Made by a program: the position numbers and the translations under genes
Part shown: one piece after another, positions 1 through 64,000 of the stretch
Layout: each line of letters begins with the position of its first letter
How positions within the stretch are numbered: the stretch's first letter is position 1
The notes under the pieces: generated by a model
The model's database searches: none
What the model was told of the DNA's origin: nothing
What the model saw: the letters and a program-made list of their open reading frames with translations, nothing else
Source of the DNA: Patescibacteria group bacterium
GTDB taxonomy: Bacteria; Patescibacteriota; UBA1384; XYA2-FULL-43-10
Direction of reading: 5' to 3'
NCBI GenBank assembly: GCA_041674405.1
Contig: JBAYVT010000002.1
Coordinates: forward strand, 23,158 to 87,157
DNA length: 64,000 nt

Positions 1-299
1 ACATTCCATGGGCGCACAAGCATGTTTGTAAAAAAACCATTCCAGATATCTTCTCCCAGATACAAAGAATCTGTTACCTCTATCCGGTAAATAAATGAGG
101 TAATCAAATAATAGGTGACCGTGCTTTTTAGTGAATAGCTCGCAATTTCGGCAGTCCCGGCAGTTGCATAAACCGATTTCCAAACAAGAAAGAAAATAAT
201 AAAAAAAACCATGTTAAAAAAGATCGACAAAGTAAAATCGGTCTTGTAGGCGGTGAAGCCTTTAAATTCAGTTAAAAAATGGAAATAATATTTCCTCAT
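1..299 (-). CDS. membrane protein, 5' part only; the ORF is open through the window start (ATG at 297-299, no stop before position 1)
   Basis: Hand translation of the minus strand gives about 100 stop-free codons, MRKYYFHFLTEFKGF...FFIIFFLVW..., which is hydrophobic. It is absent from the ORF track because it runs off the window edge. I saw no clear SD. Confidence 0.3.
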   Translation of the reverse strand, partial: MRKYYFHFLTEFKGFTAYKTDFTLSIFFNMVFFIIFFLVWKSVYATAGTAEIASYSLKSTVTYYLITSFIYRIEVTDSLYLGEDIWNGFFTNMLVRPWN

Positions 300-393
300 A
301 TTATCATTTTAGCACTATTAATGAGCTAGATTAATTAAGGTTAGCAAAAGATTAACTTGCCAATGCCGACGACTCCAACATCATAATCTAGCT

Positions 394-1338
394 TTATTTT
401 TCCCCTTTGCTTTCTTTCGTGCTAGCTGCTTTTGGGATCTCGGGTTTCTTAAGAGGGGCGGCTGGCTGCAGTTGGACTGGAGATTGGGGAATGTTCACTG
501 GCGCCGTTTGCTGTTTCTGGCCGGGCAAAAATGCAGAGACGATAATCAGGATAAGCCCAACTGCAAATAAACCCCCGCCTTCGGCCAAATAGAAAATGAA
601 AAAATCAGACCTAAATTTATTATAAAGATCCTGTACTAGACTGGCAAATTCTTTAATTTCAGTCATTCCGAGATTTGGCGTTGGTATATATCTTAATAAC
701 AATGATGCAAGCAATGTCAAGATGCCAAAAATCAAAAGGGCGATCCCTGGGATTCGCAATTTTCCTTTCCAGTTTGGCCACATTGCTGCCGAAAGGAGCA
801 ACAAGAGAGTCACTATTCCCAAATAAAGCGGTGCTGTGACATGGCGTTTGCCGATGATTTTTTGCGCCTGCTCCAACTCCGGTGGAACTGGGATAACATA
901 TTTTTCCTTAATTTGATTGATGAATTCTGAGTCTTGGGATGAAAGTTTTTGGATAGAGAAAGCCTGTTTGATAAGCGACAAGTCGATCGTCATCGTCTTG
1001 CTTCCTTTGTCGAGAACATTATTGAAGATCTCGTTTATGTTGTTTTCAACAGTAGTTTTGACTATCTCCGGGGAAATCATTGACATTACATGGGCTATAT
1101 ATTCATCACTTTGAGGTCCAGAATCCATGTTTTGATCCCCACCTTCCTTTTGTGCCAGATAATTCGTGATGGTGCGTGGATCAATTTTCATTAAACGGTT
1201 ATAAAAATCAACCTTTTCGAATGCGTTTTTATAGTATGTAGGACTTAATATTGTCCGCTCGGAATTAAAATAAAACAGTGCTGCCGGAAAAGTCAGGATA
1301 AATATAACCAAGAGCAAAATCGATAGAAATTTACGCAT
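394..1338 (-). CDS. hypothetical membrane protein (N-terminal TM/signal, internal TM pair, Pro/Lys-rich C-terminus)
   Basis: 314-aa ORF. N-terminus MRKFLSILLLVIFILTFPAALF, TM pair near residue 180-215, C-terminal PVNIPQSPVQLQPAAPLKKPEIPK. No recognisable catalytic motif. Confidence 0.5.
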   Translation of the reverse strand: MRKFLSILLLVIFILTFPAALFYFNSERTILSPTYYKNAFEKVDFYNRLMKIDPRTITNYLAQKEGGDQNMDSGPQSDEYIAHVMSMISPEIVKTTVENNINEIFNNVLDKGSKTMTIDLSLIKQAFSIQKLSSQDSEFINQIKEKYVIPVPPELEQAQKIIGKRHVTAPLYLGIVTLLLLLSAAMWPNWKGKLRIPGIALLIFGILTLLASLLLRYIPTPNLGMTEIKEFASLVQDLYNKFRSDFFIFYLAEGGGLFAVGLILIIVSAFLPGQKQQTAPVNIPQSPVQLQPAAPLKKPEIPKAASTKESKGEK

Positions 1339-1442
1339 AACCCCTCAACTTTCTAGTCCTTAGATAGTAGTCCTTAGTCTATTTTATCACTCAGGCTATT
1401 TGTTTGCTACATTACAGACTATGAACAACCGGCTTCGGACTC

Positions 1443-1477
1443 GCACTTAATTCTGGACGCAAGTCCAGATTAAGTGC
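1443..1477. promoter_or_regulatory. 35-bp near-perfect inverted repeat (gcacttaattctggac-gcaa-gtccagattaagtgc) in the divergent intergenic region upstream of eno
   Basis: Seen in sequence. 15-16-bp arms with one indel. Operator-like, or an RNA hairpin in the eno 5' UTR. Confidence 0.3.
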
Positions 1478-1586
1478 TATATTACCAAAGTGACGATCAC
1501 ATTTTTGATCGTAATTGCGAATCCCGAGCCCGTCGAGGGTGAAGCAATCTTTGCAAAGATCGCCACGGCTTATAGCCTCGCGATGA

Positions 1587-2894
<1,308 letters not shown>

Positions 2895-2910
2895 CACCGA
2901 AAAGGTGACT

Positions 2911-3573
2911 ATGCAGCCACGAGACGATAAATTCATCTACACCGACGGAATCGACTATTCCAAGACGTCTGCGGATTCCGTTTGGGGAACTGAAGAGAAA
3001 ATCACGTCGAAAATTATTGACGAAACTGTTACTTCAGGAAAATGGCTAAATCTTTGTGCTGGCGATGGACGGTTCAACAATCGCCTTCTTTCACTCGCCA
3101 ATCAGGTTATCGCAGCAGATATTGATGAAAGCGCATTAGAAAAATTGACAAGAATCACGCCAAAAGAGTTGGAAAAAAAACTTAAGACAAAGATACTGAA
3201 TGTGACCGAGAAATTTCCATTCAAAGATGCGGAGTTTGACGGAATATTCTGCTCCGGCACATTACACCTGTTCCCTGAGGATATTCTTCGCAAAATCTTC
3301 AATGAAATGGATCGGGTGCTAAAGCCAAATGGTAAAATAGTCATTGATTATGCAGCCGATATTCGAAGAGAATACCCGAACGGTTCGCTCTGGGTAATCG
3401 AAAACGAGCCCAATTATTCTCTCAAAGACGCCAAAGAATTGCTTTCAAAAATGTTTTCAAACTATTTAGTGGAAATGTTCGCTGACAAATCAGAGCCAGA
3501 AAGAGTGTCGTTTAACAACAAAGAATATCAATTTTCCTCCAATTTCATTTTAATCAGAGCACGGAAAAAATGA
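2911..3573 (+). CDS. class I SAM-dependent methyltransferase
   Basis: Motif I-like LNLCAGDGRFNNRLLSLANQVIAADID, then LKPNGKIVIDY. The track ORF starts at 2743 inside eno. I prefer the ATG at 2911, which is preceded by aaaagg. Confidence 0.65.
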   Translation: MQPRDDKFIYTDGIDYSKTSADSVWGTEEKITSKIIDETVTSGKWLNLCAGDGRFNNRLLSLANQVIAADIDESALEKLTRITPKELEKKLKTKILNVTEKFPFKDAEFDGIFCSGTLHLFPEDILRKIFNEMDRVLKPNGKIVIDYAADIRREYPNGSLWVIENEPNYSLKDAKELLSKMFSNYLVEMFADKSEPERVSFNNKEYQFSSNFILIRARKK

Positions 3574-5057
3574 CCAAGCCAAAAGTCATTTTAATCATTT
3601 TGGATGGGTGGGGAATCGGCGAAAAGGATGAAGATAACGCCATTCACCTCGCTAAGACTCCTAATTTCGATAAACTCTGGGAGTCTTTTTCTCATGGCAA
3701 GATAAAGACCTCCGGCGTTGCTGTTGGTTTGCCGGCAGGGCAAATGGGCAATTCCGAAGTAGGCCACCTAACTATCGGCTCCGGTAGAGTAATTGATACT
3801 GATCTTGTCAAAATTTCTAAATCGGCAGAAAGAGGAGAGTTCTCCGCAAATCACGCATTTAAATCCGTATTTGACCATGTGAAAAAGTATGATAGCATCT
3901 TACACATTCAAGGTTTGATCGGTCCAGGTGGCGTTCATTCTCATTCCAACCATTTACTTGCAATCCTCAAGGCAGCAAAAGCTACGGGCATTGAAAAAAT
4001 TGCACTCCATGCATTTACCGATGGCCGCGACACAGACGCCAAAAGTGCGAACAAATATCTAAAAGAGTTAGAAAATGCTATTGAGGAAATCGGCGTTGGC
4101 TTTATAGCTACGGCAGTCGGCCGGTTTTATGCCATGGATCGCGATGATAATTGGGATCGTTTGAAAGTTGCCGAGGATGCGATCTTCGGCGGAGTTGCAA
4201 AAACGGTTGTCCGTAAAAAACCATCCGAAATTATGGAGGAATTATATGAATCAGGCATCACCGATGAACATATCGAACCGCACATTTTTCTAGATGAAAA
4301 AGGCAATGGTTATAAAATTGGAAAAAATGACGGTGTCATATTTATTAATTTCCGCGCTGATAGAGCCAGAATGTTTTCGAAAAAAATTCTCGAAAAACAG
4401 GAGGAACTCAATCTGTTTTTTGTCACTATGACTGACTACGGCAAAGATATTGATAGCGTCATCGCTTTCCCGCCAGATAACATTGAAGATACTTTGGCCG
4501 ATATTATTTCTGAAAATAATCTTACCCAATCTCACATTGCTGAGACCGAAAAATTTGCGCATGCAACCTATTTTCTAAACGGCGGCGTCGAAGATGAACA
4601 CAAAGACGAAAAGTTTATTCTGATCGAGAGCCGCAAAGATATAAAAACCCATGACCTTGCTCCCGGCATGCGAGCTTCTGAAATTGCTGATACAACCGTC
4701 GAAGAAATTCAGAAGGGGAGAGATTTTATCTTCGTAAACTTCGCCAATCCCGACATGGTCGGCCACACAGCGGTAAAAAAAGCGGTTATTGAAGCAATTG
4801 AGACAACCGACCGAGAGCTCGGAAAACTGGTAGAGACAGCACAAGAAAAAAAGTATGAGATCGTCATATCCGCCGATCATGGAAATGCCGAAGCTCCCGA
4901 TACTGCCCACACTGTGAATCCCGTCCCCTTGATCTATATTGGCGAAAAGTATTCTAAAGTATCTAATGGCGCCCTTTCCGACATTGCGCCAACAGTTCTT
5001 CAACTTCTCGAAATCAATAAGCCCTCGCGTATGACCGGTAAGGGCTTATTGAATTAA
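3570..5057 (+). CDS. gpmI: 2,3-bisphosphoglycerate-independent phosphoglycerate mutase
   Basis: 495 aa. N-terminus MTKPKVILIILDGWGIGEKDEDNAIHLAKTPNFDKL. ADHGNAE near the C-terminus. ATGA overlap with the upstream MTase. Confidence 0.9.
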   Translation: MTKPKVILIILDGWGIGEKDEDNAIHLAKTPNFDKLWESFSHGKIKTSGVAVGLPAGQMGNSEVGHLTIGSGRVIDTDLVKISKSAERGEFSANHAFKSVFDHVKKYDSILHIQGLIGPGGVHSHSNHLLAILKAAKATGIEKIALHAFTDGRDTDAKSANKYLKELENAIEEIGVGFIATAVGRFYAMDRDDNWDRLKVAEDAIFGGVAKTVVRKKPSEIMEELYESGITDEHIEPHIFLDEKGNGYKIGKNDGVIFINFRADRARMFSKKILEKQEELNLFFVTMTDYGKDIDSVIAFPPDNIEDTLADIISENNLTQSHIAETEKFAHATYFLNGGVEDEHKDEKFILIESRKDIKTHDLAPGMRASEIADTTVEEIQKGRDFIFVNFANPDMVGHTAVKKAVIEAIETTDRELGKLVETAQEKKYEIVISADHGNAEAPDTAHTVNPVPLIYIGEKYSKVSNGALSDIAPTVLQLLEINKPSRMTGKGLLN

Positions 5058-5069
5058 CTATCTCAAGAA

Positions 5070-5240
5070 TTATTCTACCTGCTTATTTGCGGCTTTTTTC
5101 TCCTGGCAACCGCAGGTGCAATCCGGGCCACATGTACAACAATGGATACATGTAGGCTCTTCATGACACGAACATTTTGCATTCTCATCTAGAGGCATAC
5201 CGCATGCCACACACTTTTCCGGTTCACTAGATTCTGACAT
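5070..5240 (-). CDS. cysteine-rich micro-protein (56 aa, 12 Cys), putative metal-binding
   Basis: Hand translation: MSESSEPEKCVACGMPLDENAKCSCHEEPTCIHCCTCGPDCTCGCQEKKAANKQVE. AAGGAGA SD 5 nt upstream of the ATG. Below the 60-aa cut-off of the ORF track. Confidence 0.5.
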   Translation of the reverse strand: MSESSEPEKCVACGMPLDENAKCSCHEEPTCIHCCTCGPDCTCGCQEKKAANKQVE

Positions 5241-5283
5241 ATTTCTCCTTTACCCCGAGCGAAGTCGAGGGGTTTGCCCCGAG

Positions 5284-5303
5284 CCTGCCTGCCGACAGGC
5301 AGG
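5284..5303. other. hairpin cctgcctg-ccga-caggcagg embedded in a short repeat-rich spacer (two copies each of ccccgagc and tcgaggggttt)
   Basis: Seen in sequence between the SET gene stop and the micro-protein start. Confidence 0.3.
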
Positions 5304-5340
5304 TAAAATCGAGGGGTTTTTAATTGCGACTTAATTTTAT

Positions 5341-5730
5341 CTAATTCCGCAAGAAAAAACCACGGCAATTCTCACTACCGCAATTGCATGGCATCTTTTC
5401 TCCGCCCTGTTCTGTTTTATTGTAATCACAAGTAATTTCATCACCGGTGGAAATTGGTTTTAAGGCATTTAGACAAACTTCATCTCCAAGAATCAGTTCC
5501 GCTTTCGGATCGCAAGAATGGTTCATATAGTTCAAAATTTCCGGATCGTCTACAAATTTATTTTTACCAATTTTTGCGTATCCAGACTTTGGTTTCGAAT
5601 GAATATTATCCATCGGCACATCATAAAATTTTTTTCCAGCAGCAATATTCTCTGTCGCAAAAATTCCAATGCCATGGATTTTACTTTGAGCTTTTTTCAT
5701 CGATAAGCCGTTCTGTATATCCTGAATCAA
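5341..5730 (-). CDS. SET-domain protein (putative protein lysine methyltransferase) with post-SET CxCxxxxC
   Basis: HGIGIFATENI, NHSCDPKAEL (NHSCxPN motif), GDEITCDY, C-terminal CNCGSENC. The start could instead be the internal M at about 5700. Confidence 0.75.
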   Translation of the reverse strand: MIQDIQNGLSMKKAQSKIHGIGIFATENIAAGKKFYDVPMDNIHSKPKSGYAKIGKNKFVDDPEILNYMNHSCDPKAELILGDEVCLNALKPISTGDEITCDYNKTEQGGEKMPCNCGSENCRGFFLRN

Positions 5731-6331
5731 TTAATTCGCGAAAAGCTTTCAGGACCTTGTTGGGTACATCCTGATAAATCTGAAAACCCATTTTGGGATA
5801 TTCGATTATCCTCTGCAAATCACCAACCATAATATTTATGAGATAATCTTGCGGATAATTTTCGTCAGCATAATCAATAAAGTCAATTTTGGGCGAAGTT
5901 ACCACAAATTCCTTTCCAGGCCATTGCTTTGCAAATGTAGCGTAAGTTCTACGTTCCATATAAGGCTTCTGAACAATGATGAATGAATCAATCTTCAAAT
6001 TCTTTTTGTCCAATAATTTCCGAGTGAACTGAATATTCTCGCCAGTGTTGGTAGATTTGTTTTCGATAATAATCTTGTCTTTCGAAACTCCCATGCCAAT
6101 AGCGATGTCGGCAAAAATTTCTGCTTCAGATTTTTCAAAAGACCGCACGCCGTGACTACCTGAGAATATTAGCAAAGGAGCATATTTATCAAGAAACAGA
6201 TCGGCGGCTCTTTTGGCTACACGTTTGTCATGAGACCCCAAAGCCAAAATAGCGTCAGCTTTTTTAAGCTTCTGATTCATCAACATGTAATCCCAAATTA
6301 TTTGGGCATTCTCGATAATTTCTGCAGGCAT
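5681..6331 (-). CDS. DUF218/YdcF (ElyC/SanA-like) family protein
   Basis: ENKSTNTGENIQFTRKLL core motif. ALGSHDKR near the N-terminus. Confidence 0.6.
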   Translation of the reverse strand: MPAEIIENAQIIWDYMLMNQKLKKADAILALGSHDKRVAKRAADLFLDKYAPLLIFSGSHGVRSFEKSEAEIFADIAIGMGVSKDKIIIENKSTNTGENIQFTRKLLDKKNLKIDSFIIVQKPYMERRTYATFAKQWPGKEFVVTSPKIDFIDYADENYPQDYLINIMVGDLQRIIEYPKMGFQIYQDVPNKVLKAFRELIDSGYTERLIDEKSSK

Positions 6332-7516
6332 TTATTGTTTTAATTTGCCGCCCTTTATTCCCATCTTCGAGGAATTAAGGCCAGACAAGAGAGCTGATTT
6401 AAATGTATGGGTGAAATCTTTCTTTGCCGCGTGCTTCTCTTCAGCAAATTTAATAAGCTTTGATAAAAGATCGTGGAGTGGCACTCCGCTTTTCTCCCAG
6501 AGGTGGTGATAAACGGTGCCAGGCAGGGGATTGATCTCATTTGCAAAAACTTCGTTAGTTTTTTTATCAAGAAGAAAATCGACCCGGGCAATCCCACAAC
6601 AACCAACAGAAGTATATACTTTTTTCGCCATTTCCTGAATCTTCTTTGTCATTCCCCTATCAAGGCGCGCAGGGATTACCAGCCCCGATTCCGCTTTCCC
6701 GAGCTGTGCGCCACCATCTTTTAGGTACTTTTCCTCGAAATCAAAAAGTTCTGCCTGAAAAACAGATTCTTGCAGTTCTGAAGCCGTTAAATCATCGTTG
6801 CCAATAATGCAGCAAGTCACATCCATAAGGTTGTCGACCCCCTCTTCAACCAAGACTTTGTCATCGTAATAAAGCGCGACTTCAATTTTATTTTCTAGAT
6901 CCTTCTCATCCTTCACTTTCGCAATGCCGATTGAGGATCCAAGATGTACGGGTTTCACAAAAACCGGCCATTTCATTTTTTGGATTCGATCGACAATGAA
7001 TTTTTTATTCGAATCCCAATCTTTTTTACGGAAAACTCCATATTTAGTTGTCGGAATTCCATTTACTTCACAAAGTTGCTTGGTAAGTGCTTTATCCATT
7101 GAAATTGCCGAGGACGCCACATCACAACCGACGTAGGGAACATCCAACATCTCAAACAATCCCTGTATTGTCCCATCCTCGCCATATGCTCCATGAAAAG
7201 CCGGAAAAGCGAGATCGATTGTGATCGATTTCCCAACAATCCCCTTTTTCTTAAAGACCATTTTCCCGCGCGAATTCTGAAGGTCGAGAAGGTATTGTTT
7301 GAAGGAGGTTTTTTCTTCTATCCTCACCTTGGGATCGGTAAAACTGGCAAGTTTGCCCAAAGATTCATCAATCATCCATTCACCATCGCGCGTGATATAT
7401 ACTGGAACTACATCATACCCTAGTCCACAAAGTCCGGAAATTATCAACTGGCCGGTAATAATTGAAACATCGTGCTCGGTACTCCGGCTGCCAAAGAATA
7501 CACCAATTGTTTTCAT
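6332..7516 (-). CDS. ddl: D-alanine--D-alanine ligase
   Basis: MKTIGVFFGSRSTEHDVSI, ATP-grasp motifs, ARVDFLLD...ANEINPLPG. Start moved to the ATG at 7514-7516, which has an AGGAGA SD. The track ORF extends 53 aa further upstream. Confidence 0.85.
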   Translation of the reverse strand: MKTIGVFFGSRSTEHDVSIITGQLIISGLCGLGYDVVPVYITRDGEWMIDESLGKLASFTDPKVRIEEKTSFKQYLLDLQNSRGKMVFKKKGIVGKSITIDLAFPAFHGAYGEDGTIQGLFEMLDVPYVGCDVASSAISMDKALTKQLCEVNGIPTTKYGVFRKKDWDSNKKFIVDRIQKMKWPVFVKPVHLGSSIGIAKVKDEKDLENKIEVALYYDDKVLVEEGVDNLMDVTCCIIGNDDLTASELQESVFQAELFDFEEKYLKDGGAQLGKAESGLVIPARLDRGMTKKIQEMAKKVYTSVGCCGIARVDFLLDKKTNEVFANEINPLPGTVYHHLWEKSGVPLHDLLSKLIKFAEEKHAAKKDFTHTFKSALLSGLNSSKMGIKGGKLKQ

Positions 7517-7526
7517 GTTTCTCCTT

Positions 7527-8909
7527 TTAGATGTGCTGATCTCCCCAATCATTTTGAAAAAGTATAACATCACCCGGTTGTAGAATCTTGGATAATGAAT
7601 CATGCGCCGATTTCGCCGTTTCGTGCCAGATAATATTTTTATCGTCAAAACCAGCATTTTTAAGTCCTTCGGCAATATATGGGGTCGCGCTATTTTTAAT
7701 AAGAATTACCTTGTCGGCAACCGCTGATAATTTTTTGCCAATTTCGGTGTGAACATTTTTATTTTGGCTGCCGGACTCAACCAAACCAGGAGTGATGAAC
7801 AATTTACGCCTATCAGTAAATGTTGCAAGTACTTTGATTGCCTCTGTTACCCCTTGGGGGTTGCCGTTGTAGCTGTCATCAATCACAAGAACACCACCAG
7901 CACCCATGATTGGCTCAAGTCGGTGATTGACCGGTTTGATTTCGGAGATACCTCGTTTGATTTCAGCATTTTCCATACCAAGAGATTTTGCTACAAGATT
8001 GGCAGCTTGAACATCACCCAAAATGTATTCGCCCAGAATAGGAATCTCAATTTCTCCCAGCTCTGCAATCTCCGCTTTCCAGTGTAATTTGTCCACATCA
8101 AACTTTTTTGCTTTAACATCATTCGTGCTGAAGAATTTGACTTCTCTTGTACTGCAGTATTTTTCGTAATATTTTTTCACATTTTCATCATCGGCGTTTA
8201 AAAACACTCTGGCATTAGGTTTTGCATTTTCCACCGCTTCGAAAATTGTCGCGGCAATTCTCTCGATGCTGCCAATCCGCTCAAAGTGTGCCTCGTTGAT
8301 ACCGCTAATAACTTGAATATCTGGAGGAAAGATCCCGGCAATTCGTTTATTATCACCTTGATATTCTTCTCCAAATTCAACAATTAACATCTCTGAAGTT
8401 TTCTTATAATTTTTGATTATCCACGAGCTCATGCCAACAGCAGTATTGATGCTTTCACCCGGTGCCAACACCTTATATTTTTGCTTGAGCACAGATTCTA
8501 TTACGTTTTTAAGTGTAGTCTTACCGTAACTGCCGGCGATGCCGATAATTTTCAGCTTGGAATTTTTGACCAAATTCCGTGCTCGATTCATAACTATCTT
8601 CTTGGCCACATAATCAAAAGGGCTTAAAATCAGCAGCGAAAGCGTAAAATATATCGGCGCAATAAAAAACGAAATTATTATCCAGATAACGCCAGCCAAT
8701 GTCCCGAGTGTTAAAAATAGGTAGGTCGATACCGCAAAAATCGCGAACGAAAGAAGTGCCAGAAGCATTATTTTCTTTGTCCATACTAATCTTTTTCGAA
8801 GCGGTACATTTGCTTTATAAAACCCGCGGCGAAACAAAAGCCGAAAGTACCGAATTATTTCGTAATTCTCAATTTGCAAAAGATAAAGCTGATATGTAAG
8901 TGGATTCAT
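7527..8909 (-). CDS. murF: Mur ligase family protein (MurF-like) with an N-terminal multi-TM segment
   Basis: GIAGSYGKTT P-loop and DDSYNGNP motif. The N-terminal ~105 aa are hydrophobic (2-3 predicted TM helices) instead of a canonical MurF N-domain. Confidence 0.65.
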   Translation of the reverse strand: MNPLTYQLYLLQIENYEIIRYFRLLFRRGFYKANVPLRKRLVWTKKIMLLALLSFAIFAVSTYLFLTLGTLAGVIWIIISFFIAPIYFTLSLLILSPFDYVAKKIVMNRARNLVKNSKLKIIGIAGSYGKTTLKNVIESVLKQKYKVLAPGESINTAVGMSSWIIKNYKKTSEMLIVEFGEEYQGDNKRIAGIFPPDIQVISGINEAHFERIGSIERIAATIFEAVENAKPNARVFLNADDENVKKYYEKYCSTREVKFFSTNDVKAKKFDVDKLHWKAEIAELGEIEIPILGEYILGDVQAANLVAKSLGMENAEIKRGISEIKPVNHRLEPIMGAGGVLVIDDSYNGNPQGVTEAIKVLATFTDRRKLFITPGLVESGSQNKNVHTEIGKKLSAVADKVILIKNSATPYIAEGLKNAGFDDKNIIWHETAKSAHDSLSKILQPGDVILFQNDWGDQHI

Positions 8910-9658
8910 TCTATAAATTCGTTTAGTAATTTAGTAAATTCTGCCGGCTTCTCCAAGAAACTAAAATGGCCGGCATTTTTGACAATTTCGAGACGTGAAT
9001 CTTTTATTTTTTTATGTATTACTCTTGCGTCTTCGATCGGCGTAGATTCATCATCTTCTCCCCAAACAACTAATGTCGGTGCATCAATTTTTGAAAGAAA
9101 AACGCTCAAGTCTTCGCTGATAAGATTTTTGTAGGTCTCCCTAAGTTCGGACGTTTCAAGATAGTCCTCAGAACCAATCCGTTTATAAATTAATTTTCTC
9201 AGCCCTTGCATAAACTTTGGTTTGAAAAATGGCTTGGCAATTTTTGCCATTCGATTATAATTGTCAGCCTTCGGTGATCTAATGCCTGCGCTATCGACTA
9301 GGACTAATCGAGATACCAGATCAGAATATTCAACGGAGAGTTTGATCGCAATCCGACCGCCGAATGAATGTCCGACGATAATCACTTTTTCACACCCAAG
9401 CTTGTCAATCAATCCAGCGACGACTTTTGCATAATCGGACACGGTAAAGACCGTACTTGGCTTCGGTGAAGATCCAAATCCCGGTAGATCAACAAGATAA
9501 ATTGAAAATAAATTCTGATCAATCGAGTCGGCAACATTTTTCCAAACCATGCCATCCGATCTCCAGCCATGCAAAAAAACAATGGCTTTTTTGCCAGTGC
9601 CAAATTTGTAATACGATACTAGCGTTCCACCAATATTAAGCTGCTCTTTCATAGCCAA
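8906..9658 (-). CDS. alpha/beta hydrolase
   Basis: GHSFGG nucleophile elbow. HGW oxyanion region. Confidence 0.7.
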   Translation of the reverse strand: MAMKEQLNIGGTLVSYYKFGTGKKAIVFLHGWRSDGMVWKNVADSIDQNLFSIYLVDLPGFGSSPKPSTVFTVSDYAKVVAGLIDKLGCEKVIIVGHSFGGRIAIKLSVEYSDLVSRLVLVDSAGIRSPKADNYNRMAKIAKPFFKPKFMQGLRKLIYKRIGSEDYLETSELRETYKNLISEDLSVFLSKIDAPTLVVWGEDDESTPIEDARVIHKKIKDSRLEIVKNAGHFSFLEKPAEFTKLLNEFIE

Positions 9659-9710
9659 AATTATAGCAAAAATTGGCCAAAATAGCCATTATTTATGGCA
9701 AAGAAGCAAA

Positions 9711-10130
9711 TCAAAGTTTCGTTAGATATTCGAGCACTTTTGGATGGATTGAGGTTGTAAAATATTTTGTAACTTCTGTCGGCTTTATCCACATAAGTTC
9801 TTTGAATGATTCCCCGGCTTGCTCCATCCCCTCATATGGCTCACAAAGATAATAGATCGAAAGAAATTCCTGTTTTTCCGGATAGGTTTTGGCAAAAACG
9901 ACTTCTTTAACGCGAACTTCAATTCCGGTTTTCTTTTTAACTTCTTTAATCAGACTGAATTCCAAATCTTCCTCATAACCCGGTCTGCCACCAGGAAAAC
10001 ACCATGAAAGCTTAGGAATGTTAGGGTCATTTTCACGCTTACCAATCAAAATCTTTTTTTGTTTCTCGTCGTAAACTATCGCCAACAAATTCACTACAAA
10101 TACTCCTTTTCCAAAAATATTGAAATCCAT
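9711..10130 (-). CDS. NUDIX hydrolase
   Basis: Nudix box GGRPGYEEDLEFSLIKEVKKKTGI. Confidence 0.7.
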   Translation of the reverse strand: MDFNIFGKGVFVVNLLAIVYDEKQKKILIGKRENDPNIPKLSWCFPGGRPGYEEDLEFSLIKEVKKKTGIEVRVKEVVFAKTYPEKQEFLSIYYLCEPYEGMEQAGESFKELMWIKPTEVTKYFTTSIHPKVLEYLTKL

Positions 10131-10592
10131 TTACTTCCTTTCTTTTGATACAAATTTTAAGATACTGATGTTTGATATTTGAAAAATTTTAACTATTTCA
10201 ACAATTATGGTTATCACTACCCCCATCATACTTAATATGATAAATATTTTTACCATAAGATCGGTCCATGAAGGTGCCGAAACAGCGGAAAAATCAAATG
10301 GATATGTCAAATACAATGCGTACATAGGCATAATTGAAATTACTGCCAAAAATATCAGTATGATATTTCTAAAGATTATTCGGTCATAGATCAGAAGAAT
10401 AGTATTCCCTAAAATTTGGGCAAAAAAATTTAGAACGAACAGCAAGATAGCGGCAATAGCTGAGTCCTTCAAAAATTTTAAATGCCAGTCAGGTAACTTG
10501 TAAAAAATTATTAGCAATATGATGTTCACTAACATTGAAAAAACGTAATCCACCTTGTGAGATTTCGCTGCTTGCTTAATCATTGTTTGCAC
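10131..10592 (-). CDS. hypothetical integral membrane protein
   Basis: 153 aa with 4 hydrophobic segments. No motif. Confidence 0.4.
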   Translation of the reverse strand: MQTMIKQAAKSHKVDYVFSMLVNIILLIIFYKLPDWHLKFLKDSAIAAILLFVLNFFAQILGNTILLIYDRIIFRNIILIFLAVISIMPMYALYLTYPFDFSAVSAPSWTDLMVKIFIILSMMGVVITIIVEIVKIFQISNISILKFVSKERK

Positions 10593-10601
10593 TATAGCAC
10601 A

Positions 10602-11198
10602 TCATTTTACTTCTGTCGCATTAGCAAATCTTCTTTCGCACACTGACCAATCAATTGCATTTATGATTGCCTCAATGTATCCATCGCGCTTTGTACCGTA
10701 GTCCAGCATGTATGCATGCTCGAAGGCATCTACAACTAGTATTGGCTCGCATCCAGCAAGATGTCCGGTGTCGTGTTCTCCAACCCAGACATTGAGTAGT
10801 TTGTCACCGATTTTATCATAATAAATTACAAGCCAGCCGATACCGCGCATCGTGAGCATTCGTTTAAATGATTCTCGCCACCTGTCAATCGACCCAAATT
10901 CGCTCGCTAAATACTTATGTAATTTCGAGGATGGATCTTGCTCTTTCCCGCTTTTGATTAAATTTCCAAAATATAGCTCGTGCAGCCGCATGCCGTTCCA
11001 CTCCCAGCCCATCCGGCGCTTCAATTCGGAAAAACAGCGAGATTCAAAATCACCAGATTCCGCCATCTTGGAATTTTCCTCGATTAGGCCATTGATATTC
11101 TTTACGTAACCCTGATAGAGAGTGAAATGATTTTTAAGAAGCTCTTCAGAAAACCCTTTTGTTCCGATCAACTCTTCAAAATTTTTTGCCTCATACAT
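10602..11198 (-). CDS. sod: Fe/Mn superoxide dismutase
   Basis: DAFEHAYMLDY (DxWEHAYY-type) motif. HLAGCEP region. Confidence 0.8.
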   Translation of the reverse strand: MYEAKNFEELIGTKGFSEELLKNHFTLYQGYVKNINGLIEENSKMAESGDFESRCFSELKRRMGWEWNGMRLHELYFGNLIKSGKEQDPSSKLHKYLASEFGSIDRWRESFKRMLTMRGIGWLVIYYDKIGDKLLNVWVGEHDTGHLAGCEPILVVDAFEHAYMLDYGTKRDGYIEAIINAIDWSVCERRFANATEVK

Positions 11199-11269
11199 GA
11201 TCCTCCTTGTTTATAATAATTCAACAATAATTATACTACGCGGTTATTCAAATTCGTTCATAATTTCTT

Positions 11270-11316
11270 ACAACAAAAAGCCTTGCACTGCCACTCCGGG
11301 AGTGGCAGTGCAAAGT
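11270..11316 (-). terminator. intrinsic terminator: perfect 15-16-bp palindromic stem (ttgcactgccactcc/ggagtggcagtgcaa) followed by a U-tract on the minus-strand transcript
   Basis: Seen in sequence. Confidence 0.6.
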
Positions 11317-11331
11317 TAATCAACGGAGTTT

Positions 11332-11370
11332 ACTTTATGGACTTTACGAACTTTACCGACTTTATGGACT
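11332..11370. repeat. 4.3 tandem copies of a 9-nt unit (ACTTTAYSR)
   Basis: Seen in sequence immediately 3' of the M29 aminopeptidase stop. Confidence 0.5.
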
Positions 11371-11372
11371 AA

Positions 11373-12446
11373 TTATATCTTCCAGGCCCCATTTTCCTGT
11401 ATTACTTTACCGTCGAGAATGATTTTACCCCTCTTCATATCCTTAACAATATCCCAATGGATCGCCGAGTCGTTTCCCCCACCATTTTCCTTGTATGCCA
11501 TACCGAGAGCGAGGTGAATGGTTCCGATTATTTTCTCATCGAACAATAAATTCCTAGTAAATTTTTTAATTTTGGGGTTCAGACCAATTCCAAATTCTCC
11601 CAAATATGATGAGTTACTGTCGGTCTTTAATTGTTCTTTTAAAAAATTCTTATTTTTTGAGCAATCTGATTTAATTACCTTGCCTTGATTAAATTCCAGA
11701 TAAATATCCGGCACTTCTTTTCCCGCCTCAATTGCCGGGAAATCAAATTTGATCCAGCCTTTTGCTGATTCCCGAACTGGTGCCATAAAAATTTCGCCAC
11801 AGGGGATGTTGTCGCCTTCCATATCGTTGGCAACTTTATCACCATGAATATCAAACTCAAGATCAACGTTTTTTCCCAAAAGATGAACGTGCTTGCCAGC
11901 CCTGAACTTACCGGAGACTTTGTTAATATTCTTTTTTACTTTATCCCAATCTTGAATCTCTGCCCCAAATACAAAATCCTCGTATTCATGAATTGACATC
12001 TCCGCTTCTTGAGCTAAGGCCTGGCAAGGATAACCAACTGATGCACGTCTGATTTTTCCCCTCTCATTGCAAATATAGTTTGTTATCGGATGAGTCACCG
12101 ATTCGCGTATCATCATTTTGGACGGATCGACACTGGTCATTTCTTTTGTATTGGAGTCGGTCACAATTCCAATGTAATACTGTGCATTTTTTGCAGTATA
12201 ATCGAGAATTTCCGGAAATTTTTTTAGGTGATGATCTTTTGCATATTTGTAAAATAATGGTCCAAGACCAGGCAATGAAAGTCGCAAAACCGGGTGTGCA
12301 CCTGCTTTCAGAACTTCGATATAAAGCGCTTCTACAAATGCTGCCGCTTCTGTCGAGCCAGAAATTACAACATTTGAGTCGTGTTTCACCTTCAAAAAAT
12401 ATCTGACGACTAATTGCGCGAGCTTTTTTGTTCTTGGGTCAATCAT
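11373..12446 (-). CDS. aminopeptidase, M29 (AmpS/PepS) family
   Basis: The N-terminal pattern [14 protein letters not shown]...[25 protein letters not shown] resembles aminopeptidase T. Confidence 0.55.
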
Positions 12447-13024
12447 TTCGTAATAACCTTATCAATTAGACCATAGTCTTTTGCCATTTTGGCATCCATG
12501 TAGAAATCGCGGTCGAGATCTTTTTCGATTTTTGATTCGGATTGGCCAGTGTTTTGCGCCATGATTTTAGTCAGATTTTTCTTTGTTTTCAAGATATGCT
12601 CGGCATTAATCGCGATGTCAGAAGCTTGGCCTTCTGCTCCACCCAGTGGCTGATGAATCATGACTTCGGCATTTGGCAAGGCAAATCTTTTGCCTTTTTC
12701 ACCTGAGGACAAAACCCAGGCACCGCCTGATGCCGCCATACCAACACAGACCGTCGAAACTGGTGCTTTCACATAATTCATCGTATCGATTATCGCCAAA
12801 GTTGCTGTCACCGATCCACCTGGTGAATTTACGTACATATTAATGTCTTTTTTTGAATCTTCCGAATCAAGAAATAAAAGTTGGGCAATAATAATATTGG
12901 CCAAATCATCAGTGATCGGTCCGCCCAAAAAAACAATTCTGTCTTTTAGAAGCCGTGAGTATATATCATAAGCCCTCTCTCCTTCAAAAGTTTTTTCTAC
13001 TACCGTAGGAACTAGATATGACAT
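12443..13024 (-). CDS. clpP: ATP-dependent Clp protease proteolytic subunit
   Basis: [17 protein letters not shown] and [11 protein letters not shown] active-site regions. Confidence 0.9.
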
Positions 13025-13344
13025 GATTCTCCTTTGTTTAAATGTGATATACCCACATTATGATAAATACCTGATATTTTGCTTAATAAAAAAATCAATA
13101 TCTGTTAAATCAACATAGCAAAAACGAGCTTTGTCTTCAATATATAGATGCAAAATCGTTATACAGCACTTATTTTAGATAGCCTTTTTTGTGCAATATA
13201 TCCGGGATATTTATTACTTTTGAACAAGGCAACTCGCCCATTGAAAATTATCGCCCCGATTACACAAGGGCGAAACCGCGCGGCACGGATATCATTCAGA
13301 TACTTTTCGTCGATAGCTTTTTCCGGTTCTTGGATAATAATTGT

Positions 13345-14622
13345 TTAAGCGATAAAATCCATCATTGATACAGATTTTTTAGCCTCAGAATACTGATTGT
13401 AGCGCAAGCTTATGAAGATTCCGAAAGACAAAATGAATATCGACAGGGCGACCATTGCTACAAATGGAGAAGTCGCATCCGATATTCCTCCTACTGCGAG
13501 AGCAGGGATCGACATCGCAAGATTGATAAGCATAGAAACAATACCAAACACTCTTCCTCGGAAATGTCCTTCCGTTTTAATATGAAGGAATGTCTGTGCT
13601 GAGATATAAATAATGGAACAGCCAAACCCCAGAGCAATAACAAGCAGAGTTACAATCAATCTCGAGAAAATGAAAGTGTGATAAAATTTGAATCCTGAAA
13701 ACATTAGCAGAGCCAAACCCACAGCAAGGAAAGGCCAATTAGTACTAAAATCAAAATTAAATTTTCGCCGTCTCTCAAGGATATATGCCGCAATTATCAT
13801 TCCGATACCCGCAGGAGCAATAACATAAGGACCAACCAATTCTGCCGGTAAGGATAGGACGCTCGTTCCGAAACCTGGCAACAAGACCACAAAAGAGCCC
13901 AGTGCGACCCAGCCGACGGTAAGTTTAGCCATCATTCTAAAAATCTGGCGATTTTTTAAGCTATACGCTATTCCCTCTTTAGTCGATTTCCAGATACTTT
14001 CAATGTCCGGTGCGAGAGTTGAGAGAGATATTGGCTTGGTTTCTTTCAAATCATAGTTTGTCATCCTATTCACTGAAAGGGTTGCAATCAGATAAAACAA
14101 GCCGCAGATCAGAAACAAAAATAAGGGAGAACTAACTCTCATTATCGGACCAGCCAGCGAATAGCCGACCAGAAGCGTTGCATATGTTGTCGTTACAATT
14201 AATGAATTCGCTGCGATCAATTTCTCCTTAGGCACTATGAGTGGAATTGAGGCTTGCTCGGCCGGAGAAAAAAATTGTGCAACAGAAGAAATTATAAATA
14301 TAATTTCCAAGAGAGCCAAAACGTTGCTTTGGGCAAAGATTAGAAGAACTACAGCAACAAATCTTAGAAAATTGGTAAGTATCAAAATTTTCTTATAATT
14401 GAACCTATCCGCAAAAACTCCGGAAAAAGGCCCGAGAAGAACCGATGGTATTGCAGAAGCAATTAATACGAGTGAAATTGCGGTCGTCGAATTTGTAAGC
14501 TGATAAATATGCAAGATCAATGCAAAATTCAACATATTTAGAGCAACCTGCGAAGTCCATTGCGAAGTCCAGAGTTTGAAAAAATCTTTGTATTTAAGCA
14601 CACTTACAAATGTAGATGACAC
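13345..14622 (-). CDS. MFS transporter
   Basis: 425 aa with about 12 TM segments. MFS-like GxxADRxxYKK motif. Confidence 0.65.
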   Translation of the reverse strand: MSSTFVSVLKYKDFFKLWTSQWTSQVALNMLNFALILHIYQLTNSTTAISLVLIASAIPSVLLGPFSGVFADRFNYKKILILTNFLRFVAVVLLIFAQSNVLALLEIIFIISSVAQFFSPAEQASIPLIVPKEKLIAANSLIVTTTYATLLVGYSLAGPIMRVSSPLFLFLICGLFYLIATLSVNRMTNYDLKETKPISLSTLAPDIESIWKSTKEGIAYSLKNRQIFRMMAKLTVGWVALGSFVVLLPGFGTSVLSLPAELVGPYVIAPAGIGMIIAAYILERRRKFNFDFSTNWPFLAVGLALLMFSGFKFYHTFIFSRLIVTLLVIALGFGCSIIYISAQTFLHIKTEGHFRGRVFGIVSMLINLAMSIPALAVGGISDATSPFVAMVALSIFILSFGIFISLRYNQYSEAKKSVSMMDFIA

Positions 14623-14638
14623 GGACCCTCCGCGTTTG

Positions 14639-15838
14639 TTATTTCGTCAAAGTTTTTACCAGGTGGTCAAGAGCCTTTGCTCCCGCATCTTCCTTACTCG
14701 AATCAATTTTTTGGTCTTGAATAATTTTACCTAACATGAGACCAATTTTAACATTTTTGGTAGCCTGTTCGCGCATATCTTTGCGAATATCATCAATTTT
14801 TTTCTTCATATTTTCCAGATATTTTTCGAAACTCATTCCCGAAGATTCTACTTGTCCGCGAAAATGTTCTATCATTCTTTCTGTTTCCTGGATAATCAAT
14901 ATCTCGGGAATGTCAACTTTGAGAAGAGGTAATACTTTTTCGATTACTGAAAGCTCAAGCTCGTTTTTGTATTTCGCATCAGTTTCTTTTTTGAGGCTAT
15001 CCATGACAGCCGATTTTAATTCGGAAAATTTCTTGTGCCCATAATGTTCTGCAAATTTGTCGTCGAGTTCGGGAAGGATGACCTCTTTGAGGTCTTCAAG
15101 TTTAACATTGAATTCTGCTTCCTTGCCGGAAAGTGTTTTCTCGTGATAATCTTTCGGAAATTTGATTTTAAAGGTTTTTTCTTCACCCTTTTTCATCCCC
15201 ACAACTTCATCCTCAAATCCCGGAATCAGATTTCCTTCGCCCAAAATGATCGGGTGATTTTTTGAGCACATTGCATCAACTTTAACGCCCTTCTTAAAAC
15301 CTTCATATGAAATTTCTGCCCGATCTCCCTTTTTTGCCGAGCGTTCAGCATCCTTAAATGTTGCTTTTTGTTTGCGCAAATGTTCTAAAATTTTTTCGAC
15401 ATCAGTTTCTTTTGGTTCTTCTTTTTTTGGTGCTTTCACTTTTAGTTTCGAATAATCCCCAAGCTCAATTTTGGGCATAACATCAATTTCGGCAGTATAT
15501 TCCAAATTGTCCTTAATATCTAGTTCATCGATCGAAAAGTTCGGAGATTTTGTAATTTTGATATCTGGCTGCGATAGTGGCATAATTTTTTCGCTTGCAA
15601 CCACTTCCGGATAACTTCCCCTTACAGCACAATCAATCCCTTCAGAAATGAGGCGATTGTGGCCAGCTGCAGATTCTACAATTTTGTACGGGGCCTTGCC
15701 GGGGCGGAATCCATCAAGCTTCATTCCGGATGCAACTTTTTCGTAAGCTTCACGAAAATATTTTGCAAGCTCTTTGGGTTCAACTAGAACTTCTAGTTTC
15801 ACTCGGCTGTTTTTAAGATTTTCAAGTTTTACCTTCAT
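14639..15838 (-). CDS. tig: trigger factor
   Basis: GFRPGKAP signature. 399 aa with the expected domain order. Confidence 0.85.
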   Translation of the reverse strand: MKVKLENLKNSRVKLEVLVEPKELAKYFREAYEKVASGMKLDGFRPGKAPYKIVESAAGHNRLISEGIDCAVRGSYPEVVASEKIMPLSQPDIKITKSPNFSIDELDIKDNLEYTAEIDVMPKIELGDYSKLKVKAPKKEEPKETDVEKILEHLRKQKATFKDAERSAKKGDRAEISYEGFKKGVKVDAMCSKNHPIILGEGNLIPGFEDEVVGMKKGEEKTFKIKFPKDYHEKTLSGKEAEFNVKLEDLKEVILPELDDKFAEHYGHKKFSELKSAVMDSLKKETDAKYKNELELSVIEKVLPLLKVDIPEILIIQETERMIEHFRGQVESSGMSFEKYLENMKKKIDDIRKDMREQATKNVKIGLMLGKIIQDQKIDSSKEDAGAKALDHLVKTLTK

Positions 15839-15907
15839 AATATTCCCAACAATAAAATAATAATTTACTCGTATAGATTATCATATTAAGACTAGGATTG
15901 AAAGTCT

Positions 15908-15937
15908 GGTAGCACAGGCGGAACCGCCTGTGCTACC
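15908..15937. other. perfect GC-rich hairpin ggtagcacaggcgg-aa-ccgcctgtgctacc
   Basis: Seen in sequence. Lies just 3' (on the minus strand) of the GC-rich micro-ORF. Confidence 0.5.
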
Positions 15938-15961
15938 GACGGCAGCAGAGGGTGTGGGACG

Positions 15962-16114
15962 TTATCCGGGCCAGTTGGCCGGATCGTTGTCGGGGTCGTA
16001 GGTGACTGGCTTAGCCCGTTTGCGGGCATCATTCAGGATGATCAACAGGTCGGCAAACGGCACATCGGGTACTGAGTCCGAAGCTACCTGGTAATCGCCG
16101 GCATAACCACACAT
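15962..16114 (-). CDS. GC-rich 50-aa micro-ORF (MCGYAGDYQVASDSVPDVPFADLLIILNDARKRAKPVTYDPDNDPANWPG), or an ncRNA
   Basis: AGGAGG SD 7 nt upstream of the ATG. Composition differs from its surroundings. Not statistically compelling on its own. Confidence 0.3.
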   Translation of the reverse strand: MCGYAGDYQVASDSVPDVPFADLLIILNDARKRAKPVTYDPDNDPANWPG

Positions 16115-16167
16115 AAAACTACCTCCTGGTCCTTGATTCCCTCTTGCATTTTATATATCACTTTAGA

Positions 16168-17172
16168 TCAATATACGCTATATCCACCAAATTTTTTTAA
16201 TTCAGAAAGCAGAAGCTTTTTATTGCTTTTATCACCGCAGAAAAGCAAACATCCTCCTCCCCCAGCACCACAAGCACGGTGGGAATATCCGTATTTTTCC
16301 GCAATTTTAGCCATCATTTTCATGTTTTTTGTATAATATGCACTTGATAGATCTAGGCGCAAATTCCTATCATTGGCGATTCCTGTTTTGAGCATAGATA
16401 GGTCTTTCCCCAAGATCCCTCGCCAAATATCTTCCGCATTTTTGGCAATCTTCTTAATTAATAATGGATTTTTTTCATATCCAGATCTCATTTGAGAGTT
16501 TAGTTTTCCTGATGATCTCGATTCACCGCTGTAATATACCAGAATATGATTCAACACCCAGTTATATAACGGAGAGTTTTCTTCTCTATGGTCAATCATC
16601 TTCGCTTCTCCATATCCAGGACCACCAAAAGTCATGTAGTTCATTCCTCCGTGCCACGCAGCATAATAATCTTGCTTGCCTCCTAAAATTCCCATCGACA
16701 TTTCAACCAAATAGTTCAATTCGGGAACATTTACACCGGGAATTTCATAAAGTTCGGAAAGTGCCATGATCACTCCAACCCCTACCGCCGAAGAAGTGCC
16801 TAGGCCAGAAGCAGACGGAATGATGCCAACACTGGTAACTTTTATTTCCAATCCATCCGGCTTTAGGTTAAATAACGAAATAAAATGTCGGACAATCTGG
16901 CTAACATTATTTTTTTCTTGTTTGATAAGATCTTCAATACTCCCTTCGATTTTCTCGCCCAAATCAGGAAGTTCGAGTTTAATACCCTTGCCGCCATTCA
17001 GTTTCGCTTCAACTTTGACTTGTACCGGTAAGGCAATATTTACAACCGAGCCACGATCCGCTTTAAGTTTCTTAAGGTAGTAGCTAATATCTGTAGAACC
17101 GCCGGCAATATCTGCACGAACTGGCACGAACAGAGTTACCCTTTTCATCATTTCCTCCTGGATTTCTTCCAT
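16168..17172 (-). CDS. GHMP-family sugar kinase
   Basis: PSASGLGTSSAVGVGV (GHMP motif 2). Confidence 0.7.
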   Translation of the reverse strand: MEEIQEEMMKRVTLFVPVRADIAGGSTDISYYLKKLKADRGSVVNIALPVQVKVEAKLNGGKGIKLELPDLGEKIEGSIEDLIKQEKNNVSQIVRHFISLFNLKPDGLEIKVTSVGIIPSASGLGTSSAVGVGVIMALSELYEIPGVNVPELNYLVEMSMGILGGKQDYYAAWHGGMNYMTFGGPGYGEAKMIDHREENSPLYNWVLNHILVYYSGESRSSGKLNSQMRSGYEKNPLLIKKIAKNAEDIWRGILGKDLSMLKTGIANDRNLRLDLSSAYYTKNMKMMAKIAEKYGYSHRACGAGGGGCLLFCGDKSNKKLLLSELKKFGGYSVY

Positions 17173-17999
17173 TCCTTAATCGCCTTTTCGTATGATTCAT
17201 AGGTACCCGTATCAAGCCACTGGCTAAAGAAGGGGTAACCAAATAATTTCCCCTCCTCCGCCAACTTTGGATATATGTCATATTCAACCATTGCCTTCCC
17301 CTTTTGGGGAACATATTTATCGATCACTTCTGGTTCCATTATAGCCATACCCGCATTAGCAAGATTACTTGGTGCTTCTGATCTCTTTGGTTTTTCGACA
17401 AAACCGGTTATTCGGCTGCCGGTAAGTGATGCAACCCCAAAACGGCTCGGGTCCTCAACCGGTGTGAGTGCAATTGTAGCTAATCCTTCATTATTTCGAT
17501 GAAAATGCATAAAATCCGAAAGATCAATTTCCGAAAGCACATCCCCCCAAACAATAAAGAAGGTTTCATTTAGAAATTTTTTTGCCAATCGCAATGGTCC
17601 TGCTGTTCCTAGTGGGGATCTTTCTTCAACATAATTTATCCTGACGCCAAATTTTGTGCCATCTTTGAAGTAATCCTTGATCATCTCCCCCTTATAACCC
17701 AATGCCAGACAGATTTCGGTAACACCATGTGAGCGCAGAAGGTCTATCACATGTTCCACCATTGGCTTTCCAGCAACTGGCAAAAGCGCCTTTGGTAATT
17801 CATAAGTAAATGGCCGAAGCCTTGTCCCCTCGCCCCCAACGAGAAGAATTGCTTTTTTGATTTGGTTTATGCCAAGGCCATTTTCGATAAGATATTCTGT
17901 CGCATGCGATCGATTTCTGATTTTTTTACCATCGATTATTGCATCAATCTTTGAAAATAGGTCTTTTTTAATGGTGACGGTTAACTTTTCTCGTTCCAT
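17148..17999 (-). CDS. sugar-phosphate nucleotidyltransferase with an N-terminal ~50-aa RHH-like extension
   Basis: LLVGGEGTRLRPFT (GGxGTRL) motif. N-terminus LTVTIKKDLFSKIDAIIDG...SHATEYLIENGL. Confidence 0.7.
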   Translation of the reverse strand: MEREKLTVTIKKDLFSKIDAIIDGKKIRNRSHATEYLIENGLGINQIKKAILLVGGEGTRLRPFTYELPKALLPVAGKPMVEHVIDLLRSHGVTEICLALGYKGEMIKDYFKDGTKFGVRINYVEERSPLGTAGPLRLAKKFLNETFFIVWGDVLSEIDLSDFMHFHRNNEGLATIALTPVEDPSRFGVASLTGSRITGFVEKPKRSEAPSNLANAGMAIMEPEVIDKYVPQKGKAMVEYDIYPKLAEEGKLFGYPFFSQWLDTGTYESYEKAIKEWKKSRRK

Positions 18000-18071
18000 A
18001 GAACTCCTTAAAAATTATTCATATACGATAATATACGATATATAAAAATAGATCAAATTGATTGAAATAGC

Positions 18072-18461
18072 TTAGTCCGACATGATTACCCAGGGTCGCC
18101 GATCCTGTTTCTTGTATTTAACGCAGGCAACAAAACGTTCAGGATCTTTCAAAAATATCAGAGAAACAAAATTTGCTTTTTTCTTTTCTTCCCAAAATTT
18201 TTCATCGACACATAAGTCATCAGAATACATTTTACGAAATTCCGAAAGACCTTTCGATCCAAAATTTTCGTAATACAAAACATTATCTACAAAAACTCGT
18301 CCAACAATACCGCCACCTGATTTTTTAAGATAAATTTCATCTTCTTTTGCAACAGATCCGTAAGGGGCAATTTTATGAATTGAAAATCGTGACTCGATTG
18401 TTTTTTTTCCAACCAGGATATTTTCTATAGCATCACCAACAAAAATCGCTAAATGCCTCAT
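18072..18461 (-). CDS. ASCH-domain protein
   Basis: GKKTIESR matches the ASCH GxKxxExR motif. Confidence 0.5.
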   Translation of the reverse strand: MRHLAIFVGDAIENILVGKKTIESRFSIHKIAPYGSVAKEDEIYLKKSGGGIVGRVFVDNVLYYENFGSKGLSEFRKMYSDDLCVDEKFWEEKKKANFVSLIFLKDPERFVACVKYKKQDRRPWVIMSD

Positions 18462-18499
18462 GAAACTCCTAAAGTGCCTTAATATTTTTGGCCACCTAA

Positions 18500-18537
18500 T
18501 TAAAACAAAAACAAACAGCTGTTTGTTTTTGTTTTAA
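18500..18537 (-). terminator. perfect 38-nt palindrome ttaaaacaaaaacaaacag/ctgtttgtttttgttttaa
   Basis: Seen in sequence downstream of the pfkB-like gene. Flanked by A/T tracts, so possibly bidirectional. Confidence 0.6.
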
Positions 18538-18556
18538 TATTTAGAATATACCCTTA

Positions 18557-19570
18557 TTAATAAATCTCGACAACCATGCGTGGATTTTCAGCTACTTGCG
18601 CCTCAAGCTCCGATTTGGGCAACAACCCCCCTTGTGCTCCAATTATTCTGACAACGGAAGTAGAATTTACTATACCTGCTTTGAGTGCTTCAGATATCTT
18701 GTATTGATCGGAAAAATCCGCGTCTTTTGAATCTAAAAATTTCGCAACAAAAGCTGATGCAAAACTATCACCCGCTCCAGTCGCATCCACTCTTTCTCGA
18801 TTCATTGCTTCGATTCGATATGACCGAACCCCATCAAATGCGTAAGCGCCTTCTTTTCCATCGGTTACGATAATTATTCTTGGCCCAAGAGCATGAAGCG
18901 ATTTGGCAATTTCTTCAACCCGCGGCCGCACAGGATAATTGGAAAATTTTATTGCTTCTTCACGATTCAAAATCAATATCGAAACACATTTTAATAATGC
19001 CCTGTATTTCGAAACACCCTTTTCGATTTGCAAAGAACCAGGATTCCATGCAATTTTTGTTCCCTTCTCAGAAGCCATAGATATTAGATCCTTTTCAACT
19101 TCTTCGGTGTTTTCCCCCATCGGGCAAACAAAAAACCATTTAGTTTTTAAATTTTTTTTAGGCTTCAGCACTGAGTAATCTGAAACCCCGTGGCAAACAA
19201 AAATTGTTCTTTCGTCCCCAAGATTAAAAATGATTGAAAAATTTGTTTGGACATCATGTTTTTTAATGACCTGCGCTTCGTCTACACCCTCAATCCTAAG
19301 CCTTTCCAGTATTTTTTCAGAAGGAGAATCGTCTCCAATAGCAGTAATAATTGCAGTGTTATATCCAAGGCGATTGAACGAAACAGCAGTGTTGCATGCT
19401 GAACCGCCAATATCATAAAATGCATGTTCTAAAGAAATTTTTTCCCCCAGTTCAAAAGAAACAGATTTGCCCGAGGCATATCTCCGGCTGCTTTCAATAT
19501 CAAAAGTATGAGGCTTAACAAAAATATCCTCTGAAGCATCCCCAATTGTGACAATATCATACTTTGTCAT
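18557..19570 (-). CDS. PfkB-family carbohydrate kinase
   Basis: DATGAGDSFASAFVAKF (PfkB signature 2). Sits next to fba and pgk. Confidence 0.75.
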   Translation of the reverse strand: MTKYDIVTIGDASEDIFVKPHTFDIESSRRYASGKSVSFELGEKISLEHAFYDIGGSACNTAVSFNRLGYNTAIITAIGDDSPSEKILERLRIEGVDEAQVIKKHDVQTNFSIIFNLGDERTIFVCHGVSDYSVLKPKKNLKTKWFFVCPMGENTEEVEKDLISMASEKGTKIAWNPGSLQIEKGVSKYRALLKCVSILILNREEAIKFSNYPVRPRVEEIAKSLHALGPRIIIVTDGKEGAYAFDGVRSYRIEAMNRERVDATGAGDSFASAFVAKFLDSKDADFSDQYKISEALKAGIVNSTSVVRIIGAQGGLLPKSELEAQVAENPRMVVEIY

Positions 19571-20412
19571 ACTTTTGCTTTATTTCTTGAACCAAATAAT
19601 GTTATGTAATCACAGACTAATTTTTCAATATCAGCCTTCACTTCATTGAAGACATCTCTTGGATCATCGCTGATATCGATATTCTTTGAGGCGCTGGACA
19701 AGAACGCCTTGCGTATTTTGGTATCAATATTAAATTTGACCGCACCCGCTGCTATAGCAGCTTTTATGTCCTTCTGTGAAAGGCCCGATGCACCATGGAT
19801 CACAATTGGAACAGAACTAGCATGGGCGATTTTTGACAAAAGTGAAATATCTAACTTTTCACCCCTCGGTGCACCATGTTCATTGCCTACAGAAACTGCT
19901 AATGAAGTAATCCCGGTTCGATTAATAAAATCACTAGCTAAATCAGGATGGGTATATGAACTTTTGTTCGATAATTCTCCACCCTCTTCGCGCGAAATTA
20001 CACCCAGTTCCGCTTCCACATCTACATCAAATTCTTTCGCATACGAAACAACTTTTTTAGTTAAAGCGATATTTGATTCATATGGCAGTTTTGAAGCATC
20101 AATCATTACAGAATTATATCCGATATCGATGCACTCCTTGACTATTCCAAAATCACGCGCATGATCAAGGTGAATTGCGGCAAAAACATCTTGGCTGTCC
20201 AGTTCGCTTTTTATTATTCCAAATAGTTCAGGAAGCCCGGCATAATCGATTGCGCTTGGCGTAGTCTGAATAATTACTGGTGAATTCATTTTTTTTGCAG
20301 CAGCTACGACTACTTGTACTGTTTCGAGATTATATACATTAAAAGCACCTATGGCATAGCCATCGTTTTTGGCTCCTTGATATGCTTCTTTGAGATTTAA
20401 TAATGGCATCAA
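19567..20412 (-). CDS. fba: class II fructose/tagatose-bisphosphate aldolase
   Basis: LDHARDF and IHGASG motifs. Confidence 0.85.
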   Translation of the reverse strand: MMPLLNLKEAYQGAKNDGYAIGAFNVYNLETVQVVVAAAKKMNSPVIIQTTPSAIDYAGLPELFGIIKSELDSQDVFAAIHLDHARDFGIVKECIDIGYNSVMIDASKLPYESNIALTKKVVSYAKEFDVDVEAELGVISREEGGELSNKSSYTHPDLASDFINRTGITSLAVSVGNEHGAPRGEKLDISLLSKIAHASSVPIVIHGASGLSQKDIKAAIAAGAVKFNIDTKIRKAFLSSASKNIDISDDPRDVFNEVKADIEKLVCDYITLFGSRNKAKV

Positions 20413-21566
20413 ATTACGCTTGTCTTGATATTGCTCACAAATTTATTGTTGTCAAGTGCAATCAAGCCCGGCATCTTTTCACCAGCAAGGTATGAAAGAG
20501 TTGCACCACCGCCTGTTGAAATGAAATTAATATCGCCACGAAGATTGTTTGCATCGATAAACCCAACCGTATCTCCGCCCGCAACAATGGTAGTCCCTTT
20601 GTTTTTGGAAATTGCCTCTGCAATTCTCCTTGTTCCAGTCTCATATCGTTCGTCTTCCGAGTGTCCCAGATTTCCGTTCCAGAACGTCGTAGCAGCAGTC
20701 GCTATTTCAGCCTCAAATTTAGCAATTGTTTCCGGGCCGATATCCATGATTTTGAAACGGCCACCATCAGAATTTTCCCTAGCCTGATCTACCGGTAAAA
20801 CAATTTTATCTTGATATCTCGATAGAATATCCTCACAGGTTTCAAACATTTCCCTTTCATATAATGAATCACTTACGTCTTGGCCAGACGCCGCAAGAAA
20901 AGTATTGGCAATAGCCCCTCCAATTAAAATTTTGTCCGCTTGTCCTGCCAGATTATTTATCAAAGCGGCTTTATCCTTGACTTTTGCTCCGCCCAAAACA
21001 ATCTTATAAGGCTTTTGTGGATTTTGTATCAAAATATCAAGAGTTGTTTTCTCAGACTCAATCAGAAATCCGGCATAGCTTGGAAGATAATTGGTAATCG
21101 CATCTACTGAAGCATGGGCCCTATGGCTTACCCCGAAAGCATCATTAACATAAATATCTGCGTAGCTTGCAAGTTCTTCCCCAAATCTTTCATTGTTGGC
21201 TTCTTCTTCTCTGTGCCATCGCAGATTGCCCAACATAAAAATATCACCAAAAGTCATCTCTGATATTTTTTTGGCGACCAAGGGGTGAATTATGTGATCT
21301 GTCGCATACACTTTCCGTTTTAATAGCTTTGCAAGCTCAGAGGCGAGCGGGATGGTAGAAAGTTCTGGAATAATTTCTCCAGCCGGCTTTCCCAGATGAG
21401 TGGCAATGATAATCTTAGTCCTTCTTTCAAGTAAATACTGGAGAGTTGAAAGAGATTCAACAATTCTATTGTTATCTAAAATCTTACCGTCTTTAATCGG
21501 TACATTATAATCGACGCGAACAAAAATCCGCTTTCCACTAACGTTTGCATCCCTAACGCTAACCAT
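20409..21566 (-). CDS. pgk: phosphoglycerate kinase
   Basis: N-terminus KRIFVRVDYNVP. Typical PGK hinge and C-domain motifs. Confidence 0.9.
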   Translation of the reverse strand: MVSVRDANVSGKRIFVRVDYNVPIKDGKILDNNRIVESLSTLQYLLERRTKIIIATHLGKPAGEIIPELSTIPLASELAKLLKRKVYATDHIIHPLVAKKISEMTFGDIFMLGNLRWHREEEANNERFGEELASYADIYVNDAFGVSHRAHASVDAITNYLPSYAGFLIESEKTTLDILIQNPQKPYKIVLGGAKVKDKAALINNLAGQADKILIGGAIANTFLAASGQDVSDSLYEREMFETCEDILSRYQDKIVLPVDQARENSDGGRFKIMDIGPETIAKFEAEIATAATTFWNGNLGHSEDERYETGTRRIAEAISKNKGTTIVAGGDTVGFIDANNLRGDINFISTGGGATLSYLAGEKMPGLIALDNNKFVSNIKTSVI

Positions 21567-21594
21567 ATTCCCTCACTTTTACAATTAACCATAT

Positions 21595-21621
21595 TTTACC
21601 ATTGTAAATTTTTACCGTAAA
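21595..21621. promoter_or_regulatory. two adjacent TTTAC-N(1-4)-GTAAA inverted repeats upstream of the hydrogenase operon
   Basis: Seen in sequence. Confidence 0.25.
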
Positions 21622-21727
21622 TAGATCATGGCGGAGTTCTGTTCGTTTTGATAAAATTAATGTGCGTTCAAAATATTGCGATTTAAAATCAGATTTATAA
21701 TTTTTATCTCTGATTGACGGAGGGGTT

Positions 21728-22660
21728 TTGCCTTACAGGCTTAAAGATCATCATTTAAACCATATATTTAGCATAATAAATAAGTATTATGAAATTTATG
21801 GCGTTTCCAAAAAAAGCAAAAAATTTTCTAGAATTGAAATTGCATCAGATTTAATCTGGATAAACGGCAGATCACAAATGCCACCCAAAAAAGTCTTGTT
21901 TGAAGACCAACAGATAATTTCGGAAGATCTCAATAAAAAGATTGCTTTCGTTGGCATGCCCCTGTGTGATGTCTCGGCCATCCATCATTTAATTTACAAA
22001 TTAAGAGATTCTGGATTAGTACCGGATCGAGATGATCTGTTGCTGATTGCATCTGAATGTAAGCCAGACGATGCTTGTTTTTGTGAATTTTTCGGTACTG
22101 ATAAGCGATCAGGTTTTGATATTTATATTCAAAAAAATAGCAGTGGGTACGATGCATTCTCAGGGACAGCTGCTGGAGAAAAAATTTTAAAAAAATTAGC
22201 GCTAATGCCTGATCACAAATTAAACCTGCGCCCAGTTACCCATAAGTCCCTAAACAAATTGTCCAAGGAAGAAATAACAAAACTGATTGAAAAACGCGGC
22301 CAATTTGATGACTTATGGAACAAGATTGCAAATAACTGCTTTGGTTGTGGCGCCTGCACAGCTGTTTGCCCGCTTTGTTATTGTTTTAGACAAGAAGAGA
22401 AAAATAATTTAGATGGCAGCTGCAAATCTTGCATAAATTGGGATTCTTGCTTTGCAAAAGAATTTTCCGAAGTACAAAATAGAGCTGATTTACGGCCTCA
22501 AAATGTTGACCGGCTATATAATTGGTATCATCACAAATTTGTCCGCTCCCCTTATCTTTGCGTCGGATGTGGACGATGTATCAAGGCTTGCCCTGCAAAT
22601 TTAAATATTAAAAATATTCTTTTATCAATTGAAAAGTTAGGCGAAAAAAGTGATGAATAG
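21728..22660 (+). CDS. hydB: [NiFe] hydrogenase (group 3b-like) beta subunit, Fe-S protein
   Basis: CFGCGACTAVCPLCYC and CVGCGRCIKACP clusters. TTG start with GGAGGGG SD. Confidence 0.7.
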   Translation: MPYRLKDHHLNHIFSIINKYYEIYGVSKKSKKFSRIEIASDLIWINGRSQMPPKKVLFEDQQIISEDLNKKIAFVGMPLCDVSAIHHLIYKLRDSGLVPDRDDLLLIASECKPDDACFCEFFGTDKRSGFDIYIQKNSSGYDAFSGTAAGEKILKKLALMPDHKLNLRPVTHKSLNKLSKEEITKLIEKRGQFDDLWNKIANNCFGCGACTAVCPLCYCFRQEEKNNLDGSCKSCINWDSCFAKEFSEVQNRADLRPQNVDRLYNWYHHKFVRSPYLCVGCGRCIKACPANLNIKNILLSIEKLGEKSDE

Positions 22661-23450
22661 CCCTTTTTCATATCGTGAATATAAAATTACTAACAAAACT
22701 GAAGTTGCTCCAGATACATTTCTGTTTCGACTTAGAGGAAAATTGAAATTTGATCCAGGGCAATTTGTCCAGGTAAAATTTCCCCATATCGGAGAAGTGA
22801 CTCTGGTTCCCTGCTCTAAAAAAGATGAAAAAACATATTTTGAACTTTGCGTTCGCAGAGCCGGAAATACGACCGAAAAAATATCTGAAAAGGTACCGGG
22901 TGATTCGATGTTTGTTCGAGGGCCATATGGGCACGGATGGCCAATCGGCAAAACATTGGAAAAAGATATTTTGCTGATTTCCGGCGGCATCGGAATCATC
23001 CCGCTTATGCCGCTTATGGATGAACTGGTGAAATATCGAGGTAATTTTGGGAAAATCTACTTTCTCGCCGGATTTAAAACTCCGCACCACGTCATGTTTG
23101 AACAGGATCTTTTGCGTTACAAAAAGAAAATAAGCTATTTCAAGGTTGCGGTCGAAAAAACCGACAGAGATTGGTGGGGTGAAAATTGTATGATCACCGA
23201 CTTGATTAAAAACACAAATCTGAGTCCAAATATCAATGTATTTCTATGTGGTCCGGAAATTATGTTTCGCCCCTGCGTCGATGTTCTATTACAAAAAAAA
23301 ATTAATCCGAAAAATATTTACGTTTCTTTCGAGCGAAGAATGGAATGCGGGATCGGTTTTTGCCAACATTGTACTATAGGCAAGTATAAAGTTTGTGAGG
23401 ATGGCCCCATATTTACCTGGAGCAAAATAGCACCGGAGTTAGAAAAATGA
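22650..23450 (+). CDS. hydG: hydrogenase gamma subunit (FAD/NAD-binding, C-terminal [2Fe-2S])
   Basis: Ferredoxin-reductase-like fold motifs. C-terminal CGIGFCQHCTIGKYKVC. Confidence 0.7.
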   Translation: MMNSPFSYREYKITNKTEVAPDTFLFRLRGKLKFDPGQFVQVKFPHIGEVTLVPCSKKDEKTYFELCVRRAGNTTEKISEKVPGDSMFVRGPYGHGWPIGKTLEKDILLISGGIGIIPLMPLMDELVKYRGNFGKIYFLAGFKTPHHVMFEQDLLRYKKKISYFKVAVEKTDRDWWGENCMITDLIKNTNLSPNINVFLCGPEIMFRPCVDVLLQKKINPKNIYVSFERRMECGIGFCQHCTIGKYKVCEDGPIFTWSKIAPELEK

Positions 23451-24178
23451 ATGCAATATTCCCCAAAAAAACACTAGGAATTTTTTCTCTCACTTGTTGC
23501 GAAGGTTGCCAATTTTCGCTGTTAAAGGACTTTGTTGGTTTTGAAAAAATCACAAGATTTTATGAAATAAAAAGTTTTCGCCTCGGGCAAGAAGAAAATG
23601 ACGAATGCTTTTTTGATGTTTCGCTTGTTGAGGGAACACCCGAGTCAACTCGGGAACTTGAGCATTTGAAAAAGATAAGAAAAGTATCGAAAGCAGTTGT
23701 TTCAATTGGCGCTTGTGCACATTTAGGCGGTATTCAATCAGAGCGAAATCGCTTACCTAAAAAATACATCGGAAAAGAAAAAGTTAAAAAAATTAGTGAC
23801 ATAATAAAAGTAGATTTGGTTATTCCTGGCTGCCCGATTTCCCACAAGGAGGCAGTGGCCGCCCTTCTTGACACATATTGGGGCAAAAAATTTCGGCCGA
23901 AGGATTATGCCGTATGTTTCGAATGTAGAAAAAATGAAAATGAATGCTTGATAAAAAATGGCAGACCCTGCCTGGGCCCGATCACCCGGGGAGGATGTGA
24001 TAGTGTTTGTATAAATGGTGGAGAATTGTGTCTTGGGTGCCGCGGTGCGTTAGATCAAACGAATTTTAATAAAATTAAAGAAATACTAAACCCGATGATC
24101 GGAGAAGACAAAACGAATAATCTCCTTACCATATATGGAGACCTGGAACAAGAATGGAAAGATCAGGACAGACAATGA
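23447..24178 (+). CDS. hydD: [NiFe] hydrogenase small (delta) subunit
   Basis: LTCCEGCQFS, VSIGACAHLGGIQ and IPGCPISH cysteine motifs. Confidence 0.8.
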   Translation: MNAIFPKKTLGIFSLTCCEGCQFSLLKDFVGFEKITRFYEIKSFRLGQEENDECFFDVSLVEGTPESTRELEHLKKIRKVSKAVVSIGACAHLGGIQSERNRLPKKYIGKEKVKKISDIIKVDLVIPGCPISHKEAVAALLDTYWGKKFRPKDYAVCFECRKNENECLIKNGRPCLGPITRGGCDSVCINGGELCLGCRGALDQTNFNKIKEILNPMIGEDKTNNLLTIYGDLEQEWKDQDRQ

Positions 24179-25092
24179 AATTTGAAGAATTAAAGAAAAT
24201 ACTAGCAAGTAAAATAGAATTTAAAGATTTTGACGACCCTGATGTCGTAAAAATTAATGCCGGTATAGTAAGTAATCATAAATATAAAATTAAAAGCCAC
24301 AATTCGAGTTTTTTTGTAAAAGAGATCAAAGACAACGAGGCAAATATTCTCAAAATATTAGATATGATTGATCTAGATTTCTATCCCAAAATCTTATATC
24401 TTGATCTACTCGATAAAAATATCCTCGTCTCCGAATTTATTGAGGGTGACGCACTGCAATCTTGGGAGATTCAGGACAATCTTCTGCTAGGTTTTACCCA
24501 AATGCAAAATTTGATGAATAATATTAGTTTCCTCAAAGAAAAAGAAATATTTGGTATTTCGAATTTTAGCGAAACTGATGGTGGTTTTTTCCGAAATCAA
24601 ATAACAGAAAATTTTTTATATGGATTGGAAACACTTGATGACTTGTCAAAAACTAATTTGCCAATCGTAAAAAAACACTTCGAGTTGGTATCTTTTTTGA
24701 AGAAAGATAAGCAAAAAATATTTGATGATTTTTCAAACATGCCGTTTGCGAGGCAACATCACGATTTCAAGCAGGACAACATCATTGGAAATCCACAAAA
24801 ATTGGTTGATTGGGGATCTTCTTATGGATATGGGCCATTTTTGTTTGATCTTGCTCCTTTTTTGTTAAACAATAAAAACCAATTAGAACTATACAAATCA
24901 AAATCAGATGTCTGCAAGGGCTTTACAGACCGCCAGATAAATCGCTGGCTTTATGTCGCCGCTGTAGCAAGATATATGGAAGATTTGAGATATAGAATTA
25001 GCGATAATGGATGGAATTCGTCTAAAGAAAAATGCGAACGCTTTCTTGAGAGCGAGTATGATAATTATCAGTCATTGCTTGATAAAATATAG
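24175..25092 (+). CDS. protein-kinase-like fold (APH/ChoK/CotS-type) phosphotransferase embedded in the hydrogenase operon
   Basis: HHDFKQDNII (HxDxxxxN) and LVDWGSS (DxG) motifs. ATGA overlap with the hydD stop. Confidence 0.5.
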   Translation: MKFEELKKILASKIEFKDFDDPDVVKINAGIVSNHKYKIKSHNSSFFVKEIKDNEANILKILDMIDLDFYPKILYLDLLDKNILVSEFIEGDALQSWEIQDNLLLGFTQMQNLMNNISFLKEKEIFGISNFSETDGGFFRNQITENFLYGLETLDDLSKTNLPIVKKHFELVSFLKKDKQKIFDDFSNMPFARQHHDFKQDNIIGNPQKLVDWGSSYGYGPFLFDLAPFLLNNKNQLELYKSKSDVCKGFTDRQINRWLYVAAVARYMEDLRYRISDNGWNSSKEKCERFLESEYDNYQSLLDKI

Positions 25093-25114
25093 CTAAAATT
25101 TCAGGAGATAGATC

Positions 25115-26362
25115 ATGAGTTCATCAGTTCCCAAAATTGAAGGACACGCTACTTTTTACGCCCATCTTCGTGCCGGAAAAGTTGACAAGGCCAGAATTAT
25201 TGGCCTTGATGGAGATCGGTTTGTTGAAAAAATATTATTCGGGCGCAGCTATATGGAAGTACCAGTAATTACCTCTCGCATCTGTGGTATATGCCCCGTA
25301 ATTCACAATGTTACCTCAACCAAAGCTGTGGAAAATGCTCTCGATATCAAGGTTTCCGAACAAGTAGAAACACTGCGGAAACTAATGCTCTGTGGCCAGA
25401 TGGTTCAGAGCCACTCGCTTCATCTATACCTTCTGGTTCTTCCCGATTTCATGGGAATGTCTTCCTCTTTCGAGCTTCAAAAAAAGCACCCGGATATTTT
25501 TGCCGATGCAGTTGCCCTAAAATCATATGCCGATAGTATTATTGAGATAATCGGAGGCAGGGCAGTTCATCCGGTTTCGAACGTACCTGGCGGTTTCAAA
25601 AAATTTCCGGAAATTTCTGAATTACGGAAATTACTGGAAGAAAGTAAAAAGATGACCGATCTTGGGATTAAAACATTAAAGCTTTTTCAGTCATTTAATT
25701 ATCCTGAAATTTCCCGCAAGATAATTTACTCGGCGTTGTCTGACCTGAATGAATATGCTTTCTATGGCGGAGAAATCAAGACCACGAGCGGTGAGAATTT
25801 TAAAGCAAAAGATTATAAAAAATATATTTACGAAGAAATTCTGCCATATAATCGTGCGAAATTTGGAACGCTCAAGGGCAAAGAAATGATGGTTGGCGCA
25901 ATTGCCCGGATTAATCTCAACAAGAAACAATTGGAAAAAGAAATTGGAAGTTTGAAGGAACTTGGTGTAGGTGAAGAGCTGTCCGATAATCCATTCGGTA
26001 ACATAATTGCCCAAGCAATTGAAAACTATTATTTTATCGTAAAATCAGAAGCGATAATTGAAAAATTAATTAAAGAGGGTATTTCCGAAGAGTCAATAGT
26101 TGAACCAAAAAAAATTGATGAAGGAGTTGCTGCTTGCGAAGCACCGCGTGGAACGCTGTTTCACTACTACAAATTTGACAAAGAAGGTATGCTTGAAAAG
26201 TGTGATATTGTTACGCCAACCGTACAAAATCTGCCAGCATTGGAATATGACATGAAAAAACTCGGCCCCTTTCTCAAGGACTTGGACGAAACAGAGAGAA
26301 CAGAAATGATTGAGATGCTTATTCGTTCATATGACCCATGCATCACTTGCGCCACACATTAA
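25115..26362 (+). CDS. hydA: [NiFe] hydrogenase large (alpha) subunit
   Basis: N-terminal RICGICPVIH. C-terminal DPCITCATH, ending exactly at the His. Confidence 0.9.
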   Translation: MSSSVPKIEGHATFYAHLRAGKVDKARIIGLDGDRFVEKILFGRSYMEVPVITSRICGICPVIHNVTSTKAVENALDIKVSEQVETLRKLMLCGQMVQSHSLHLYLLVLPDFMGMSSSFELQKKHPDIFADAVALKSYADSIIEIIGGRAVHPVSNVPGGFKKFPEISELRKLLEESKKMTDLGIKTLKLFQSFNYPEISRKIIYSALSDLNEYAFYGGEIKTTSGENFKAKDYKKYIYEEILPYNRAKFGTLKGKEMMVGAIARINLNKKQLEKEIGSLKELGVGEELSDNPFGNIIAQAIENYYFIVKSEAIIEKLIKEGISEESIVEPKKIDEGVAACEAPRGTLFHYYKFDKEGMLEKCDIVTPTVQNLPALEYDMKKLGPFLKDLDETERTEMIEMLIRSYDPCITCATH

Positions 26363-26468
26363 TACAGAAATGAATAGCCCCAAAGGGGACCGTTCGGGTC
26401 GAATCTGAACCAATAGCAAATATACGAATTATTAGTAAATTAACCATCAGTATATTAGCAATCGATTT

Positions 26469-27350
26469 ATGAATGCAATCATTGAAATCAAAAAACTGAC
26501 AAAATATTATGGCAAAACCCTCGGGATTAAAAGCCTTGATTTGGATGTAATTGAAGGAGAAATATTTGGTTTTATCGGGCCAAATGGCGCTGGCAAATCT
26601 ACAACGATCAGGCTTTTGCTAGATTTAATTCGGCCAACAGCGGGAAGTGCAAAAATTTTTGGCAAAGATATCCACCGCCATAGTGTGGAGCTTAAACAAG
26701 ATATCGGCTATTTGCCAGGAGAAATATTTTTGCCGGAAAATCTCACCGGTAAAAGCTGTATTAATTATTTTAAATCCTTCAAGGAAACAATTGATGACAG
26801 ATATCTTAAAGATTTAAAATCTCGTTTTGAATTTGATGATAAGAAAAAGATTTCCCAGTATTCCAAAGGCAATAAGCAAAAATTAGCAATAATTTTAGCC
26901 CTGATGCACAAGCCGAAACTCCTAATTCTAGACGAACCGACAAGCGGGCTCGACCCCTTAAACCAGCAAGAATTTTACAAGGTTATCACCGAAACAAAGG
27001 AGTGGAGAACAACAACTTTTTTCTCAACTCATATTTTGGATGAGGCTGAATTTCTTTGCGATCGAGTCGGAATCATTAAGGATGGCCGTCTGCTCCAGAT
27101 TGAAGACATCGACAAATTTAAAGAAAAAAATATTCGTGAAATAAATCTGGAAACCACCGCAGATATTCCTCTTTCGGCCTTGAAAATTGATGGCGTCGAA
27201 AAGACGGAAAAAACTGATCATGGCTATCGCCTAATCACCAAGGGCCATAACGGCGAATTGATAAAAATCATTTCGAAATTTGCAATCGATGACATTAAAA
27301 TATCCGAACCATCGCTTGAAGAAATATTTATGCATTTTTACGAAAAATAA
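26469..27350 (+). CDS. ABC transporter ATP-binding protein
   Basis: Walker A GPNGAGKST. Signature YSKGNKQKL. Walker B LLILDEPTSGLD. Confidence 0.85.
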   Translation: MNAIIEIKKLTKYYGKTLGIKSLDLDVIEGEIFGFIGPNGAGKSTTIRLLLDLIRPTAGSAKIFGKDIHRHSVELKQDIGYLPGEIFLPENLTGKSCINYFKSFKETIDDRYLKDLKSRFEFDDKKKISQYSKGNKQKLAIILALMHKPKLLILDEPTSGLDPLNQQEFYKVITETKEWRTTTFFSTHILDEAEFLCDRVGIIKDGRLLQIEDIDKFKEKNIREINLETTADIPLSALKIDGVEKTEKTDHGYRLITKGHNGELIKIISKFAIDDIKISEPSLEEIFMHFYEK

Positions 27351-27447
27351 CTAATAGCTAGAAACTAAAATGTAAAATCTAAGGATGGGTCGTTAAATAA
27401 TTGTTTTGATAAAATATGGTTTTAAGTTTTAACATTTAAGTTATTAC

Positions 27448-28251
27448 ATGGATAATATGATCGCAATAATGTACAGAAAATTTATTGACCAAGCGATTTC
27501 ACTTCTATATTATTTTGGCGGCCTACTCGCCTACTCCTGGATGATGATCGCCATGTTTCCAACAATGAAGACGGCAGATCTGGCCGGTATTTACAACCAA
27601 TTTCCCAAAGAATTTCTAAAGTTTTTTGGCGCCAACGGGATTGAAAGCATGGGAACGGTAGAAGGTTTTTTATCTATAGAATTTCTTTCGCTGTTTTTTA
27701 TACTAATTATCGCTTTTTATATCGGCTCGTCCGCCGGATCAACCATAGCTGGCGCAATCGAAAAAAGGACAATGGATTTTCAGCTATCACAGCCAATTTC
27801 TCGGGCTAAGCTTTTACTCAGTGAGACAATCGTCGGGCTCCTCAACACTGCACTTTTGGTATTTGCCACTTCAGGCAGTATCTATATTCTTGCAAAGGCA
27901 TACGATGTTTCAATGAGCACTCGGGGAATCTTCGTTTTTGCTTTTGTGGCGATAATATTCTTATGGGCATTTTACGGGTTAGCAGTTTTGATTTCTTCCA
28001 TCTTGCGCAGCAAAATCACCGTTGCCTCGATAACGGTATCTATTATCATGGGCTTGTATATATTGAATGCTCTTTCGAAAATCGTGGATAAACTGGCAAA
28101 GATCGAAAAATACACATTGTTTAATATGTATAATCCACAAAAACTTTTGACCGATCACATCATAAACTGGCACCAGATCGAATTCTTGCTTTTAGTTCTT
28201 GTGGTTGGAATAATTAGTTCAATATTGATATTTAATAATAAAGATATCTAG
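27448..28251 (+). CDS. ABC-2 type transporter permease
   Basis: 6 TM segments. Follows the ATPase gene. Confidence 0.55.
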   Translation: MDNMIAIMYRKFIDQAISLLYYFGGLLAYSWMMIAMFPTMKTADLAGIYNQFPKEFLKFFGANGIESMGTVEGFLSIEFLSLFFILIIAFYIGSSAGSTIAGAIEKRTMDFQLSQPISRAKLLLSETIVGLLNTALLVFATSGSIYILAKAYDVSMSTRGIFVFAFVAIIFLWAFYGLAVLISSILRSKITVASITVSIIMGLYILNALSKIVDKLAKIEKYTLFNMYNPQKLLTDHIINWHQIEFLLLVLVVGIISSILIFNNKDI

Positions 28252-28305
28252 CTATTTGGTTAACGAGATCGGCGATTCGTATAAAATTTATCCGTTCGCC
28301 ATATT

Positions 28306-29094
28306 TTATGGTTTCCTAGAAACGAAAACTAATCCGATCGGGTAGGTTTTTGGAAACTTAGGTTGTTTTTCAAGAAGTTCGGCGGTTACTTCCGGCTCTA
28401 ACATTTTTTCAACCACAAACCCCGCTTTAATCAAAGAATTAAAATAATCAGAAATCGGCCGTTGATAATGTTCAATCTCGTAAACCTTTTGGTATTTTTG
28501 AGCAACATCAACATCCCGAATCTTACTGTTGTCCATTGTAAATTTCGAGTATCCCCTACTAAAATACCCTTTCGATCCCCGAATGGTCCTCTCTTTCCCG
28601 TCGGCTTGTCCCCGCAAATAGGTAACGAGATCCCATACAGGGTGAGTGATTGCAAACAAAAACCGTCCTCCGTTTTTCAAGGTTTTAAAAGCCTGGGACG
28701 TAACAAAGTCAATCTCTTCGAGTTCGTTCAGCAAGAAACCTGAAAAAATTACATCTACGGAATTCGGTTTTATTTTCCAGGGTTTGGTAACATCTTGTTC
28801 AATAAATTCGGCTATATTGGTCTGAACTCTTTTTCTCGCAAAATCCAAATTATGGGGAGATATGTCGATTAGAATTAGTCGATCTGGGTTCTGACCCTCA
28901 ATTTGCGAACTGAAATAACCGTTGCCGCACCCCAAATCAACCACCGTCTTCCCGTTTAACGTTCCAATCTCAGATAATAATTGCGGGTTGAGCACATATT
29001 GTTTGTAGACCCCGCCATTATCTCCGGTCGCTTCGTTCCAAAAACTCGCAAATTCAGGATCTAAATATGCAGAAATCGCATTATTCTGTGTCAT
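28306..29094 (-). CDS. class I SAM-dependent methyltransferase
   Basis: VVDLGCGNGYFS motif I. Confidence 0.7.
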   Translation of the reverse strand: MTQNNAISAYLDPEFASFWNEATGDNGGVYKQYVLNPQLLSEIGTLNGKTVVDLGCGNGYFSSQIEGQNPDRLILIDISPHNLDFARKRVQTNIAEFIEQDVTKPWKIKPNSVDVIFSGFLLNELEEIDFVTSQAFKTLKNGGRFLFAITHPVWDLVTYLRGQADGKERTIRGSKGYFSRGYSKFTMDNSKIRDVDVAQKYQKVYEIEHYQRPISDYFNSLIKAGFVVEKMLEPEVTAELLEKQPKFPKTYPIGLVFVSRKP

Positions 29095-29314
29095 GGTGGT
29101 CCATTTCTTTATGGGTTTTTATAAATTTTAAGTTCTCTTTTGCTTCGGTTTCGGAGATTTTTGAAAGTGCCCTGCCGTCGTGCATCAAAATCCAATCCCC
29201 GACTTTAGGATTTTGAACTAGAGAAATATCGGCCTTGTATTCTTCACCCTCATAATCAAAAAGGGCAATTGCCCCTTTGATTTCTTTGATTTTTCCAGGT
29301 ATTGCTAAACACAT
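29081..29314 (-). CDS. hypC: hydrogenase maturation factor HypC/HupF
   Basis: MCLAIPGKI N-terminus (the Met-Cys start is essential in HypC). About 77 aa. The track ORF starts 7 codons earlier. Confidence 0.75.
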   Translation of the reverse strand: MCLAIPGKIKEIKGAIALFDYEGEEYKADISLVQNPKVGDWILMHDGRALSKISETEAKENLKFIKTHKEMDHHDTE

Positions 29315-29370
29315 GGTCACTACACTCCAAATCAAAAATCAAAATTTAAAAATCAAAAAATTGGAATTAT

Positions 29371-30369
29371 TTATTTTGAATTTGTTACCCGCTCCACCAT
29401 ATCCACAAGCCTCTCTGAGTATCCCCACTCGTTGTCATACCAGGCAATTATTTTAACAAGATCTCCACCGATCACGCATGTTAATGGTAGGTCGACTATC
29501 GATGAATATGGATTTTGTTTAAGGTCGCTTGATACCAGCGGCTCTTCTGAAACCTGAATTATTCCTTTGTGGCTGCCATCTGCAGCCTTTTTAAGTGCTT
29601 CATTAATATCATCGACTGAAACTTTTTTGGAAAGAACCGCAACGATATCAGAGAGCGAAACCACCGGGGATGGAACACGGATCGATAAGCCGTCAAATTT
29701 ATTCTTAAGCTTGGGTATTGTCAAAGTCGCTGCTATTGCCGCACCTGTCGTAGTCGGAACAATATTTTGGGCTGCAGCGCGAGCCCGGCGCAGGTCTTTA
29801 TGCGGACCGTCAACCAAATTTTGGTCAGCCGTATAGGAATGAATCGTTGTCATCATTGATTTTTCAACGCCAAATTCATCCTCAATCACCTTCATCACCG
29901 GCGCGATACAATTGGTTGTACAGGAAGCATTTGAGACAATACTCTCGTCATCGTATTTATCAGCATTAGCGCCGATCACGAAAGTCGGAACCGAATCATC
30001 CTTTGCCGGCGCGGACAAAACAACTTTTTTGGCGCCGGCTTCCAAATGGGCTTTTGCCAAATCATTAGTCAAAAATATACCGGTCGACTCGATGACAACA
30101 TCGATATCAAGTACTTTCCATGGCAAAGCTCCCGGATTTTTCTCCGAAAGGTAATGGATTTTCTTGTTATTGACGATAATCTCATTATCAGAAAAGCCAA
30201 CTTCCCGGTCGTAAATACCGTAGCATGTGTCGTATTTTAAAAGATGGGCTTGGGTTTCTGCCGGGCACAGGTCATTTAAAGCGACAAGCTCAACATTCGG
30301 CCGGTCCAAAATTATCTTCGCCGCCGCCCGGCCGATCCGTCCAAAGCCATTAATTGCTACTCGCAGCAT
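29371..30369 (-). CDS. gap: glyceraldehyde-3-phosphate dehydrogenase
   Basis: MLRVAINGFGRIGR and SNASCTTNCIAP. Start set at the internal Met so the gene does not overlap tpiA. Confidence 0.9.
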   Translation of the reverse strand: MLRVAINGFGRIGRAAAKIILDRPNVELVALNDLCPAETQAHLLKYDTCYGIYDREVGFSDNEIIVNNKKIHYLSEKNPGALPWKVLDIDVVIESTGIFLTNDLAKAHLEAGAKKVVLSAPAKDDSVPTFVIGANADKYDDESIVSNASCTTNCIAPVMKVIEDEFGVEKSMMTTIHSYTADQNLVDGPHKDLRRARAAAQNIVPTTTGAAIAATLTIPKLKNKFDGLSIRVPSPVVSLSDIVAVLSKKVSVDDINEALKKAADGSHKGIIQVSEEPLVSSDLKQNPYSSIVDLPLTCVIGGDLVKIIAWYDNEWGYSERLVDMVERVTNSK

Positions 30370-31132
30370 CCACCTCCTTCGGGATAACAACGTCACCTTT
30401 AAAACTTTTATTTGCTGCCCAAATGCGGCAGATTTCGACAAATACACTTGCTCTAAGGCTGGCACTGCCAACCAAGACTCCATCAATCAACGGCGATTTA
30501 GCAAAATTTAATATTTTTTCATGGTCTATGCTGCCACCATACAAAATTGGGCTTTCTCGGAATATCACTTCGCGAAGTTTGGCCACTGCTTTTTCTGCAT
30601 GTTCGACCGGTGCGGCATTGTGATTGCCAATTGCCCATACGGGCTCGTAAGCCACAACAATATCCTTGTATTTGTTTTTTGGAACATGAGTCAAGGCCTC
30701 TTCAAGCTGGTCGGCAGCATCGGACAGGGGGGCGCTTTTCGTTTTCTCGCCAACACAAATGATTGGAGACAATCCGTGTTTTAAGGCTGCTAACACTTTT
30801 TCATTAACATCAAAATCTGTCTCGCCAAAATGAGCCCGGCGTTCCGAATGTCCGACAATTACGTATTTGCAAACATCGCGAATCATAATCGGCGAGATTT
30901 CACCGGTGTAAGGACCCTCATCTTCATAAAACATATTTTGGGCCCCTAGGTTAACCTTTCCGTCTCTTTTCAAAATTTCTGATAGTTCAGAAAGCCAGAT
31001 CACTGGCGGGCAGACCACGACCTCGACTCCATCAAGACTGGCAACAGAGTTTCTGATTGAGGTCGCTAAAATATACGCATCAGATGCCCGCGTATACATC
31101 TTCCAGTTCGCAACAACCATCGGCCGTCTCAT
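30350..31132 (-). CDS. tpiA: triosephosphate isomerase
   Basis: VVANWKM and AYEPVWAIG motifs. Confidence 0.9.
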   Translation of the reverse strand: MRRPMVVANWKMYTRASDAYILATSIRNSVASLDGVEVVVCPPVIWLSELSEILKRDGKVNLGAQNMFYEDEGPYTGEISPIMIRDVCKYVIVGHSERRAHFGETDFDVNEKVLAALKHGLSPIICVGEKTKSAPLSDAADQLEEALTHVPKNKYKDIVVAYEPVWAIGNHNAAPVEHAEKAVAKLREVIFRESPILYGGSIDHEKILNFAKSPLIDGVLVGSASLRASVFVEICRIWAANKSFKGDVVIPKEVDAASSN

Positions 31133-31151
31133 ATTCCCTCGCTTTAAGAAC

Positions 31152-32180
31152 TTATTTCACTCTTACATTATTATATAGCTTAATAATCATCTTTGCCAAT
31201 TTAGTATTATCGTGGTACAAAGGCTTTTTTTCATCAACCAAATCCGCTCTAGAGATTTTCACTCCAGATATTTTCTCGTTTTCTGTTGTGATATTATAGA
31301 CTTCACCAAGTTTTGATGATTGTTTTGACTTCTTTATTACATGGCTATTTACTAAGCAATAATCAAAAATTTTGCCTGGGGCATGTTTTTTTATTGCTGC
31401 AATGTGATCAGAGACAGAGTAATTTTCTGTCTCTCCTCTCTCGGTTGAAATGTTTGCAATATATATTTTCAGCGCTATTTTGTTAGATAATATGGCTTTT
31501 TTAATTCCAGGTATCAACAGGTTTGGAATTACACTAGTATACAAACTCCCTGGTCCCAAAAGGATCAAATCTGCCTCATTAATCGCCTGGACCGCTTTTT
31601 CATACGCCCTCACTTTGTCTTTATTTAAAAAGACAATATTAATTTTTTTTCCAGCTTGTGGAATCTTATCTTCCCCCAAAATTTTTTTTCCGCCAGCATA
31701 CACAGCACCAATTTTAATATTATCCAGTGTGGCTGGTAAAATTTTTCCCGCCGTGCGAAAAATCGTGGAGGTTGCCTCTATTGCCTGTTCGAATGATCCT
31801 AGATGCTTAGTTAGGGCTGCAATCCAAATATTTCCAAGCGTATGGTTTGATAAGGATTTATTTTTCCCAGGAAATCGATATTCCAATATTTTGGATAATA
31901 TTTCTCCATCTTCCGCCAACGCTGAAATACATTTACGGATATCTCCTGGTGGCAAAATATCAAATTCTTTCCTGATTACTCCCGTGGAAGAGCCGTCATC
32001 AGTCACAGCCACAATTGCTGAAATGTTATTAGAATATTTTTTAAGCCCGGATAATAAAACGGATAAACCCGTGCCACCACCGATTGCGGCAATTTTAATA
32101 TCACTTCCAGCAAGAAGACGAGGGTCGTTAGGCTCGTAAACGAGATTTCTCCACCATGTTTTGAAAAAGCTTTCTCTCAT
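31152..32180 (-). CDS. YvcK/CofD-like (UPF0052, gluconeogenesis factor) family protein
   Basis: KIAAIGGGTGLSVLLSGLK...VTDDGSSTG. Confidence 0.65.
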   Translation of the reverse strand: MRESFFKTWWRNLVYEPNDPRLLAGSDIKIAAIGGGTGLSVLLSGLKKYSNNISAIVAVTDDGSSTGVIRKEFDILPPGDIRKCISALAEDGEILSKILEYRFPGKNKSLSNHTLGNIWIAALTKHLGSFEQAIEATSTIFRTAGKILPATLDNIKIGAVYAGGKKILGEDKIPQAGKKINIVFLNKDKVRAYEKAVQAINEADLILLGPGSLYTSVIPNLLIPGIKKAILSNKIALKIYIANISTERGETENYSVSDHIAAIKKHAPGKIFDYCLVNSHVIKKSKQSSKLGEVYNITTENEKISGVKISRADLVDEKKPLYHDNTKLAKMIIKLYNNVRVK

Positions 32181-33439
32181 TTTATCATCCCTTTAGCATG
32201 TAAGTCTCGATAATAAGAAATTGCAAATCTGTGTGCCTCATCACGCAATGCAACAATGTTGTTTTTGATTCCGGGGGTCTTTTCGATATAGCTTTTTACA
32301 TCATGATTCTGAAAGTGTAGCTCGTCTTTGTCACGCTTTGGCCCCTTTGAAATTGAAATAATCGGGGCATGCAAACCTGATTCCGTAAGGACTTTCAGTG
32401 CAGCCTTAAGATGTGTTTCCCCGCCATCAATCACTACCAAATCAGGATCACCCCATTTGTTATTCATTCTGCGCCGTAGAATTTCTGCCATCATCGCGAT
32501 GTCGTTAGCACCATTCACATTTTTGATTTTAAATTTTCGATATTCTTCCGGCGCTTTTTTACCAGAGATAAATACACTCATCGCGCCGACCGCATAGCTG
32601 CCAGAAATATTGGAAATATCGAAACATTCCATTCTTTTGAAATATACTTTGGTGCTATCAAACACATCATCCCGAATTCCCAGCGCCACATCTCGTAAAT
32701 GGTCAAGGGCAGCAACCTGATTTCGTGTTAACGCTGCAACCTCATATCGCTTCTGCCGACTCAATTCTTTCATTTCTTTGTAAAGGGCTTGCTCAACCTC
32801 GGCTTTCTTCCCACGGAGAAAATTTTTAAGATATGTGATGTTTTTGTTATATTGTTTTTTATCTACCCAATCGGCGCAGGGCGCAGTGCAAACACGAATG
32901 TCACCATATATACAAGCACGGCATTTCTTGGCCTGCAGATTATATTTCGTTTTTGAACAATCGCGATAAGGAAAGATTTTCCTCAAATATCGCAATGATT
33001 TTTTAAGTTCCATTCCATTTGGATAGGGGCCAAATAATCTGCCCGCTTTTTTCTCGCGAGCAAACTCTTCGTGCGGTATATCTTTAATTCTTCTCAATCC
33101 AACGCATGGAAATTCTTCTTTTGTGAAATGAATTACAAAAAACGATTTATCATCCTTGAACTGAATATTATATCTTGGCTTAATTTTTTTAATCAGCTCG
33201 GCTTCAAGAATTACCGCCTCAATCTCACTTTCGGTTTCTTTGAAAATTATTTTTCTTGCGTTTGAAACCATTAGATCAATTGACGGACCACGGCCAATCT
33301 CTTTTAAAAAATATGATTTTATCCTACTTTTTAAATTTTTGGCTTTGCCCACATACAAAATATCCCCGTCGGCATTCTGAAACTGATATACCCCCGGGGA
33401 TTTTGGCGCGTAAATTATATAATCCTGTAAACTCTTCAT
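32177..33439 (-). CDS. uvrC: UvrC-like excinuclease (GIY-YIG plus endonuclease domain; no C-terminal (HhH)2)
   Basis: GIY-YIG: SPGVYQF...ILYVGKAKNLKSR. Cys cluster. VIDGGETHL. 420 aa, against about 600 for a canonical UvrC. Confidence 0.55.
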   Translation of the reverse strand: MKSLQDYIIYAPKSPGVYQFQNADGDILYVGKAKNLKSRIKSYFLKEIGRGPSIDLMVSNARKIIFKETESEIEAVILEAELIKKIKPRYNIQFKDDKSFFVIHFTKEEFPCVGLRRIKDIPHEEFAREKKAGRLFGPYPNGMELKKSLRYLRKIFPYRDCSKTKYNLQAKKCRACIYGDIRVCTAPCADWVDKKQYNKNITYLKNFLRGKKAEVEQALYKEMKELSRQKRYEVAALTRNQVAALDHLRDVALGIRDDVFDSTKVYFKRMECFDISNISGSYAVGAMSVFISGKKAPEEYRKFKIKNVNGANDIAMMAEILRRRMNNKWGDPDLVVIDGGETHLKAALKVLTESGLHAPIISISKGPKRDKDELHFQNHDVKSYIEKTPGIKNNIVALRDEAHRFAISYYRDLHAKGMIK

Positions 33440-34674
33440 TTCAATTGCTTAATATATTTCACAACCTCATCTATTTTTATAATTTTCTTTTCTGTTTTTT
33501 TGCGATTTGCTATCTCAACTCCACCGGATTTGAAAGATCGCTCAGAAACAACAATGGTTATCGGACAACCAATCAGATCTGCGTCGGCAAACTTTTCGCC
33601 GGCAGTGATTTCTTCTCTATCGTCATACAACACTTCAATTCCAGCGTCAAGAAGCTCCTTGTAAATCTTCTCTGTTTCCTCATTTTTGTTTAAAGAGATT
33701 AAATTGACACTGAATGGCGCAATGTTTTTCGGCCAGATGATCCCATAATCATCGTGAAATAATTCTACAGCCGTGCCCAAAAGGCGTGTTAGACCAATGC
33801 CGTAACAACCCATTATCATTGCCACTTCTTTACCCTCAGAGTTCAGAACTTTAGCATTCATTTGGGATGAATATTTATTTGAAAGAGGAAAAATATTACC
33901 AACTTCAATTGAATTGGCCATAACAATTTTACCATCGCATTTCGGGCATTTATCACCCTCAGATACTTTCGCAATTTCTCTGTTTTGGGCAAAATCACAC
34001 TTGTTGCAATAAAAGATTGTATCTTCACCGGAAGTCGCCAAAGCTTGAAATTCATGCGAAAATTCTGAGAATACTCCACCGCTAGCCTCGACCAATTTGG
34101 TCTCAATTCCACATCGGGAAAAAGCTCTAAAATACGCTTTGATCACTTCTTGATAGTACTTTTCAAAATCTGCTTCATCAATATGAAAGCTATACATATC
34201 TTTCATAATAAATTCTCGCCCACGAAGGAGACCTGACTTAGCTCTCGGCTCATTCCTGAACTTGGTTTGTATTTGATAAAGAGATATTGGCAAATCTTTG
34301 TATGAAGAAATATGATGCCTCACAATGTCGATGATCTGTTCTTCATGAGTTGCGCCAAGACCGATCTCCTTATTTCTTGAGTCCTTAAACTGATACATCA
34401 CTTCAGACATCTTACTCCAGCGACCAGTTTCTTCCCATAATTCTCTTGGCTGAAGCACATTCATTAGAAGCTCTTGTCCCTCAACCTTATTCATTTCATC
34501 TCGAATAATATTTTCAATTTTAGAATAAACACTGAAACCAAGCGGAAGAAGTGCATACGCCCCCGCCATGTGTTTTTCAACAAAACCACCGCGAGCTAAA
34601 AGAGAGGCATTTATCGAATCAGAATCAGCCGGAGTTTCCTTATAAGTTTTGATAAGGCTTTTAGATCTTTTCAT
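33436..34674 (-). CDS. proS: prolyl-tRNA synthetase (class IIa) with a CxxC...CxxC insertion
   Basis: LLARGGFVEK...GAYALLPLG...QPRELWEETGRW. C-terminal anticodon-binding domain. CNKCD...CPKCDGK insert. Confidence 0.7.
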   Translation of the reverse strand: MKRSKSLIKTYKETPADSDSINASLLARGGFVEKHMAGAYALLPLGFSVYSKIENIIRDEMNKVEGQELLMNVLQPRELWEETGRWSKMSEVMYQFKDSRNKEIGLGATHEEQIIDIVRHHISSYKDLPISLYQIQTKFRNEPRAKSGLLRGREFIMKDMYSFHIDEADFEKYYQEVIKAYFRAFSRCGIETKLVEASGGVFSEFSHEFQALATSGEDTIFYCNKCDFAQNREIAKVSEGDKCPKCDGKIVMANSIEVGNIFPLSNKYSSQMNAKVLNSEGKEVAMIMGCYGIGLTRLLGTAVELFHDDYGIIWPKNIAPFSVNLISLNKNEETEKIYKELLDAGIEVLYDDREEITAGEKFADADLIGCPITIVVSERSFKSGGVEIANRKKTEKKIIKIDEVVKYIKQLK

Positions 34675-34680
34675 TCCCCG

Positions 34681-35769
34681 CTACTTTCTTATTAAATGTA
34701 TTATATCACCATACGTGATCAATGCGATTAGAAGAAGCAAAAACACAAAGCCAACCGAGTGAATAATGTTTTCGACATACTCGCGAATTAATCTCCGACG
34801 AGCAACCATTTCAATTAAAATAAAAAGTATTCTGCCCCCATCAAGTGCAGGTATGGGCAAGATGTTCAAAATTGCCAGATTAATAGAAAGCAATGCAACA
34901 AATTGAAGAAGGGCAAGGATTCCCATTCTTACAAACAAACCGGTATAAGTATAAATTGCGACAGGGCCACCAACTCCTTCGCCAGCTTGTCCTGTAGTAA
35001 ATAAATTATGCAAGTAATTTCCCAAAAACTCAAACGTAAAAATACCGATACGATATTCTTCGCGAGCCGCAACCCAGGGAGCATCATACAGCGGTACTCT
35101 GATTATGCTTCTCTCAATCAGTCCAACTCCCAAAGGTGCATCGGAAGATCCGGACAGAGAAACCTCTTGTTTATTTATCGCCCCATCTCTTTCGTATACT
35201 ACAGTAACCTTTTGGCCATAATAAGCTTGAGTAAAATTGGTTAGATCTGAGAAACTTCCCACATTTTGAGTGGTGTTGCTAGAATCAATTTCTTTAATTA
35301 TATCCCCGGCAGCCAAACCAGCAGACTTAGCTGGAGAATTATTTTCGAAATCGGCAATGATTATTTGATTAGATAGTCTTTTGCCAGGGACTTGATCCGA
35401 AGGAGAGATAACGGGAGACATGCCCACAGAAAAACCGACAACCAAAAGAACCCATGCCAGTACAATATTCATCAATATTCCAGCAAGAGAGATAATTAAC
35501 CTTTTATAAGCCGGTTGATTTTCCAGTGCGCGCTTGCTTTTACTCTCCTCCAACTCACCGAGCATTTTTACATAACCGCCGAGAAAAAAGAAGGTATTTA
35601 TAGTATATGTCGTCTCGCCCTTCTTTATCGAAAAAAGTCTCGGTGGAAAACCAAAAGCAAATTCTTCAACTTTCACTCCGGCTTTTTTTGCAGCGATAAA
35701 ATGCCCGAATTCATGTGACAGAACAAGAAGCGCCAGAATTATAATAAATGTTACAATGGTCAATATCAT
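34681..35769 (-). CDS. rseP: RIP zinc metalloprotease (S2P) RseP
   Basis: HEFGHFIAAK HExxH. PDZ domain. LDGG motif. Confidence 0.8.
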   Translation of the reverse strand: MILTIVTFIIILALLVLSHEFGHFIAAKKAGVKVEEFAFGFPPRLFSIKKGETTYTINTFFFLGGYVKMLGELEESKSKRALENQPAYKRLIISLAGILMNIVLAWVLLVVGFSVGMSPVISPSDQVPGKRLSNQIIIADFENNSPAKSAGLAAGDIIKEIDSSNTTQNVGSFSDLTNFTQAYYGQKVTVVYERDGAINKQEVSLSGSSDAPLGVGLIERSIIRVPLYDAPWVAAREEYRIGIFTFEFLGNYLHNLFTTGQAGEGVGGPVAIYTYTGLFVRMGILALLQFVALLSINLAILNILPIPALDGGRILFILIEMVARRRLIREYVENIIHSVGFVFLLLLIALITYGDIIHLIRK

Positions 35770-35773
35770 CTAA

Positions 35774-36331
35774 TTAGATCTTCATTACTTCAGATTCTTT
35801 TTCAGTGATCATTAAATCAACTTCTTTATTTTTCCGCTCTATTAGCTCATTCAGATCTTTTTCTGCTTGATATTTATCATCCTCAGTCGCTTCATTATTT
35901 TTAATAAGGCCCTGAACACGCGACCAAGCATCGCCACGAATTGTGCGAAGTGACACCTTGGCTTCTTCTCCGGTTTTTTTAACCTGTTTGGAAAGTTCGA
36001 TTCTGCGTTCTTCTGTAATTGGTGGCAAACTCAAGCGGACAAACGTTCCATCGTTTACTGGAGTTAGGCCAAGGTCTGCATTTCTGATTGCGGTTTCAAT
36101 ATCTCCAAGAGAATTTCGATCAAAGGGTTTGATTTGAATTAGGCTTGCTTCAGGAACAGAAATGCTAGCCAACTCTTTGAGCGAAGTATTCATGCCATAA
36201 TACGAAACTAGAATATCTTCAACCAACGAACCTTGCGCTCGGCCCGTGCGAATTTTTGTAAGATCGGATTTCAGGTTTACGATAGATGCTGACATTTTTA
36301 CATCGGCATCTTTCAAAATATCTGCAATCAT
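35774..36331 (-). CDS. frr: ribosome recycling factor
   Basis: 185 aa with typical RRF N- and C-terminal motifs. Confidence 0.9.
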   Translation of the reverse strand: MIADILKDADVKMSASIVNLKSDLTKIRTGRAQGSLVEDILVSYYGMNTSLKELASISVPEASLIQIKPFDRNSLGDIETAIRNADLGLTPVNDGTFVRLSLPPITEERRIELSKQVKKTGEEAKVSLRTIRGDAWSRVQGLIKNNEATEDDKYQAEKDLNELIERKNKEVDLMITEKESEVMKI

Positions 36332-36366
36332 CAGCCTCCTTATTAATTCAATAAAATTTTATCACT

Positions 36367-36960
36367 TTAGTTGCCGAGTTCATAGCGGGTAAATCGTGAG
36401 ATAACTATATTTTCTCCGATTTTGGCAATCAAATCATTGAGAAGATTTCCAATTGTTTTGTCCGGATCTTTAATAAATGGCTGAGACAAAAGGCAAATCT
36501 CTTCGAAATACTTTCCCATTTTACCATCAACAATTTTGGCCGCTATTTCTTCCGGTTTACCAGAGGCTTTTACTTCTTCCATGAAAATCGCTTTTTCTCT
36601 GTCAGCTTCTTCGGCTGGGACTGCATCGGAATTTACATATTTTGGATTCATTGCCGCGATATGAAGAGCAACATCATGAACGAATGTTTTAAATTCATCG
36701 TTTCTAGCGACAAAATCAGTTTCTGTGAGAACCTCAAGGATCACCCCGATTTTTGCATCATGGCAGTAGCACTCAATAATCCCCGATTTTGTTTCGCGTT
36801 CTGCTTTTTTAGCTGCCTTTGACATTCCTTTTTTGCGCAATATCTCGATTGCCAAATCCTCATCCCCACCAGCTTCAATAAGAGCTGATTTAACTTCCAT
36901 CATTGGAAGACCAGTTTTGGCTCTGAGTTCTGCAATTTCTTTAGCTGTAATATTTGCCAT
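36367..36960 (-). CDS. tsf: elongation factor Ts (short form)
   Basis: N-terminal UBA-like ITAKEIAELRAKTGLPMMEVKSALIEAGGD. Confidence 0.85.
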   Translation of the reverse strand: MANITAKEIAELRAKTGLPMMEVKSALIEAGGDEDLAIEILRKKGMSKAAKKAERETKSGIIECYCHDAKIGVILEVLTETDFVARNDEFKTFVHDVALHIAAMNPKYVNSDAVPAEEADREKAIFMEEVKASGKPEEIAAKIVDGKMGKYFEEICLLSQPFIKDPDKTIGNLLNDLIAKIGENIVISRFTRYELGN

Positions 36961-36974
36961 GTTCCTCCAAAAAA

Positions 36975-37679
36975 TTAATTTTTATCGTTAGCCACCGCCC
37001 CTTTGTTTTCTTTGATCGTTTTTGCAAATAAATTTACAAATAGGGCAATGGATTTTGTGGCATCGTCGTTAGCTGGAATAGGATAGTCGACTAGATTCGG
37101 ATCAGCATTGGTATCTACTATACCAATTGTCGTAACCCCAGATTGAGTTGCTTCTTTTATGGCATTTTTTTCATCATGAACCCCAACCAGGATGATTACG
37201 TCAGGCTGTTTGGAAAGGCCGACAAGTCCTCCGACCAATCTCTCGCCTTTTTCAATTTCTTTTGTAAGTTTTACTTTGTCGCGTTTTTTCATCTCTGCAA
37301 ATTCTGGGCTCGATACGATCAATCTGGCTCTTTCCAATTTCTTGAAAGCTTTCTGAACTGTGTTGAAATTTGTTAACATTCCACCCAGCCAACGAGAAAC
37401 AATGTAAGGCATACCACAATCCTGAGCGCCTTTTTTGACAATCTCTTGGGCCTGTTTTTTGGTACCAACAAATAGGACCGTTTTCCCTTCTTTGGCCGCT
37501 TCAGCTAAAAAATTCATCGCGTCGGAAAGCTGTGATTGCGTTTTTTCCAGATCAATAACATGGACACCAGATTTGGCGCCAAAAATAAATTTGTCCATTT
37601 TGGGGTGCCAACGACTGGTTTTGTGCCCAAAATGAACGCCTGCTTCGAGCATCTCTCGAAGTGTTGGTGTGGTAACCAT
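36975..37679 (-). CDS. rpsB: 30S ribosomal protein S2
   Basis: 234 aa. VHFGHKTSRWHPKM. Confidence 0.9.
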   Translation of the reverse strand: MVTTPTLREMLEAGVHFGHKTSRWHPKMDKFIFGAKSGVHVIDLEKTQSQLSDAMNFLAEAAKEGKTVLFVGTKKQAQEIVKKGAQDCGMPYIVSRWLGGMLTNFNTVQKAFKKLERARLIVSSPEFAEMKKRDKVKLTKEIEKGERLVGGLVGLSKQPDVIILVGVHDEKNAIKEATQSGVTTIGIVDTNADPNLVDYPIPANDDATKSIALFVNLFAKTIKENKGAVANDKN

Positions 37680-37810
37680 AAACGATTCTCCTTTTTAACC
37701 TCCGCCTTACGATTTACCTCGGCCCGAAGATTTCGGGACGGGCAAAGGATTTTTTAATCTCGGCTCGCCCAAAGGACGAGACGGATGAGAAAGGCGTGTG
37801 AATTTATTAA
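37680..37810 (-). promoter_or_regulatory. structured 5' leader of rpsB (hairpin cccgaa-atc-ttcggg and flanking GC pairings), a possible S2 autoregulatory element
   Basis: A GC-rich structured stretch seen between the putative promoter (TTGAAA...TATGATAAT, minus strand, about 37815-37856) and the AAAGGAGA SD. Confidence 0.3.
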
Positions 37811-37877
37811 CAATTAATTACTTTTAAGACATTATCATATTTTTTGGATAATTTCAATATTTAACCCGAACAATCCC

Positions 37878-37906
37878 TTGACATAATTTAAAAATATTGT
37901 TAAAGT
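37878..37906 (+). promoter_or_regulatory. sigma70-like promoter TTGACA-17-TAAAGT driving the ncRNA-tRNA unit
   Basis: Seen in sequence. Confidence 0.4.
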
Positions 37907-37913
37907 CGTTTTT

Positions 37914-38094
37914 GTCGGTTTCGCGGGAGATCGAAACCTGACGGGGCGAGGGTTCAAGGAGTCCGCTCCAGTCTCCCGCCTAATGGTGGCGAAGCGAAAG
38001 CTTATTGCCGAGAGGCAATCGCAAGTAACCAATCTTGCCGCCATCCCAAACATTAAACCGCCCATGGGCGGTTAAGCTTGCCTCTTTGGAGGCA
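37914..38094 (+). ncRNA. unassigned GC-rich structured RNA (~180 nt) co-transcribed with tRNA-Ile
   Basis: Multiple perfect hairpins: ggtttcg/cgaaacc, ggag-tccg-ctcc, attgcc-gaga-ggcaat, ccgccca/tgggcgg, tgcctc-tttg-gaggca. The only track ORF here (76 aa, minus strand) is implausible. Confidence 0.35.
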
Positions 38095-38171
38095 GGGTAC
38101 GTAGCTCAGTTGGATAGAGCGTCTCCCTGATAAGGAGAAGGCCGGGGGTTCAATCCCCTCCGTACCCACCA
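38095..38171 (+). tRNA. tRNA-Ile (anticodon GAU), CCA encoded
   Basis: Acceptor stem GGGTACG/CGTACCC. D-arm GCTCAGTTGGATAGAGC. Anticodon loop CTGATAA. T-arm GGGGGTTCAATCCCCTC. Discriminator A followed by CCA. Confidence 0.85.
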
Positions 38172-38176
38172 CCCTT

Positions 38177-38216
38177 CCCTCTCTGCGCCTCGCGCAGAGA
38201 GGGTTTCCCGTTTTTA
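38177..38216 (+). terminator. intrinsic terminator ccctctctgcg-loop-cgcagagaggg followed by tttcccgttttt
   Basis: Seen in sequence. Confidence 0.7.
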
Positions 38217-38257
38217 GGCTTGATTTTAAGTCAATATTCTGTTAATATAATTTCGTT

Positions 38258-38551
38258 ATGAAAAAAGTCATTCATCCAACTTATTATCCTGAGGCTAAGG
38301 TCACATGTGCATGTGGTGCAACTTTTACTATGGGATCAACCGAAAAAGAGATTCATGTAGAAATCTGCTCCGCCTGTCACCCATACTTTACCGGCAAAGA
38401 AAAACTGGTTGATACCGCTGGCCGCGTCGATAAATTTAAAGAGCGAATGGAAGCAGCCAAGAAGTTCAAAGAAACTAAAGAACTGAAGAACAAAAGAACC
38501 GAAGAACCAAAAGAGAATACTTCCAAAAACGAAAAATCTGAAGATAAATAG
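38258..38551 (+). CDS. rpmE: 50S ribosomal protein L31 with a Lys/Glu-rich C-terminal extension
   Basis: [10 protein letters not shown]...CACG...[10 protein letters not shown] zinc-ribbon L31 signature. Confidence 0.85.
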
Positions 38552-38570
38552 CTCAATTTGAGATACAATG

Positions 38571-38605
38571 AAACCAGCGAGAATTTTCAAGCTGGTTTTT
38601 CATTA
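38571..38605 (+). terminator. hairpin aaaccagc/gctggttt followed by a T-tract
   Basis: Seen in sequence after rpmE. Confidence 0.55.
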
Positions 38606-38641
38606 TCTAACATAAGCCCAATAAGTCTTATTAGAATTTTT

Positions 38642-39715
38642 ATGAACGATAAACTACAAAAAATTTTAGATCGTTATTACAAACTCGATAATAAACTCAA
38701 GGATCCGGCGTTATCGTCAAATCCCGAGGAATTGGCTCACGTCGCTAAAGAAAAAGCTGAGATCGAAGATGATGCCAAAAAAATCGAGCGTTATTTTCAA
38801 ATTGAAAAAAATATTGAAGAAAATAAAGAAATAATTCGCGATAATGATCCCGAACTTTCTGAAATCGCAGAGTCCGAGCTCGATGATTTAACAGCGGAAA
38901 AATCTAATCTGGAACAAGATTTGAAGCGTCTCCTCGTTCCGGAAGATCCAATGGACAAAAAAAACGTCATCATCGAAATTCGCCCGGCAGCCGGTGGTGA
39001 TGAGTCAGAGCTTTTCGCTGCTAAGATTTTTCGGATGTACTCTCGCTACGCTGAGCGCCAGGGTTGGAAAATGGAAATTTTAAATTCATCAATGAGTGGG
39101 ATTGGGGGCATTAAGGACCTTTCATTTGAAATTAAAGGCGACAAGGTCTATTCGAAAATGAAATACGAATCAGGTGTTCATCGAGTCCAGAGAGTACCAG
39201 AAACTGAAAAAGCCGGCAGAATTCATACCTCAACAGTTACCGTGGCGGTACTTCCGGAAGCTGAGGAAGCTGATATTGAAATAAAACCCGAGGACCTTCG
39301 AATCGATGTTTTTCGATCCTCCGGCCCTGGCGGCCAATCGGTAAATACAACTGATTCCGCCGTTCGAATCACGCATACACCAACCGGGCTTGTGGTTACC
39401 TGCCAAGATGAAAAATCGCAATTGAAAAATAAGGCAAAAGCCCTGAACATCTTACGCTCTCGGCTTCTTTCGGCTGAAGAAGAAAGGTTATCCAAAGAAA
39501 GGGGAGATGCTCGCCGTTCGCAGATCGGCACCGGAGATAGATCGGAAAAAATCCGCACTTATAACTTCCCCCAAGATCGCATTACCGATCACCGGATCAA
39601 TATGTCCTGGCATTCATTGCCAAAAATTATGGATGGTGATATTGAGCCGATAATTACTGCCCTCATTGCGGAAGACCAAGCACGAAAATTACAATCTGAA
39701 TCTAATGAATCTTAA
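38642..39715 (+). CDS. prfA: peptide chain release factor 1
   Basis: GGQ motif ([11 protein letters not shown]). PET (PxT) tripeptide. Start taken at the ATG at 38642 (MNDKLQK). Confidence 0.9.
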
Positions 39716-40568
39716 AACCGCTTTTTTGCGCGCCAAAAATGAACTCAATGCAATAGGCATTAAAACAGCCGAACTCGATGCCAAAGTTTTGCTTTTGCAG
39801 GTTATCGAAGAAAATGATGTTTATCTTTTGAAAAATCCCCTTTTCCCTTTAACCAACTCGCAATATTCAAAATTCCGCCGATGTATTCGCCGGCGAAAGT
39901 CTGGCGAACCGGTCGCCTATATTCTCGGCCATAAAGAATTTTTTGGTTTTGATTTTAAGGTAAACAAAAATGTCCTCATTCCACGACCGGAAACCGAACT
40001 CATCGTCGAGCAAGCAATCGAGTTTATAAAGCATAAAGTCCAAAAATTCGAAGGCAAATTAAACATCATCGATATTGGCACCGGTTCCGGCTGCATTATA
40101 ATTTCAATCGCAAATTCTCTACGGACTATGGGCTATGGACTACGTGCTAAATTGTATGCAAGTGATATTTCTGATAAAGCACTGCGAGTCGCCAGACTGA
40201 ATGCCAAGAAGAATGGGGTTAATAAACAAATTAAATTTTTCCGTTCGGACCTATTTTCGAATGGAAAATTGCCAAAAAAATTCGATTTAATTTTAGCAAA
40301 TCTGCCTTACCTAAAATCGAATTATAAAAATCTGGATTCCGAACCAAAAATCGCACTCGACGGAGGAAGGAATGGATTGAAAATTGTCAGCTCATTAATT
40401 GAGCTTTTGCCGGAAAAATTAAACCGCAGCGGCATTGCCCTCCTAGAGATTGACAACGATCAACCAGAAAAAATTAAAAAAAACGTTGGTAATATTCCAA
40501 ATTTAAAATTTGAAGAAGTAAAATCCATTCCTCATTGGCACGGCACGATAAAAATTTCAAGAAATTGA
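39705..40568 (+). CDS. prmC: release factor glutamine N5-methyltransferase PrmC/HemK
   Basis: [11 protein letters not shown] motif I. NLPY (NPPY variant). Overlaps the prfA end. Confidence 0.8.
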
Positions 40569-40593
40569 AAAATCCGCCATCGGGCGGATTTTT
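40568..40593. terminator. bidirectional terminator aaaaatccgcc-atcg-ggcggattttt between convergent prmC and htrA
   Basis: Seen in sequence. Confidence 0.6.
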
Positions 40594-40645
40594 CATATAC
40601 TTGTGATAATTTGCGTAAAGGATTATGCACGCTACTCTGATTATC

Positions 40646-41875
40646 TTATTGTGATTGCTGAAGTACTACCTTCACATCTTTTTCATCACCCTTAGAGAGA
40701 ATACGAAGTGTAATCGTGTCTCCGATTTTGTATTGCTGGATAAGGTTTACAAGGCTATGATCAACATCAACTTTTTCTCCGTTTATCTCTAGAATAATAT
40801 CGTTTTCAACAATTCCTGCTTTATCTGCCGGCGATCCTGGCACAACAGCAACTTGTCCAAGGCCATTACCCCGAATTACGAGTGCCCCATAATCAACGGA
40901 CAAATTATTCTGTTGTGCAATATCTTTGGTAATTTGAATATATCTTACTCCAAGATACGGACGAACAATTTTTCCGGTAGCCTTGATGCTGTCGATAGCC
41001 GTTTTTGCTACATTGATCGGAATAGCAAAACCGATTCCTTGTGCATTTGATGCTACCGCCGTATTTATTCCGATAACCTGGCCAGCCAAATTGACTAACG
41101 GCCCACCAGAATTTCCGGGGTTAATCGCGGCATCGGTTTGTAAAAGCCCGGTTAAATCTTCAGATGTCGTTCCCGTGGAATCTGATGCCTGAACTGATCG
41201 ATTTACTCCCGAAATTACCCCTTGGGTAACAGTATTCTGATATTGCCCCAGAGCATTTCCTACCGCTACAACCCATTGCCCAACAACCAATTGGTCCGAG
41301 TCGCCAAGTTCCACTACCGGCAAATTATTAGCGTCGATTTTGACTACAGCCAAATCCTGCGTAGGATCGAGTGATTGAACTGTTGCGTCAAATGATCTAC
41401 CATCGGCCAGAACAACGGTGTATTGGGTATTGGTATCAGAAACGACATGCTTATTAGTGAGAATCAATCCGTCATTCGTGATGATGAAGCCCGTTCCGGC
41501 GCCCTGTGATTGAACAGTTTGGCCAAATAAATTCTGATAAGTTGATTTAGATACGATTGAAACCACCGAAGGAGAGACCTTTTTGCTCGCATCGATCACC
41601 GCATTGGATTCCTGTAGTACTAATTTCTGGGTGGTGGTTGTTCCAATTGATAGATTGCCAACATTTTTTACCCCAAGCTTGTTGGCGATTGCGCCATTGT
41701 TTGTAAATAATACAACGATTGCAAACATGCCTCCTATTATTCCCAAAACAAACGCTGTGATTACAACAAATACTGATAAAACAAGGGCCTTGCTTTTTCT
41801 TTTGGGTGTAACACTTGGCATTTCCGGGCTACCAAAATTGCTATCTTCTATTTTTATTTCTTGAGGAGACATCAA
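40646..41875 (-). CDS. htrA: HtrA/DegP-family serine protease with a PDZ domain and an N-terminal TM anchor
   Basis: TNKHVV, GNSGGPL, catalytic triad context. C-terminal PDZ. Confidence 0.85.
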   Translation of the reverse strand: MMSPQEIKIEDSNFGSPEMPSVTPKRKSKALVLSVFVVITAFVLGIIGGMFAIVVLFTNNGAIANKLGVKNVGNLSIGTTTTQKLVLQESNAVIDASKKVSPSVVSIVSKSTYQNLFGQTVQSQGAGTGFIITNDGLILTNKHVVSDTNTQYTVVLADGRSFDATVQSLDPTQDLAVVKIDANNLPVVELGDSDQLVVGQWVVAVGNALGQYQNTVTQGVISGVNRSVQASDSTGTTSEDLTGLLQTDAAINPGNSGGPLVNLAGQVIGINTAVASNAQGIGFAIPINVAKTAIDSIKATGKIVRPYLGVRYIQITKDIAQQNNLSVDYGALVIRGNGLGQVAVVPGSPADKAGIVENDIILEINGEKVDVDHSLVNLIQQYKIGDTITLRILSKGDEKDVKVVLQQSQ

Positions 41876-41984
41876 TCCTCCATACTTAATTCTATATACA
41901 AACTAAAATTATACTTTAGATATTCAGTAAGTTCAATGTACGATTAAATTCTACCCCTAATATACTGAGAATTCCCTTAAAAAA

Positions 41985-42548
41985 TTAAGAGCTTTTGCGA
42001 ATAAAATTTTTAAGCTTTAACTCATCATCTTTAAGCTCACGCTCTAGTACCACCCAGCCATTTTTATCCAGATTCACATTTGGCACGATATGCAACTTTC
42101 CGTCATCTGCAACAATCCGGACCTTTCTTATGTCAACTTTTTGAATCACGCCTTCGACATCACCGGTCTTAACCCTGAATCCAACCTCAAAATCTTCATC
42201 TTTAGCTAAAAAGACGCCGGAAATAATATCCGAAGTCAAGGTTGTGGCACCATTCGCCAAAGCTAAACCAAGAACTAGAAGCGATCCTGAGATGGTGATT
42301 GCGATTGAAGTAAAACCAAGCGCTCTTGCCATTTCTCCAAATAATAATACCCAGAATATAATTGTTAGCATCGAAATAATTATTCCGGATAATGCTTTTG
42401 GCACCTTAGTATATTTCAAAGTGTTTTTTAAAACCGAAAGCACAATGCGTATAATTATGTAACCTATTACCAAGCCAAGCACTACAAAAGGAAGCTTGGG
42501 CAGATAATTCAAGATGGGATCCCAAAATCTCGTAACGATATAATTCAT
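41985..42548 (-). CDS. small mechanosensitive-channel-like (MscS family) membrane protein
   Basis: 3 TM segments followed by a beta-rich soluble domain. Weak family assignment. Confidence 0.45.
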   Translation of the reverse strand: MNYIVTRFWDPILNYLPKLPFVVLGLVIGYIIIRIVLSVLKNTLKYTKVPKALSGIIISMLTIIFWVLLFGEMARALGFTSIAITISGSLLVLGLALANGATTLTSDIISGVFLAKDEDFEVGFRVKTGDVEGVIQKVDIRKVRIVADDGKLHIVPNVNLDKNGWVVLERELKDDELKLKNFIRKSS

Positions 42549-43960
42549 TTGCTCTCCAATCTCTCAGTAATTAATTTATTTATGATCTGCGGATTGGCTT
42601 TTCCACCCATTTCGCGCATAACAAGACCAACAAAAAAACCTAAAAGTTTTTTCTCACCAGTTCGATATCGCTCAGCCTCGGCCGGATTCTCTGAAATTAT
42701 CTTGTCAACAATTTTTCCAACTGAGTCTTCGTCGGAAACTTGTTCGAGGCCTTCGGCCTTAATAATTTCAGCTGCAGTTGTACCGCTTTCAACCATTTTA
42801 GAGAAAATGTTCTTTGCAGTGTTGTACGAAATTTTTCCTGATTTTATAAAAGAAAGAAGGTCACCAAGATGTGTTATTGGAACCCGTTTTTTGTACTCTT
42901 CATATGTGAGCTTTTTGTTGGCAATTTCCCGGCTGACTTCTTCGGTCACCCAGAGAGCCAATGCTTTTTCTAATTTTTCCGCATCCTTAAGATAAGTCGC
43001 ATGATCAATATTTGAGACAATTTTATCAGCAATGTTTTCTGGAATTTCAGATTCATTAAGATGTGCTTTGAGTGTTGCGGGTGTATGCCCAATAGATTTT
43101 TTAATTGTTTCAACCGCATCGTTCGGGGTTTTGACCGGTGGTAAATCAGGTTCTGGAAAATATCGATAGTCGGCAGCTTCCTCTTTGCGGCGTTGTTCGA
43201 AAGTAATATCTTTTTTGCTGTCATAACCTCGAGTGATCTTCGATTTTTTTTCCGGCCAATTTTGGTAATCGTCTTCCAATCTTTTTGCTTCGATCAGAAG
43301 CGCCCTTTCAATAAATTTGAACGAATTAATATTCTTGAGTTCAACTATTGGCGACATCTTTCCATTTTCATCCTTCACATCAATATTGGCATCGCAGCGC
43401 AAATGTCCCTTTTCCATCGATGCCTCGGAAACTCCGAGATATTTTACGAGAAGAACAAGTTCCTGCAAAAATTTTTTTGCTTCCGCCGGCGAGGTAATGT
43501 CCGGCTCGGTCACTATTTCCATAAGGGGTGTGCCGGCGCGGTTAAGGTCAACATAACTTGCACCATTTTTATGTATTAATTTGCCGGCATCTTCCTCGAG
43601 ATGAATGCGGTTTAATCTAATTTTGTGCCCGTCAATTTCAAGATGTCCCCCAATGCAAAAAGGTTGATCGTACTGGCTAACCTGAAAACCTTTTGGCAAA
43701 TCCGGGTAGAAATAGTGTTTTCGGTCAAATTTTGAAAGGGGATTGATTTTGCAATTCATAGCCAGGCCAGTCTTGATAGTCCACTCTATTGCTTGCTTAT
43801 TCGCAACAGGCAACGCGCCTGGCATGCCAAGGCAGACTGGACAAACATTGGAGTTTGGCTCGGCAGATTCCGAATTATTGTCACATTCACAGAACATTTT
43901 GCTTTTCGTCGCAAGCTGTACATGAATTTCTAATCCGATTGTAGTTTTAAACTTAGGCAT
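42545..43960 (-). CDS. gatB: Asp/Glu-tRNA amidotransferase subunit B
   Basis: N-terminus KTTIGLEIHVQL...MFCEC. Confidence 0.9.
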   Translation of the reverse strand: MPKFKTTIGLEIHVQLATKSKMFCECDNNSESAEPNSNVCPVCLGMPGALPVANKQAIEWTIKTGLAMNCKINPLSKFDRKHYFYPDLPKGFQVSQYDQPFCIGGHLEIDGHKIRLNRIHLEEDAGKLIHKNGASYVDLNRAGTPLMEIVTEPDITSPAEAKKFLQELVLLVKYLGVSEASMEKGHLRCDANIDVKDENGKMSPIVELKNINSFKFIERALLIEAKRLEDDYQNWPEKKSKITRGYDSKKDITFEQRRKEEAADYRYFPEPDLPPVKTPNDAVETIKKSIGHTPATLKAHLNESEIPENIADKIVSNIDHATYLKDAEKLEKALALWVTEEVSREIANKKLTYEEYKKRVPITHLGDLLSFIKSGKISYNTAKNIFSKMVESGTTAAEIIKAEGLEQVSDEDSVGKIVDKIISENPAEAERYRTGEKKLLGFFVGLVMREMGGKANPQIINKLITERLESK

Positions 43961-44496
43961 TATCTTCCTTCGGAATCGTTAACATTATCTTCTTTGTATC
44001 GTGTCGCTTGTTCAGAACTGGTTCTCCAATCACCCTGTCCTGTGGTCACGGTCTTTGGTGTATCATGTTCACCAGCCAAATATCCGGGCAATGCATCTTC
44101 AACATGATCCCTTAAATAAGTGGCATTTCTCATATCTCTCCATGAATGGTAGTATTTTGGAATGATCCCTTGATTTATCACGGATGAGGCATAATTCAAA
44201 TATTGATCACTGGGCTTTAACTCAAGACTGGAAGCAAGATAGTCTTTCACCTGTTCGATGGAATTTGGGTCATAAGGGTCTAGTGAAGAAATACCAAGAA
44301 TATTTGAAATGATAATCAATCGGACCAATGGACTTGATTGCTCTAAACCGGCAATAATATCATCGATCGTTTTTTCTTCGTTTCTATGTAAATGTTCACG
44401 TATAATTTGCGGAAACTGATCTGAAAAAAGTGAGACCTTTTCAACAGCGTTTTCTGTTTCACCTGGAGGGATAGCTCCAATTCCTTCAGATTTCAT
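43960..44496 (-). CDS. hypothetical protein
   Basis: 178 aa with no recognised motif. Confidence 0.4.
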   Translation of the reverse strand: MKSEGIGAIPPGETENAVEKVSLFSDQFPQIIREHLHRNEEKTIDDIIAGLEQSSPLVRLIIISNILGISSLDPYDPNSIEQVKDYLASSLELKPSDQYLNYASSVINQGIIPKYYHSWRDMRNATYLRDHVEDALPGYLAGEHDTPKTVTTGQGDWRTSSEQATRYKEDNVNDSEGR

Positions 44497-44514
44497 TATG
44501 TAAACCTCATTAAA

Positions 44515-44961
44515 TTATATTTCCTGAATATAAGCTAAAAATTTTTGGGTGGCAGACACTAACGTTTGTCGCCCGATTTCTCCGTTGTCATGGGCAATCT
44601 GATTTCTTATTTTATGCGCGTACCATACTGATTCATATGTATTCCTATCCATAAATTTTTCCGCCGCGCGCAATCTGTCAGCAAACGTTTCCCCTTCACA
44701 ACCTTTCAATTTCAAAATGAAATCCACCAACTTGTCTGCTTCCAAAACCGCATGTTTTAGCTCAATTTTATTGTCCGAATTAGCAAGATCTAAAATTTCA
44801 TTTCTTTTTGTGCGGATATAATTTTTCTCCTCGTTTGAAATTCCCCGCTTGACTTTGCCTTTCTTTCGAAATGGCAAAGTAACAAGCCACCATAACCCAC
44901 GGAACAATCCTAAAACTATTACTTCCGGAACCGTTTGCTGATTTTTTTTATAATTTGCCAT
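44515..44961 (-). CDS. hypothetical protein with an N-terminal TM helix and an Rx4H (HEPN-like) motif
   Basis: VIVLGLFRGLWWLVTLPF TM segment. AHKIRNQIAHDNG near the C-terminus. Confidence 0.4.
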   Translation of the reverse strand: MANYKKNQQTVPEVIVLGLFRGLWWLVTLPFRKKGKVKRGISNEEKNYIRTKRNEILDLANSDNKIELKHAVLEADKLVDFILKLKGCEGETFADRLRAAEKFMDRNTYESVWYAHKIRNQIAHDNGEIGRQTLVSATQKFLAYIQEI

Positions 44962-45626
44962 TATTTGATCTCTATCGAATTAATATAAACCGGACTCACG
45001 GGTTTATCATTCGAATCAGTAGCTACTTCGGAAATGCTTTTTACCACATCCATCCCGGATAATACTTCGCCGAAAACCGTATATTTTCCATCGAGCTGAG
45101 GCTGTGGTTGGTCAGAGACAATGAAAAACTGGCTTCCGTTCGTATTCGGGCCAGAGTTTGCCATCGCAAGCGTGCCGGCGACAATCTTGTGGTCATTAAT
45201 TTCATCATTAAATTCATATCCCGGCCCACCAGTTCCATCACCCTTTGGATCACCGCTTTGGATCATGAAGCTTTTAATCACTCGGTGAAACGTAAGACCA
45301 TCATAAAATTTTTGATCCGCCAATTTTTCGAAATTTGCGACAGTATTTGGCGCATCCTGATCATATAGTTTAAGATCAATATCACCGAGGGAAGTCGTAA
45401 TGAGTGCTTCGTGTCTAGCGGGCGGATTTAAAGTTGCATTTATTTTCCCGCCAACAAAAGGAAATACAATGATAAGCGCAACCGCAACCACATACACCCA
45501 AAAATCAATTCTGTGCCAAGGCTCAGACCATGGGTTACTTAAAAATCTCTTCTTTTTTACAAGTTCCTTCTTGTCTATTATCTCTTCAATTTTTTTCTCT
45601 TTTCTTATGCGAGCTTTTTTACCCAT
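44961..45626 (-). CDS. ppiB: cyclophilin-type peptidyl-prolyl cis-trans isomerase with an N-terminal TM anchor
   Basis: [14 protein letters not shown]...[11 protein letters not shown]. Start placed at the internal Met (MGKKARI) to avoid overlap with the mazG-like gene. Confidence 0.75.
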
Positions 45627-45678
45627 CGGTTCCTTCAAAACAAATACTAATTTCTTAACTCTGGAAAAATGATCAGGA

Positions 45679-46014
45679 TTATTTTTGTAGCTTTTTACGC
45701 CTTGCTTTGATCTTCCCCATCTTCTTTTTAACTGATTCAAAAGCATCGATATCAATATTCTCGGCAATAAGTAAAGCAGTAATTATCACGTCGGCAATTT
45801 CACTGGAAATGTTATCTTTTTTATAATCAGACATTTTTTCACTGCGCTGCATATTCATTGACGACATAATTTCGTTGGATAATTCACCAACCTCTTCCAT
45901 CAATTTCACGGTTCGATTGAGTGTTCTGCGATCTTGGTCATAAATTGCGCCAATCTCACTAAGTGTTTTTTCATGCTCTTCCCTGATCAATTTTTGAATT
46001 TCTTCCGTATTCAT
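45679..46014 (-). CDS. MazG-like nucleotide pyrophosphohydrolase
   Basis: [12 protein letters not shown]...[10 protein letters not shown] (EExxE...D metal-binding pattern). Confidence 0.5.
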
Positions 46015-47480
46015 AGTTTTGGCTTTTTAACATGATGATCTGTTGAATTTTCAAATGCACTGGCGACTTTAAAGATTTTACCTTCTCCATGCATTGGGCC
46101 GATTAGCTGCATACCGACCGGAAGGCCAGACTTGGTAAACCCGGCAGGTACGCTCATTGCCGGCACACCGGCAGGATTTATCGGCACGGTATTGGCATCG
46201 GCCAAATACATCGAGAGCGGATCATCCATCTTCTCCCCGATTTTGAAAGCCGGGAAAGGGGAGACCGGCGTTAAAAGAACATCATATTTTTGTAATACTT
46301 CCTCGTACTCTTTCTTGATTTTCGTTCGGACTTTAGCCGCCTTAAGATAATATGCATCGTAATAGCCAGAGGAGAGTGTATATGTACCCATCATAATCGA
46401 ACGCTTTGCTTCATCCCCAAATCCGGCTGTTCTGGAATTGAAATAGATTTCTTCCAAAGTTTTTAGTTTTTCGTTTTTAGTTTTTAGTTCGCTATAGCCA
46501 TAACGAATTCCATCATATCTGGAAAGATTTGATGATGCTTCAGATTTTGCGATTATATAGTATGTCGCAATCGCGTATTTAGTTGATGGCAATGATGTTT
46601 CCTCAACAATCGCACCCAATTTTTCTAGCTGGTGTTTCGCGTTTTCCAAAATTTCTGCTACCTCAGGATTTAATCCCTCACCATAAAACTCTTTTGGCAC
46701 GCCGATTTTTACCCCTTTCAAATTTTTAGCAAGATACGAGGTATAGTCGGGTAATGCTTCCTGTATCGTGGTTGAATCCTTCGGATCATTGCCGGCGATA
46801 TGATTTAAGATAATTGCCGCATCTTCGACGGTTTTGGCAATTGGTCCGATAGTATCAAAACTTGAAGCATAGCTTACCACTCCGTTTCTAGAGACTAGCC
46901 CATAGGTTACCTTAAGTCCGACTGTTGAGCAAAAGCTGGATGGCTGGCGTATTGAGCCTCCGGTATCGGTTCCTAGTGAAAAAACGCACTCGTCAGCAGC
47001 AACGGCAGCTGCCGATCCTCCCGACGAACCACCGGGAACTCGGTCCAAATCCCAGGGATTATGCGTCGGTCCAAAATACGAGGTTTCTGTCGATGAGCCC
47101 ATCGTAAATTCATCTGTATTCACTTTCCCGAGAAGTATACAACCGGCATCCTTAAGTTTTTTAACAACCGTTGCGTCGTGAGGAGGAATAAAATCTTCGA
47201 GTATTTTTGAGGCTGCAGTTGTCTTTATTCCCTTCGTTAAAAACACATCCTTGAGCGCTATCGGAATCCCGTCGAGTTCACTTAAAATTTTGCCAGCAGC
47301 TCTGCGCTTGTCAGACTCCTTCGCCTCATTGAGAGCGGATTCTTTTGTAATCGTAATATATGATTTTACTTTCGGTTCCACGCTTTCAATCCGTTCGAAA
47401 ATTGCTTCTGTTAATCTGGCTGAGGTGATTTCTCCGCTTGAAAGCTTGTCTATTGCCTGTTTTAGAGTTAAAGAATGCAT
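46011..47480 (-). CDS. gatA: Glu-tRNA(Gln) amidotransferase subunit A
   Basis: Amidase signature GGSSGGSAAAVAA. Confidence 0.9.
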   Translation of the reverse strand: MHSLTLKQAIDKLSSGEITSARLTEAIFERIESVEPKVKSYITITKESALNEAKESDKRRAAGKILSELDGIPIALKDVFLTKGIKTTAASKILEDFIPPHDATVVKKLKDAGCILLGKVNTDEFTMGSSTETSYFGPTHNPWDLDRVPGGSSGGSAAAVAADECVFSLGTDTGGSIRQPSSFCSTVGLKVTYGLVSRNGVVSYASSFDTIGPIAKTVEDAAIILNHIAGNDPKDSTTIQEALPDYTSYLAKNLKGVKIGVPKEFYGEGLNPEVAEILENAKHQLEKLGAIVEETSLPSTKYAIATYYIIAKSEASSNLSRYDGIRYGYSELKTKNEKLKTLEEIYFNSRTAGFGDEAKRSIMMGTYTLSSGYYDAYYLKAAKVRTKIKKEYEEVLQKYDVLLTPVSPFPAFKIGEKMDDPLSMYLADANTVPINPAGVPAMSVPAGFTKSGLPVGMQLIGPMHGEGKIFKVASAFENSTDHHVKKPKL

Positions 47481-47798
47481 TTAGATTTCCTCATCACCAT
47501 TAGCAAAAACGCCTGGAACTTTGAAAGATTTGGACTCAAATTCCGGTGCATTTAGCTCTATTTCGGCATATCCTATTTCCGATCTTTCAACTATGTCTTC
47601 GCGAGAAATATTGGTTAGTCCGGTAACCTGAGCAGTCGGTTCGACATTTTCCGTATTTACTTCGGACAGCTGGTCAACATATTCTAAAACGCTAGAGAGC
47701 TGTCGAGCAAACTTGTCTTTTTCCGGTTCGGAAAGATTCAGCCGTGCCAATTTGGCAATATATTCAACATCGGTTTTGGATAATTTCGCCATAAACAA
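47481..47798 (-). CDS. gatC: Glu-tRNA(Gln) amidotransferase subunit C
   Basis: About 100 aa. Typical GatC helical N-terminus. Immediately upstream of gatA. Confidence 0.8.
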   Translation of the reverse strand: MFMAKLSKTDVEYIAKLARLNLSEPEKDKFARQLSSVLEYVDQLSEVNTENVEPTAQVTGLTNISREDIVERSEIGYAEIELNAPEFESKSFKVPGVFANGDEEI

Positions 47799-47874
47799 AA
47801 AAATATTAGCTCTTAGAAACCTAAACCGATCTTAGCACTATTCGTTTCTAGGTTCAAGCAACCAATTGCTATTT

Positions 47875-49254
47875 TTAAATCCTCTGGCAATCAAAAACAA
47901 CAGGATATTTATTATCAAAACAAGCTGAACAAAATCCTGTATTACCAGAAGCTCGATGTAGCCCATCTAGGCTCAAATAATGCACTCCCTCTACTCCGAG
48001 GTATTTTTCCAGTGCCGGCAAATCAAGTTTGGAGGCAATTAATTCCTCTTCTTTTGCCATATCAATGCCATAGTAACACGGGTGTTTTACTGGTGGGCTC
48101 GCTACAATTATTCGGATTTCCTTTGCACCGGCTTCGCGTACCATTTTTACGATTTCCTTAGATGTCGAGCCACGAACAATAGAATCATCAACCAGGCCAA
48201 CTCGCTTGCCATTGATTAATTTTTTTAACACATTTAATTTCAAACGTACTCCCGAGATCCTGACTGAACTTGAAGGATCAATAAAAAGACGTTTTGCTTG
48301 GGGTGTTTTAATGATTCCCCTGCCATATGAGACACCCGAGGCGCTGTGAAATCCAATTGCCGATGCGATTCCTGAGTCTGGAATTGGAACAATAATATCT
48401 AGCTTCTTTTTTAATATCTGATTTTCTTCAAATAAAATTTTCCCTAATTTATGGCGAAACATTTCATTCGGAGTACCGTTCAAAATACTATCCGGCCTTG
48501 ATAAATATATTTTCTCAAAAACACAAAAACTAACCTTACTTCCTCCATGCAAATATTTACTGGATATTATCTTTCCACTGGAGAAAACTAGCATAGTGCC
48601 CGCCCCAACCTCCTTTATATTTTTTGCACCCATTTGATCCAGAGCACAAGTTTCAGAAGCAAGCATAAAAATAGTTTCTTCGTTAGTTTTTGCCCTCCCA
48701 TAAAAAAGAGGCCTGATTCCTTTCGGATCACGTACAGCGATTAATTTTTTAGCGGTTAAAACAAGAAGAGAAAAGGATCCACAAATTCGATTACAAGTTT
48801 CAGCGACTGCTTGTTCAATAGTTTTTTCATTTGAATGCGCAATCAACGATGCAATTAATTCTGTGTCGCTATCTCCTGATAACTTAATTCGGCGGCTTAT
48901 CATTTCTTGGCGTAATTTAGAACTATCAATATTGCCGTTATGAACAACTGAAACATGATATTTTCCTCTTTTTTCAACTGGCTGGGCATTTTCTATAACT
49001 GATCCTCCGGTTGTCGAATAACGATTTTGCCCGACTGCAATATTGCCGGTAAGCGGAGTAATAGTTTCTTGGCGAAAAATTTCGCTTACCAGTCCTTGTT
49101 TTTTGTATGTCTTGATTCTTTTGCCGTTTGATACCGAAATTCCAGCAGATTCTTGTCCCCGGCCCTGAATACTCTGAAGACCAATAACAAGAAGGCTTGC
49201 CAACATGAATGAATCCTTATTTTTTTCGGATATCGCTCCAACTATTCCACACAT
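47875..49254 (-). CDS. purF: amidophosphoribosyltransferase
   Basis: N-terminal MCGIVG (Ntn Cys). PRTase motif VVLVDDSIVRGSTS. Confidence 0.8.
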   Translation of the reverse strand: MCGIVGAISEKNKDSFMLASLLVIGLQSIQGRGQESAGISVSNGKRIKTYKKQGLVSEIFRQETITPLTGNIAVGQNRYSTTGGSVIENAQPVEKRGKYHVSVVHNGNIDSSKLRQEMISRRIKLSGDSDTELIASLIAHSNEKTIEQAVAETCNRICGSFSLLVLTAKKLIAVRDPKGIRPLFYGRAKTNEETIFMLASETCALDQMGAKNIKEVGAGTMLVFSSGKIISSKYLHGGSKVSFCVFEKIYLSRPDSILNGTPNEMFRHKLGKILFEENQILKKKLDIIVPIPDSGIASAIGFHSASGVSYGRGIIKTPQAKRLFIDPSSSVRISGVRLKLNVLKKLINGKRVGLVDDSIVRGSTSKEIVKMVREAGAKEIRIIVASPPVKHPCYYGIDMAKEEELIASKLDLPALEKYLGVEGVHYLSLDGLHRASGNTGFCSACFDNKYPVVFDCQRI

Positions 49255-49436
49255 GGTAATCCTTTTGTAATTAAAACTAAATCATCCCAATTTCATCTTA
49301 TATCTTTTACCCTGAAATACAAAAAATGCATTAAAATTTTGTGCACATTTTTTGTTCTCCTAGATGATTTGATATTTAAATCGGGAAAATTTGATTAAGG
49401 GAAGATATATATCCTAACCAAAATAAATCAGAGCGA

Positions 49437-49463
49437 TTGACAAAACTACCCTTATGTTATAAT
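49437..49463 (+). promoter_or_regulatory. near-consensus sigma70 promoter TTGACA-15nt-TGtTATAAT (extended -10)
   Basis: Seen in sequence. Followed by AGGAGG at 49501-49506 and the ATG at 49509. Confidence 0.55.
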
Positions 49464-49508
49464 ATTCCAAGTTGGACTCATACACCGACATACAGGCTAC
49501 AGGAGGAG

Positions 49509-50102
49509 ATGTTCGTGATCGACAAAGTTAGAGAGTTCAAACCATGGGAGAAGCCGAGGGCTGACGGGAAGCACAGCATCAGCTTCTTGATCGGGTTTCG
49601 TGCCGTACTTGCGATCCCGATCCAGCACTATGACGCCGTTCTCGGCGGTCTCTACTGCGTCGCCGTCCTCCTGCTTAGAGAGGATGGGGACCATGAGATC
49701 AGAGACCGGTCGAGCGGGCTCTTGGAAATCTTGGCAGGCCGAGAACAGGATAACCTGCCACTTTCCGATCCGGCCAAGCTCGAGATGTTGGTCGGGGTCC
49801 TGTCTTCGATCTCATCCAACTCGACCGCCTACCGGCTGTACAGGAACACGGCAACCCGCAGGGTCGTGATCGTCCGCGAGGAAGGCGAAATCGGCGAAGG
49901 GGCTACAGAGAAACCTGAGAAAAGACCAGCAGGCATCGCTGCCTGGTCCGTCGAAAGGTTCAATGAATGTCTCGCTCGTGGCCACCACCGGTTCGAGGGA
50001 CGCATTCTGGTGAACAACCGAGGGGGCCAGCCTTACGAGCTGATGGTGTGCACTGACTGCAGAGTCACGATCGCAGCGATGCAAGTGATCCCGGGCAAAT
50101 AG
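49509..50102 (+). CDS. island ORF1, 197-aa hypothetical protein (two hydrophobic segments plus a soluble C-terminal part)
   Basis: A long stop-free ORF in GC-rich sequence with a strong SD. The track ORF starts at 49437, but that ATG lies inside the promoter. Confidence 0.55.
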   Translation: MFVIDKVREFKPWEKPRADGKHSISFLIGFRAVLAIPIQHYDAVLGGLYCVAVLLLREDGDHEIRDRSSGLLEILAGREQDNLPLSDPAKLEMLVGVLSSISSNSTAYRLYRNTATRRVVIVREEGEIGEGATEKPEKRPAGIAAWSVERFNECLARGHHRFEGRILVNNRGGQPYELMVCTDCRVTIAAMQVIPGK

Positions 50103-50128
50103 CCCAAGAAGGAGGATAGAGCCGAGCG

Positions 50129-50165
50129 GCCCCGATTCAATTCGGGGTCGTTCTGCGTTTTATCC
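50129..50165 (+). terminator. weak hairpin gccccga-ttcaat-tcggggt followed by ...gcgtttt
   Basis: Seen in sequence. Confidence 0.35.
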
Positions 50166-50246
50166 ACAGCAATATTTTTGACAGCGGTATATATCAAGTG
50201 GTAAGTCTAAAATAGATCGTATTACTTCCGCATCGGGGTGATTTTG

Positions 50247-50639
50247 ATGGGAAGTTCGTCAGGTCGGCGTCGACGCCCGTCTTCGGTATGGAAGCAAGCA
50301 TACCGCGCGAATGGTAAAGCTCACAAGCTCACCAAGTCGGGCGAAGACGAGAAGGCTGCCGAGGCGTTTTACCAGAAGGTAGGCTGTGTCTGCGAGACAT
50401 CGCTTACCCCAGGCTTTACGCAATGGCAATGGGATCCTGTCGTAGAAGCCGTCTCGGTATCTCTAGCACACCCGCCGAAGAAAGAACGGCACAAGCGACT
50501 CCATGTTCCTCCAGACGTACTGGAGGAATACATCAGAGGGAACGGCTTTTCAAGCCGCGAAAGGAACTTCCTTCTGAAGCGCCTTCGGCAAGTACTTCGG
50601 TACCGAGAGAAAGGCGCTCCCCAACCTTACGTTCGGTAG
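50247..50639 (+). CDS. island ORF2, ~131-aa very basic hypothetical protein (MGSSSGRRRRPSS...KRLRQVLRYREK)
   Basis: Stop-free in GC-rich sequence. TTGACA at about 50176 upstream. Weak SD (ggggtg). Confidence 0.45.
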   Translation: MGSSSGRRRRPSSVWKQAYRANGKAHKLTKSGEDEKAAEAFYQKVGCVCETSLTPGFTQWQWDPVVEAVSVSLAHPPKKERHKRLHVPPDVLEEYIRGNGFSSRERNFLLKRLRQVLRYREKGAPQPYVR

Positions 50640-50671
50640 GCAACCCTACTCTATCAACCCCGCAGTAACCT

Positions 50672-50710
50672 CGCGCGGGCCATCCGTGGCTCGCGCGTTC
50701 CCCGTTTTTT
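50672..50710 (+). terminator. intrinsic terminator cgcgcgggcc-atccgt-ggctcgcgcg followed by ttccccgtttttt
   Basis: Seen in sequence. Confidence 0.65.
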
Positions 50711-50721
50711 AGTACAAAATT

Positions 50722-53438
<2,717 letters not shown>

Positions 53439-53445
53439 AGCCGTA

Positions 53446-54348
53446 TTATACGCTCATCTTGTTAAGCGCAGCAATTCTTTCTGAAATCGGCGGATGGGTG
53501 GAAAATATTTTTTGAAAATACGATTCTTTCTTTCCAAACGGATCAGAAATATAAAGATGAGCGGTGGCACCGGAAACTTTTCGCATTGGGCGTGAATATC
53601 CGCCAATCTTTTTTAATGCTCCCGCCAAACCTTCGGGATAACGGGTCAGAAGTGCTCCGGATGAGTCGGCCAAGAATTCCCGTTTTCTCGAAATTGCCAG
53701 CTGAATTAACGTTGCCGCAATCGGAGCCAAGATTGCTGCCACAAGAGCCACTATTAAGAGAATCGCCTGAAGCTGTCCATCACCCCCCGAATCACGATTT
53801 CTCCCCCCAAAACCAAACCATCGCGAACGCAGAAACAAGTCTGATAATAAGGTAATGACACCAACCAAAACGACGACAATCATCATAAGGCGTGTGTCAT
53901 AATTGCCAACATGCGATAATTCGTGCGCAATCACACCTTCCAATTCGTTTTTATCAAGGATATCCAAAAGTCCTGTAGTTACTGCCAAAGACGCATGTTT
54001 AGGATCCCGACCAGTGGCAAAAGCATTCGGTGCATCGTCGGAAATGATATAAATCTCCGGCATCGGAAGGCCCGCTGTAATGGTAAGATTTTCAACAATG
54101 CGAAATAATGGCTCATTGCTTTTGCGATTAAGCTTTTGCGCCCCAGATATTGATAATGCAATTTTGTCACCAGAAAAATAACTCAAAAGCCCTTGAATTA
54201 AGGCTATCACAATCGCGAAGTACAGAATAACCGGCGAGTTGAAAGCATAAGAAAAAACAAAACCAAGAGCAATGACAATAACAACGAAGAATAACAAAAG
54301 TATTCCCGACCTCCATTTATTGGTATCGATGTTTTGATAGATTGTCAT
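53446..54348 (-). CDS. htpX: zinc metalloprotease HtpX (M48)
   Basis: HELSHV HExxH plus TM topology. Confidence 0.85.
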   Translation of the reverse strand: MTIYQNIDTNKWRSGILLLFFVVIVIALGFVFSYAFNSPVILYFAIVIALIQGLLSYFSGDKIALSISGAQKLNRKSNEPLFRIVENLTITAGLPMPEIYIISDDAPNAFATGRDPKHASLAVTTGLLDILDKNELEGVIAHELSHVGNYDTRLMMIVVVLVGVITLLSDLFLRSRWFGFGGRNRDSGGDGQLQAILLIVALVAAILAPIAATLIQLAISRKREFLADSSGALLTRYPEGLAGALKKIGGYSRPMRKVSGATAHLYISDPFGKKESYFQKIFSTHPPISERIAALNKMSV

Positions 54349-54354
54349 TACGAC

Positions 54355-54657
54355 CTAAAAAATTATGTGTTCAATTTTTTTGCCAACAACAGGAAGAGGT
54401 TTGATTTGGCCTTTTAGGGCTGCAATTATTCCAAGAATCATAACTACAAGGTTGAAAAGTGCCAAAATCGGGCCGAGAACCCAACCTATCAGCGGGATAG
54501 CCAGCACAAAAGGAACCGCTGCCCACAAAAGAAGCAGGACCGTCCCTTGCTTTGCGTGATAAAAGACATAATCGTCATCACGATAAAATAAGAGTGGAAT
54601 TACAACTAAAATTAGCAGATAACAAAGAACAGCAGCCATAATGCTAGTCTTTCTCAA
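54355..54657 (-). CDS. DUF4870-like small membrane protein
   Basis: FYHAKQGTVLLLL core. 3 TM segments. Confidence 0.45.
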   Translation of the reverse strand: MRKTSIMAAVLCYLLILVVIPLLFYRDDDYVFYHAKQGTVLLLLWAAVPFVLAIPLIGWVLGPILALFNLVVMILGIIAALKGQIKPLPVVGKKIEHIIF

Positions 54658-54684
54658 GGTAGCCTCCCGCTAAATTACAAAAAA

Positions 54685-55026
54685 TTATTTAATCAAGCGA
54701 ATTGCAAATGGATATTTGTAATCTTCACCTTTGGATACGGCAACAGCAGCCATGATGCAGAAGATCAAGTTGACGATCGCGACCGCTGAAACGATCAAAG
54801 TTCCGATCAAGATTATTGTCAAAATCCATCCAATGATATAGCCGATAAGCACCGTAATTTGGAAATTCAAAGCTTCCTTGGCTTGGTTTTTGACATAACC
54901 CTCTTCCGGTTTTGTAAGATAAATTACAAGCGGACCAATAAACCCGATTACAATACCTAAAACATGTGCCAAAATTGCAAGAGTATTATCTTCGCTCTTG
55001 CTTGGCGCTGGTTTTTCTTCTGGCAT
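54685..55026 (-). CDS. DUF4870-like small membrane protein (tandem paralogue)
   Basis: ILAHVLGIVIGFIGPLVIY...NQAKEAL. Confidence 0.45.
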   Translation of the reverse strand: MPEEKPAPSKSEDNTLAILAHVLGIVIGFIGPLVIYLTKPEEGYVKNQAKEALNFQITVLIGYIIGWILTIILIGTLIVSAVAIVNLIFCIMAAVAVSKGEDYKYPFAIRLIK

Positions 55027-55052
55027 ACAAACTCCCTTAAATTATTTAATAT

Positions 55053-55613
55053 TTAGCTAAAATTAACCTTAGCTGGCTGTTTCTCCGCTTCATTCTCAAC
55101 TTCAAATAATTCCTTAGACTTAAAGCCAAACATCGAAGCAATAATGTTCGAGGGGAAACTTTGGATAGCAATGTTTAGTTCGCGAACATTGCCATTGTAA
55201 AACCTGCGGGCAGCCTGAATTTTATCTTCTGTGTCTGTAAGCTCGTCCTGCAGTTTGCCAAAGTTTTCATTGGCTTTGAGCTGTGGGTAGTTTTCAGCAA
55301 TTGCGAAAATTGATTTAAGGGCTTCGGAAATTTGATTTTCCGCCTTACCCTTTTCCGTAAGATTTCCAGCTTTAAGCGCATCTGCACGTGCCTTGGTCAC
55401 ATTTTCAAAAACTTCTTTTTCATGTTTTTCGTAACCTTTGACTGTTTCGACTAAGTTGGGAATCAGGTCATACCTACGTTTCAACTGAACATCAATATCA
55501 CTCCACGCCTCTTCGGATCGAACTTTCAAGGTAACAAGCTTGTTGTAGCCAGCAATCAAAGCAATAAGTATTATTGCTACGATTATAATTATGATCCAAA
55601 CAGCTATCGACAT
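55053..55613 (-). CDS. lemA: LemA family protein
   Basis: N-terminal TM segment. RRYDLIPNLVETVKGY. Confidence 0.8.
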   Translation of the reverse strand: MSIAVWIIIIIVAIILIALIAGYNKLVTLKVRSEEAWSDIDVQLKRRYDLIPNLVETVKGYEKHEKEVFENVTKARADALKAGNLTEKGKAENQISEALKSIFAIAENYPQLKANENFGKLQDELTDTEDKIQAARRFYNGNVRELNIAIQSFPSNIIASMFGFKSKELFEVENEAEKQPAKVNFS

Positions 55614-55671
55614 AATATTCCTTTTTTATGAACTTCGTTCTACAGACTCATAACTCAATATGCCTTAACTC

Positions 55672-58053
55672 TCAATTATTATACACATAATGCAAGTATA
55701 TGTCACCAGATTTTGTTATTTCTTTGTCATTTAAATTCTCGAATCGGGCTGAAAGCCGGAATGTTTTACCATCAGATACATAGCCATAAAACCAGCCCTC
55801 AGACGATTTTGGATCTGCCGGAATCACATCGATATAAGTTGGCACAATTGCCTTTTCGACTAGATTGCCAGCCGTATTTATATTAAGCAAGGCCGAAGAT
55901 ATCGGATATTTACCATATTTTTGCTTATAAGCTTCAAGACCGCCTTTGATTTTGGCAAGATCTGATCTGCGTAAATTGTCATTTGTTTCTGCCGTTGACG
56001 CTTGTGCGTTGCTTGAAGACCCGTAAGTGCTGCCAGGGGTAGTATCCGAGCTTGATGATGAAGAACTCGTTGCAATTTCTATTTTATCACCAAGGCTTGG
56101 TATCGTAATGGTATTTTCTACATCGTAACCGGAAAAGTCTATATTTATCTCAGCCCGTGTTACAGAAGAAGAAATAGATGGGATGATAATCAGGTCAGCT
56201 TTGTGTATGAGATGGTCTGAAATTCCAATCCAAATATTGCCATCGATTTTTTGTACCATTTCACTCTTTATCCCTAATTTATCAAATATTCCGCCGATTT
56301 CAAGTTTGTCTATCTGGTAATTGTAACATCGTACTCCTCCGATTTTCTCGTTAGCAACACGGCTACCAATGATGGAAAAACCTTGGTCTGGTTTGGCTGC
56401 ATAGAATTGGGACATAGCATTTCCACTATCTGCCAGTGCCGAAAGTTTATAATCAAGCCACTTGTTCGGGTCTGCTTTTTCGTTAAATTTTATATCACTT
56501 CCCGCTTTAACATATAAATCGTTGGCTGAATTCAACAAAGAAATTTTGCTGTCTGATCCTACTAATTTTTTAACTGTGATGTCCAGAGAGAATGCATTTT
56601 TGTTGGACGAACCAGAAAACGTAAAATCCAGCTGCTTTACTGTGGTTTCTTGTGATTGGTAGCTTGGATAAGAAGACTGGTCCCCTAAATTAGTTGTGGA
56701 ATTGGTGGCAGAATTATTTGCCGAATTTGAATTGTCCGTTGCGGAGTCAACAGATGGTGTAGAAGAATATGACGAACTACCATAAATATCGGATGCTGTA
56801 GAATCCGTGCTCGTCGAAGAATCACCAGAATAATAGCTTTCGTATTGGGCCAATACTCCGGAAATTGAATTGCTTATTTCGCTGTCAGATAGTGCATAAG
56901 GAAGGGCAATGGCCGACACAAGCGGCGAGGTTATGTTTGAATTTATTGTTTTATTGACGGTCAGAGACAAGGTTCCGGACATTTTAAAATTCGGATGATT
57001 TTGATTGTTGGCAACTGCTATTGCTAGAGCTTTTTCTGGATTTTTTGGCAGGCCACCCCACAAGTTCTCAAGGCCAATAGCACCATAAATATTTTCGAGC
57101 CCCAATGACATTACGCCGGCTTCGGTTAAAAACGTGACCGCCACAATCAACAGAATTGCGCACGAAGTAATTACAAAAGCCGGCCTTTTCAAAAGGGGTG
57201 GTTTACTGCTTTTGGCAAACTGGGGAGCTGCACCCACCTGCTTAGCACCCGATTGCATAGGTTTCACAGGCGCACCGGAAACAGAAGGCATTTTTGCGTA
57301 TGGCGGAACAGCAGCCGTTGTATTATTCGTCTTTGCTTGGCTGGGATTTACCGGTAACGTTGGCAAAACCGGCTCACCCACGGGCTTTTCGGAAGAAGGT
57401 TTGCGTTTTTTAAAAAATCCAAATATACCGGCCTTCTTGGGCTTGTTAATAGATGGCATATCCGAAGAAACCGGCTTATTAATTTCCGGCTGCTTGATAT
57501 CACTTAGAGAATTATTTGTAGTTTTTTGGGTATTGACCGGTTGTTGAGGCAGTGGCGGCATTGCCGCATCTTCCAATTGTTTTCCATCAGGCGTCGATAA
57601 ATCAATAACCGGTGGCGAGGATTTTTCTTGGGGCAAATTTTCAGTAACATCGGGCTTGCTTGCATTTTCGACAATCTGATTTCCAGCAGGATCAATCTTT
57701 GGTTGTGGTTGCTCTAAAAGAGGGCCAACGGGCGTAGTTTCTGGTTTAGCCATTTCGGCTGTTTCGGTTGCCTTTTTGGAGGCTACTTCTGGTGCAGTAT
57801 TTGGTTTATTTGCCGGCACAGAAGCTTGGTCATTGGCAGCAACAGACGAAGCAGGAATTTTTTTGCCAACCTGCTCGTCAATCTCCTTGGGAATGTTAAA
57901 AGGAACGGGTTTTTCCTCCGGTTCATTAGAAACATTTTCATTATCCAATGTTCCGACAATTTTGGGCTTATTTCCTTCTTCGGGAAGATCAACTGGGTCG
58001 TCCCAGGGACTGCCTCCGGTTCCCGAAGCGGTATTTGTATCGTCTAGGTCCAT
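55672..58053 (-). CDS. large (793 aa) low-complexity Pro/Ser/Thr-rich membrane-anchored surface protein with a pilin-like C-terminal segment
   Basis: Disordered N-terminal ~290 aa. TM segment (FVITSCAILLIVAVTFL). S/T/N-rich repeats. C-terminal DLAKIKGGLEAYKQKYGKYP. Confidence 0.5.
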   Translation of the reverse strand: MDLDDTNTASGTGGSPWDDPVDLPEEGNKPKIVGTLDNENVSNEPEEKPVPFNIPKEIDEQVGKKIPASSVAANDQASVPANKPNTAPEVASKKATETAEMAKPETTPVGPLLEQPQPKIDPAGNQIVENASKPDVTENLPQEKSSPPVIDLSTPDGKQLEDAAMPPLPQQPVNTQKTTNNSLSDIKQPEINKPVSSDMPSINKPKKAGIFGFFKKRKPSSEKPVGEPVLPTLPVNPSQAKTNNTTAAVPPYAKMPSVSGAPVKPMQSGAKQVGAAPQFAKSSKPPLLKRPAFVITSCAILLIVAVTFLTEAGVMSLGLENIYGAIGLENLWGGLPKNPEKALAIAVANNQNHPNFKMSGTLSLTVNKTINSNITSPLVSAIALPYALSDSEISNSISGVLAQYESYYSGDSSTSTDSTASDIYGSSSYSSTPSVDSATDNSNSANNSATNSTTNLGDQSSYPSYQSQETTVKQLDFTFSGSSNKNAFSLDITVKKLVGSDSKISLLNSANDLYVKAGSDIKFNEKADPNKWLDYKLSALADSGNAMSQFYAAKPDQGFSIIGSRVANEKIGGVRCYNYQIDKLEIGGIFDKLGIKSEMVQKIDGNIWIGISDHLIHKADLIIIPSISSSVTRAEINIDFSGYDVENTITIPSLGDKIEIATSSSSSSSDTTPGSTYGSSSNAQASTAETNDNLRRSDLAKIKGGLEAYKQKYGKYPISSALLNINTAGNLVEKAIVPTYIDVIPADPKSSEGWFYGYVSDGKTFRLSARFENLNDKEITKSGDIYLHYVYNN

Positions 58054-58117
58054 TACCCCTCACTGCTAATCATGCATATTATAAGATTAATCGCACCTAA
58101 GAACAAGCCTTGGCGGT

Positions 58118-58552
58118 TCATTTCAATTCAATTTTAACCATAAGCTCAAATTCTTTTCCTCCAATAACGATTTTTACCGAATGATCCCCTTCGTCTTTGA
58201 GCGCCCCCTTTAAGTTAACTTTTTCTGCGTGTATTTGATATTTTTCGGCAAGCTCGTCTTCTATTTTCTTGGCATTTATGCCGGTATAGGCTTTTTTACC
58301 CTTTTCCGCTTTAAGGACAAAGTTCAAATTTAAATTTTGAATTGATTCCGCCAAATCTTTCGAACGGCTTTCGTCTTCCTCTTTCTCTTTGTTTATAAGA
58401 TATTCTGATTCCAATTTTTTGGCACGTGAATCAGTAGCATAAAATGCCAGCCCTTTTGGAATCAGATAATTTCGCGCAAATCCCGGCTTAACATTCCTGC
58501 GCTCTCCCAACTCCCCTATACCTTCTAATTTCTTGGTAAAAATTACTTCCAT
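58118..58552 (-). CDS. rplI: 50S ribosomal protein L9
   Basis: MEVIFTKKLEGIGELGERRNVKPGFARNYLIPKGLA. Confidence 0.85.
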   Translation of the reverse strand: MEVIFTKKLEGIGELGERRNVKPGFARNYLIPKGLAFYATDSRAKKLESEYLINKEKEEDESRSKDLAESIQNLNLNFVLKAEKGKKAYTGINAKKIEDELAEKYQIHAEKVNLKGALKDEGDHSVKIVIGGKEFELMVKIELK

Positions 58553-58556
58553 AAAC

Positions 58557-59789
58557 CTACTTCTTTAATAAATATTGTAAAGCACCCGATAAAATATTGT
58601 CGTCTGAAGCATTTGTGTCAGCCTTAATCTCCAAATCCGGCTTAATTCCAACTTTATCAATCGTATTCCCATTCGGCGTAAGCCATTTTGCAATCGTGAC
58701 CTTGATGGCTGAGCCGTCTTTTAGCTCCTCCAGTATTTGTACGCTTCCCTTGCCAAAAGTTGTTGTACCGATGATCTCACCACGCGCTCTGTCCTTAATT
58801 GCGCCAGCCAATATCTCAGCCGCTGAAGCCGATCCATCATTCACCATAACAGCCAAAGGATAATCCTTGAGTGTCGCCCGCCTTATGGTTTTATAATCCT
58901 TCTTCTTGTTGTCTTTTTCAACTTCAGAGACCACATTTCCGCCATCCAAGAAATAGCTGGCGACATCGACTGCACTATCAAGATAACCACCAGGATTGTT
59001 CCTAAGATCCAGAACAATTCCATCGGGTTTATTTTTTAAAATATCATTCGCAATGCCATCAAACAGGTTATTAGTATCATCACCAAATTGTCGGATTGTC
59101 ACATATGCAAATTTCTTGCCATCCAATGTCTTATATTCCAGCGTAACCGATGGAACCGTGATTTTTTCTCTGGTAACCCTGATTGTAATATTTTGATCCT
59201 GTCCAGGCCTCGATAATACTAATGTTACATCCGTGCCGCTTGTTCCTCTGATTTTATCAATCGTGCCTTGGAAGCCGAGATCAAAAGCATTTTGCCCGTC
59301 TACTGAAATTATCACGTCTTTTGCCTTGATTCCGGCTTTCTCCGCCGGAGAGTCAGGGAGAGGGGCAACAATGGTTAAGGAGTTATTTACTTCGGTAACC
59401 TCCACGCCGATCCCTTCAAATTGTCCGGACATATCTTCTTGAAATTTTTTGTTTTCCTCTGGGGTAAAGTACACGGTATAAGGATCATTTAGCGAATTTA
59501 GCATGCCTGAAATTGCGCCATAAACAAGGTTTTGGGGATTTATTGTATCAACCGAGTCTTGATTCAATTTGTTCCAAGCATCCCAAAAAGTTGAAAAATC
59601 GACATTTGCCGGCTTACCGGTATCGGTATTTACTACACTCGCCGGAACAAAGGGAATGTTAAGATCGATGCCCTTTTTCCCGGTGGTATATCCCGATATA
59701 AAAGCGCCCGATAGTACGATTATCAGGACAAGAAAATACAACAAACATTTAGCCCAAATTTGTTTAGGCCATTTTTTCTTTATTTTCAT
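58557..59789 (-). CDS. ctpA: S41 carboxyl-terminal processing peptidase with a PDZ domain
   Basis: NPGGYLDSAV, DGSASAAEIL and FGKGSVQ motifs. Confidence 0.8.
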   Translation of the reverse strand: MKIKKKWPKQIWAKCLLYFLVLIIVLSGAFISGYTTGKKGIDLNIPFVPASVVNTDTGKPANVDFSTFWDAWNKLNQDSVDTINPQNLVYGAISGMLNSLNDPYTVYFTPEENKKFQEDMSGQFEGIGVEVTEVNNSLTIVAPLPDSPAEKAGIKAKDVIISVDGQNAFDLGFQGTIDKIRGTSGTDVTLVLSRPGQDQNITIRVTREKITVPSVTLEYKTLDGKKFAYVTIRQFGDDTNNLFDGIANDILKNKPDGIVLDLRNNPGGYLDSAVDVASYFLDGGNVVSEVEKDNKKKDYKTIRRATLKDYPLAVMVNDGSASAAEILAGAIKDRARGEIIGTTTFGKGSVQILEELKDGSAIKVTIAKWLTPNGNTIDKVGIKPDLEIKADTNASDDNILSGALQYLLKK

Positions 59790-59847
59790 GAGATAATTGT
59801 AACCAAATTAGTCTGATAAGTCTAATGGGCTAATTGGGAATTTTTGT

Positions 59848-61026
59848 TTAGTAAATGTAGCTATATCCGCCATAGCGTCCAGGATTTACGTTCTCTCGAT
59901 AGCTATACTTGAATTTAGACCAGTTATACTCCGAAACGTCAATCGTCCCGTCTCCATTTATCGCTTGCACAATCGCAACGTGACCGTACGGCATAGAAGT
60001 AGATTTTTGCCAACTAATAATTGCGCCGACACGGGGGGTGGAAGAAACGCTGTATCCTTGGTCGCCAGCAAGAACAGGCCAATTTGCCGCATCTCCATTA
60101 CCAGGCCGAGTATTATGCCAAGCTTTACCTTCCATTACATTAAAATACCATGATGCATATGATGTACATTCTCTCACCAAGAAACCATATCCAGGAGGAT
60201 CTGGGTCTGGAGTGTCTGGTGTAAGATAACAATACGGGTATCCGCCACACCCTTGGTCTTTTACGATCTCTCCTGCTCCTAGTTTTTGGCGCAATGCATA
60301 AATAGCGTCAGAAAGATTATGGATTTCTGATTTTAATGCCTCAACCCGATCTAAATAGCTCTGCTTTTGAGCCAAGGTTCCGGTAAGTAGGGTGTTTTTA
60401 TAACTCTTCTGTGCTGTTATCGAATTGAAATAACTTTCTTTCTGGTCACGCAAACTTTTCAGTTCTGCCATTTTGCTGTCCTGATCGGCTTTTTGTTTTG
60501 AAAGCTCGTCTTTCATTTCATTAATCTTCTCTGTTTCAGTCTGAATTTGTTGTTTGATAGCATCGTAATATTGCTGTTTGGTGACCGCATCAGATAACGT
60601 GCCTGAAGACAAAAGCGCATAAGTCAAGCCTGAATTATCCCCTTCCATATACCACGAAACGACAATGTTATTTAATTTAATTTTTTCTTCATCCAATTTA
60701 TTTTGCTGTTCCTCAATTTGCCTCGCCAGATCATCAATCGTGGTTTGGGTTTCTGTAATCTGATTTTCGGTAGTATCGATTGCATTTTGAGTTGAGGTGA
60801 TTTGACTATTTAGGTTATTTATTTGTGTGTTTATCGCGTCTGCTTGTTTCTGGGCAGTAGCTGCAGCTGCTGCAGCAGCCGCCGCCTGTTGTTGTTTGGC
60901 CGTCTGTTGCTTCTGCAAATCGGATAAAGAGGTTGCCGATGAGGACAAAGGAATCAAAAAAAGCGCAAAACCAAGTATTAGCGATGCGCCCCAAGTGATA
61001 AATTTTTGTATTTTTTCAACCCTCAC
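59848..61026 (-). CDS. CHAP-domain peptidoglycan hydrolase with a coiled-coil N-terminal region and a poly-Ala/Gln tract
   Basis: QQQAAAAAAAAATAQKQ. C-terminal CTSYASWYF...GHVAIVQ (Cys/His CHAP). Confidence 0.65.
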   Translation of the reverse strand: MRVEKIQKFITWGASLILGFALFLIPLSSSATSLSDLQKQQTAKQQQAAAAAAAAATAQKQADAINTQINNLNSQITSTQNAIDTTENQITETQTTIDDLARQIEEQQNKLDEEKIKLNNIVVSWYMEGDNSGLTYALLSSGTLSDAVTKQQYYDAIKQQIQTETEKINEMKDELSKQKADQDSKMAELKSLRDQKESYFNSITAQKSYKNTLLTGTLAQKQSYLDRVEALKSEIHNLSDAIYALRQKLGAGEIVKDQGCGGYPYCYLTPDTPDPDPPGYGFLVRECTSYASWYFNVMEGKAWHNTRPGNGDAANWPVLAGDQGYSVSSTPRVGAIISWQKSTSMPYGHVAIVQAINGDGTIDVSEYNWSKFKYSYRENVNPGRYGGYSYIY

Positions 61027-61123
61027 TTATTCTTCTTTCCTGTACATATTATTATACTACTTATCATTTAACTGGTCAAGATATTAATATATGTTTCAAA
61101 GTTTTTTACTTTTGAATTTTGGC

Positions 61124-62032
61124 TTATTTAAGGTATTTCTTAACGGCAACAATCGAACATACAGCGCCAAGTATAACACCAACGGCAAATTGCAAAAATA
61201 TTACCAATCCGAAACTGACCCCAAGATAGCCTTGCCCCATATCAAAACCGCCGAGATAATTTCTAGCAACAGGAATTGTGATTTGAAAAGCCAAATACAA
61301 AAGCAGAGACGCAATTATGGTGGCAGCGATACCATACGCTATACCATCAACTATAAATGGACCGCGGATATACCAATCCGTCGCCCCCACAAGCTTCATG
61401 ATTTCTATTTCTTCCGATCGTGCAAATATTGTTAAGCGGATCGTATTGTAAATAACCAAAACAGAGATCAAGGCAAAAACCAAAGAAAGGCTCCAACCAG
61501 CGATATTCACAAAAGTAGTTATCCTGATAAGTTTGTCGATTAAATCTTTATTTTTGCGGTAAGATAATTCTTTGATCAACGGAGTGTATTCCTGGCTGGA
61601 AAGAAAAGAGTCAATTTTATCCAGATCCTGCGGATCTTCCGTTTTAATCTCTAAACTCCTGGGAAGCGGATTGTCGGCCTGATTGACAATATTTTTGATG
61701 TTTTCATTGTCTTTATTTCTCTCTTGCCAGATTCGCAATGCTTCTTCTTTTGAAACGTAATCTACCGATGTTACCTCCGGCCTGGCACGAATGACTTTTT
61801 GAAGCGCAGTAACCTGATCTTCAGTTGCAGAATCTTGAATATAGGCGACCATGTCGATCCTGTCTTTCAGGTTTTCCGCCATTTTATTTGTGATCACAGA
61901 AAGCGACGCAAATATCGAGATCGTGATAAGCGTAATTACCATAATCAAGGTTGAAGCAAGCGAAAGCCAGCGATTCCGCCAGAGTGAAATCAGAGATGTT
62001 TTAAATATTCGATATATTGTGAGGGTAAACAT
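61124..62032 (-). CDS. ftsX: cell division permease-like protein FtsX
   Basis: 4-TM topology with a large periplasmic loop. Adjacent to ftsE. Confidence 0.8.
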   Translation of the reverse strand: MFTLTIYRIFKTSLISLWRNRWLSLASTLIMVITLITISIFASLSVITNKMAENLKDRIDMVAYIQDSATEDQVTALQKVIRARPEVTSVDYVSKEEALRIWQERNKDNENIKNIVNQADNPLPRSLEIKTEDPQDLDKIDSFLSSQEYTPLIKELSYRKNKDLIDKLIRITTFVNIAGWSLSLVFALISVLVIYNTIRLTIFARSEEIEIMKLVGATDWYIRGPFIVDGIAYGIAATIIASLLLYLAFQITIPVARNYLGGFDMGQGYLGVSFGLVIFLQFAVGVILGAVCSIVAVKKYLK

Positions 62033-62123
62033 ATGTTTCCTTAACCAGTTAAAAAGTTAAAAGTAAAAATTAGTTCAATGCTTAATAATTTTTTACTTGT
62101 AATTTTGAATTTTGATTTTCAAA

Positions 62124-63005
62124 TTAAAGAACGTACTTACCATGTGCCTGGTCCGCCACGATTTTTCCGTCACGCATGGTGATAACCCTCCTCTGCAGAG
62201 CATCAACCACTTCTTTGTCGTGCGTTGCGAGAAGCACGATAGTTCCCTGTCGATTGATTTTGAACAAAAGCTCAATAATTTCCCATGTAGTTACAGGGTC
62301 CAAGTTACCAGTGGGCTCATCAGCGATTAAAAGCCTTGGCTTATGCACAAGCGCTCTTGCGATCGAAACACGCTGTTTTTCACCACCTGATAATTCTTCA
62401 GATAGAGCCTTAATTCTCGAAGTCAATCCGACAATTTCAATAATTTTTGGTACTTTGTCTTCGATTTCTGCCCTGGTCGCCCCAGCCACCTCTAGAGCAA
62501 AAGCGACATTTTCATATACGGTCTTTTTTGGAAGCAATTTGAAATCTTGAAATATCACCCCGACCTTTCTGCGATAATAAGGTAAATCCCTTTTTTTAAG
62601 CTGCAAGATGTCTCGGCCGGCAACGATAATTCGTCCCGAAGTCGGATCTTCTTCTCTCGTCAAAAGCCTGATCAGGGTCGATTTGCCAGCCCCGGATGGC
62701 CCAACCAAAGATATGAATTCACCTAAAAAAACTTTGAAGGATACATCGTCCACTGCAACAATATTGCCAGGATAAGTCTTGCACACATTGATAAATTCAA
62801 TCACTGCTTCTGGTGAATTTTTTTTGGCTTTATTGCCTGGATCTGATTTTTTTTCATCAACAGAATCATTTTCTGGAACGTCTTTGGGCGGTTTAGGCAT
62901 CAGATCTTGTCCTTCAGGCTTCTCTGAGGATTTATCATGAGGCGCTTTTGTTTGAGTCTCGGAATCTGCCTTTTTATCAATTTTTGGTTTCAAAATATCC
63001 TGCAT
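62124..63005 (-). CDS. ftsE: cell division ATP-binding protein FtsE with a ~60-aa Lys/Pro/Asp-rich N-terminal extension
   Basis: GPSGAGKSTLIRLL, LSGGEKQRV, LLIADEPTGNLD. Confidence 0.85.
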   Translation of the reverse strand: MQDILKPKIDKKADSETQTKAPHDKSSEKPEGQDLMPKPPKDVPENDSVDEKKSDPGNKAKKNSPEAVIEFINVCKTYPGNIVAVDDVSFKVFLGEFISLVGPSGAGKSTLIRLLTREEDPTSGRIIVAGRDILQLKKRDLPYYRRKVGVIFQDFKLLPKKTVYENVAFALEVAGATRAEIEDKVPKIIEIVGLTSRIKALSEELSGGEKQRVSIARALVHKPRLLIADEPTGNLDPVTTWEIIELLFKINRQGTIVLLATHDKEVVDALQRRVITMRDGKIVADQAHGKYVL

Positions 63006-63006
63006 A

Positions 63007-64000
63007 TTATCCCATTAATTTTGTTAAATCAGTACCGATCATCTCCCCTGGCATTGCAATCTCCATGACAGATAAAATTGTGGAGGCAACATCGGCAAGA
63101 ATCCCCGTCGGTCCTTCAGAAGAATATTTTATCAAATCTTCATGCTTGAATAAAATATCGTTACTAAATAAAAGTGGCTTTTTCAAAAAATCCATTGAAA
63201 CAAAGGGTACGGGATTGGTCGTATGTTCTTTGTTTACCTCACCCGTGATCGGGTCAATCATATTTTCACAATTTCCATGATCAGCCGTAAGAAATACAAA
63301 ATATCCATTTTCCGATGCTTTCAAAAGCATTTTTTTAAGACAAGAGTCAATCGCCTCGCATGCTTTTACCGATGCCCCAAGCATTCCTGTGTGCCCAACC
63401 ATGTCCCCGTTTGCAAAATTCACAAGTATGAAGTCTTCCTTTGCTGACAGGGCAGAAATAACTTTTTCGCTCACGCCAGAAGCCGACATTTCAGGTTTTT
63501 TATCATATGTTGGCACTTTTGGAGATGGCACGACTATATCATTCTCGTTTTTGTGCGGCTTTTCTACCCCACCATTGAAAAAATAAGTCACATGAGGATA
63601 CTTTTCAGTCTCAGCAGTATGAAATTGCTTAAGCCCAGACTCGGAAATAATGTCAGAAAAGGTATTTTTTAGATTTGTAGGCTTAAAAATTACCGGTAGG
63701 CCATACCTTGCATCATATTCTGTCATTGTAGCGATATTAAGCGGCGTAATTTTGTTTCGGCGAAAACCATTAAATTCAAAACTTGAGAAGGCCTCGAGGA
63801 GTTGGCGAACGCGATCTACGCGAAAATTGTAGAAAATTATCGTGTCACCGTGCTCGATCAAACCAGTTTTATCTATTACGCAAGGCTCAATAAACTCGTC
63901 AAATATCTGATTATCATAACTATCCTTGATCGCCTCAAGAACCGAAGAAAATTCTTTCCCCTTCCCTTCGGTCATCAGGCGATAAGCTTTTTCGGTACGT
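63007..64000 (-). CDS. gpmI: second, divergent 2,3-bisphosphoglycerate-independent phosphoglycerate mutase; C-terminal two thirds, N-terminus off-window
   Basis: ADHGNCE, FANGDMVGHTG and TAETEKYPHVTYFFNGG. The reading frame stays open through position 64000. Confidence 0.8.
   Translation of the reverse strand, partial: RTEKAYRLMTEGKGKEFSSVLEAIKDSYDNQIFDEFIEPCVIDKTGLIEHGDTIIFYNFRVDRVRQLLEAFSSFEFNGFRRNKITPLNIATMTEYDARYGLPVIFKPTNLKNTFSDIISESGLKQFHTAETEKYPHVTYFFNGGVEKPHKNENDIVVPSPKVPTYDKKPEMSASGVSEKVISALSAKEDFILVNFANGDMVGHTGMLGASVKACEAIDSCLKKMLLKASENGYFVFLTADHGNCENMIDPITGEVNKEHTTNPVPFVSMDFLKKPLLFSNDILFKHEDLIKYSSEGPTGILADVASTILSVMEIAMPGEMIGTDLTKLMG

What the first reader, a model, noticed from the sequence alone, without database searches (positions are those of the whole stretch)
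15908..16114. Second small GC-rich patch: a 50-aa ORF with AGGAGG SD followed by a perfect 14-bp hairpin
Between tig and the GHMP kinase gene (both AT-rich) lies about 210 nt of GC-rich sequence. On the minus strand it encodes MCGYAGDYQVASDSVPDVPFADLLIILNDARKRAKPVTYDPDNDPANWPG, with AGGAGG 7 nt upstream of the ATG. It is followed by the perfect hairpin ggtagcacaggcgg-tt-ccgcctgtgctacc. Its composition resembles the 49.5-50.7 kb island and not the host. It could be a micro-protein gene (not Cys-rich, acidic), a small ncRNA, or a remnant of the same foreign source as the island.
Basis: partly seen in the sequence, partly recalled or inferred. Interest (0 to 1): 0.5.

Follow-up and report, generated by a model that had tools for sequence, protein, structure and literature searches.

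The report
Orphan micro-gene in a variable slot
The GC-rich patch is real and is most likely a species-specific 50-codon orphan gene with its own ribosome-binding site and end hairpin, sitting in a slot before the trigger-factor gene where related CPR bacteria carry other small genes or nothing; it is a modest curiosity.

Summary
There is a ~225-nt GC-rich patch (peak 0.66 against a window mean of 0.40, the highest in 64 kb). It holds a 50-codon minus-strand ORF with AGGAGG 7 nt upstream of the ATG, followed by a perfect 14-bp hairpin. Three independent assemblies are 100% identical, so it is not a chimera.

The peptide is a strict ORFan: only itself among 5.8 billion clusters and 1.84 billion HMMER-scanned representatives. 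It has no Pfam, NCBIfam, PHROG, Rfam, phage, plasmid or viral match.

Eight closer relatives (tig 60-74% identical) keep NTP-transferase-[slot]-tig-MFS-clpP. The slot content differs:
- an ACP-like gene in four relatives
- a 47-aa ORFan
- a 121-aa ORFan
- a tRNA-like gene
- nothing (L167)

Occupied protein slots share one architecture: a promoter-like element near -46, a strong SD, a small ORF that is usually GC-rich, and a hairpin abutting the conserved tig promoter. The window's content is unrelated to all of them.

Best reading: a lineage-specific, probably horizontally acquired micro-protein gene whose hairpin ends the transcription unit. The ncRNA reading is unsupported. The "same source as the 49.5-kb island" reading is untestable and weakened, because the island ORF is conserved in place in a sister lineage. 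This is an ordinary kind of feature.

The parts
15905..16131 (.). GC-rich patch, the lineage-specific insert. The tig-side boundary is set by where conserved host sequence resumes.
   Evidence: GC 0.60 over 15900-16099 with a 100-nt peak of 0.66. blastn and alignment A2 show conserved tig-promoter sequence resuming at about 15904-15907.
16152..16160 (-). Extended -10-like element TGATATATA, 46 nt upstream of the ORF50 start codon, in AT-rich sequence just after the GHMP stop codon. A candidate own promoter (inferred).
   Evidence: A similar element sits at -46/-47 in the slot cassettes of L165, L166 and L170, and at -56 in L168. The consensus -35/-10 scan did not call it.
16122..16127 (-). Shine-Dalgarno AGGAGG, 7 nt before the ATG.
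   Evidence: Direct reading. The same perfect AGGAGG precedes the GHMP and SOD gene starts.
15962..16114 (-). ORF50: 50 codons plus stop. An acidic peptide (8 Asp, 2 Lys, 2 Arg) with one predicted helix at residues 20-33.
   Evidence: GC1/2/3 0.63/0.43/0.65; non-host codon usage; AlphaFold mean pLDDT 73. It is an ORFan.
15908..15937 (-). Perfect 14-bp GC-rich stem-loop, 24 nt after the ORF50 stop and 4 nt before the tig promoter's -35-like hexamer. A putative terminator or 3'-end stabiliser without a U-tract.
   Evidence: dG about -30 kcal/mol, z -6. The terminator scan finds none because there is no T-run. Hairpins at the same position in relatives do carry T-runs.
15877..15903 (-). Conserved tig promoter: TTTCAA (15903..15898), a 15-nt spacer, then GATAAT (15882..15877). 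This is host sequence shared with relatives, including the empty-slot locus.
   Evidence: Alignment A2 has invariant columns CTTT.A.T ... T.TG.TA.T. blastn matches to L174, L167 and L166.
16168..17172 (-). GHMP kinase gene (host-like GC 0.40). It is the upstream neighbour, with no terminator between it and ORF50. It is absent from the eight closer relatives and present in L004.
14639..15838 (-). tig (trigger factor), the downstream neighbour and the anchor used for comparative analysis.

Best explanation
The patch is a small, self-contained, lineage-specific gene cassette sitting in a variable slot between a sugar-metabolism operon (PGK-FBA-PfkB-ASCH-NTP transferase-GHMP kinase) and the trigger-factor gene of a CPR/Patescibacteria genome. 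On the minus strand it reads: an extended -10-like element just after the GHMP stop; a roughly 30-nt leader; a consensus AGGAGG SD; a 50-codon ORF for an acidic, proline-rich peptide with one predicted amphipathic helix; then 24 nt later a 14-bp GC stem-loop that directly abuts the -35 region of the conserved tig promoter. I infer that the ORF is translated. It could be transcribed from its own promoter or by read-through from the GHMP operon, since there is no terminator between them. I also infer that the hairpin ends or stabilises this transcript and insulates the tig promoter. Its GC and codon usage are foreign to the host, so it was most likely acquired horizontally, or is kept GC-rich by the same unknown process that affects other lineage-specific genes in this clade. 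It either replaced or was added where relatives carry an ACP-like gene. Shown: the anatomy, the composition, the orphan status, the slot variability and the boundary. Inferred: expression, terminator function and horizontal origin. The peptide's biochemical function is unknown.
For: Anatomy and GC. Coding-type periodicity, GC1/2/3 = 0.63/0.43/0.65 against host GC3 of 0.34-0.38. Codon usage unlike the host (0.2% of host windows as extreme) and nearer the island ORFs. Identical in three independent assemblies. Conserved synteny NTP-transferase-[slot]-tig-MFS-clpP with variable slot content: an ACP-like gene in L165, L166, L171 and L172; a 47-aa ORFan in L170; a 121-aa ORFan in L168; a tRNA-like gene in L173; empty in L167. 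More distant relatives carry other 184-208-aa genes there. Shared architecture, with the promoter-like element at -46/-47, a strong SD, a small ORF of GC 0.49-0.57 (one exception, L171, at 0.39) and a hairpin before the tig promoter. The boundary lies exactly at the hairpin base, where the conserved tig promoter resumes. This host uses perfect GC hairpins as terminators elsewhere (I7 at 11283-11313 after the M29 peptidase gene, with a T-run). AlphaFold gives a confident helix at residues 20-33.
Against: No homolog exists anywhere, so there is no evidence of purifying selection. All available copies are identical, so pN/pS cannot be computed. A 50-codon open frame at 60% GC has about a 20% chance per frame. 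AGGAGG is not enriched in the window, and about 14% of random AGGAGG sites would have an ATG 4-11 nt downstream (plus my estimate). The codon-aligned antisense frame is also largely open with a similar periodicity. The hairpin has no U-tract. The promoter-like element does not pass a standard -35/-10 consensus scan. No donor was found.
Confidence: 0.55

Rival explanations
1. The patch is a non-functional remnant: a decaying fragment of foreign or formerly coding DNA left in a recombination-prone slot. The 50-codon frame would be fortuitous. Only the hairpin would be functional, as the 3' end of the upstream GHMP operon.
For: Strict orphan status. The ORF length is not significant at this GC. 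The antisense frame is also open. The slot clearly turns over rapidly. There is no terminator between GHMP and the hairpin, so the hairpin is needed by the operon regardless.
Against: The consensus SD is intact at ideal spacing with an ATG start. Coding periodicity is present in the SD-linked frame. The frame ends 24 nt before the hairpin, as in the bona fide slot genes of relatives. There is no similarity to the ancestral ACP-like occupant in any frame, so it is not a remnant of that gene. Streamlined CPR genomes rarely keep ~200 nt of junk (general knowledge).
Confidence: 0.27
2. The patch encodes a small structured non-coding RNA, and the ORF is incidental.
For: In AT-rich genomes, intergenic GC-rich patches are often structured RNAs, for example the region at 37.9-38.2 kb with tRNA-Ile. 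The whole patch folds better than shuffles (z -5.5 on minus, -4.6 on plus).
Against: The z-score comes almost entirely from the 30-nt hairpin. Without it, z is -0.9 (plus) and -1.2 to -2.6 (minus). No Rfam family matches at E<=10 apart from hairpin-shaped chance hits far below gathering score. No homolog exists for a covariation test. The periodic codon-position GC is not expected of an RNA gene.
Confidence: 0.08
3. The patch and the 49.5-50.7 kb island are two pieces of DNA from one foreign donor.
For: Similar GC (0.58-0.60 against 0.55-0.56) and a similar codon-position profile. ORF50's codon usage lies between the host and island distributions, nearer the island. Both are essentially orphans.
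Against: No shared sequence. The island's ORF221 has a 56%-identical ortholog at the same gatC-...-ligA position in a sister lineage, still GC-rich (L164). It is therefore an old, vertically inherited, lineage-specific gene and not a recent import. Slot genes in other relatives are also GC-rich but unrelated to each other, so high GC is a general property of lineage-specific genes in this clade and not a marker of one donor. The 153-nt sample is too short for a reliable compositional assignment.
Confidence: 0.1
4. The patch is an assembly artefact: a chimeric join or a contaminating read cluster.
For: An abrupt compositional change in a metagenome-assembled genome.
Against: Contigs from three pipelines (ENA k141/MEGAHIT, Logan, JGI), plus an NCBI MAG record, carry the identical sequence with identical flanks.
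Confidence: 0.02

Closest known systems
Orphan (ORFan) small protein genes, or horizontally acquired genes, in variable genomic slots flanked by conserved core genes
   Same: Atypical GC and codon usage, no homologs, and a position between conserved syntenic genes. The slot has different content in each related lineage and is empty in one. HGT and genomic islands are documented in Patescibacteria (PMC12455944).
   Different: It is very small (about 225 nt, one 50-codon gene). There is no integrase, transposase, tRNA target or flanking direct repeats. No donor was identified.
Intrinsic (Rho-independent) terminators
   Same: A GC-rich perfect stem-loop a short distance after a stop codon and immediately before the next gene's promoter. 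Host genes and the slot cassettes of relatives end in similar hairpins.
   Different: There is no U-tract. The tail is AGACTTTCAAT, which is conserved tig-promoter sequence. The nominal loop is only 2 nt; ViennaRNA opens one pair to give a 4-nt loop.
ACP-like (PF00550 PP-binding) small gene occupying the same slot in relatives L165, L166, L171 and L172
   Same: The same position and orientation, the same promoter-SD-ORF-hairpin layout, and elevated GC in three of the four.
   Different: No similarity at DNA, six-frame or HMM level. ORF50 lacks the DSL phosphopantetheine-attachment motif seen in those proteins (direct reading of the alignment).
Integron gene cassettes (ORF plus attC)
   Same: A short ORF followed by an inverted repeat, in a locus where different ORFs alternate between lineages.
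   Different: The repeat is a perfect 14-bp palindrome without the RYYYAAC/GTTRRRY core sites or extrahelical bases (direct reading). The hairpins of the different cassettes share no sequence. No integrase lies within +-10 kb (Pfam list). There is one cassette per locus, not an array.

Membership tests
Any Rfam RNA family | Covariance-model score at or above the family's gathering threshold | tested here: not met
   The best hit is mir-3179 at 22.5 bits against a gathering score of 90, a hairpin-shaped chance match. The whole-window gathering scan finds only tRNA-Ile.
Any curated protein family (Pfam, NCBIfam, PHROGs) | HMM score above the curated cut-off | tested here: not met
   The best is DUF6373 at 13.9 bits against a cut-off of 25. 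The antisense and alternative frames are also negative.
Intrinsic terminator | GC-rich stem-loop located just downstream of a stop codon | tested here: met
   A 14-bp perfect stem with 10 G-C pairs, 24 nt after the TAA of ORF50; dG about -30 kcal/mol, z -6.3.
Intrinsic terminator | U-tract (at least 5 T in 8 nt) immediately 3' of the stem | tested here: not met
   One search finds 0 terminator-like sites in 15600-16400. The tail is AGACTTTCAATCC. The equivalent hairpins in L165, L168, L170 and L172 do have T-runs.
Intrinsic terminator | Transcripts end at the hairpin | not testable with these tools
   Needs RNA-seq or Term-seq from the source community.
Integron cassette / attC | Imperfect inverted repeat with R''/R' core sites (RYYYAAC ... 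GTTRRRY) and extrahelical bases | tested here: not met
   Direct reading of 15900-15945: a perfect palindrome with no GTTRRRY at either end.
Integron cassette / attC | Adjacent intI tyrosine recombinase and an array of cassettes | tested here: not met
   The Pfam annotation of all called genes within +-10 kb shows no integrase or recombinase. The slot holds a single cassette.
MITE / IS remnant | Terminal inverted repeats, target-site duplication and multiple copies | tested here: not met
   blastn of the patch against the window finds only itself. There are no terminal inverted repeats. Only a 5-nt CTGGT occurs near both edges, which chance easily explains (direct reading). Only 64 kb of the genome could be checked for further copies.
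ACP-like PP-binding slot gene of relatives | Similarity to the PP-binding profile or the relatives' sequences; DSL Ser attachment motif | tested here: not met
   An HMM built from the four slot ACP-like proteins was run against all six frames of the window slot: best E = 5.7 with a negative bit score. blastn and tblastx found nothing within the patch.
Protein-coding gene (generic) | SD plus start codon, an open frame and codon-position compositional periodicity | tested here: met
Protein-coding gene (generic) | Conservation under purifying selection, or direct evidence of translation | not testable with these tools
   There are no homologs and all copies are identical. No expression data are available.

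The most novel reading that the evidence does not exclude
The slot upstream of tig could be a dedicated cassette-exchange locus in this CPR clade. Small GC-rich genes, each with its own promoter-like element, strong SD and terminal hairpin, would be swapped in and out by a recombination mechanism that acts at the hairpin / tig-promoter junction. The system would be integron-like but have no local integrase. ORF50 would be one of a diverse pool of fast-evolving small acidic effectors, possibly used in the episymbiotic interaction with the host cell.
Probability: 0.08. Interest if true: 0.6.

Novelty: new member of a known kind. Interest (0 to 1): 0.27.

Why it matters
If ORF50 is translated, it adds one more species-specific micro-protein to the large pool of uncharacterised CPR genes, which is a small gain on its own. 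The comparative result is more useful. The NTP-transferase/tig junction is a turnover hotspot whose occupants share an expression architecture and are usually GC-rich. The larger GC-rich "island" in the same window is vertically conserved, not recently imported. This cautions against reading every GC-rich ORFan in AT-rich CPR genomes as fresh foreign DNA. It also gives a defined locus for studying how streamlined symbiont genomes gain and lose small genes.

Tried and rejected
- **Known ncRNA:** two Rfam scans gave nothing.
- **Known protein family:** Pfam, PHROGs and NCBIfam gave nothing for ORF50 or for the overlapping and antisense frames.
- **Homologs:** the word-indexed search of 5.8 billion clusters and the exhaustive phmmer search of 1.84 billion representatives returned only the protein itself.
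- **Donor search:** blastn and tblastn against phages and plasmids, plus viral-contig scans with the hairpin pattern and the peptide, gave only chance-level hits.
- **Shared sequence with the 49.5-kb island:** none.
- **GTDB representatives and JGI metagenomes anchored on tig:** the nearest were only 46-57% identical and their slots were unrelated.
- **Conserved structured RNA upstream of tig in relatives:** I suspected this from their GC-rich blocks, but Rfam and ARAGORN found nothing and the blocks are protein-coding.
- **Patch as a degraded ACP-like gene:** rejected.
- **ORF50 orthologous to the 47-aa acidic ORF of L170:** they share the slot, a similar N-terminus (M(S)CG..DY), and similar size and charge. 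The similarity is not significant (BLASTP E = 0.28; shuffle p = 0.14; nucleotide alignments of UTR and CDS at z <= 0.5, while the positive control L165 vs L166 gives z = 7.2).
- **Assembly chimera:** rejected.
- **Hairpin as an operator for tig:** rejected as the primary reading, because each relative has a different hairpin at that position, most with T-runs.
- **AlphaFold model:** one helix only, too small for a meaningful fold search, so none was run.

Full report
**1. Observation**

The window is AT-rich (mean GC 0.403). By the source's own naming it comes from a Patescibacteria/CPR MAG.

Between the trigger-factor gene (14639..15838, minus) and a GHMP-kinase gene (16168..17172, minus) lies a 329-nt intergenic region. 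About 225 nt of it (roughly 15905-16131) is GC-rich.
- GC is 0.60 over 15900-16099.
- The 100-nt maximum is 0.66, the highest value in the 64-kb window and 3.8 sd above the mean.
- Among intergenic regions, only this one and the tRNA-Ile region at 37.7-38.3 kb exceed 0.6.

Then, 24 nt after the stop, comes a perfect 14-bp inverted repeat with 2 nt between the arms (15937..15908). About 0.005 such repeats are expected by chance in 64 kb.

Contigs from three different assembly pipelines (ENA, Logan, JGI) are 100% identical to the window over 6.6-20 kb spanning the patch. The junctions are therefore real.

**2. What it is not**

- *Known RNA.* No Rfam family reaches threshold on either strand. 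The only hits are hairpin-shaped matches to miRNA models at about a quarter of their gathering scores.
- *Structured RNA beyond the hairpin.* The patch as a whole folds better than shuffles (z -5.5 and -4.6), but that comes from the 30-nt hairpin alone (z about -6). Without it, z is -0.9 on the plus strand and -1.2 to -2.6 on the minus strand.
- *Known protein.* ORF50, the overlapping 46-aa ORF and the antisense open frame match no Pfam, NCBIfam or PHROG family.
- *Member of any detectable protein family.* The peptide is a strict ORFan. The word-indexed search of 5.8 billion clusters and the exhaustive phmmer pass over 1.84 billion representatives both returned only the protein itself.
- *Phage, plasmid or viral DNA.* blastn and tblastn against phages and plasmids, and viral-contig scans, gave nothing above chance.
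- *Repeat or mobile element.* The patch shares no sequence with the rest of the window, including the 49.5-50.7 kb island. No integrase or transposase lies within +-10 kb (Pfam list).

**3. Coding signal**

In the ORF50 frame, GC at codon positions 1/2/3 is 0.63/0.43/0.65. That is the pattern of a gene from a ~58% GC background. Host genes show 0.43-0.53/0.27-0.39/0.34-0.38, and the two island ORFs show 0.57-0.63/0.43-0.46/0.57-0.68.

With a codon log-likelihood ratio (island against host), only 0.2% of host 49-codon windows are as island-like as ORF50.

Caveats:
- A 50-codon open frame has about a 20% chance per frame at this GC (my estimate from composition).
- AGGAGG is not enriched in the window (21 sites against 18.8 expected), although it serves as the SD for GHMP, SOD and the island ORF.
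- The codon-aligned antisense frame is also mostly open.

AlphaFold without an alignment gives mean pLDDT 73, with one confident helix (residues 20-33, FADLLIILNDARKR) and coil elsewhere. The peptide has 8 Asp, no Glu, 2 Lys, 2 Arg and 6 Pro (direct count).

**4. Comparative context, the decisive part**

GTDB species representatives and JGI metagenomes only offered relatives with tig at 46-57% identity. In those, the position just upstream of tig holds unrelated 184-208-aa genes of elevated GC (L005, L006, L008), or GHMP plus a 600-nt GC-rich stretch (L004). None is similar to the patch.

A search of the large protein collection with tig found closer relatives at 60-74% identity, and I fetched eight loci. 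All keep NTP-transferase-[slot]-tig-MFS-clpP. None has GHMP or ORF50. The slot holds:

| Locus | tig identity | Slot content |
|---|---|---|
| L165 | 74% | 85-aa PP-binding/ACP-like gene |
| L166 | 72% | 83-aa PP-binding/ACP-like gene |
| L167 | 71% | nothing: 98 nt from the NTP-transferase stop to the tig ATG |
| L168 | 65% | 121-aa ORFan |
| L170 | 64% | 47-aa acidic ORFan |
| L171 | 62% | 99-aa ACP-like gene |
| L172 | 60% | 89-aa ACP-like gene |
| L173 | 61% | atypical tRNA-like gene on the opposite strand |

The ACP-like gene is thus the commonest occupant and probably the ancestral one. The slot turns over repeatedly.

The occupied protein slots share one layout:
- an extended -10-like TGnTAnnn(T/A) element at -46/-47 from the start codon (window, L165, L166, L170) or at -56 (L168);
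- a strong SD (AGGAGGT or GGGGGT);
- a small ORF with GC of 0.49-0.57 in a 0.39-0.43 genome (L171 is the exception at 0.39);
- a GC-rich hairpin, usually with a T-run;
- then the tig promoter.

Alignment A2 and blastn show where conserved host sequence resumes. The conserved block is CTTTnAAT, 15 nt, then (TGT)GATAAT, which I read as the tig -35 and extended -10 elements. It resumes 4 nt after the window's hairpin, at about 15904-15907, and is present in the empty-slot locus too. The hairpin is therefore the last element of the variable cassette and abuts the tig promoter.

**5. Tests of homology between cassettes**

The patch is not a degraded ACP-like gene. blastn, tblastx and an HMM of the four ACP-like proteins against all six frames were all negative.

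ORF50 and the 47-aa ORF of L170 look alike superficially: same slot, M(S)CG..DY start, acidic, similar length. The similarity is not significant.
- BLASTP E = 0.28 and shuffle p = 0.14.
- Nucleotide alignments of the leader and the CDS give z <= 0.5, whereas the positive control L165 vs L166 gives z = 7.2.

I therefore do not claim orthology.

**6. The island**

The island's 221-aa ORF (called as 195 aa) has a single homolog, 56% identical, on Logan contig L164.
- That contig is from a sister lineage (about 72-75% nucleotide identity in gatC and in the ORF).
- It reads gatC, ORF, conserved terminator hairpin, ligA.
- The ORF is still at GC 0.50-0.64 between AT-rich flanks.

The island's main gene is therefore a vertically inherited, persistently GC-rich, lineage-specific gene and not a fresh import. 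purF and the 133-aa ORF are extra in the window relative to L164. This weakens the idea that high GC marks a single recent donor shared with the patch. Elevated GC seems to be a general feature of lineage-specific small genes in this clade, for reasons unknown.

**7. Mechanism proposed**

*Shown:* the cassette anatomy, foreign-type composition, orphan status, a variable slot including an empty site, and the boundary at the hairpin.

*Inferred:*
- ORF50 is transcribed from the -46 element and/or by read-through from the GHMP operon, since there is no terminator between them.
- It is translated from the consensus SD.
- The stem-loop terminates or stabilises the 3' end and insulates the tig promoter.

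This host uses a perfect 15-bp GC hairpin plus a T-run after the M29 peptidase gene (I7), so such hairpins are its normal terminators. The patch hairpin lacks the T-run because the conserved tig-promoter sequence begins there.

The peptide's function is unknown. An acidic one-helix micro-protein is all that can be said.

**8. Verdict**

The micro-protein reading is the best supported (about 0.55). A non-functional remnant with a functional hairpin is the main rival (about 0.27). The ncRNA reading (about 0.08) and an artefact (about 0.02) are unlikely. A common source with the island is unsupported.

This is a new member of a known kind: an orphan small gene in a variable slot. Interest is low to moderate. 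The slot's recurrent turnover with a shared architecture is the only aspect worth a follow-up.

Noticed in passing
window 37900-38094 (+), just upstream of tRNA-Ile 38095-38171: About 190 nt of GC-rich intergenic sequence (100-nt GC up to 0.61-0.63) follows a TTGACA-type promoter-like site and is contiguous with tRNA-Ile(GAT). It folds with z = -3.6 against shuffles but matches no Rfam family at gathering score or at E<=1. It may be an unclassified structured RNA co-transcribed with the tRNA. A hairpin plus T-run follows the tRNA.
   Followed up: partly
window 49437-50102 and locus L164 413-982: The island's 221-aa ORF has one homolog (56% aa identity) at the same gatC-...-ligA position in a sister lineage, still GC-rich (0.50-0.64) between AT-rich flanks and with a conserved terminator hairpin (86% identity). 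The 'island' gene is vertically conserved, not a recent import. purF (47875-49254) and the 133-aa ORF (50238-50639) are absent from that interval in L164.
   Followed up: partly
loci L165, L166, L171, L172 (slot upstream of tig): An 83-99-aa PP-binding (ACP-like) gene, transcribed on its own with a promoter-like element and terminator, is the commonest occupant of the NTP-transferase/tig slot in relatives. Its GC ranges from host-like (0.39, L171) to 0.56 (L166).
   Followed up: partly
L170 4707-4850 and L170 3248-3490 (minus): L170 has a 47-aa acidic Cys-containing ORFan (MSCGPCDDY...) in the tig slot. It also has a second GC-rich 80-aa ORFan on the opposite strand between PfkB and NTP-transferase, where the window has an ASCH-domain gene. 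The 80-aa ORF gave a marginal alignment score to ORF50 (shuffle p = 0.012 before correction for five comparisons), which I regard as chance.
   Followed up: partly
L173 2583-2658 (minus) and L173 6554-6922: In L173 the tig slot holds an atypical tRNA-like gene (ARAGORN: tRNA-???, two-base anticodon call). Downstream of clpP there is a gene with 23S_rRNA_IVP/bAvd Pfam hits, a family associated with diversity-generating retroelements.
   Followed up: no
window 18499-18538: A perfect 20+20-nt AT-rich palindrome (ATTAAAACAAAAACAAACAG/CTGTTTGTTTTTGTTTTAAT, no spacer) lies in the intergenic region between PfkB and the ASCH-domain gene. It is probably a bidirectional terminator or a protein-binding site.
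   Followed up: no
window 16168-17172: The GHMP-kinase gene (host-like GC, overlapping the NTP-transferase gene by 25 nt) is absent from all eight closer relatives (tig 60-74% identical). It is present, 49% identical, in the more distant L004. This patchy distribution suggests gain, loss or transfer within the clade.
   Followed up: partly

Follow-up and report, generated by a model that had tools for sequence, protein, structure and literature searches.

Organization of the hydrogenase operon and its surroundings

The window, by which we mean the whole 64 kb stretch of Patescibacteria DNA that was analyzed, carries a five-gene operon, hydB-hydG-hydD-X-hydA, that encodes the four subunits of a [NiFe] hydrogenase and one additional protein. 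The operon and its neighbors are as follows.

18557-21566, reverse strand: PfkB-family kinase, class II fructose-bisphosphate aldolase and phosphoglycerate kinase (Pfam on record)
21728-22660, forward strand: hydB, beta subunit, 310 aa, TTG start behind GGAGG; Fe-S electron-transfer subunit, AsrA-like
22653-23450 (alternative start 22650), forward strand: hydG, gamma subunit, 265 aa; FAD/NAD(P)-binding diaphorase with a [2Fe-2S] motif at the C terminus
23447-24178, forward strand: hydD, delta subunit ([NiFe] small subunit), 243 aa; three groups of four Cys
24175-25092 (alternative start 24154), forward strand: gene X, 305 aa (312 aa from 24154); APH/choline-kinase fold
25115-26362, forward strand: hydA, alpha subunit ([NiFe] large subunit), 415 aa; the last residue is His415 of DPCITCATH
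26360-26362, forward strand: hydA stop codon TAA, directly after the C-terminal His
26469-27350, forward strand: ABC transporter ATPase (Pfam)
27448-28251, forward strand: ABC-2 permease (Pfam)
29081-29314, reverse strand: hypC, 77 aa, starting MCLAIPG; Fe(CN)2CO-transfer chaperone
29371-31132, reverse strand: GAPDH and triose-phosphate isomerase (TIM; Pfam on record), directly downstream of hypC

The gene order is that of the sulfhydrogenases (beta-gamma-delta-alpha) with gene X inserted before alpha. The start of gamma overlaps the end of beta, and delta begins at an ATGA that overlaps gamma. The beta subunit matched Fer4_22 (E = 3.2e-20) and the NCBIfam models ShyB (1.6e-27), HydB (1.3e-26), and AsrA (1.3e-20), while the gamma subunit matched FAD_binding_6, NAD_binding_1, and DHODB_Fe-S_bind in Pfam and AsrB (2.4e-56), HydG (1.1e-49), and also ShyC in NCBIfam. 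For the delta subunit, whose Cys pattern was read from the translation, the matches were Oxidored_q6 (3.7e-21) in Pfam and ShyD (4e-45) and HydD (5.2e-36) in NCBIfam. The initial annotation had proposed a group 3b-like sulfhydrogenase order with intact diagnostic subunit motifs; both points were borne out by the open reading frame positions, the Pfam and NCBIfam assignments, the fold match of alpha described below, and the presence of RICGIC, DPCITCATH, and the Fe-S and FAD/NAD domains.

The genes for the PfkB-family kinase, aldolase, and phosphoglycerate kinase diverge from the operon, a position kept in 12 related loci. The ABC transporter pair lies between hydA and hypC, and the same pair follows alpha in eight relatives. 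The arrangement hypC-GAPDH-TIM-CofD is conserved in the subclade of the window, and many other CPR loci have GAPDH no more than a few kb from the hydrogenase.

The absence of a C-terminal extension is real and clade-wide

As noted in the initial annotation, the alpha open reading frame ends at the histidine of the DPCxxCxxH motif and encodes no C-terminal extension. In an alignment with alpha of Pyrococcus furiosus sulfhydrogenase I (SHI), the protein matches the mature, processed form of 424 residues from end to end; the SHI precursor has 428 residues. A second in-frame stop lies four codons after the hydA TAA.

We give practically no credence to the reading that an error of sequencing, assembly, or frame at 26360-26362 conceals a genuine extension. 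Moving the frame by one base immediately ahead of the stop would append 6 or 22 residues, but 171 bp around the stop are identical in three independent assemblies (an ENA assembly with a 137,857 bp contig, the Logan assembly of SRR6484325, and the JGI metagenome 3300037067). The reading is refuted by conservation: of the 120 nearest protein clusters, 119 end with the same C-terminal His, and so do all 59 species loci of Patescibacteria or Altiarchaeota in which the motif occurs, their open reading frames being complete. Relatives have their stop codon at the identical position as TAA (38), TAG (13), or TGA (9). TGA also serves as stop in 11 of the 32 window genes, and the genetic code is therefore the standard one. 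An error downstream of 26362, which the initial annotation had named as an outcome that would overturn its reading, was thus looked for and not found.

The large subunits were placed in a neighbor-joining (NJ) tree of 206 sequences, which is midpoint-rooted and carries neither support values nor curated group references. On this tree, the window falls into a single pure zero-tail clade of 93 sequences, together with CPR hyd1, CPR hyd2, and Altiarchaeota. The sister group of this clade, with 95 sequences, is classical group 3b-like with tails mostly of 4-19 aa, and the tree requires only five state changes. Because about 90 related sequence clusters end alike, the absence of the tail is a trait fixed in a large clade (CPR hyd1, hyd2, and Altiarchaeota) and no peculiarity of the window genome. 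With canonical 3b tails already as short as 4-19 aa, only a small step remains to their complete loss.

The tail-less enzyme is related to the group 3b hydrogenases

The alpha subunit contains the full motif set of a [NiFe] large subunit: RICGIC (RxCGxC) at residues 55-60 and DPCITCATH (DPCxxCxx[H/R]) at residues 407-415, together with E9-G10-H11, H152-P153, and E342-A-P-R-G346. The positions of EGH, RxCGxC, HP, EAPRG, and DPCxxCxxH are invariant across 31 relatives (58-80% identity). Beyond the Pfam match to NiFeSe_Hases (PF00374, E = 2.6e-39), the best NCBIfam match was sulfhyd_ShyA (282 bits, 7.1e-84), followed by HydA (241 bits), with lower scores for VhuA (157 bits) and FrhA (134 bits). 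The best PDB match by sequence was P. furiosus SHI alpha (2.6e-67, 231 bits). By fold, the same protein was the closest solved structure (TM 0.85-0.86, rmsd 2.0-2.4 Å), the AF2 model of alpha having a pLDDT of 86.8 and a TM of 0.86 to 9nf0; the 3c, 3d, and bifurcating enzymes gave a TM of 0.81-0.82.

If the enzyme belonged to one of the non-3b groups that normally lack the extension (the 2b/2d sensors, 4c, or 4e Ech), the absence of the tail would simply be expected. The margin between the 3b and 3c references is indeed moderate (231 bits for SHI versus 207 bits for Mvh), and the clade is separate from canonical 3b both in the NJ tree and in PMC7304191. However, the top NCBIfam, PDB-sequence, and fold matches are all to sulfhydrogenase alpha, the 3b-defining HydB/AsrA-like and HydG/AsrB-like subunits are encoded upstream, the NuoD and group 4 models score just 21-27 bits, and neither membrane subunits nor sensor-kinase partners are encoded in the window. 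Such a placement is therefore very improbable, and the initial annotation's caveat that the class might be wrong did not hold against the NCBIfam, PDB, fold, and NJ tree results.

The operon encodes the large and small subunits together with AsrA-like beta and AsrB-like gamma subunits, as in group 3b, and its alpha subunit is nearest to the characterized 3b enzymes in both sequence and structure. The canonical members, P. furiosus sulfhydrogenases I and II and Thermococcus kodakarensis Hyh (PDB 9nez, 9e15, 5yxy), share the subunit set and order and have large subunits 34-36% identical to the window alpha, with the fold similarity given above (TM 0.85-0.86). They differ in the Thermococcales trait of a short C-terminal extension that is removed by a HybD/HycI-type endopeptidase: the SHI precursor runs four residues past the His, whereas the window alpha has a tail length of zero and no linked protease. 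One endopeptidase reportedly activates the group 3b enzyme of T. kodakarensis (PMC7654741). As the extension is a maturation trait of the characterized members and not a classification criterion, its absence marks a variant and does not speak against membership in group 3b.

This type of four-subunit NAD(P)-linked operon is already described for Patescibacteria as CPR hyd1. The hyd1 and hyd2 clades, with hypC nearby, were reported by Jaffe et al. (2020, PMC7304191), and a Berkelbacteria 3b operon was reported in PMC10811913. The published operons have AsrA/AsrB-like beta and gamma subunits, a small subunit of ~250 aa, a large subunit, a hypC-family gene nearby, and a Patescibacteria MAG as host. 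The window locus likewise has a Patescibacteria host, a 243 aa small subunit, co-located beta and gamma genes, and hypC nearby; its alpha clusters with the CPR four-subunit loci (L001-L051), and its nearest species loci are Berkelbacteria (61-65% identity). Nothing structural sets it apart, gene X being specific to the lineage of the window. The placement of beta ahead of gamma is conserved in 35 of 60 tail-less loci. In the literature we came upon no reference to the missing extension; the term "C-terminal" is absent from PMC7304191, and "maturation" is absent from both PMC7304191 and PMC10811913.

Protease and Hyp maturation genes

Maturation genes were sought by motif scan, by tblastn with Hyp and HycI queries from E. 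coli, in the recorded Pfam hits, and by a Pfam scan of the remaining open reading frames. Neither the 64 kb window nor the ~5 kb upstream yielded a gene for HypA, HypB, HypD, HypE, HypF, or a HycI-type protease, in agreement with the initial annotation, which had reported that the window holds no protease gene and no hypABDEF and that hypC alone is nearby. The hypC product (HupF_HypC, 3.5e-21, in Pfam; TIGR00074, 8.4e-20) is the sole maturation protein found to be encoded in the window, 2.7 kb downstream of alpha, and a homologue lies within ~4 kb of alpha in 39 of the 60 tail-less loci.

Across the relatives, the tail and an adjacent protease gene go together. An endopeptidase gene lies just downstream of alpha in 12 relatives with tails of 24-35 aa, and a HycI-like gene adjoins alpha in the relative with a tail of 7 aa (L094), while no HycI-type protease is linked to any of the ~60 tail-less loci within ±7-10 kb. 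The window alpha thus has the features of a naturally extension-less large subunit: an open reading frame that ends at the His, conservation of this end in relatives, and no cognate endopeptidase in the linked DNA.

HypC-HypD-HypE-short HypF clusters adjoin the tail-less hydrogenase in five loci (L024, L034, L045, L058, and L092), and HypD is widespread in Patescibacteria. It is more likely than not, in our view, that the whole tail-less clade represents a minimal natural [NiFe] maturation route: HypC, HypD, HypE, and a short HypF make it up, no endopeptidase takes part, and HypA and HypB are usually missing. This is much more likely than the reading that the Berkelbacteria-like subclade that includes the window keeps only hypC, has lost hypA, B, D, E, and F and the protease, and takes the cofactor or maturation factors from a host cell; we consider the latter improbable, and the absence of hyp genes on which it builds was seen in linked DNA (69 kb at the window locus, ±10 kb in each of 16 relatives).

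A related possibility is a relic or repurposed operon in this lineage, in which the alpha subunit would lack a cell-made NiFe(CN)2CO center and would be either inactive or supplied with cofactor or maturation factors by a host. CPR bacteria are reduced symbionts, and hypD, hypE, and hypF were found neither in the 69 kb around the operon nor in the ±10 kb flanks of 16 close relatives (L001-L016). Yet hyp genes are often unlinked from hydrogenase structural genes, and hypCDEF adjoins the enzyme in other members of the tail-less clade. Moreover, all motifs for metal binding and for the proton pathway, as well as all Fe-S cysteines, show strict conservation across many species, and hypC stays syntenic and keeps Cys2 and the conserved His. 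This possibility is accordingly a poor candidate.

Slightly better placed, but still unlikely, is the idea that the tail-less alpha depends on a HycI/HybD-family protein encoded elsewhere, acting as a folding or nickel-checkpoint chaperone and not as a protease. PMC7654741 cites evidence for binding of a Salmonella protease to a large subunit lacking the peptide, and some small-genome relatives retain a divergent HycI-like gene. Against this, the retained gene is the one that adjoins the still-tailed large subunit of L094, and the ~60 tail-less loci have no such gene in their linked DNA.

Gene X is a candidate passenger kinase

The Pfam APH match of gene X is weak (E = 3e-4; 21.0 bits against a cut-off of 23.2). 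Nonetheless, the protein fits the APH/choline-kinase family, the hallmarks of which are a bilobal fold, an ATP-binding Lys, an HxDxxxxN catalytic loop, and a DxG metal motif; K56, H202-H203-D204, and D219-W-G are invariant. The top PDB fold matches of its AF2 model (pLDDT 91.6) are all APH, ChoK, or hexosamine kinases (probability 1.0, TM 0.4-0.5). Among 59 homologous clusters, many have PF01636 on record, and the named members come from DPANN archaea.

A gene X homologue lies between hydD and hydA only in L087, the nearest relative (72% identity). The homologues in L089-L091 are not near hydrogenases, and gene X is absent from all 80 species loci. Its GC content is 32%, versus 36-40% in the other four operon genes. 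Judged from sequence and the structural model, gene X is probably a lineage-specific passenger, a predicted small-molecule kinase translationally coupled to delta and not a conserved hydrogenase component.

Discussion

A C-terminal peptide and a dedicated protease are treated as the normal maturation checkpoint of [NiFe] hydrogenases. We consider it highly probable, taking all parts together, that the window encodes a functional cytoplasmic NAD(P)-linked hyd1 hydrogenase with a final-length alpha subunit that matures without a protease, that its tail-lessness is inherited, and that gene X is a passenger. The enzyme would be a heterotetrameric [NiFe] hydrogenase of a Patescibacteria-specific, group 3b-related clade (hyd1) that sits inside a glycolytic gene cluster. 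Enzymatic activity, catalytic direction, and protease-free maturation in vivo are what we infer for it: most likely, NAD(P)H made by GAPDH would be disposed of as H2, and the reverse reaction or polysulfide reduction might also occur. Alpha would be made at its final length, HypC with HypD, HypE, and a short HypF would deliver Fe(CN)2CO, and nickel would then enter. The C-terminal His would close the active site without an endoproteolytic step, and a HycI/HybD-type protease would therefore not be needed. Tail-lessness would have come down from the ancestor of the large tail-less clade instead of having arisen in the window genome, and gene X would have been inserted between hydD and hydA in a narrow lineage, to be co-transcribed as a passenger.

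Such maturation has precedents. Section 11 of a 2025 review (PMC12134894) lists only groups 2b, 2d, 4c, and 4e as naturally extension-less and describes naturally extension-less hydrogenases as active. In these 2b/2d H2 sensors, 4c CO-linked enzymes, and 4e Ech enzymes, the large subunit also ends at DPCxxCxx[H/R], there is no cognate endopeptidase, and Hyp proteins are still used (PMC12134894, PMC7654741). They belong, however, to other phylogenetic groups and have sensor-kinase or membrane-module partners, whereas the clade of the window consists of soluble NAD(P)-linked relatives of group 3b and does not appear on the published list. Hartmann et al. (2020, PMC7294309), as cited in PMC7654741 and PMC12134894, engineered a tail-less HoxG of the MBH of Cupriavidus necator, which shows that the cofactor can be inserted and activity attained even when the C-terminal peptide is missing. 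That truncation is artificial, concerns a group 1 enzyme, and comes with slightly lower enzyme levels, whereas the truncation in the window clade is natural and fixed by evolution.

A natively tail-less, large, and widespread clade of soluble NAD(P)-linked, 3b-related enzymes is a fifth exception besides 2b, 2d, 4c, and 4e, and it shows that tail loss occurred once and then persisted. The clade is a source of natural templates for expressing NAD(P)H-coupled hydrogenases in heterologous hosts with fewer maturation genes, and it sharpens the question of which maturation genes the tiny CPR genomes keep. Since the feature is typical of its clade, the window locus itself is ordinary. A further difference in length is seen at the other end of the protein, where the segment N-terminal to [RK]xEGH has a median of 6 residues in the tail-less versus 12 in the tailed relatives.

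The operon encodes a group-3b-type hydrogenase

The initial annotation had described a hydB-hydG-hydD-X-hydA operon with group-3b-type subunits at 21728-26362, and both the family matches and the motifs agree with this description. The window has a GC content of ~40%, and the large subunit has an identical database entry from a Patescibacteria (CPR) MAG. Five closely spaced genes lie here in the same orientation:

21728-22660, plus strand: beta (hydB), Fe-S protein with Fer4_22; matches to NCBIfam ShyB, HydB and AsrA
22653-23450, plus strand: gamma (hydG), FAD_binding_6, NAD_binding_1 and [2Fe-2S] DHODB_Fe-S_bind; HydG/AsrB-like
23447-24178, plus strand: delta (hydD), small subunit, Oxidored_q6, ShyD/HydD-like; its cysteines fall into three sets of four
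24175-25092, plus strand: X, the gene between delta and alpha
25115-26362, plus strand: alpha (hydA), large subunit, NiFeSe_Hases

Alpha scored highest against the family models for the alpha subunits of the two Pyrococcus sulfhydrogenases (ShyA, 282 bits; HydA, 241), with VhuA at 157 and FrhA at 134. Alpha contains RICGIC and ends with YDPCITCATH followed by TAA, and its EGH, RxCGxC, HP, EAPRG, and DPCxxCxxH motifs are unchanged across 31 relatives (58-80% identity). The AlphaFold model of alpha (pLDDT 86.8) superimposed best on the alpha subunit of Pyrococcus furiosus sulfhydrogenase I (SHI; TM 0.85-0.86, rmsd 2.0-2.4 Å), and the next-ranked folds were 3c, 3d, and bifurcating enzymes (TM 0.81-0.82). 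Assignment of alpha to a non-3b group, named beforehand as a refutation, was excluded; the reported observation was confirmed and its interpretation supported.

The large subunit terminates at the histidine of the C-terminal motif

The claim that the large subunit ends exactly at the His of DPCxxCxxH, without a C-terminal extension (tail), held when we compared alpha with its relatives. Among the nearest 120 clusters (90%-identity level, 58-100% identity), 119 stop exactly at this His and the other one is a fragment. In a species-level scan using one genome per GTDB species, which gave 80 loci, all 59 Patescibacteria/Altiarchaeota loci with the motif terminate right after the His, while tails of 24-35 aa were observed in other bacterial phyla with 28-32% identity to alpha. 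The stop codon at 26360-26362 proved sound, as the 171 bp spanning it have the same sequence in three assemblies (one from ENA, one from Logan, and a contig of a JGI metagenome). A sequencing or frame error hiding a tail is ruled out by this identity and by the same end in the relatives. The zero-tail ORFs use TAA (38), TAG (13), and TGA (9) after the His, and therefore the end position is kept irrespective of the codon. An alternative genetic code or read-through is likewise ruled out by the use of all three stops in the relatives, by the TAA of alpha itself, and by TGA being an ordinary stop in the window (11 of 32 genes).

The missing tail is the norm for the clade

When the best 150 representatives (50%-identity level) were inspected, 41 had no tail, most others had tails of 4-19 aa, and a few were fused to an endopeptidase domain. 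We built a neighbor-joining tree of 206 large subunits whose tails were cut off prior to alignment. It contained one pure zero-tail clade (n = 93) that includes the window, four-subunit CPR, two-subunit CPR (hyd2 type), and Altiarchaeota sequences; its sister comprises 95 sequences with tails mainly of 4-19 aa, and five state changes explain the whole tail distribution on the tree. Thus, the zero tail in the window is the norm for its clade. The N-terminal side was also compared: the median number of residues ahead of [RK]xEGH is 6 in the window's subclade, 9 in the other tail-less representatives, and 12 in the tailed ones.

For P. furiosus SHI alpha, both a 428-residue precursor and a 424-residue mature chain are deposited in the PDB. 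Since the alignment with the window alpha reaches the last residue of the mature 424-residue chain, the window gene encodes what is the processed product in Pyrococcus. The evolutionary step is a small one because the tails of canonical 3b enzymes comprise just a few residues.

Section 11 of a 2025 review (PMC12134894) gives groups 2b, 2d, 4c, and 4e as extension-less [NiFe] hydrogenases, and the group-3b-related clade joins this known category. Jaffe et al. 2020 (PMC7304191) published this operon type as hyd1, a clade specific to CPR with hypC nearby, and a version from Berkelbacteria was later modelled (Microbiome 2024, PMC10811913). In term searches, 'C-terminal' was absent from PMC7304191 and 'maturation' from both papers, and our literature search, of incomplete coverage, found no prior report of a tail-less group 3b or CPR hydrogenase.

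Several homologous large subunits have unusual architectures. In P0222, P0253, and P0263, the large subunit and a normal tail run on into a full endopeptidase domain with GxGNxxxxDDG, making a substrate-protease fusion. In some hyd2-type loci (L058:5464-7158; proteins P0129, P0139, P0156, and P0244), a single ORF of 564-592 aa joins the large subunit to a truncated small one. The C-terminal motif is degenerate in P0123, P0125, P0128, P0146, and P0224 (e.g. NICPTCALH, NFCPNCALL), lacking Asp-Pro and sometimes the His; these proteins, which may be non-catalytic paralogues, likewise terminate at the motif position.

Tail-less loci lack a linked protease

Within the window plus ~5 kb upstream, we found a single maturation gene:

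29081-29314, minus strand: hypC, product starting MCLAIPG

Neither HypA, B, D, E, F nor a HycI-family protease was found in this region, upholding the initial annotation, which had noted only hypC nearby and neither a protease gene nor hypABDEF in the window. The protease searches were run with E. coli HycI and with the protease domains carried by the fused large subunits. As a positive control, they recovered an endopeptidase gene directly downstream of alpha in long-tailed loci (L064, L066-L068, L072-L079); the same queries matched nothing in the window, nor in any of the tail-less loci. Small genomes also contain a third type of hydrogenase, with a tail of 7-9 aa (L093, from Kuenenbacteria, and L094); a divergent HycI-like gene (PF01750, E = 1e-4) adjoins alpha both in L094 and in a sibling contig. 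As the long-tailed loci and L094 have the protease and the tail-less loci do not, a tail goes with a linked protease and the absence of a tail with its absence. The third type (L094:8023-9710, L093:11945-13285) has a small subunit of ~155 aa, a large subunit of 431-446 aa, and the tails FLKVNWI and FLKINWTKE; in L094, hypC-hypD-hypE and a short hypF come after the HycI-like gene.

Other maturation genes vary among the tail-less loci. hypC lies close to alpha in 39 of 60, and hypC-hypD-hypE plus a short, HypF_C-only hypF adjoin the structural genes in L024, L034, L045, L058, and L092. A truncated HypA gene follows alpha in nine tail-less loci of one CPR subclade (L017:4891-5148 and eight others); its product, of 85-88 aa, consists of the N-terminal domain alone, with the zinc-finger part missing. 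HypD is common among Patescibacteria. In the window's subclade (L001-L016, L027), hypC is alone among maturation genes within ±10 kb. The short HypF proteins of CPR hyp clusters (368-401 aa) have HypF_C domains only, without the acylphosphatase and zinc-finger parts; examples are:

L024:7711-8916, short hypF
L045:6789-7910, short hypF
L092:13531-14718, short hypF
L094:12019-13125, short hypF

Small ORFs inserted in the relatives' operons were considered as hidden proteases and ruled out by their identities (PD-(D/E)XK nuclease, 23S-rRNA-IVS, hexapeptide transferase, pilin-like, EamA, DUF6390, alpha/beta hydrolase, and Fpg). In the window, the ORFs at 10131-10592, 43960-44496, and 44515-44961, candidates for a divergent protease or Hyp protein, had no Pfam match, nor did a 793 aa ORF at 55672-58053 (minus strand); 58118-58552 was dismissed as such a candidate, being ribosomal protein L9.

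Gene X is best read as a passenger

The start of X overlaps the delta stop (ATGA), so that X is translationally coupled to hydD, and X ends 22 nt upstream of alpha. Its GC content is 32%, below the 36-40% of the four remaining genes of the operon. X has a below-threshold Pfam match to APH, and its homologues form 59 clusters, many annotated PF01636, with named members from Woesearchaeota, Nanoarchaeota (DPANN), and other uncultured lineages. The Lys, HHD, and DWG motifs are unchanged across homologues, and the fold of the X model (pLDDT 91.6) matches solely aminoglycoside, choline, and hexosamine kinases; X is thus predicted to be an APH/choline-kinase-fold kinase.

X is ruled out both as a conserved accessory of the hydrogenase and as a replacement maturation factor: X was found in none of the 80 species loci, the position between delta and alpha is held only by a 72%-identical homologue (L087), and the archaeal homologues, like one with 51% identity, occur in unrelated gene contexts. 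The best reading of X is a passenger gene within an operon prone to insertions, because its homologues elsewhere have unrelated contexts and the relatives' operons carry other, unrelated insertions. The CPR hydrogenase operon seems to be a hot spot for insertions. Of five intersubunit insertions (L002:9535-9957, L007:8856-9239, L009:902-1315, L011:7860-8231, L001:7845-8474), one encodes a PD-(D/E)XK nuclease, three encode 23S-rRNA-intervening-sequence proteins, and one encodes a hexapeptide transferase.

The operon is embedded among glycolytic genes

The genes are arranged as PfkB-FBA-PGK (minus), hydBGD(X)A (plus), ABC transporter, and hypC-GAPDH-TIM-CofD (minus), and this arrangement is conserved throughout the window's subclade. 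In many further CPR loci, too, GAPDH and the hydrogenase are no more than a few kb apart. The glycolytic genes of the window are:

18557-21566, minus strand: PfkB, FBA, and PGK, on one flank of the operon
29371-31132, minus strand: GAPDH and TIM, on the opposite flank
1608-2894, 3570-5057, 63007-63975: two iPGM-like genes and enolase; the last of these ORFs (63007-63975) is truncated by the window end and has no database entry

CPR 3b enzymes are described as re-oxidising NAD(P)H in fermentation or reducing polysulfide (PMC7304191, PMC10811913). The glycolytic context fits this view of NAD(P)H re-oxidation or polysulfide reduction; we infer the catalytic direction.

The ABC transporter genes between hydA and hypC (26469-28251) encode an ATPase and an ABC-2 permease, and their position is kept in at least eight relatives. 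Other companions, none of them found in the window, recur beside tail-less hydrogenases. DUF6390 (~246 aa, its C-terminal stretch weakly resembling HypC) adjoins 20 of 60, and an EamA-family transporter adjoins 18-19 of 60; such genes lie at L025:8494-9210 and L025:7602-8507 and in about 20 further tail-less loci. DUF6390/EamA are frequently accompanied by a glutaredoxin and by a flavoprotein resembling thioredoxin reductase, and the four may form an uncharacterised accessory set.

Follow-up and report, generated by a model that had tools for sequence, protein, structure and literature searches.

The tRNA-Ile unit between rpsB and rpmE

The window, a 64-kb stretch of a Patescibacteria (Candidate Phyla Radiation) contig, carries the divergently transcribed genes for ribosomal proteins S2 and L31, both 100% identical to proteins listed at NCBI under 'Patescibacteria group bacterium'. 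The gap between them is 578 nt long and holds a tRNA gene preceded by a GC-rich leader. The ENA copy of the contig (L004) showed no difference from the window over all of its 6.7 kb and thus offered no population variation for comparison. The features of the locus are as follows:

36975-37679, minus strand: rpsB (ribosomal protein S2), divergent from rpmE
37878-37906, plus strand: sigma-70-type promoter, with TTGACA at 37878-37883, a 17-nt spacer and TAAAGT at 37901-37906
38095-38171, plus strand: tRNA-Ile(GAU), CCA encoded
38177-38216, plus strand: intrinsic terminator, in which CCCUCUCUGCGC/GCGCAGAGAGGG form a 12-bp stem ahead of UUUCCCGUUUUU
38258-38551, plus strand: rpmE (ribosomal protein L31), divergent from rpsB

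With a score of 10/12, the promoter was the top promoter-like site across 37600-38400, and its -10 element was of the extended type, with a TG (TGn) before TAAAGT. Transcription is predicted to start at ~37913. A first-pass annotation of this DNA had already pointed to a TTGACA-17-TAAAGT promoter and to a direct run of the GC-rich stretch into the tRNA with no promoter in between. Both readings held: the last hairpin of the leader ends at 38094, the tRNA starts at 38095, and a scan of the plus strand found no further promoter between the 37878-37906 site and tRNA-Ile. A terminator scan of the same strand detected no terminator or U-tract within the leader and none before tRNA-Ile.

The tRNA was called by ARAGORN as the sole tRNA gene of the 64-kb window and scored 72.6 bits with the Rfam tRNA model. 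The unit is closed by the GC stem of the terminator with its U-rich tail; the simple terminator scan did not call this stem, and the terminator was read from the sequence. The leader (37912-38094) and tRNA-Ile are enclosed in one promoter-to-terminator unit. As is expected of a pre-tRNA 5' leader, it has a promoter upstream and is contiguous with the tRNA, with neither promoter nor terminator intervening.

Composition and fold of the leader

The G+C content of the leader (plus strand, 183 nt) was 0.563, as against 0.402 in the rest of the window. Its minimum free energy (MFE) was -76.2 kcal/mol, compared with -59.9 +/- 4.5 kcal/mol in 200 dinucleotide shuffles (z = -3.64), of which one (1/200) was equally stable, and the opposite strand was less exceptional (z = -2.5). 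These values bear out the earlier description of about 180 nt of GC-rich, structured sequence in an AT-rich genome. The MFE and centroid folds concurred in resolving the leader into five independent domains, and in both of them its 5' and 3' ends are unpaired with each other. The elements that we distinguish in the leader are:

37913-37943, plus strand: 5'-proximal hairpin of the MFE fold, GUCGGUUUCG / CGAAACC-GAC, beginning within a few bases of the predicted start
37944-37981, plus strand: imperfect hairpin, a domain of the MFE and centroid folds that competes with a long-range 8-bp helix
37921-37981, plus strand: probable tRNA relic (one or two genes), with an acceptor-like helix, a T-arm remnant and an acceptor 3' strand
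37985-38045, plus strand: four-way junction (cloverleaf) of 61 nt, with a 7-bp closing stem GGUGGCG/CGCCAUC and three arms
38058-38071, plus strand: hairpin CCGCC-CAUG-GGCGG, from the fold
38079-38094, plus strand: hairpin UGCCUC-UUUG-GAGGCA, whose last base directly precedes the mature tRNA 5' end

Within the 5'-proximal hairpin, GGTTTCG (37917-37923) pairs with CGAAACC (37932-37938). The long-range 8-bp helix joins GCGGGAGA (37923-37930) to TCTCCCGC (37972-37979), and since their bases overlap, the hairpin at 37917-37938 and this helix are mutually exclusive. The two alternative 5' folds lie about 2 kcal/mol apart (-27.9 vs -25.7 kcal/mol). A GGAG-TCCG-CTCC hairpin was found at 37958-37969. 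Every hairpin listed in the first pass was present, with small corrections to the coordinates and with the GGTTTCG hairpin and the long-range helix being alternatives to each other, and that observation is therefore confirmed.

The cloverleaf and the intrinsic terminator at 38177-38216 had both been missed at that stage. The arms of the cloverleaf are AAGC-GAAA-GCUU, AUUGCC-GAGA-GGCAAU (38004-38019) and GCAAG-UAACCAAU-CUUGC, two of the three being capped by GNRA tetraloops. As a four-way junction with a 7-bp acceptor-like closing stem it has a tRNA-like fold, and the closing stem and third arm together make 12 stacked pairs, like the acceptor/T minihelix of a tRNA. It has no anticodon loop: the arm at the anticodon position, AUUGCC-GAGA-GGCAAU, ends in a tetraloop, and there is no 7-nt loop with U33. 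ARAGORN in its relaxed mitochondrial mode called the cloverleaf at 37984-38046.

Searches against known RNA families and for repeats

At the gathering score, Rfam matched nothing but tRNA (tRNA-Ile itself) in the whole window, and at E <= 0.5 it still returned no family besides tRNA. The cmscan search that the first pass had suggested was also run at E <= 10, where the 701 nt from 37600 to 38300 gave no family besides tRNA and the 190-nt element alone (37905-38094) gave no match at all, tRNA included. Five related loci yielded tRNAs only. A detectable RNase P RNA, 6S RNA, SRP RNA, tmRNA, 5S rRNA, YrlA RNA, riboswitch or self-cleaving ribozyme in the leader is excluded by these searches. For SRP RNA, tmRNA, 5S rRNA and the self-cleaving ribozymes, the fold and the model matches together rule out the assignment. 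The first pass had been unable to match the stretch to SRP RNA or tmRNA, and our results agree: ARAGORN found no tmRNA, and the Rfam models of both RNAs were unmatched. In its standard mode at the 80% threshold ARAGORN found no tRNA in the leader, so that 37905-38094 contains neither a standard ARAGORN call nor an Rfam tRNA match of >= 29 bits, by which a decoding tRNA would be recognised.

Using blastn of the element against the 64-kb window, we found no second copy. Hairpins of the form CCGCC-N-GGCGG occur twice in the window as against 0.1 expected, and GCCTC-N-GAGGC occurs once. On the blastn result and these hairpin counts, the element is not a repeat or mobile element belonging to a dispersed GC-cluster family within the window.

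tRNA operons at the same locus in relatives

The contigs of relatives were retrieved through close homologues of S2 and L31. A tRNA operon was present in the rpsB/rpmE gap of six related Patescibacteria contigs, which together with the window gave seven operon variants for comparison. The close relatives are 79-86% identical to the window in RpsB or 88-93% in L31. Their operons read, from the promoter:

L034 (L31 88%): leader of 25 nt; tRNA-Ile, hairpin, tRNA-Pro
L036 (L31 90%): leader of 20 nt; tRNA-Pro-like gene, 55-nt cloverleaf module, hairpin, tRNA-Ile, hairpin, tRNA-Met
L008 (RpsB 82%): leader a 150-nt four-way junction with a 13-bp closing helix; capped-anticodon tRNA-like gene, cloverleaf module, hairpin, tRNA-Ile
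L033 (closest relative, L31 93%): leader a four-way junction as in L008; the content of L008 with tRNA-Arg(CCT) added before the tRNA-like gene and tRNA-Ala after tRNA-Ile
L014 (RpsB 79%): leader a large four-way junction; tRNA with a GUU anticodon, then the end of the contig
L011 (RpsB 86%): leader a hairpin domain and an 85-nt cloverleaf; tRNA-Pro, 55-nt module, CCGCC-UUCG-GGCGG hairpin, odd tRNA-like RNA

All six share the promoter TTGACAY-N16-TAnnnT and the first transcribed bases YUUUUGUYG, and all open a helix at the equivalent GUYG near the transcript start. A terminator-type hairpin with a U-rich tract, variable in sequence, lies at the equivalent position in L008, L011, L033, L034 and L036, and the rpmE promoter is also common to the operon-bearing relatives and the window. 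What lies between promoter and terminator varies from genome to genome. The tRNAs found there across the loci are Arg, Pro, Asn, Ile, Ala and Met, together with tRNA-shaped RNAs that have no anticodon loop, and the leaders range from 20 nt to ~185 nt. In the tRNA-Pro-like gene of the relatives the anticodon arm is always a perfect stem, for example CCCCC-GGGU-GGGGG in L036, and never carries a normal anticodon loop.

In one close relative, L006 (RpsB 81%), the rpmE-rpsB gap is only 254 nt long and holds no tRNA operon, and none was found at the rpsB/rpmE locus of the more distant L009, L012 and L013 (RpsB 63-68%). An RpsB search of genome contigs gave matches only 43% identical, from other phyla. 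A metagenome search with the tRNA-Ile sequence found nothing, and one with the pattern of promoter and leader start found 17 loci, none of them with a leader of the window's type; those that carry tRNAs (L022, L023, L024 and L030) have short leaders.

Correspondence of the leader with tRNA and tRNA-like genes

A gap-tolerant global alignment showed the window to be collinear with L033, in the order promoter, 3' half of tRNA-Arg, cloverleaf, hairpin, tRNA-Ile, terminator and rpmE promoter. The large junction element of L033 is absent from the window in this alignment, and its capped-anticodon tRNA is almost wholly missing. Window positions 37921-37971 align with the 3' half of the L033 tRNA-Arg. 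The cloverleaf is bracketed by GGUGGCG, which corresponds to GGUGGUG in L033, and by an identical GCCGCCAUC.

The segment that aligns with tRNA-Arg belongs to the probable tRNA relic. The acceptor-like helix of the relic would be formed by GCGGGAGA (37923-37930) and UCUCCCGC (37972-37979). Its putative T-arm remnant, CGAGGGUUCAAG at 37947-37958, is identical at 12/12 positions to the T-stem and T-loop of the L034 tRNA-Pro (z 4.1), and UCCGCUCCAG at 37962-37971 is a 10-mer that recurs unchanged in the L033 tRNA-Arg(CCT), as the 3' strand of the acceptor together with UCCA. The 12-mer and the 10-mer stand in the correct order. Against the L033 tRNA-Arg the segment scored 37/49 aligned columns, a value reached by 0/500 mononucleotide and 36/1000 dinucleotide shuffles, and because of the latter we regard the relic as suggestive and not proven. 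Speaking against a relic are this modest significance versus dinucleotide shuffles and the Rfam tRNA model, which recognises neither the relic nor the cloverleaf; the comparison covers only seven operon variants.

The cloverleaf matches the 55-nt cloverleaf module of L008, L033, L036 and L011 in its position and in its closing stem, whose place and GGYGGYG/complement pattern are present in the window; all three of its arms are unlike those of the relatives. Across the window and three relatives (n = 4) the closing stem is 100% paired with two compensatory changes (U-A to C-G), a score equalled by 32/500 shuffles; as GGYGGYG is repetitive, a pairing shifted by 3 does nearly as well. The module of the relatives itself keeps 18/18 pairs in four genomes, three of them with compensatory changes, and its covariation score is reached by 7/500 shuffles. 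We built a covariance model of this module (R2), which scores its true members at 74-84 bits. R2 also matches genuine tRNAs, at 22 and 14 bits, and the 55-nt module is therefore tRNA-derived. In 37900-38100 its best match was 37985-38046, end to end and with the helices in register, at 6.9 bits (E 0.078 for 201 nt); over the 64-kb window it reported nothing at E <= 10.

A second covariance model (R1) was built from the 150-175-nt four-way junction of L008, L033 and L014, in which 13/38 pairs show compensatory changes and whose members score 118-155 bits. Run on 37000-39000 with filters off, R1 gave generic hairpin matches of <= 6.3 bits only, and the junction element is missing from the window.

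The two 3' hairpins of the leader also have counterparts. The stem of the 38058-38071 hairpin recurs at the equivalent place in L011 with a UUCG loop instead and with the same GGUUA tail. That of the 38079-38094 hairpin recurs in L036 as UGCCUC-UACG-GAGGCA, flush with tRNA-Met. GC-rich hairpins that stop no more than 0-2 nt short of a tRNA are a repeated feature of these operons: they precede the 5' end of tRNA-Ile in the window, L008, L033 and L036, and also that of tRNA-Ala (L033), tRNA-Pro (L034) and tRNA-Met (L036).

The first-pass annotation had named a lack of conserved structure or covariation in relatives as grounds for refuting its reading, and for most of the element such a lack is what we found. 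The only parts of the leader with recognisable counterparts are the stem that closes the cloverleaf and the pair of hairpins at the 3' end. These comparisons show that the leader is not conserved as a unit among relatives. They also show that parts of the leader correspond by position, and in part by sequence, to the tRNA and tRNA-like genes of the relatives.

A probable structured pre-tRNA leader and its alternatives

On balance, we think it probable that the element is a fast-evolving, structured pre-tRNA leader, derived from remodelled upstream tRNA-type genes, removed by RNase P, with its stems kept as insulation. It would form the 5' external transcribed spacer, or leader, of a unit with tRNA-Ile(GAU) as its one gene, transcribed from ~37913 through ~182 nt of leader and the tRNA and ending at the hairpin and U-tract of 38177-38216. 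It would be a string of independent GC-rich modules and not one designed RNA: a 5'-proximal hairpin, a decayed tRNA 3' half, an anticodon-less tRNA-shaped junction, and two hairpins, the last flush with the tRNA. These modules may be remnants or reworkings of a longer tRNA/tRNA-like operon that relatives still carry at the locus. RNase P would cut at 38094/38095 and free the leader. We propose that the stems are under selection because they lock up spacer bases that could otherwise mispair with the tRNA; they may also supply protected precursor ends, and the leader would have no sequence-specific function of its own. Of the three identities offered in the first pass (a 6S-like RNA, a highly reduced ribozyme or a long structured tRNA leader), the last is the sole survivor.

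Several observations support the pre-tRNA leader reading. The locus turns over rapidly among close relatives, L034 and L036 having leaders of 25 and 20 nt and L006 no operon, and the tRNA-Ile of relatives sits behind 20-25-nt leaders or behind other tRNAs. The collinearity with L033, the exact 12-mer and 10-mer tRNA matches, the tRNA-like module and the lack of any known family point the same way. Against an origin by decay, the stems are perfect and two of them are GNRA-capped, which is unlike the expectation for a freely decaying pseudogene.

It is possible, though we think it rather unlikely, that the leader or its 61-nt cloverleaf is a functional, non-decoding tRNA-like RNA freed by RNase P. 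The cut would fall at 38094/38095 and possibly also after the acceptor-like stem, giving a stable small RNA with structured ends that could serve as processing punctuation, as a decoy for tRNA-binding enzymes or as a scaffold, as one of a lineage-specific anticodon-less set in the operon. The 7-bp closing stem, stacked with the third arm over 12 pairs, would suit such an RNA, and, in common with stable small RNAs, the leader has a hairpin at either end. The stems show perfect pairing and tetraloop caps, and the relatives hold clearly selected tRNA-like RNAs without an anticodon loop, among them the tRNA-Pro-like gene with its perfect anticodon stem. The closing stem has changed in a compensatory manner twice with no broken pair, and the relatives' module is 100% paired with compensatory changes of its own (7/500 shuffles); selection thus acts on some of the structure, which could have a function in its own right. 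Arguing against this are the 6.9 bits of R2 on the window cloverleaf with nothing at E <= 10 window-wide, the difference of all three arms from those of the relatives, and the weak covariation statistics from 4-5 sequences (32/500 shuffles match the closing-stem score). L034, moreover, has no such module and L006 lacks the entire operon.

A broader form of this idea, which we consider doubtful, is that one Patescibacteria lineage may hold a selected set of non-decoding tRNA-shaped RNAs in a single tRNA operon. The window leader would include one of them, released by RNase P as a stable RNA with a hairpin on either side, which would take part in tRNA processing or act as a decoy of proteins that bind tRNA. 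The proposed members of the set are the 55-61-nt cloverleaf, the tRNA-Pro-like RNA with its genome-variable capped anticodon stem, and the 150-175-nt four-way junction.

Very little favours a cis-regulatory attenuator or riboswitch that sets the amount of tRNA-Ile through exclusive folds of 37913-37981, and we consider it highly unlikely. The hairpin at 37913-37943 and the helix 37923-37930/37972-37979 do exclude each other at the close energies given above, but the plus-strand leader has no internal terminator or U-tract and matches no riboswitch family. The alternative folds are not seen in relatives, and L034 and L036 carry the same tRNA-Ile behind the same promoter with 20-25-nt leaders or after other tRNAs.

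An extremely shortened RNase P RNA, or some other ribozyme that shares a transcript with its substrate, is a very improbable identity for the leader. The first pass had noticed that AAGGAGUCCGCUCC faintly recalls CR-I and AAAGCUUAUUGCC CR-V, and Lui et al. report of the Candidate Phyla Radiation that its diverged RNase P RNAs may score below Rfam cut-offs (PMC8172020). The likeness did not withstand inspection: the CR-I-like GAGUCCGC (within 37956-37969) and the CR-V-like GCGAAAGCUUA (within 37993-38008) are complementary over 3 nt only, so the P4 helix cannot form, and each segment is consumed by its own perfect local hairpin. RF00010 and RF00011 were unmatched at the gathering score, at E <= 10 (701 nt and 190 nt) and at E <= 0.5 (window), and the 190 nt gave no RNase P, hammerhead, twister, pistol, hatchet or HDV-like match at E <= 10. 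The diverged Patescibacteria RNAs, by contrast, kept a conserved core and many conserved features, and RF00010 detected them once its score cut-off had been lowered (PMC8172020). At 183 nt the element is also under the smallest known forms. As a conserved housekeeping gene it fails at this locus, where close relatives have it absent or replaced: leaders of 20-25 nt stand in its place in L034 and L036, and L006 lacks the whole operon.

We regard a 6S-like RNA, or some other RNA polymerase-binding regulator, as hardly credible. 6S RNAs are typically ~180 nt long and hard to detect by sequence. In place of a long rod with a central bubble, the leader folds into five independent domains and leaves its ends unpaired; RF00013 was unmatched, and the element is not conserved in relatives.

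Protein coding is next to negligible: a 76-aa antisense (37835-38065) and a 30-aa sense ORF (37983-38075) do overlap the leader, but both lack a Pfam match and a plausible ribosome-binding site, relatives have other sequence in their place, and the antisense ORF, already judged implausible in the first pass, is a chance product expected of a GC-rich palindromic stretch.

Meaning and comparison with known systems

If the pre-tRNA leader reading is true, the result is a clean negative, in that no missing housekeeping RNA hides in this striking, structured GC-rich island of a reduced, AT-rich genome, and it would caution against inferring reduced ribozymes from GC-rich islands beside tRNAs. It would also imply fast remodelling of tRNA operons in Patescibacteria, with genes turning into folded spacers in which the pairing is kept and the sequence is not. 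Should the element instead be a functional RNA, several non-decoding tRNA-shaped RNAs would have been retained, offering a handle on RNA processing in organisms with a diverged RNase P and few ribonucleases.

The 5' leaders and transcribed spacers of bacterial tRNA operons are removed by RNase P, and some of them persist as by-products. The 3' external transcribed spacer of E. coli glyW-cysT-leuZ, described by Lalaouna and colleagues in 2015, reportedly acts as an sRNA sponge. Like bacterial tRNA-operon leaders, the window leader fills the space from a promoter to the 5' end of the mature tRNA, uninterrupted by a further promoter or terminator, and shows no sequence conservation past close relatives. 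Unlike the usual ones it is far longer and more structured (~182 nt, 56% G+C, as against 20-25 nt in some relatives) and includes a cloverleaf and probable tRNA remnants.

tRNA-like processing elements are known from plant mitochondria (t-elements), from the 3' end of MALAT1 (mascRNA) and from upstream of haloarchaeal 5S rRNA (a tRNA-like structure). With these and with tRNA pseudogenes the leader shares the cloverleaf topology with its acceptor-like closing stem, a putative T-arm remnant and a place within a transcript that tRNA enzymes would process. It differs from them in that its cloverleaf has no recognisable T or D loop and no Rfam tRNA match.

In the YrlA bacterial Y RNAs (RF02553), which are encoded beside the Ro60 gene, the T and D loops are conserved and a stem binds Ro60 (PMC4201824). 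They resemble the window cloverleaf in being tRNA-shaped without an anticodon loop; unlike them, the 190-nt element has no RF02553 match, and its immediate neighbours are rpsB and rpmE. With the diverged Candidate Phyla Radiation RNase P RNAs (PMC8172020) the leader has in common the phylum, the escape from default Rfam thresholds and a link to tRNA processing, and it is set apart from them by the lack of P4, of a model match and of conservation. Structured leaders, tRNA pseudogenes and tRNA-like processing elements are all known already, and the window leader is an unusually long, well-folded, lineage-specific variant of them.

Structured RNAs in the tRNA operons of related contigs

At the rpsB/rpmE locus of related contigs (designated L006 to L036) the tRNA operon, where present, carries structured elements besides its tRNAs. 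In three of these contigs its first element is an RNA of 150-175 nt that folds into a four-way junction:

L008 2110-2266, minus strand, four-way-junction RNA
L033 143-293, four-way-junction RNA
L014 66-236, minus strand, four-way-junction RNA

The closing helix of the junction has 13 bp (GUUGUGAGUGGCG/CGCCAUUCACAAC), and 13 of the 38 predicted pairs show compensatory changes among the three sequences. A search of the related loci against Rfam returned no match for this RNA, and a search of the window with R1, the covariance model built from the three sequences, did not find it there.

The relatives also carry a tRNA-Pro-like gene, of which just a trace is left in the window:

L008 2023-2097, minus strand, tRNA-Pro-like gene, found with the Rfam tRNA model
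L033 391-469, tRNA-Pro-like gene, found with the Rfam tRNA model
L036 151-225, tRNA-Pro-like gene, from sequence reading and ARAGORN only
L014 about 1-60, minus strand, tRNA-Pro-like gene, from sequence reading and ARAGORN only

The gene has C1-G72, A73 and an encoded CCA, and scores 49-51 bits with the Rfam model in L008 and L033. Its anticodon arm forms a perfect stem every time, while stem sequence and loop differ from genome to genome (UGCCUC-AUGU-GAGGCA, CCGGA-UUUGUAGA-UCCGG, CCCCC-GGGU-GGGGG). A normal anticodon loop (CUGUUAA) was observed in L014 only, where the D loop contains a 16-nt hairpin insertion. The gene appears to specify an RNA under selection that is tRNA-shaped and unable to decode.

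In these operons a GC-rich hairpin of 5-7 bp stands ahead of most tRNAs, with 0-2 nt left between it and the mature 5' end:

window 38079-38094, tRNA-flush hairpin, with counterparts upstream of tRNAs in L008, L033, L034 and L036

RNase P cleavage would leave an upstream fragment with this hairpin flush at its end.

Other GC-rich islands and hairpins in the window

The only CCGCC-N4-GGCGG hairpin in the window other than that of the leader (38058-38071) lies at 40574-40587, directly 3' of prmC and between convergent genes, where it presumably acts as a terminator. An island at 15880-16130, flanked by two minus-strand genes, reaches 66% G+C and contains a 50-aa ORF (15962-16114, minus strand), which has a Shine-Dalgarno sequence as well as a terminator hairpin; it has the appearance of a small gene of foreign composition. 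The 1.3-kb island at 49437-50720 (about 60% G+C) had no Rfam match at E <= 1. Within it are two ORFs on the plus strand (about 49516-50102 and 50238-50639), each with its own TTGACA/TATAAT-type promoter; a terminator closes the island, which is probably coding DNA acquired horizontally.

The flanking rpmE and rpsB genes

window 38220-38260, rpmE promoter region, TTGATT-N18-TAATAT with TGn extension
window 37680-37806, minus strand, rpsB 5' UTR, with a counterpart at the same place in L006, L008, L009, L011, L012, L013, L014 and L034

The rpmE promoter ends 8 nt upstream of the ATG, and in the window no Shine-Dalgarno sequence lies between the two. The AGGCTTGATTT block before rpmE is kept in L006, L008, L011, L033 and L034; the L036 version, AAGCTTGATTT, differs by one base. 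The rpmE mRNA is probably leaderless.

In the window and the eight related loci, a conserved AUUCACACGCCnnUCUCA stands at the start of the rpsB 5' UTR. Farther downstream follows nnGGCGGAGG, which in the window and at most of the loci directly precedes the Shine-Dalgarno sequence. The hexamers co-vary across genomes (CGCCUU/AAGGCG, CGCCCC/GGGGCG, CGCUCC/GGAGCG, CGCCCU/AGGGCG, UGCCCU/AGGGCA), which suggests that a variable insert is enclosed by a long-range helix. A search of 37600-38300 gave no Rfam match for the region (E <= 10). We propose the rpsB 5' UTR as a candidate autoregulatory leader for S2, the rpsB product.

What the first reader, a model, noticed from the sequence alone, without database searches (positions are those of the whole stretch)
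49437..50713. GC-rich, opposite-strand two-gene island with a consensus promoter between purF and ligA
Between purF (ends 49254, minus strand) and ligA (starts 50722, minus strand) the composition switches abruptly. The flanks are AT-rich (~35-40% GC by eye) and about 1.25 kb in between is ~55-60% GC with strongly G/C-biased third codon positions. It carries two plus-strand ORFs that run against the surrounding minus-strand genes. ORF1 (ATG 49509, 197 aa) sits behind a textbook TTGACA-15-TGtTATAAT promoter (49437-49463) and an AGGAGG SD. ORF2 (ATG 50247, ~131 aa) has its own TTGACA and is highly basic: N-terminus MGSSSGRRRRPSS, C-terminus KRLRQVLRYREK. Each ORF has its own GC-hairpin terminator. 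By my rough estimate a 197-codon stop-free frame at this composition has a chance probability of about 1e-3, so ORF1 at least is probably real. I recognise no motif in either protein. ORF1 has two hydrophobic segments and a C-terminal CTDC. ORF2 looks nucleic-acid binding. Candidate explanations are a horizontally acquired two-gene cassette (defence, toxin-antitoxin-like or regulatory module) from a high-GC donor, or an assembly chimera or contaminant.
Basis: partly seen in the sequence, partly recalled or inferred. Interest (0 to 1): 0.85.

Follow-up and report, generated by a model that had tools for sequence, protein, structure and literature searches.

The report
GC-rich orphan-gene islet in Berkelbacteria
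The GC-rich stretch is a real pair of small protein genes with no known relatives, sitting in a slot next to the DNA ligase gene that one group of ultra-small (CPR) bacteria always fills with fast-changing, mostly GC-rich genes; it is neither an assembly error nor a recent import, and its function is unknown.

Summary
Window 49465-50713 is 55.7% GC against 40.3% for the whole window. It is the strongest tetranucleotide outlier, and its two plus-strand ORFs are the only GC3 outliers among 66 genes.

It is not a chimera. Contigs from three sequencing runs and one ENA assembly cover the junctions with 100% nucleotide identity.

It does not look like a recent import from a high-GC donor. The host is a Candidatus Berkelbacteria (Patescibacteria) bacterium. 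All 25 ORF1-family loci recovered lie in the same place, opposite in strand, between gatC and ligA. ORF2 relatives lie there too.

Both families are under purifying selection (dN/dS 0.07-0.37). Neither matches Pfam, NCBIfam, PHROGs, PADLOC, Rfam, phage records, plasmid records or PDB folds.

ORF1 is acidic: a confidently modelled unmatched N-domain, an acidic linker and a C..H..CxxC zinc-ribbon-like tail. ORF2 is basic, with an 'IRGNGF' motif.

The slot is hypervariable. High GC3 persists at saturated synonymous sites in at least ten lineages, so something maintains it. I favour recombination-driven allele turnover with GC-biased conversion; this is untested.

Interest is moderate: two new orphan families and an unexplained compositional anomaly.

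The parts
49437..49465 (+). Promoter P1: TTGACA (49437-49442), 15-nt spacer, extended -10 TGTTATAAT (49455-49463); alternatively TTGACA-17-TAATAT (49460-65)
   Evidence: Sequence and consensus scan. The same TTGACA-N15-TATAATAT lies upstream of the ORF1 homologs in L005 and L006. A TTGACA -35 precedes the first islet gene in most related loci. No transcript data are available.
49501..49506 (+). Shine-Dalgarno AGGAGG
   Evidence: Sequence. It lies 2 nt before ATG 49509 and 8 nt before GTG 49515. GGAG abutting the ATG is conserved in L005 and L006.
49509..50102 (+). ORF1: 197 aa from ATG 49509, or 195 aa from GTG 49515. Acidic-to-neutral soluble protein with a novel alpha/beta N-domain (about res 10-125), an acidic Glu/Pro linker (about 126-150) and a C-terminal C154..H160..C181-x2-C184 zinc-ribbon-like domain.
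50124..50163 (+). Intrinsic terminator T1 of ORF1 (12-bp stem, 8 GC pairs, T-run)
   Evidence: Terminator scan. The hairpin is conserved in L005 with a compensatory C-G to A-T change, and is also present in L006.
50160..50168 (+). Perfect DnaA-box 9-mer TTATCCACA between T1 and P2 (role unknown)
   Evidence: There are only 2 perfect copies in the 64 kb. The same 9-mer sits at the same relative position in L006 1041-1049. There is no cluster, so this is not an origin.
50179..50208 (+). Putative weak promoter P2 of ORF2: TTGACA (50179-84), 18-nt spacer, TAAGTC
   Evidence: Sequence; the consensus scan does not report it. L006 has TTGACT-18-TATGAT at the same place. A 'TTGACA-aaGTATATAT' element recurs before islet genes in L011, L067 and L015.
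50247..50639 (+). ORF2: 130 aa from ATG 50247 (alternative GTG 50238). Basic protein (pI 10.2) with a conserved 'LH-x-P...(Y/H)I(R/K)GNG(F/Y)' motif and a basic C-terminal tail.
   Evidence: Relatives in the same gap in L006, L011/L064/L066, L120 and L121. dN/dS is 0.07-0.24 in the L011 trio. pI is 8.6-10.2 across the family. No family or PDB match. The pipeline behind L001/L002 did not call it as a gene.
50672..50710 (+). Terminator T2 of ORF2: 11-bp GC hairpin (50672-50697) with a T-run at 50705-50710, ending 11 nt before the ligA stop codon
   Evidence: Sequence and MFE structure. The terminator at the analogous position in L006 was found by the scan.
47875..49254 (-). Context: purF (amidophosphoribosyltransferase). 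It lies between gatC and the islet only in this genome.
   Evidence: ORF list and Pfam GATase_6/7. It is absent from the gap in all other relatives.
50722..52767 (-). Context: ligA (NAD-dependent DNA ligase), the conserved anchor on the islet's 3' side
   Evidence: Pfam architecture. It has 67-82% identical orthologs in Berkelbacteria MAGs.

Best explanation
SHOWN. The region is a genuine chromosomal locus of a Candidatus Berkelbacteria (Patescibacteria/CPR) bacterium. It is a small accessory 'islet' at a fixed slot between the gatCAB operon (here gatC plus an inserted purF) and the 3' end of ligA, transcribed against both neighbours.

In this genome it holds two separate monocistronic units, each with a sigma-70-type promoter and an intrinsic terminator. 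ORF1 encodes a soluble, mostly acidic protein of about 195 aa. It has an N-terminal alpha/beta domain with no detectable fold relative, an acidic Glu/Pro linker, and a C-terminal C..H..CxxC zinc-ribbon-like module. ORF2 encodes a 130-aa basic protein with an 'IRGNGF' motif and a basic tail. Both belong to clade-restricted orphan families found only in this slot, and both are under purifying selection.

The slot is hypervariable. Relatives carry ORF1 alone, ORF2 alone, both, or other small orphan genes. Nucleotide identity collapses exactly at the islet edges. The GC-richness is a long-standing property of the slot in at least ten lineages and is kept at saturated synonymous sites. It is not the un-ameliorated trace of a recent transfer.

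INFERRED.
(i) The islet evolves by allele and cassette turnover through homologous recombination anchored in the conserved flanks. GC-biased gene conversion at this recombination hotspot keeps GC high at all codon positions.
(ii) The products act in the cytoplasm as nucleic-acid- or protein-binding factors (zinc ribbon, basic tail). The turnover pattern suggests a role in a genetic conflict, such as phage or host interaction, rather than housekeeping.

Rough confidence: 'what it is' about 0.85; the turnover/gBGC explanation of GC about 0.35; the conflict-related function about 0.25.
For: Real locus: L001-L004 are 100% identical across the junctions.

Taxon: the nearest ligA sequences are Berkelbacteria MAGs.

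Fixed slot: all 25 ORF1-family loci recovered, 17 from the ligA-anchored scans, lie between ligA and gatC on the opposite strand. No locus with ligA below 60% identity has one.

Coding: dN/dS is 0.18-0.37 for ORF1 and 0.07-0.24 for ORF2-like genes. A 14-member ORF1 alignment has near-invariant L85, P88, L110, V122, H160, C181 and C184. The AlphaFold model has pLDDT 76.7.

Orphan status: nothing in Pfam, NCBIfam, PHROGs, PADLOC, Rfam, PDB sequences or PDB/BFVD folds. Only 12 hits at E<=1e-3 (9 of them credible, about 180-210 aa) in 1.84 billion representatives.

Separate units: promoters and terminators are conserved in L005 and L006.

Maintained GC: islet GC3 is 0.57-0.73 against 0.33-0.46 in ligA across lineages, and the gap is the GC outlier in 10 of 16 loci. 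Window versus L006 four-fold sites show 0.35 identity against 0.33 expected at saturation, at 75-79% GC.

Turnover: in L009 versus L014 the flanks are 80-93% identical up to the ligA stop, while the islet is about 50-60% identical. ORF1-like dS is at least 2.2 against 1.09 for ligA, and amino-acid identity is 35% against 91%. ORF1 and ligA distances are uncorrelated (Spearman 0.22, p=0.19). Gene content varies between relatives.

gBGC precedent in bacteria: PMC4450053.
Against: No transcript, protein or population data were available, so promoters, terminators and expression are sequence inferences only.

No direct evidence for recombination or gBGC was obtained. Three lineages (L016, L010, L008) carry ORF1-family alleles at host-like GC, so high GC is not obligatory. 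In the L011/L064/L066 trio the islet co-diverges with ligA (dS ratio about 0.75-0.8), which shows simple vertical descent on short time scales. An unsampled GC-rich donor pool cannot be excluded.

The functional inference rests only on a zinc-ribbon-like motif, charge and evolutionary pattern. There is no match to any defence, toxin or regulator family. The C-terminal domain is modelled at only about 70 pLDDT.
Confidence: 0.6

Rival explanations
1. Recent horizontal acquisition of a two-gene cassette from a high-GC donor. The GC excess would be un-ameliorated donor composition.
For: Extreme compositional outlier: GC 0.557 against 0.403, GC3 up to 0.72, tetranucleotide r 0.07. Opposite strand with its own promoters and terminators. 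GC1 and GC2 are also raised.
Against: The same families occupy the same slot in at least a dozen diverged Berkelbacteria lineages. Synonymous sites are saturated between the window and L006, yet both keep 75-79% GC at four-fold sites. There is no homolog outside this locus among 5.8 billion or 1.84 billion proteins, INPHARED phages, PLSDB plasmids or IMG/VR. There is no integrase, tRNA or convincing flanking repeat. ORF2-like dS is close to ligA dS in close relatives.
Confidence: 0.07
2. Repeated cassette replacement from an unsampled GC-rich gene pool, for example GC-rich Berkelbacteria relatives or their mobile elements. Alleles would spend most of their history at high GC and be swapped into this slot by recombination in the conserved flanks.
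For: Identity breaks sharply at the islet edges between L009 and L014. Islet dS exceeds flank dS. ORF1 and ligA distances are uncorrelated. GC-rich and GC-poor alleles occur in genomes whose ligA is 86-91% identical (L009 and L014 against L010).
Against: No member of such a pool was found in any collection. All 25 recovered family loci are in AT-rich Berkelbacteria contexts. GC switches exactly at the transcription-unit edges with no GC-rich flank carried along.
Confidence: 0.2
3. Assembly chimera or contaminant DNA joined to a Berkelbacteria contig.
For: The compositional switch is abrupt.
Against: Contigs from three different SRR runs and one ENA assembly cover the purF-ORF1 junction, the ORF2-ligA junction or both at 100% identity. 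Diverged relatives have the same architecture.
Confidence: 0.01
4. Toxin-antitoxin-like or other two-component module, with acidic ORF1 neutralising basic ORF2.
For: Small acidic protein followed by a small basic protein (pI about 5-7.7 against 8.6-10.2). The ORF1-then-ORF2 order recurs in the window, L006, L120 and L121. The locus is hypervariable.
Against: The genes are separated by 144 nt containing an intrinsic terminator and a second promoter, and this layout is conserved in L006. ORF1 occurs alone in L005, L055-58, L124, L016 and L010, and ORF2 occurs alone in L011/L064/L066. There are no hits to PADLOC or to Pfam toxin or antitoxin families.
Confidence: 0.1
5. The region is a structured non-coding RNA or a GC-rich transcriptional spacer, and the ORFs are by-products of GC-rich sequence having few stop codons.
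For: GC-rich islands in AT-rich genomes are often RNA genes. Dinucleotide-shuffle folding z-scores are -3.3 and -4.9. A stop-free frame of ORF2's length arises in 37% of shuffles.
Against: No Rfam match even at E<=10. dN/dS is well below 1 in both families. Protein-level motifs are conserved at 22-58% identity while third positions are scrambled. ORF1 has a confident predicted fold. Folding beyond synonymous-codon shuffles (z from -0.02 to -2.5) overlaps control genes (z from +0.6 to -3.0).
Confidence: 0.03

Closest known systems
Hypervariable islets or 'hotspots' at fixed positions between conserved core genes (for example defence hotspots in enterobacteria and Pseudomonas, and hypervariable regions of streamlined genomes such as SAR11); from my own knowledge
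   Same: Conserved flanking core genes (ligA, gatC). Gene content differs between close relatives. Nucleotide identity drops sharply at the edges. Occupants are lineage-specific small genes.
   Different: It is tiny (0.3-3.8 kb, 1-3 genes). It contains no recognisable defence, surface or mobility gene. The occupants are mostly GC-rich relative to the genome, whereas such regions are usually AT-rich or neutral.
Classical horizontally acquired genomic island with atypical GC
   Same: Compositional outlier in GC, GC3 and tetranucleotides, with opposite orientation.
   Different: No integrase, tRNA or att repeats. It is present at the same site across a clade. GC is kept despite synonymous saturation. 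No donor homologs were found.
Type II toxin-antitoxin pairs
   Same: Adjacent small acidic and basic proteins in a variable locus.
   Different: Separate promoters and terminators with a 144-nt spacer. The partners are dispensable for each other. There is no family match.
Zinc-ribbon domains (TFIIS / LEF-5 C-terminal type; Pfam clan Zn_Beta_Ribbon)
   Same: ORF1's C-terminus has four near-invariant potential ligands (C154, H160, C181, C184) on three short beta-strands. The weak Foldseek hits to the C-terminal stretch include LEF-5 C-terminal domains.
   Different: The first ligand pair is C-x4-5-H rather than a CxxC/H knuckle. No hit is significant (E > 0.1). The attached N-domain has no known relative.
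GC3 heterogeneity driven by GC-biased gene conversion in recombining bacterial genes (Lassalle et al. 2015, PMC4450053)
   Same: Locally raised GC at synonymous and non-synonymous positions in a locus with signs of allele exchange.
   Different: The shift here, about +0.3 in GC3 confined to about 1.2 kb, looks far larger than the genome-wide gene-to-gene differences I recall for bacteria (my recollection, not checked in the paper). Recombination at this locus has not been measured.

Membership tests
Recent horizontally acquired genomic island | Atypical base composition relative to the host | tested here: met
   GC 0.557 against 0.403; GC3 about +5 sd (ORF1) and +3 sd (ORF2); tetranucleotide r 0.07 against a median of 0.885.
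Recent horizontally acquired genomic island | Mobility signatures: integrase or transposase, tRNA or att-site direct repeats at the borders | tested here: not met
   No such genes were called in 20 kb. The only tRNA is 11 kb away. The flanking repeats found are short, AT-rich and 72-86% matched.
Recent horizontally acquired genomic island | Patchy presence with empty sites in close relatives, and homologs in a plausible donor | tested here: not met
   The slot is occupied by the same families across the clade. Even the short gaps in L067 and L052 hold a small GC-rich unit; the shortest, L013 (296 bp), is AT-rich (0.334 GC). No homolog was found outside the slot.
Type II toxin-antitoxin module | Two genes co-transcribed as one operon with a short or overlapping junction | tested here: not met
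   The 144-nt spacer holds a 12-bp terminator hairpin and a second -35. The layout is the same in L006. This is sequence-level evidence only.
Type II toxin-antitoxin module | Obligate co-occurrence of the two partners | tested here: not met
   ORF1 family alone in L005, L055-58, L124, L016 and L010. ORF2 family alone in L011/L064/L066.
Type II toxin-antitoxin module | Homology to a known toxin or antitoxin fold or family | tested here: not met
   No Pfam, NCBIfam or PADLOC hit. No PDB fold match for ORF1. The ORF2 fold was not modelled.
Known anti-phage defence systems (PADLOC-DB v2) | HMM match to a component of a described or candidate system | tested here: not met
   0 families at E<=10 for both proteins.
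Structured RNA family (Rfam 15) | Covariance-model match | tested here: not met
   Nothing at gathering score in the window apart from one tRNA. In 49200-50800 the only hit is a chance snoRNA match at E=6.8.
Zinc-ribbon domain (ORF1 C-terminus) | Four conserved Cys/His ligands in two pairs | tested here: met
   C181 and C184 are invariant and H160 nearly so in 13-14 sequences. C154 is conserved in most. The first pair is spaced C-x4-5-H, which is not canonical.
Zinc-ribbon domain (ORF1 C-terminus) | Three-stranded ribbon fold matching known zinc ribbons; metal binding | tested here: inconclusive
   Three strands are predicted at pLDDT about 70. The Foldseek BFVD hits include LEF-5 C-terminal domains, but at E 0.1-0.7. 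Zinc binding cannot be tested with these tools.
Hypervariable hotspot flanked by core genes | Conserved flanks, variable cargo between relatives, sharp identity breakpoints | tested here: met
   The ligA and gatC anchors are present in all loci. There are at least four cargo families and gaps of 0.3-3.8 kb. In L009 against L014, identity falls from 0.91 to 0.51 within about 200 nt of the ligA stop.
Hypervariable hotspot flanked by core genes | Elevated recombination or allele exchange at the locus | not testable with these tools
   Only indirect evidence: islet dS exceeds flank dS, and distances are uncorrelated. Population read data are needed.

The most novel reading that the evidence does not exclude
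The gatC-ligA slot of this Berkelbacteria clade is a dedicated, strongly transcribed 'nursery' for new small proteins. A local GC-raising process (biased gene conversion or another locus-specific bias) keeps about 1 kb of DNA GC-rich. That suppresses stop codons, lets long ORFs arise, and lets them turn over. On this reading ORF1, ORF2 and the other islet families are products of in-situ gene birth and diversification, not imports. ORF1's N-domain would then be a genuinely new fold.
Probability: 0.12. Interest if true: 0.85.

Novelty: new variant of a known kind. Interest (0 to 1): 0.5.

Why it matters
If the reading is right, a minimal-genome CPR lineage keeps one fixed, strongly promoted slot for fast-evolving small proteins whose base composition is held far from the genomic equilibrium.

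That offers three things. First, two clean orphan protein families, one with a confidently predicted domain that has no PDB fold match, as targets for structural and functional work in organisms where most accessory biology is unknown. Second, a compact natural test case for what maintains local GC in bacteria: gBGC, selection or import. Third, a caution that a GC-deviant island with its own promoter is not by itself evidence of recent horizontal transfer or misassembly.

If it is merely a variable orphan-gene locus of unknown function, its value is limited to annotation. ORF2 is currently uncalled, and ORF1 is labelled 'hypothetical protein'.

Tried and rejected
- Rfam at gathering score and at E<=10: nothing in the islet.
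- Pfam, PHROGs, PADLOC and NCBIfam on both proteins, on family alignments and on the other islet ORFs: nothing credible.
- PDB sequence-profile searches: only chance or low-complexity hits.
- First AlphaFold run with a 3-sequence alignment: unusable, pLDDT 39.6. The second run with 13 sequences was usable.
- ORF1 profile scans of GTDB genomes, JGI metagenomes and IMG/VR through back-translated patterns found nothing. One alignment was too divergent to use. Relatives were instead recovered by anchoring on ligA and searching the gaps with tblastn and HMMs.
- tblastn of both proteins against phage and plasmid collections: no match.
- The long repetitive proteins P0007, P0010 and P0013 from the representative search are Ig-like or JmjC repeat proteins. 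I rejected them as spurious repeat-inflated hits.
- mRNA-structure hypothesis for the high GC: synonymous-codon-shuffle z-scores of islet genes overlap those of control genes. An earlier script timed out.
- Membrane or secreted protein idea for ORF1: no conserved hydrophobic helix.
- Origin of replication, prompted by the DnaA box: there is a single box, no cluster and no skew inflection.
- Flanking direct or inverted repeats as att or TIR sites: only weak AT-rich matches.
- Literature search on Berkelbacteria and GC content: nothing relevant.
Full report
1. THE OBSERVATION

The composition switch is real and sharp. Window 49465-50713 is 55.7% GC. The window as a whole is 40.3%, and the spacer in front of the islet is 26.9%. 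The 200-nt profile climbs from 0.30 to 0.56-0.605 and falls back to 0.39 at ligA. No other kilobase of the window exceeds 0.47.

The 1250-nt window starting at 49501 has a tetranucleotide correlation of 0.07 with the whole window. The median is 0.885, and this is the lowest value of 251 windows. Among 66 long ORFs, GC3 averages 0.376 with sd 0.061. ORF1 (0.68-0.72) and ORF2 (0.57) are the only outliers.

Four corrections apply:
- AGGAGG ends 2 nt before ATG 49509, so GTG 49515 is an equally good start.
- ORF2's TTGACA has only a poor -10.
- A stop-free frame of at least 197 codons arises in 3.3% of shuffled islands, and one of at least 130 codons in 37%. ORF length alone therefore proves little.
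- ORF1's 'hydrophobic segments' are predicted beta-strands, not membrane helices.

2. NOT A CHIMERA; WHOSE GENOME IT IS

The exact ORF1 protein is encoded on contigs from one ENA assembly and three different SRR runs. These contigs (L001-L004) span one or both junctions and are 100.000% identical to the window.

The flanks are gatA, gatC and purF on one side and ligA on the other, all on the minus strand. The nearest ligA sequences in GTDB species representatives are Candidatus Berkelbacteria and related Patescibacteria MAGs at 67-72% identity. NCBI holds the 197-aa ORF1 as 'hypothetical protein' MFA7244003.1 from a Patescibacteria MAG. The pipeline behind L001/L002 did not call ORF2 as a gene.

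3. BOTH ORFS ARE REAL, CLADE-RESTRICTED GENES TIED TO ONE SLOT

ORF1 has homologs at 56% (L005) and 47% (L006) identity. An exhaustive HMMER search of 1.84 billion representatives with a profile found only seven further credible clusters, all about 180-210 aa.

I anchored on ligA and searched the neighbouring DNA. The ligA-gatC-gatA order is widespread in Patescibacteria. In the Berkelbacteria subclade with ligA at or above 67% identity, the ligA-gatC gap carries ORF1-family genes on the opposite strand in L007/L055-58, L008, L009/L062, L010/L061, L012/L063, L014/L068/L118/L119, L016 and L065. It carries ORF2-family genes in L006, L011/L064/L066, L120 and L121. Every family member whose context could be read is in this slot. 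No locus with ligA below 60% identity has one.

dN/dS is 0.18-0.37 for ORF1. It is 0.07-0.24 for the ORF2-like genes of three close relatives, whose dS (0.14-0.63) is close to that of their ligA (0.17-0.67). These are therefore translated genes that co-diverge with their neighbours on short time scales.

The promoter (TTGACA-N15-TATAATAT), the GGAG-ATG junction, terminator 1 (with a compensatory stem change in L005) and the second promoter-ORF2-terminator unit are all conserved in L005 and/or L006.

4. WHAT THE PROTEINS LOOK LIKE

A 14-sequence alignment of the ORF1 family shows:
- an N-terminal (W/F)xPWxxP motif;
- a core 'LPLSDPxxLExLVxxLxSxS...YRLY....RVxIVREE';
- an acidic Glu/Pro linker;
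- a C-terminal C154..H160..C181-x2-C184 pattern in which H160, C181 and C184 are (nearly) invariant.

AlphaFold2 with 13 sequences gave pLDDT 76.7. Confidence is about 90 over residues 10-125 (a beta-rich alpha/beta domain), the linker is disordered, and the C-terminus is a three-stranded module at about 70.

The family is mostly acidic (pI about 5; 7.7 in the window's copy) and has no conserved hydrophobic helix.

The ORF2 family is basic (pI 8.6-10.2). It has a helical N-part, an invariant H..NG within 'LHxP...(Y/H)I(R/K)GNG(F/Y)', and a Lys/Arg-rich tail.

Neither family matches Pfam, NCBIfam, PHROGs, PADLOC, PDB sequences, phage records or plasmid records. Nothing in the region matches Rfam.

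5. THE SLOT IS HYPERVARIABLE

Gap length ranges from 0.3 to 3.8 kb. The cargo may be ORF1 alone, ORF2 alone, both in the order ORF1-ORF2, or other small orphan genes: a 115-125-aa family in L014 and L060, a 117-aa ORF, a 91-aa ORF, a possible 43-55-aa hydrophobic-plus-basic peptide, and a 131-aa membrane protein. Only the window's genome also has purF in the gap.

ORF1-family distances do not track ligA distances (Spearman 0.22, p=0.19). L009 and L014 share 91% identical ligA protein with dS 1.09, but their ORF1-like proteins are only 35% identical with dS at least 2.2. In a nucleotide alignment of these two loci, identity is 0.80-0.93 up to the ligA stop and then drops to about 0.5-0.6 within about 200 nt.

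This pattern fits allele or cassette replacement, or very old polymorphism, better than a uniformly raised mutation rate. In the L011 trio the islet's dS is no higher than that of ligA.

6. THE GC ANOMALY IS MAINTAINED, NOT RESIDUAL

Islet genes have GC3 of 0.57-0.73, against 0.33-0.46 for ligA. This holds in the window, L005, L006, L009, L011/L064/L066, L012, L014, L055, L060, L120 and L121. L124 is intermediate (0.50 against 0.35). L016, L010 and L008 are at host level. The gap is the GC outlier in 10 of 16 loci scanned.

Between the window and L006, four-fold sites in conserved codons are 35% identical, against 33% expected at saturation. Even so, both remain 75-79% G+C, while ligA is at 45-48%. 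GC1 and GC2 are raised too, so the pressure is not codon choice alone.

Folding stability beyond synonymous-codon shuffles does not differ from control genes. I therefore see no evidence for a specific RNA structure beyond the terminators.

The explanation I favour is GC-biased gene conversion at a locus that recombines often. A link between recombination and GC has been reported across bacteria (PMC4450053). This is an inference. Repeated import from an unsampled GC-rich pool, or selection for GC-rich transcripts, remains possible.

7. HOW IT MOST LIKELY WORKS

Shown by sequence and comparison: there are two independently promoted and terminated plus-strand genes. They are divergent from gatC/purF and convergent with ligA, and they encode a soluble acidic zinc-ribbon-like protein and a basic protein.

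Inferred: both act in the cytoplasm by binding nucleic acid or protein. Three features resemble loci involved in genetic conflict (phage or host interaction): a fixed position, a strong promoter, and rapid turnover with facultative partners.

A classical toxin-antitoxin operon is unlikely. The spacer is 144 nt and holds a terminator and a second promoter. Each partner occurs alone in some genomes. There is no family match.

I put about 0.85 on the description, about 0.35 on recombination/gBGC as the cause of the GC, and about 0.25 on a conflict-related role.

8. COMPARISON WITH KNOWN SYSTEMS, AND NOVELTY

The islet behaves like a miniature hypervariable hotspot between core genes. It fails the tests for a recent horizontal-transfer island: no mobility signatures, no empty sites and no donor. 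It also fails the tests for a TA module, for any PADLOC system and for any Rfam family.

The ORF1 C-terminus meets the ligand pattern of a zinc ribbon, but neither the fold nor metal binding could be confirmed.

I class the finding as a new variant of a known kind: a variable accessory islet carrying orphan genes. It has two undescribed protein families and an unusual, unexplained compositional signature that is maintained across the clade. Interest is moderate (0.5). It is not trivial either.

Noticed in passing
window 37879-38215 (+): A TTGACA promoter-like site is followed by a GC-rich (about 0.57) segment of about 190 nt at 37905-38094, directly upstream of tRNA-Ile(GAT) at 38095-38171, and then by a terminator hairpin. 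The segment folds with z=-3.34 and matches no Rfam family even at E<=1. It may be an unannotated small RNA co-transcribed with the tRNA.
   Followed up: partly
window 50160-50168 (+); L006 1041-1049: A perfect DnaA-box 9-mer TTATCCACA sits between ORF1's terminator and ORF2's -35, at the same relative position in the 47%-identical relative L006. The window has only two perfect copies and no cluster, so this is not an origin. It could be DnaA-dependent control of ORF2, or chance.
   Followed up: partly
window 47875-49254 (-): purF lies between gatC and the islet only in this genome (L001-L003). In every other relative, gatC directly adjoins the islet. purF itself therefore looks like an insertion into the same variable gap.
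   Followed up: partly
window 50247-50639 (+); L001 10733-11125: ORF2 was not called as a gene in the public gene calls for these contigs, and its exact sequence is absent from the 15-billion-protein collection. Its homologs in L006, L120 and L121 were called. This is probably a missed gene annotation.
   Followed up: partly
L009 4950-5900 vs L014; window 52764-53438 (-): A second hypervariable segment lies just upstream of ligA: identity between L009 and L014 falls to about 0.5 there, against 0.8-0.9 around it. The window's metallo-beta-lactamase-fold gene at that position has no tblastn match in the relatives' loci. ligA therefore seems to be flanked by variable DNA on both sides.
   Followed up: no
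L014 7828-8175 and 8262-8615; L060 8319-8696; L121 5585-5860; L067 3625-3792; L055 6604-6768; L015 3077-3472: Further GC-rich small orphan ORFs occupy the same gatC-ligA gap in relatives. They include a 115-125-aa family (L014/L060, E=7e-6), a 117-aa ORF, a 91-aa ORF and a possible 43-55-aa peptide with a hydrophobic helix and basic tail (L067/L055, E=0.01). A 131-aa membrane protein lies on the ligA strand in L015.
   Followed up: partly
L005 310-320, L014, L016, L011, L060 (upstream of gatC): A conserved ATTCTAGCAC motif lies next to the islet promoter. On the gatC strand it reads GTGCTAGAAT, an extended -10 (TGnTAnAAT). It is probably the divergent gatCAB promoter. The window lacks it at this position because purF intervenes.
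   Followed up: no
loci L025-L049, L080-L113: The ligA-gatC-gatA gene order is conserved far beyond Berkelbacteria, in many Patescibacteria MAGs whose ligA is 41-50% identical. Gaps range from about 10 bp to about 3 kb, and none carries ORF1- or ORF2-family genes.
   Followed up: partly
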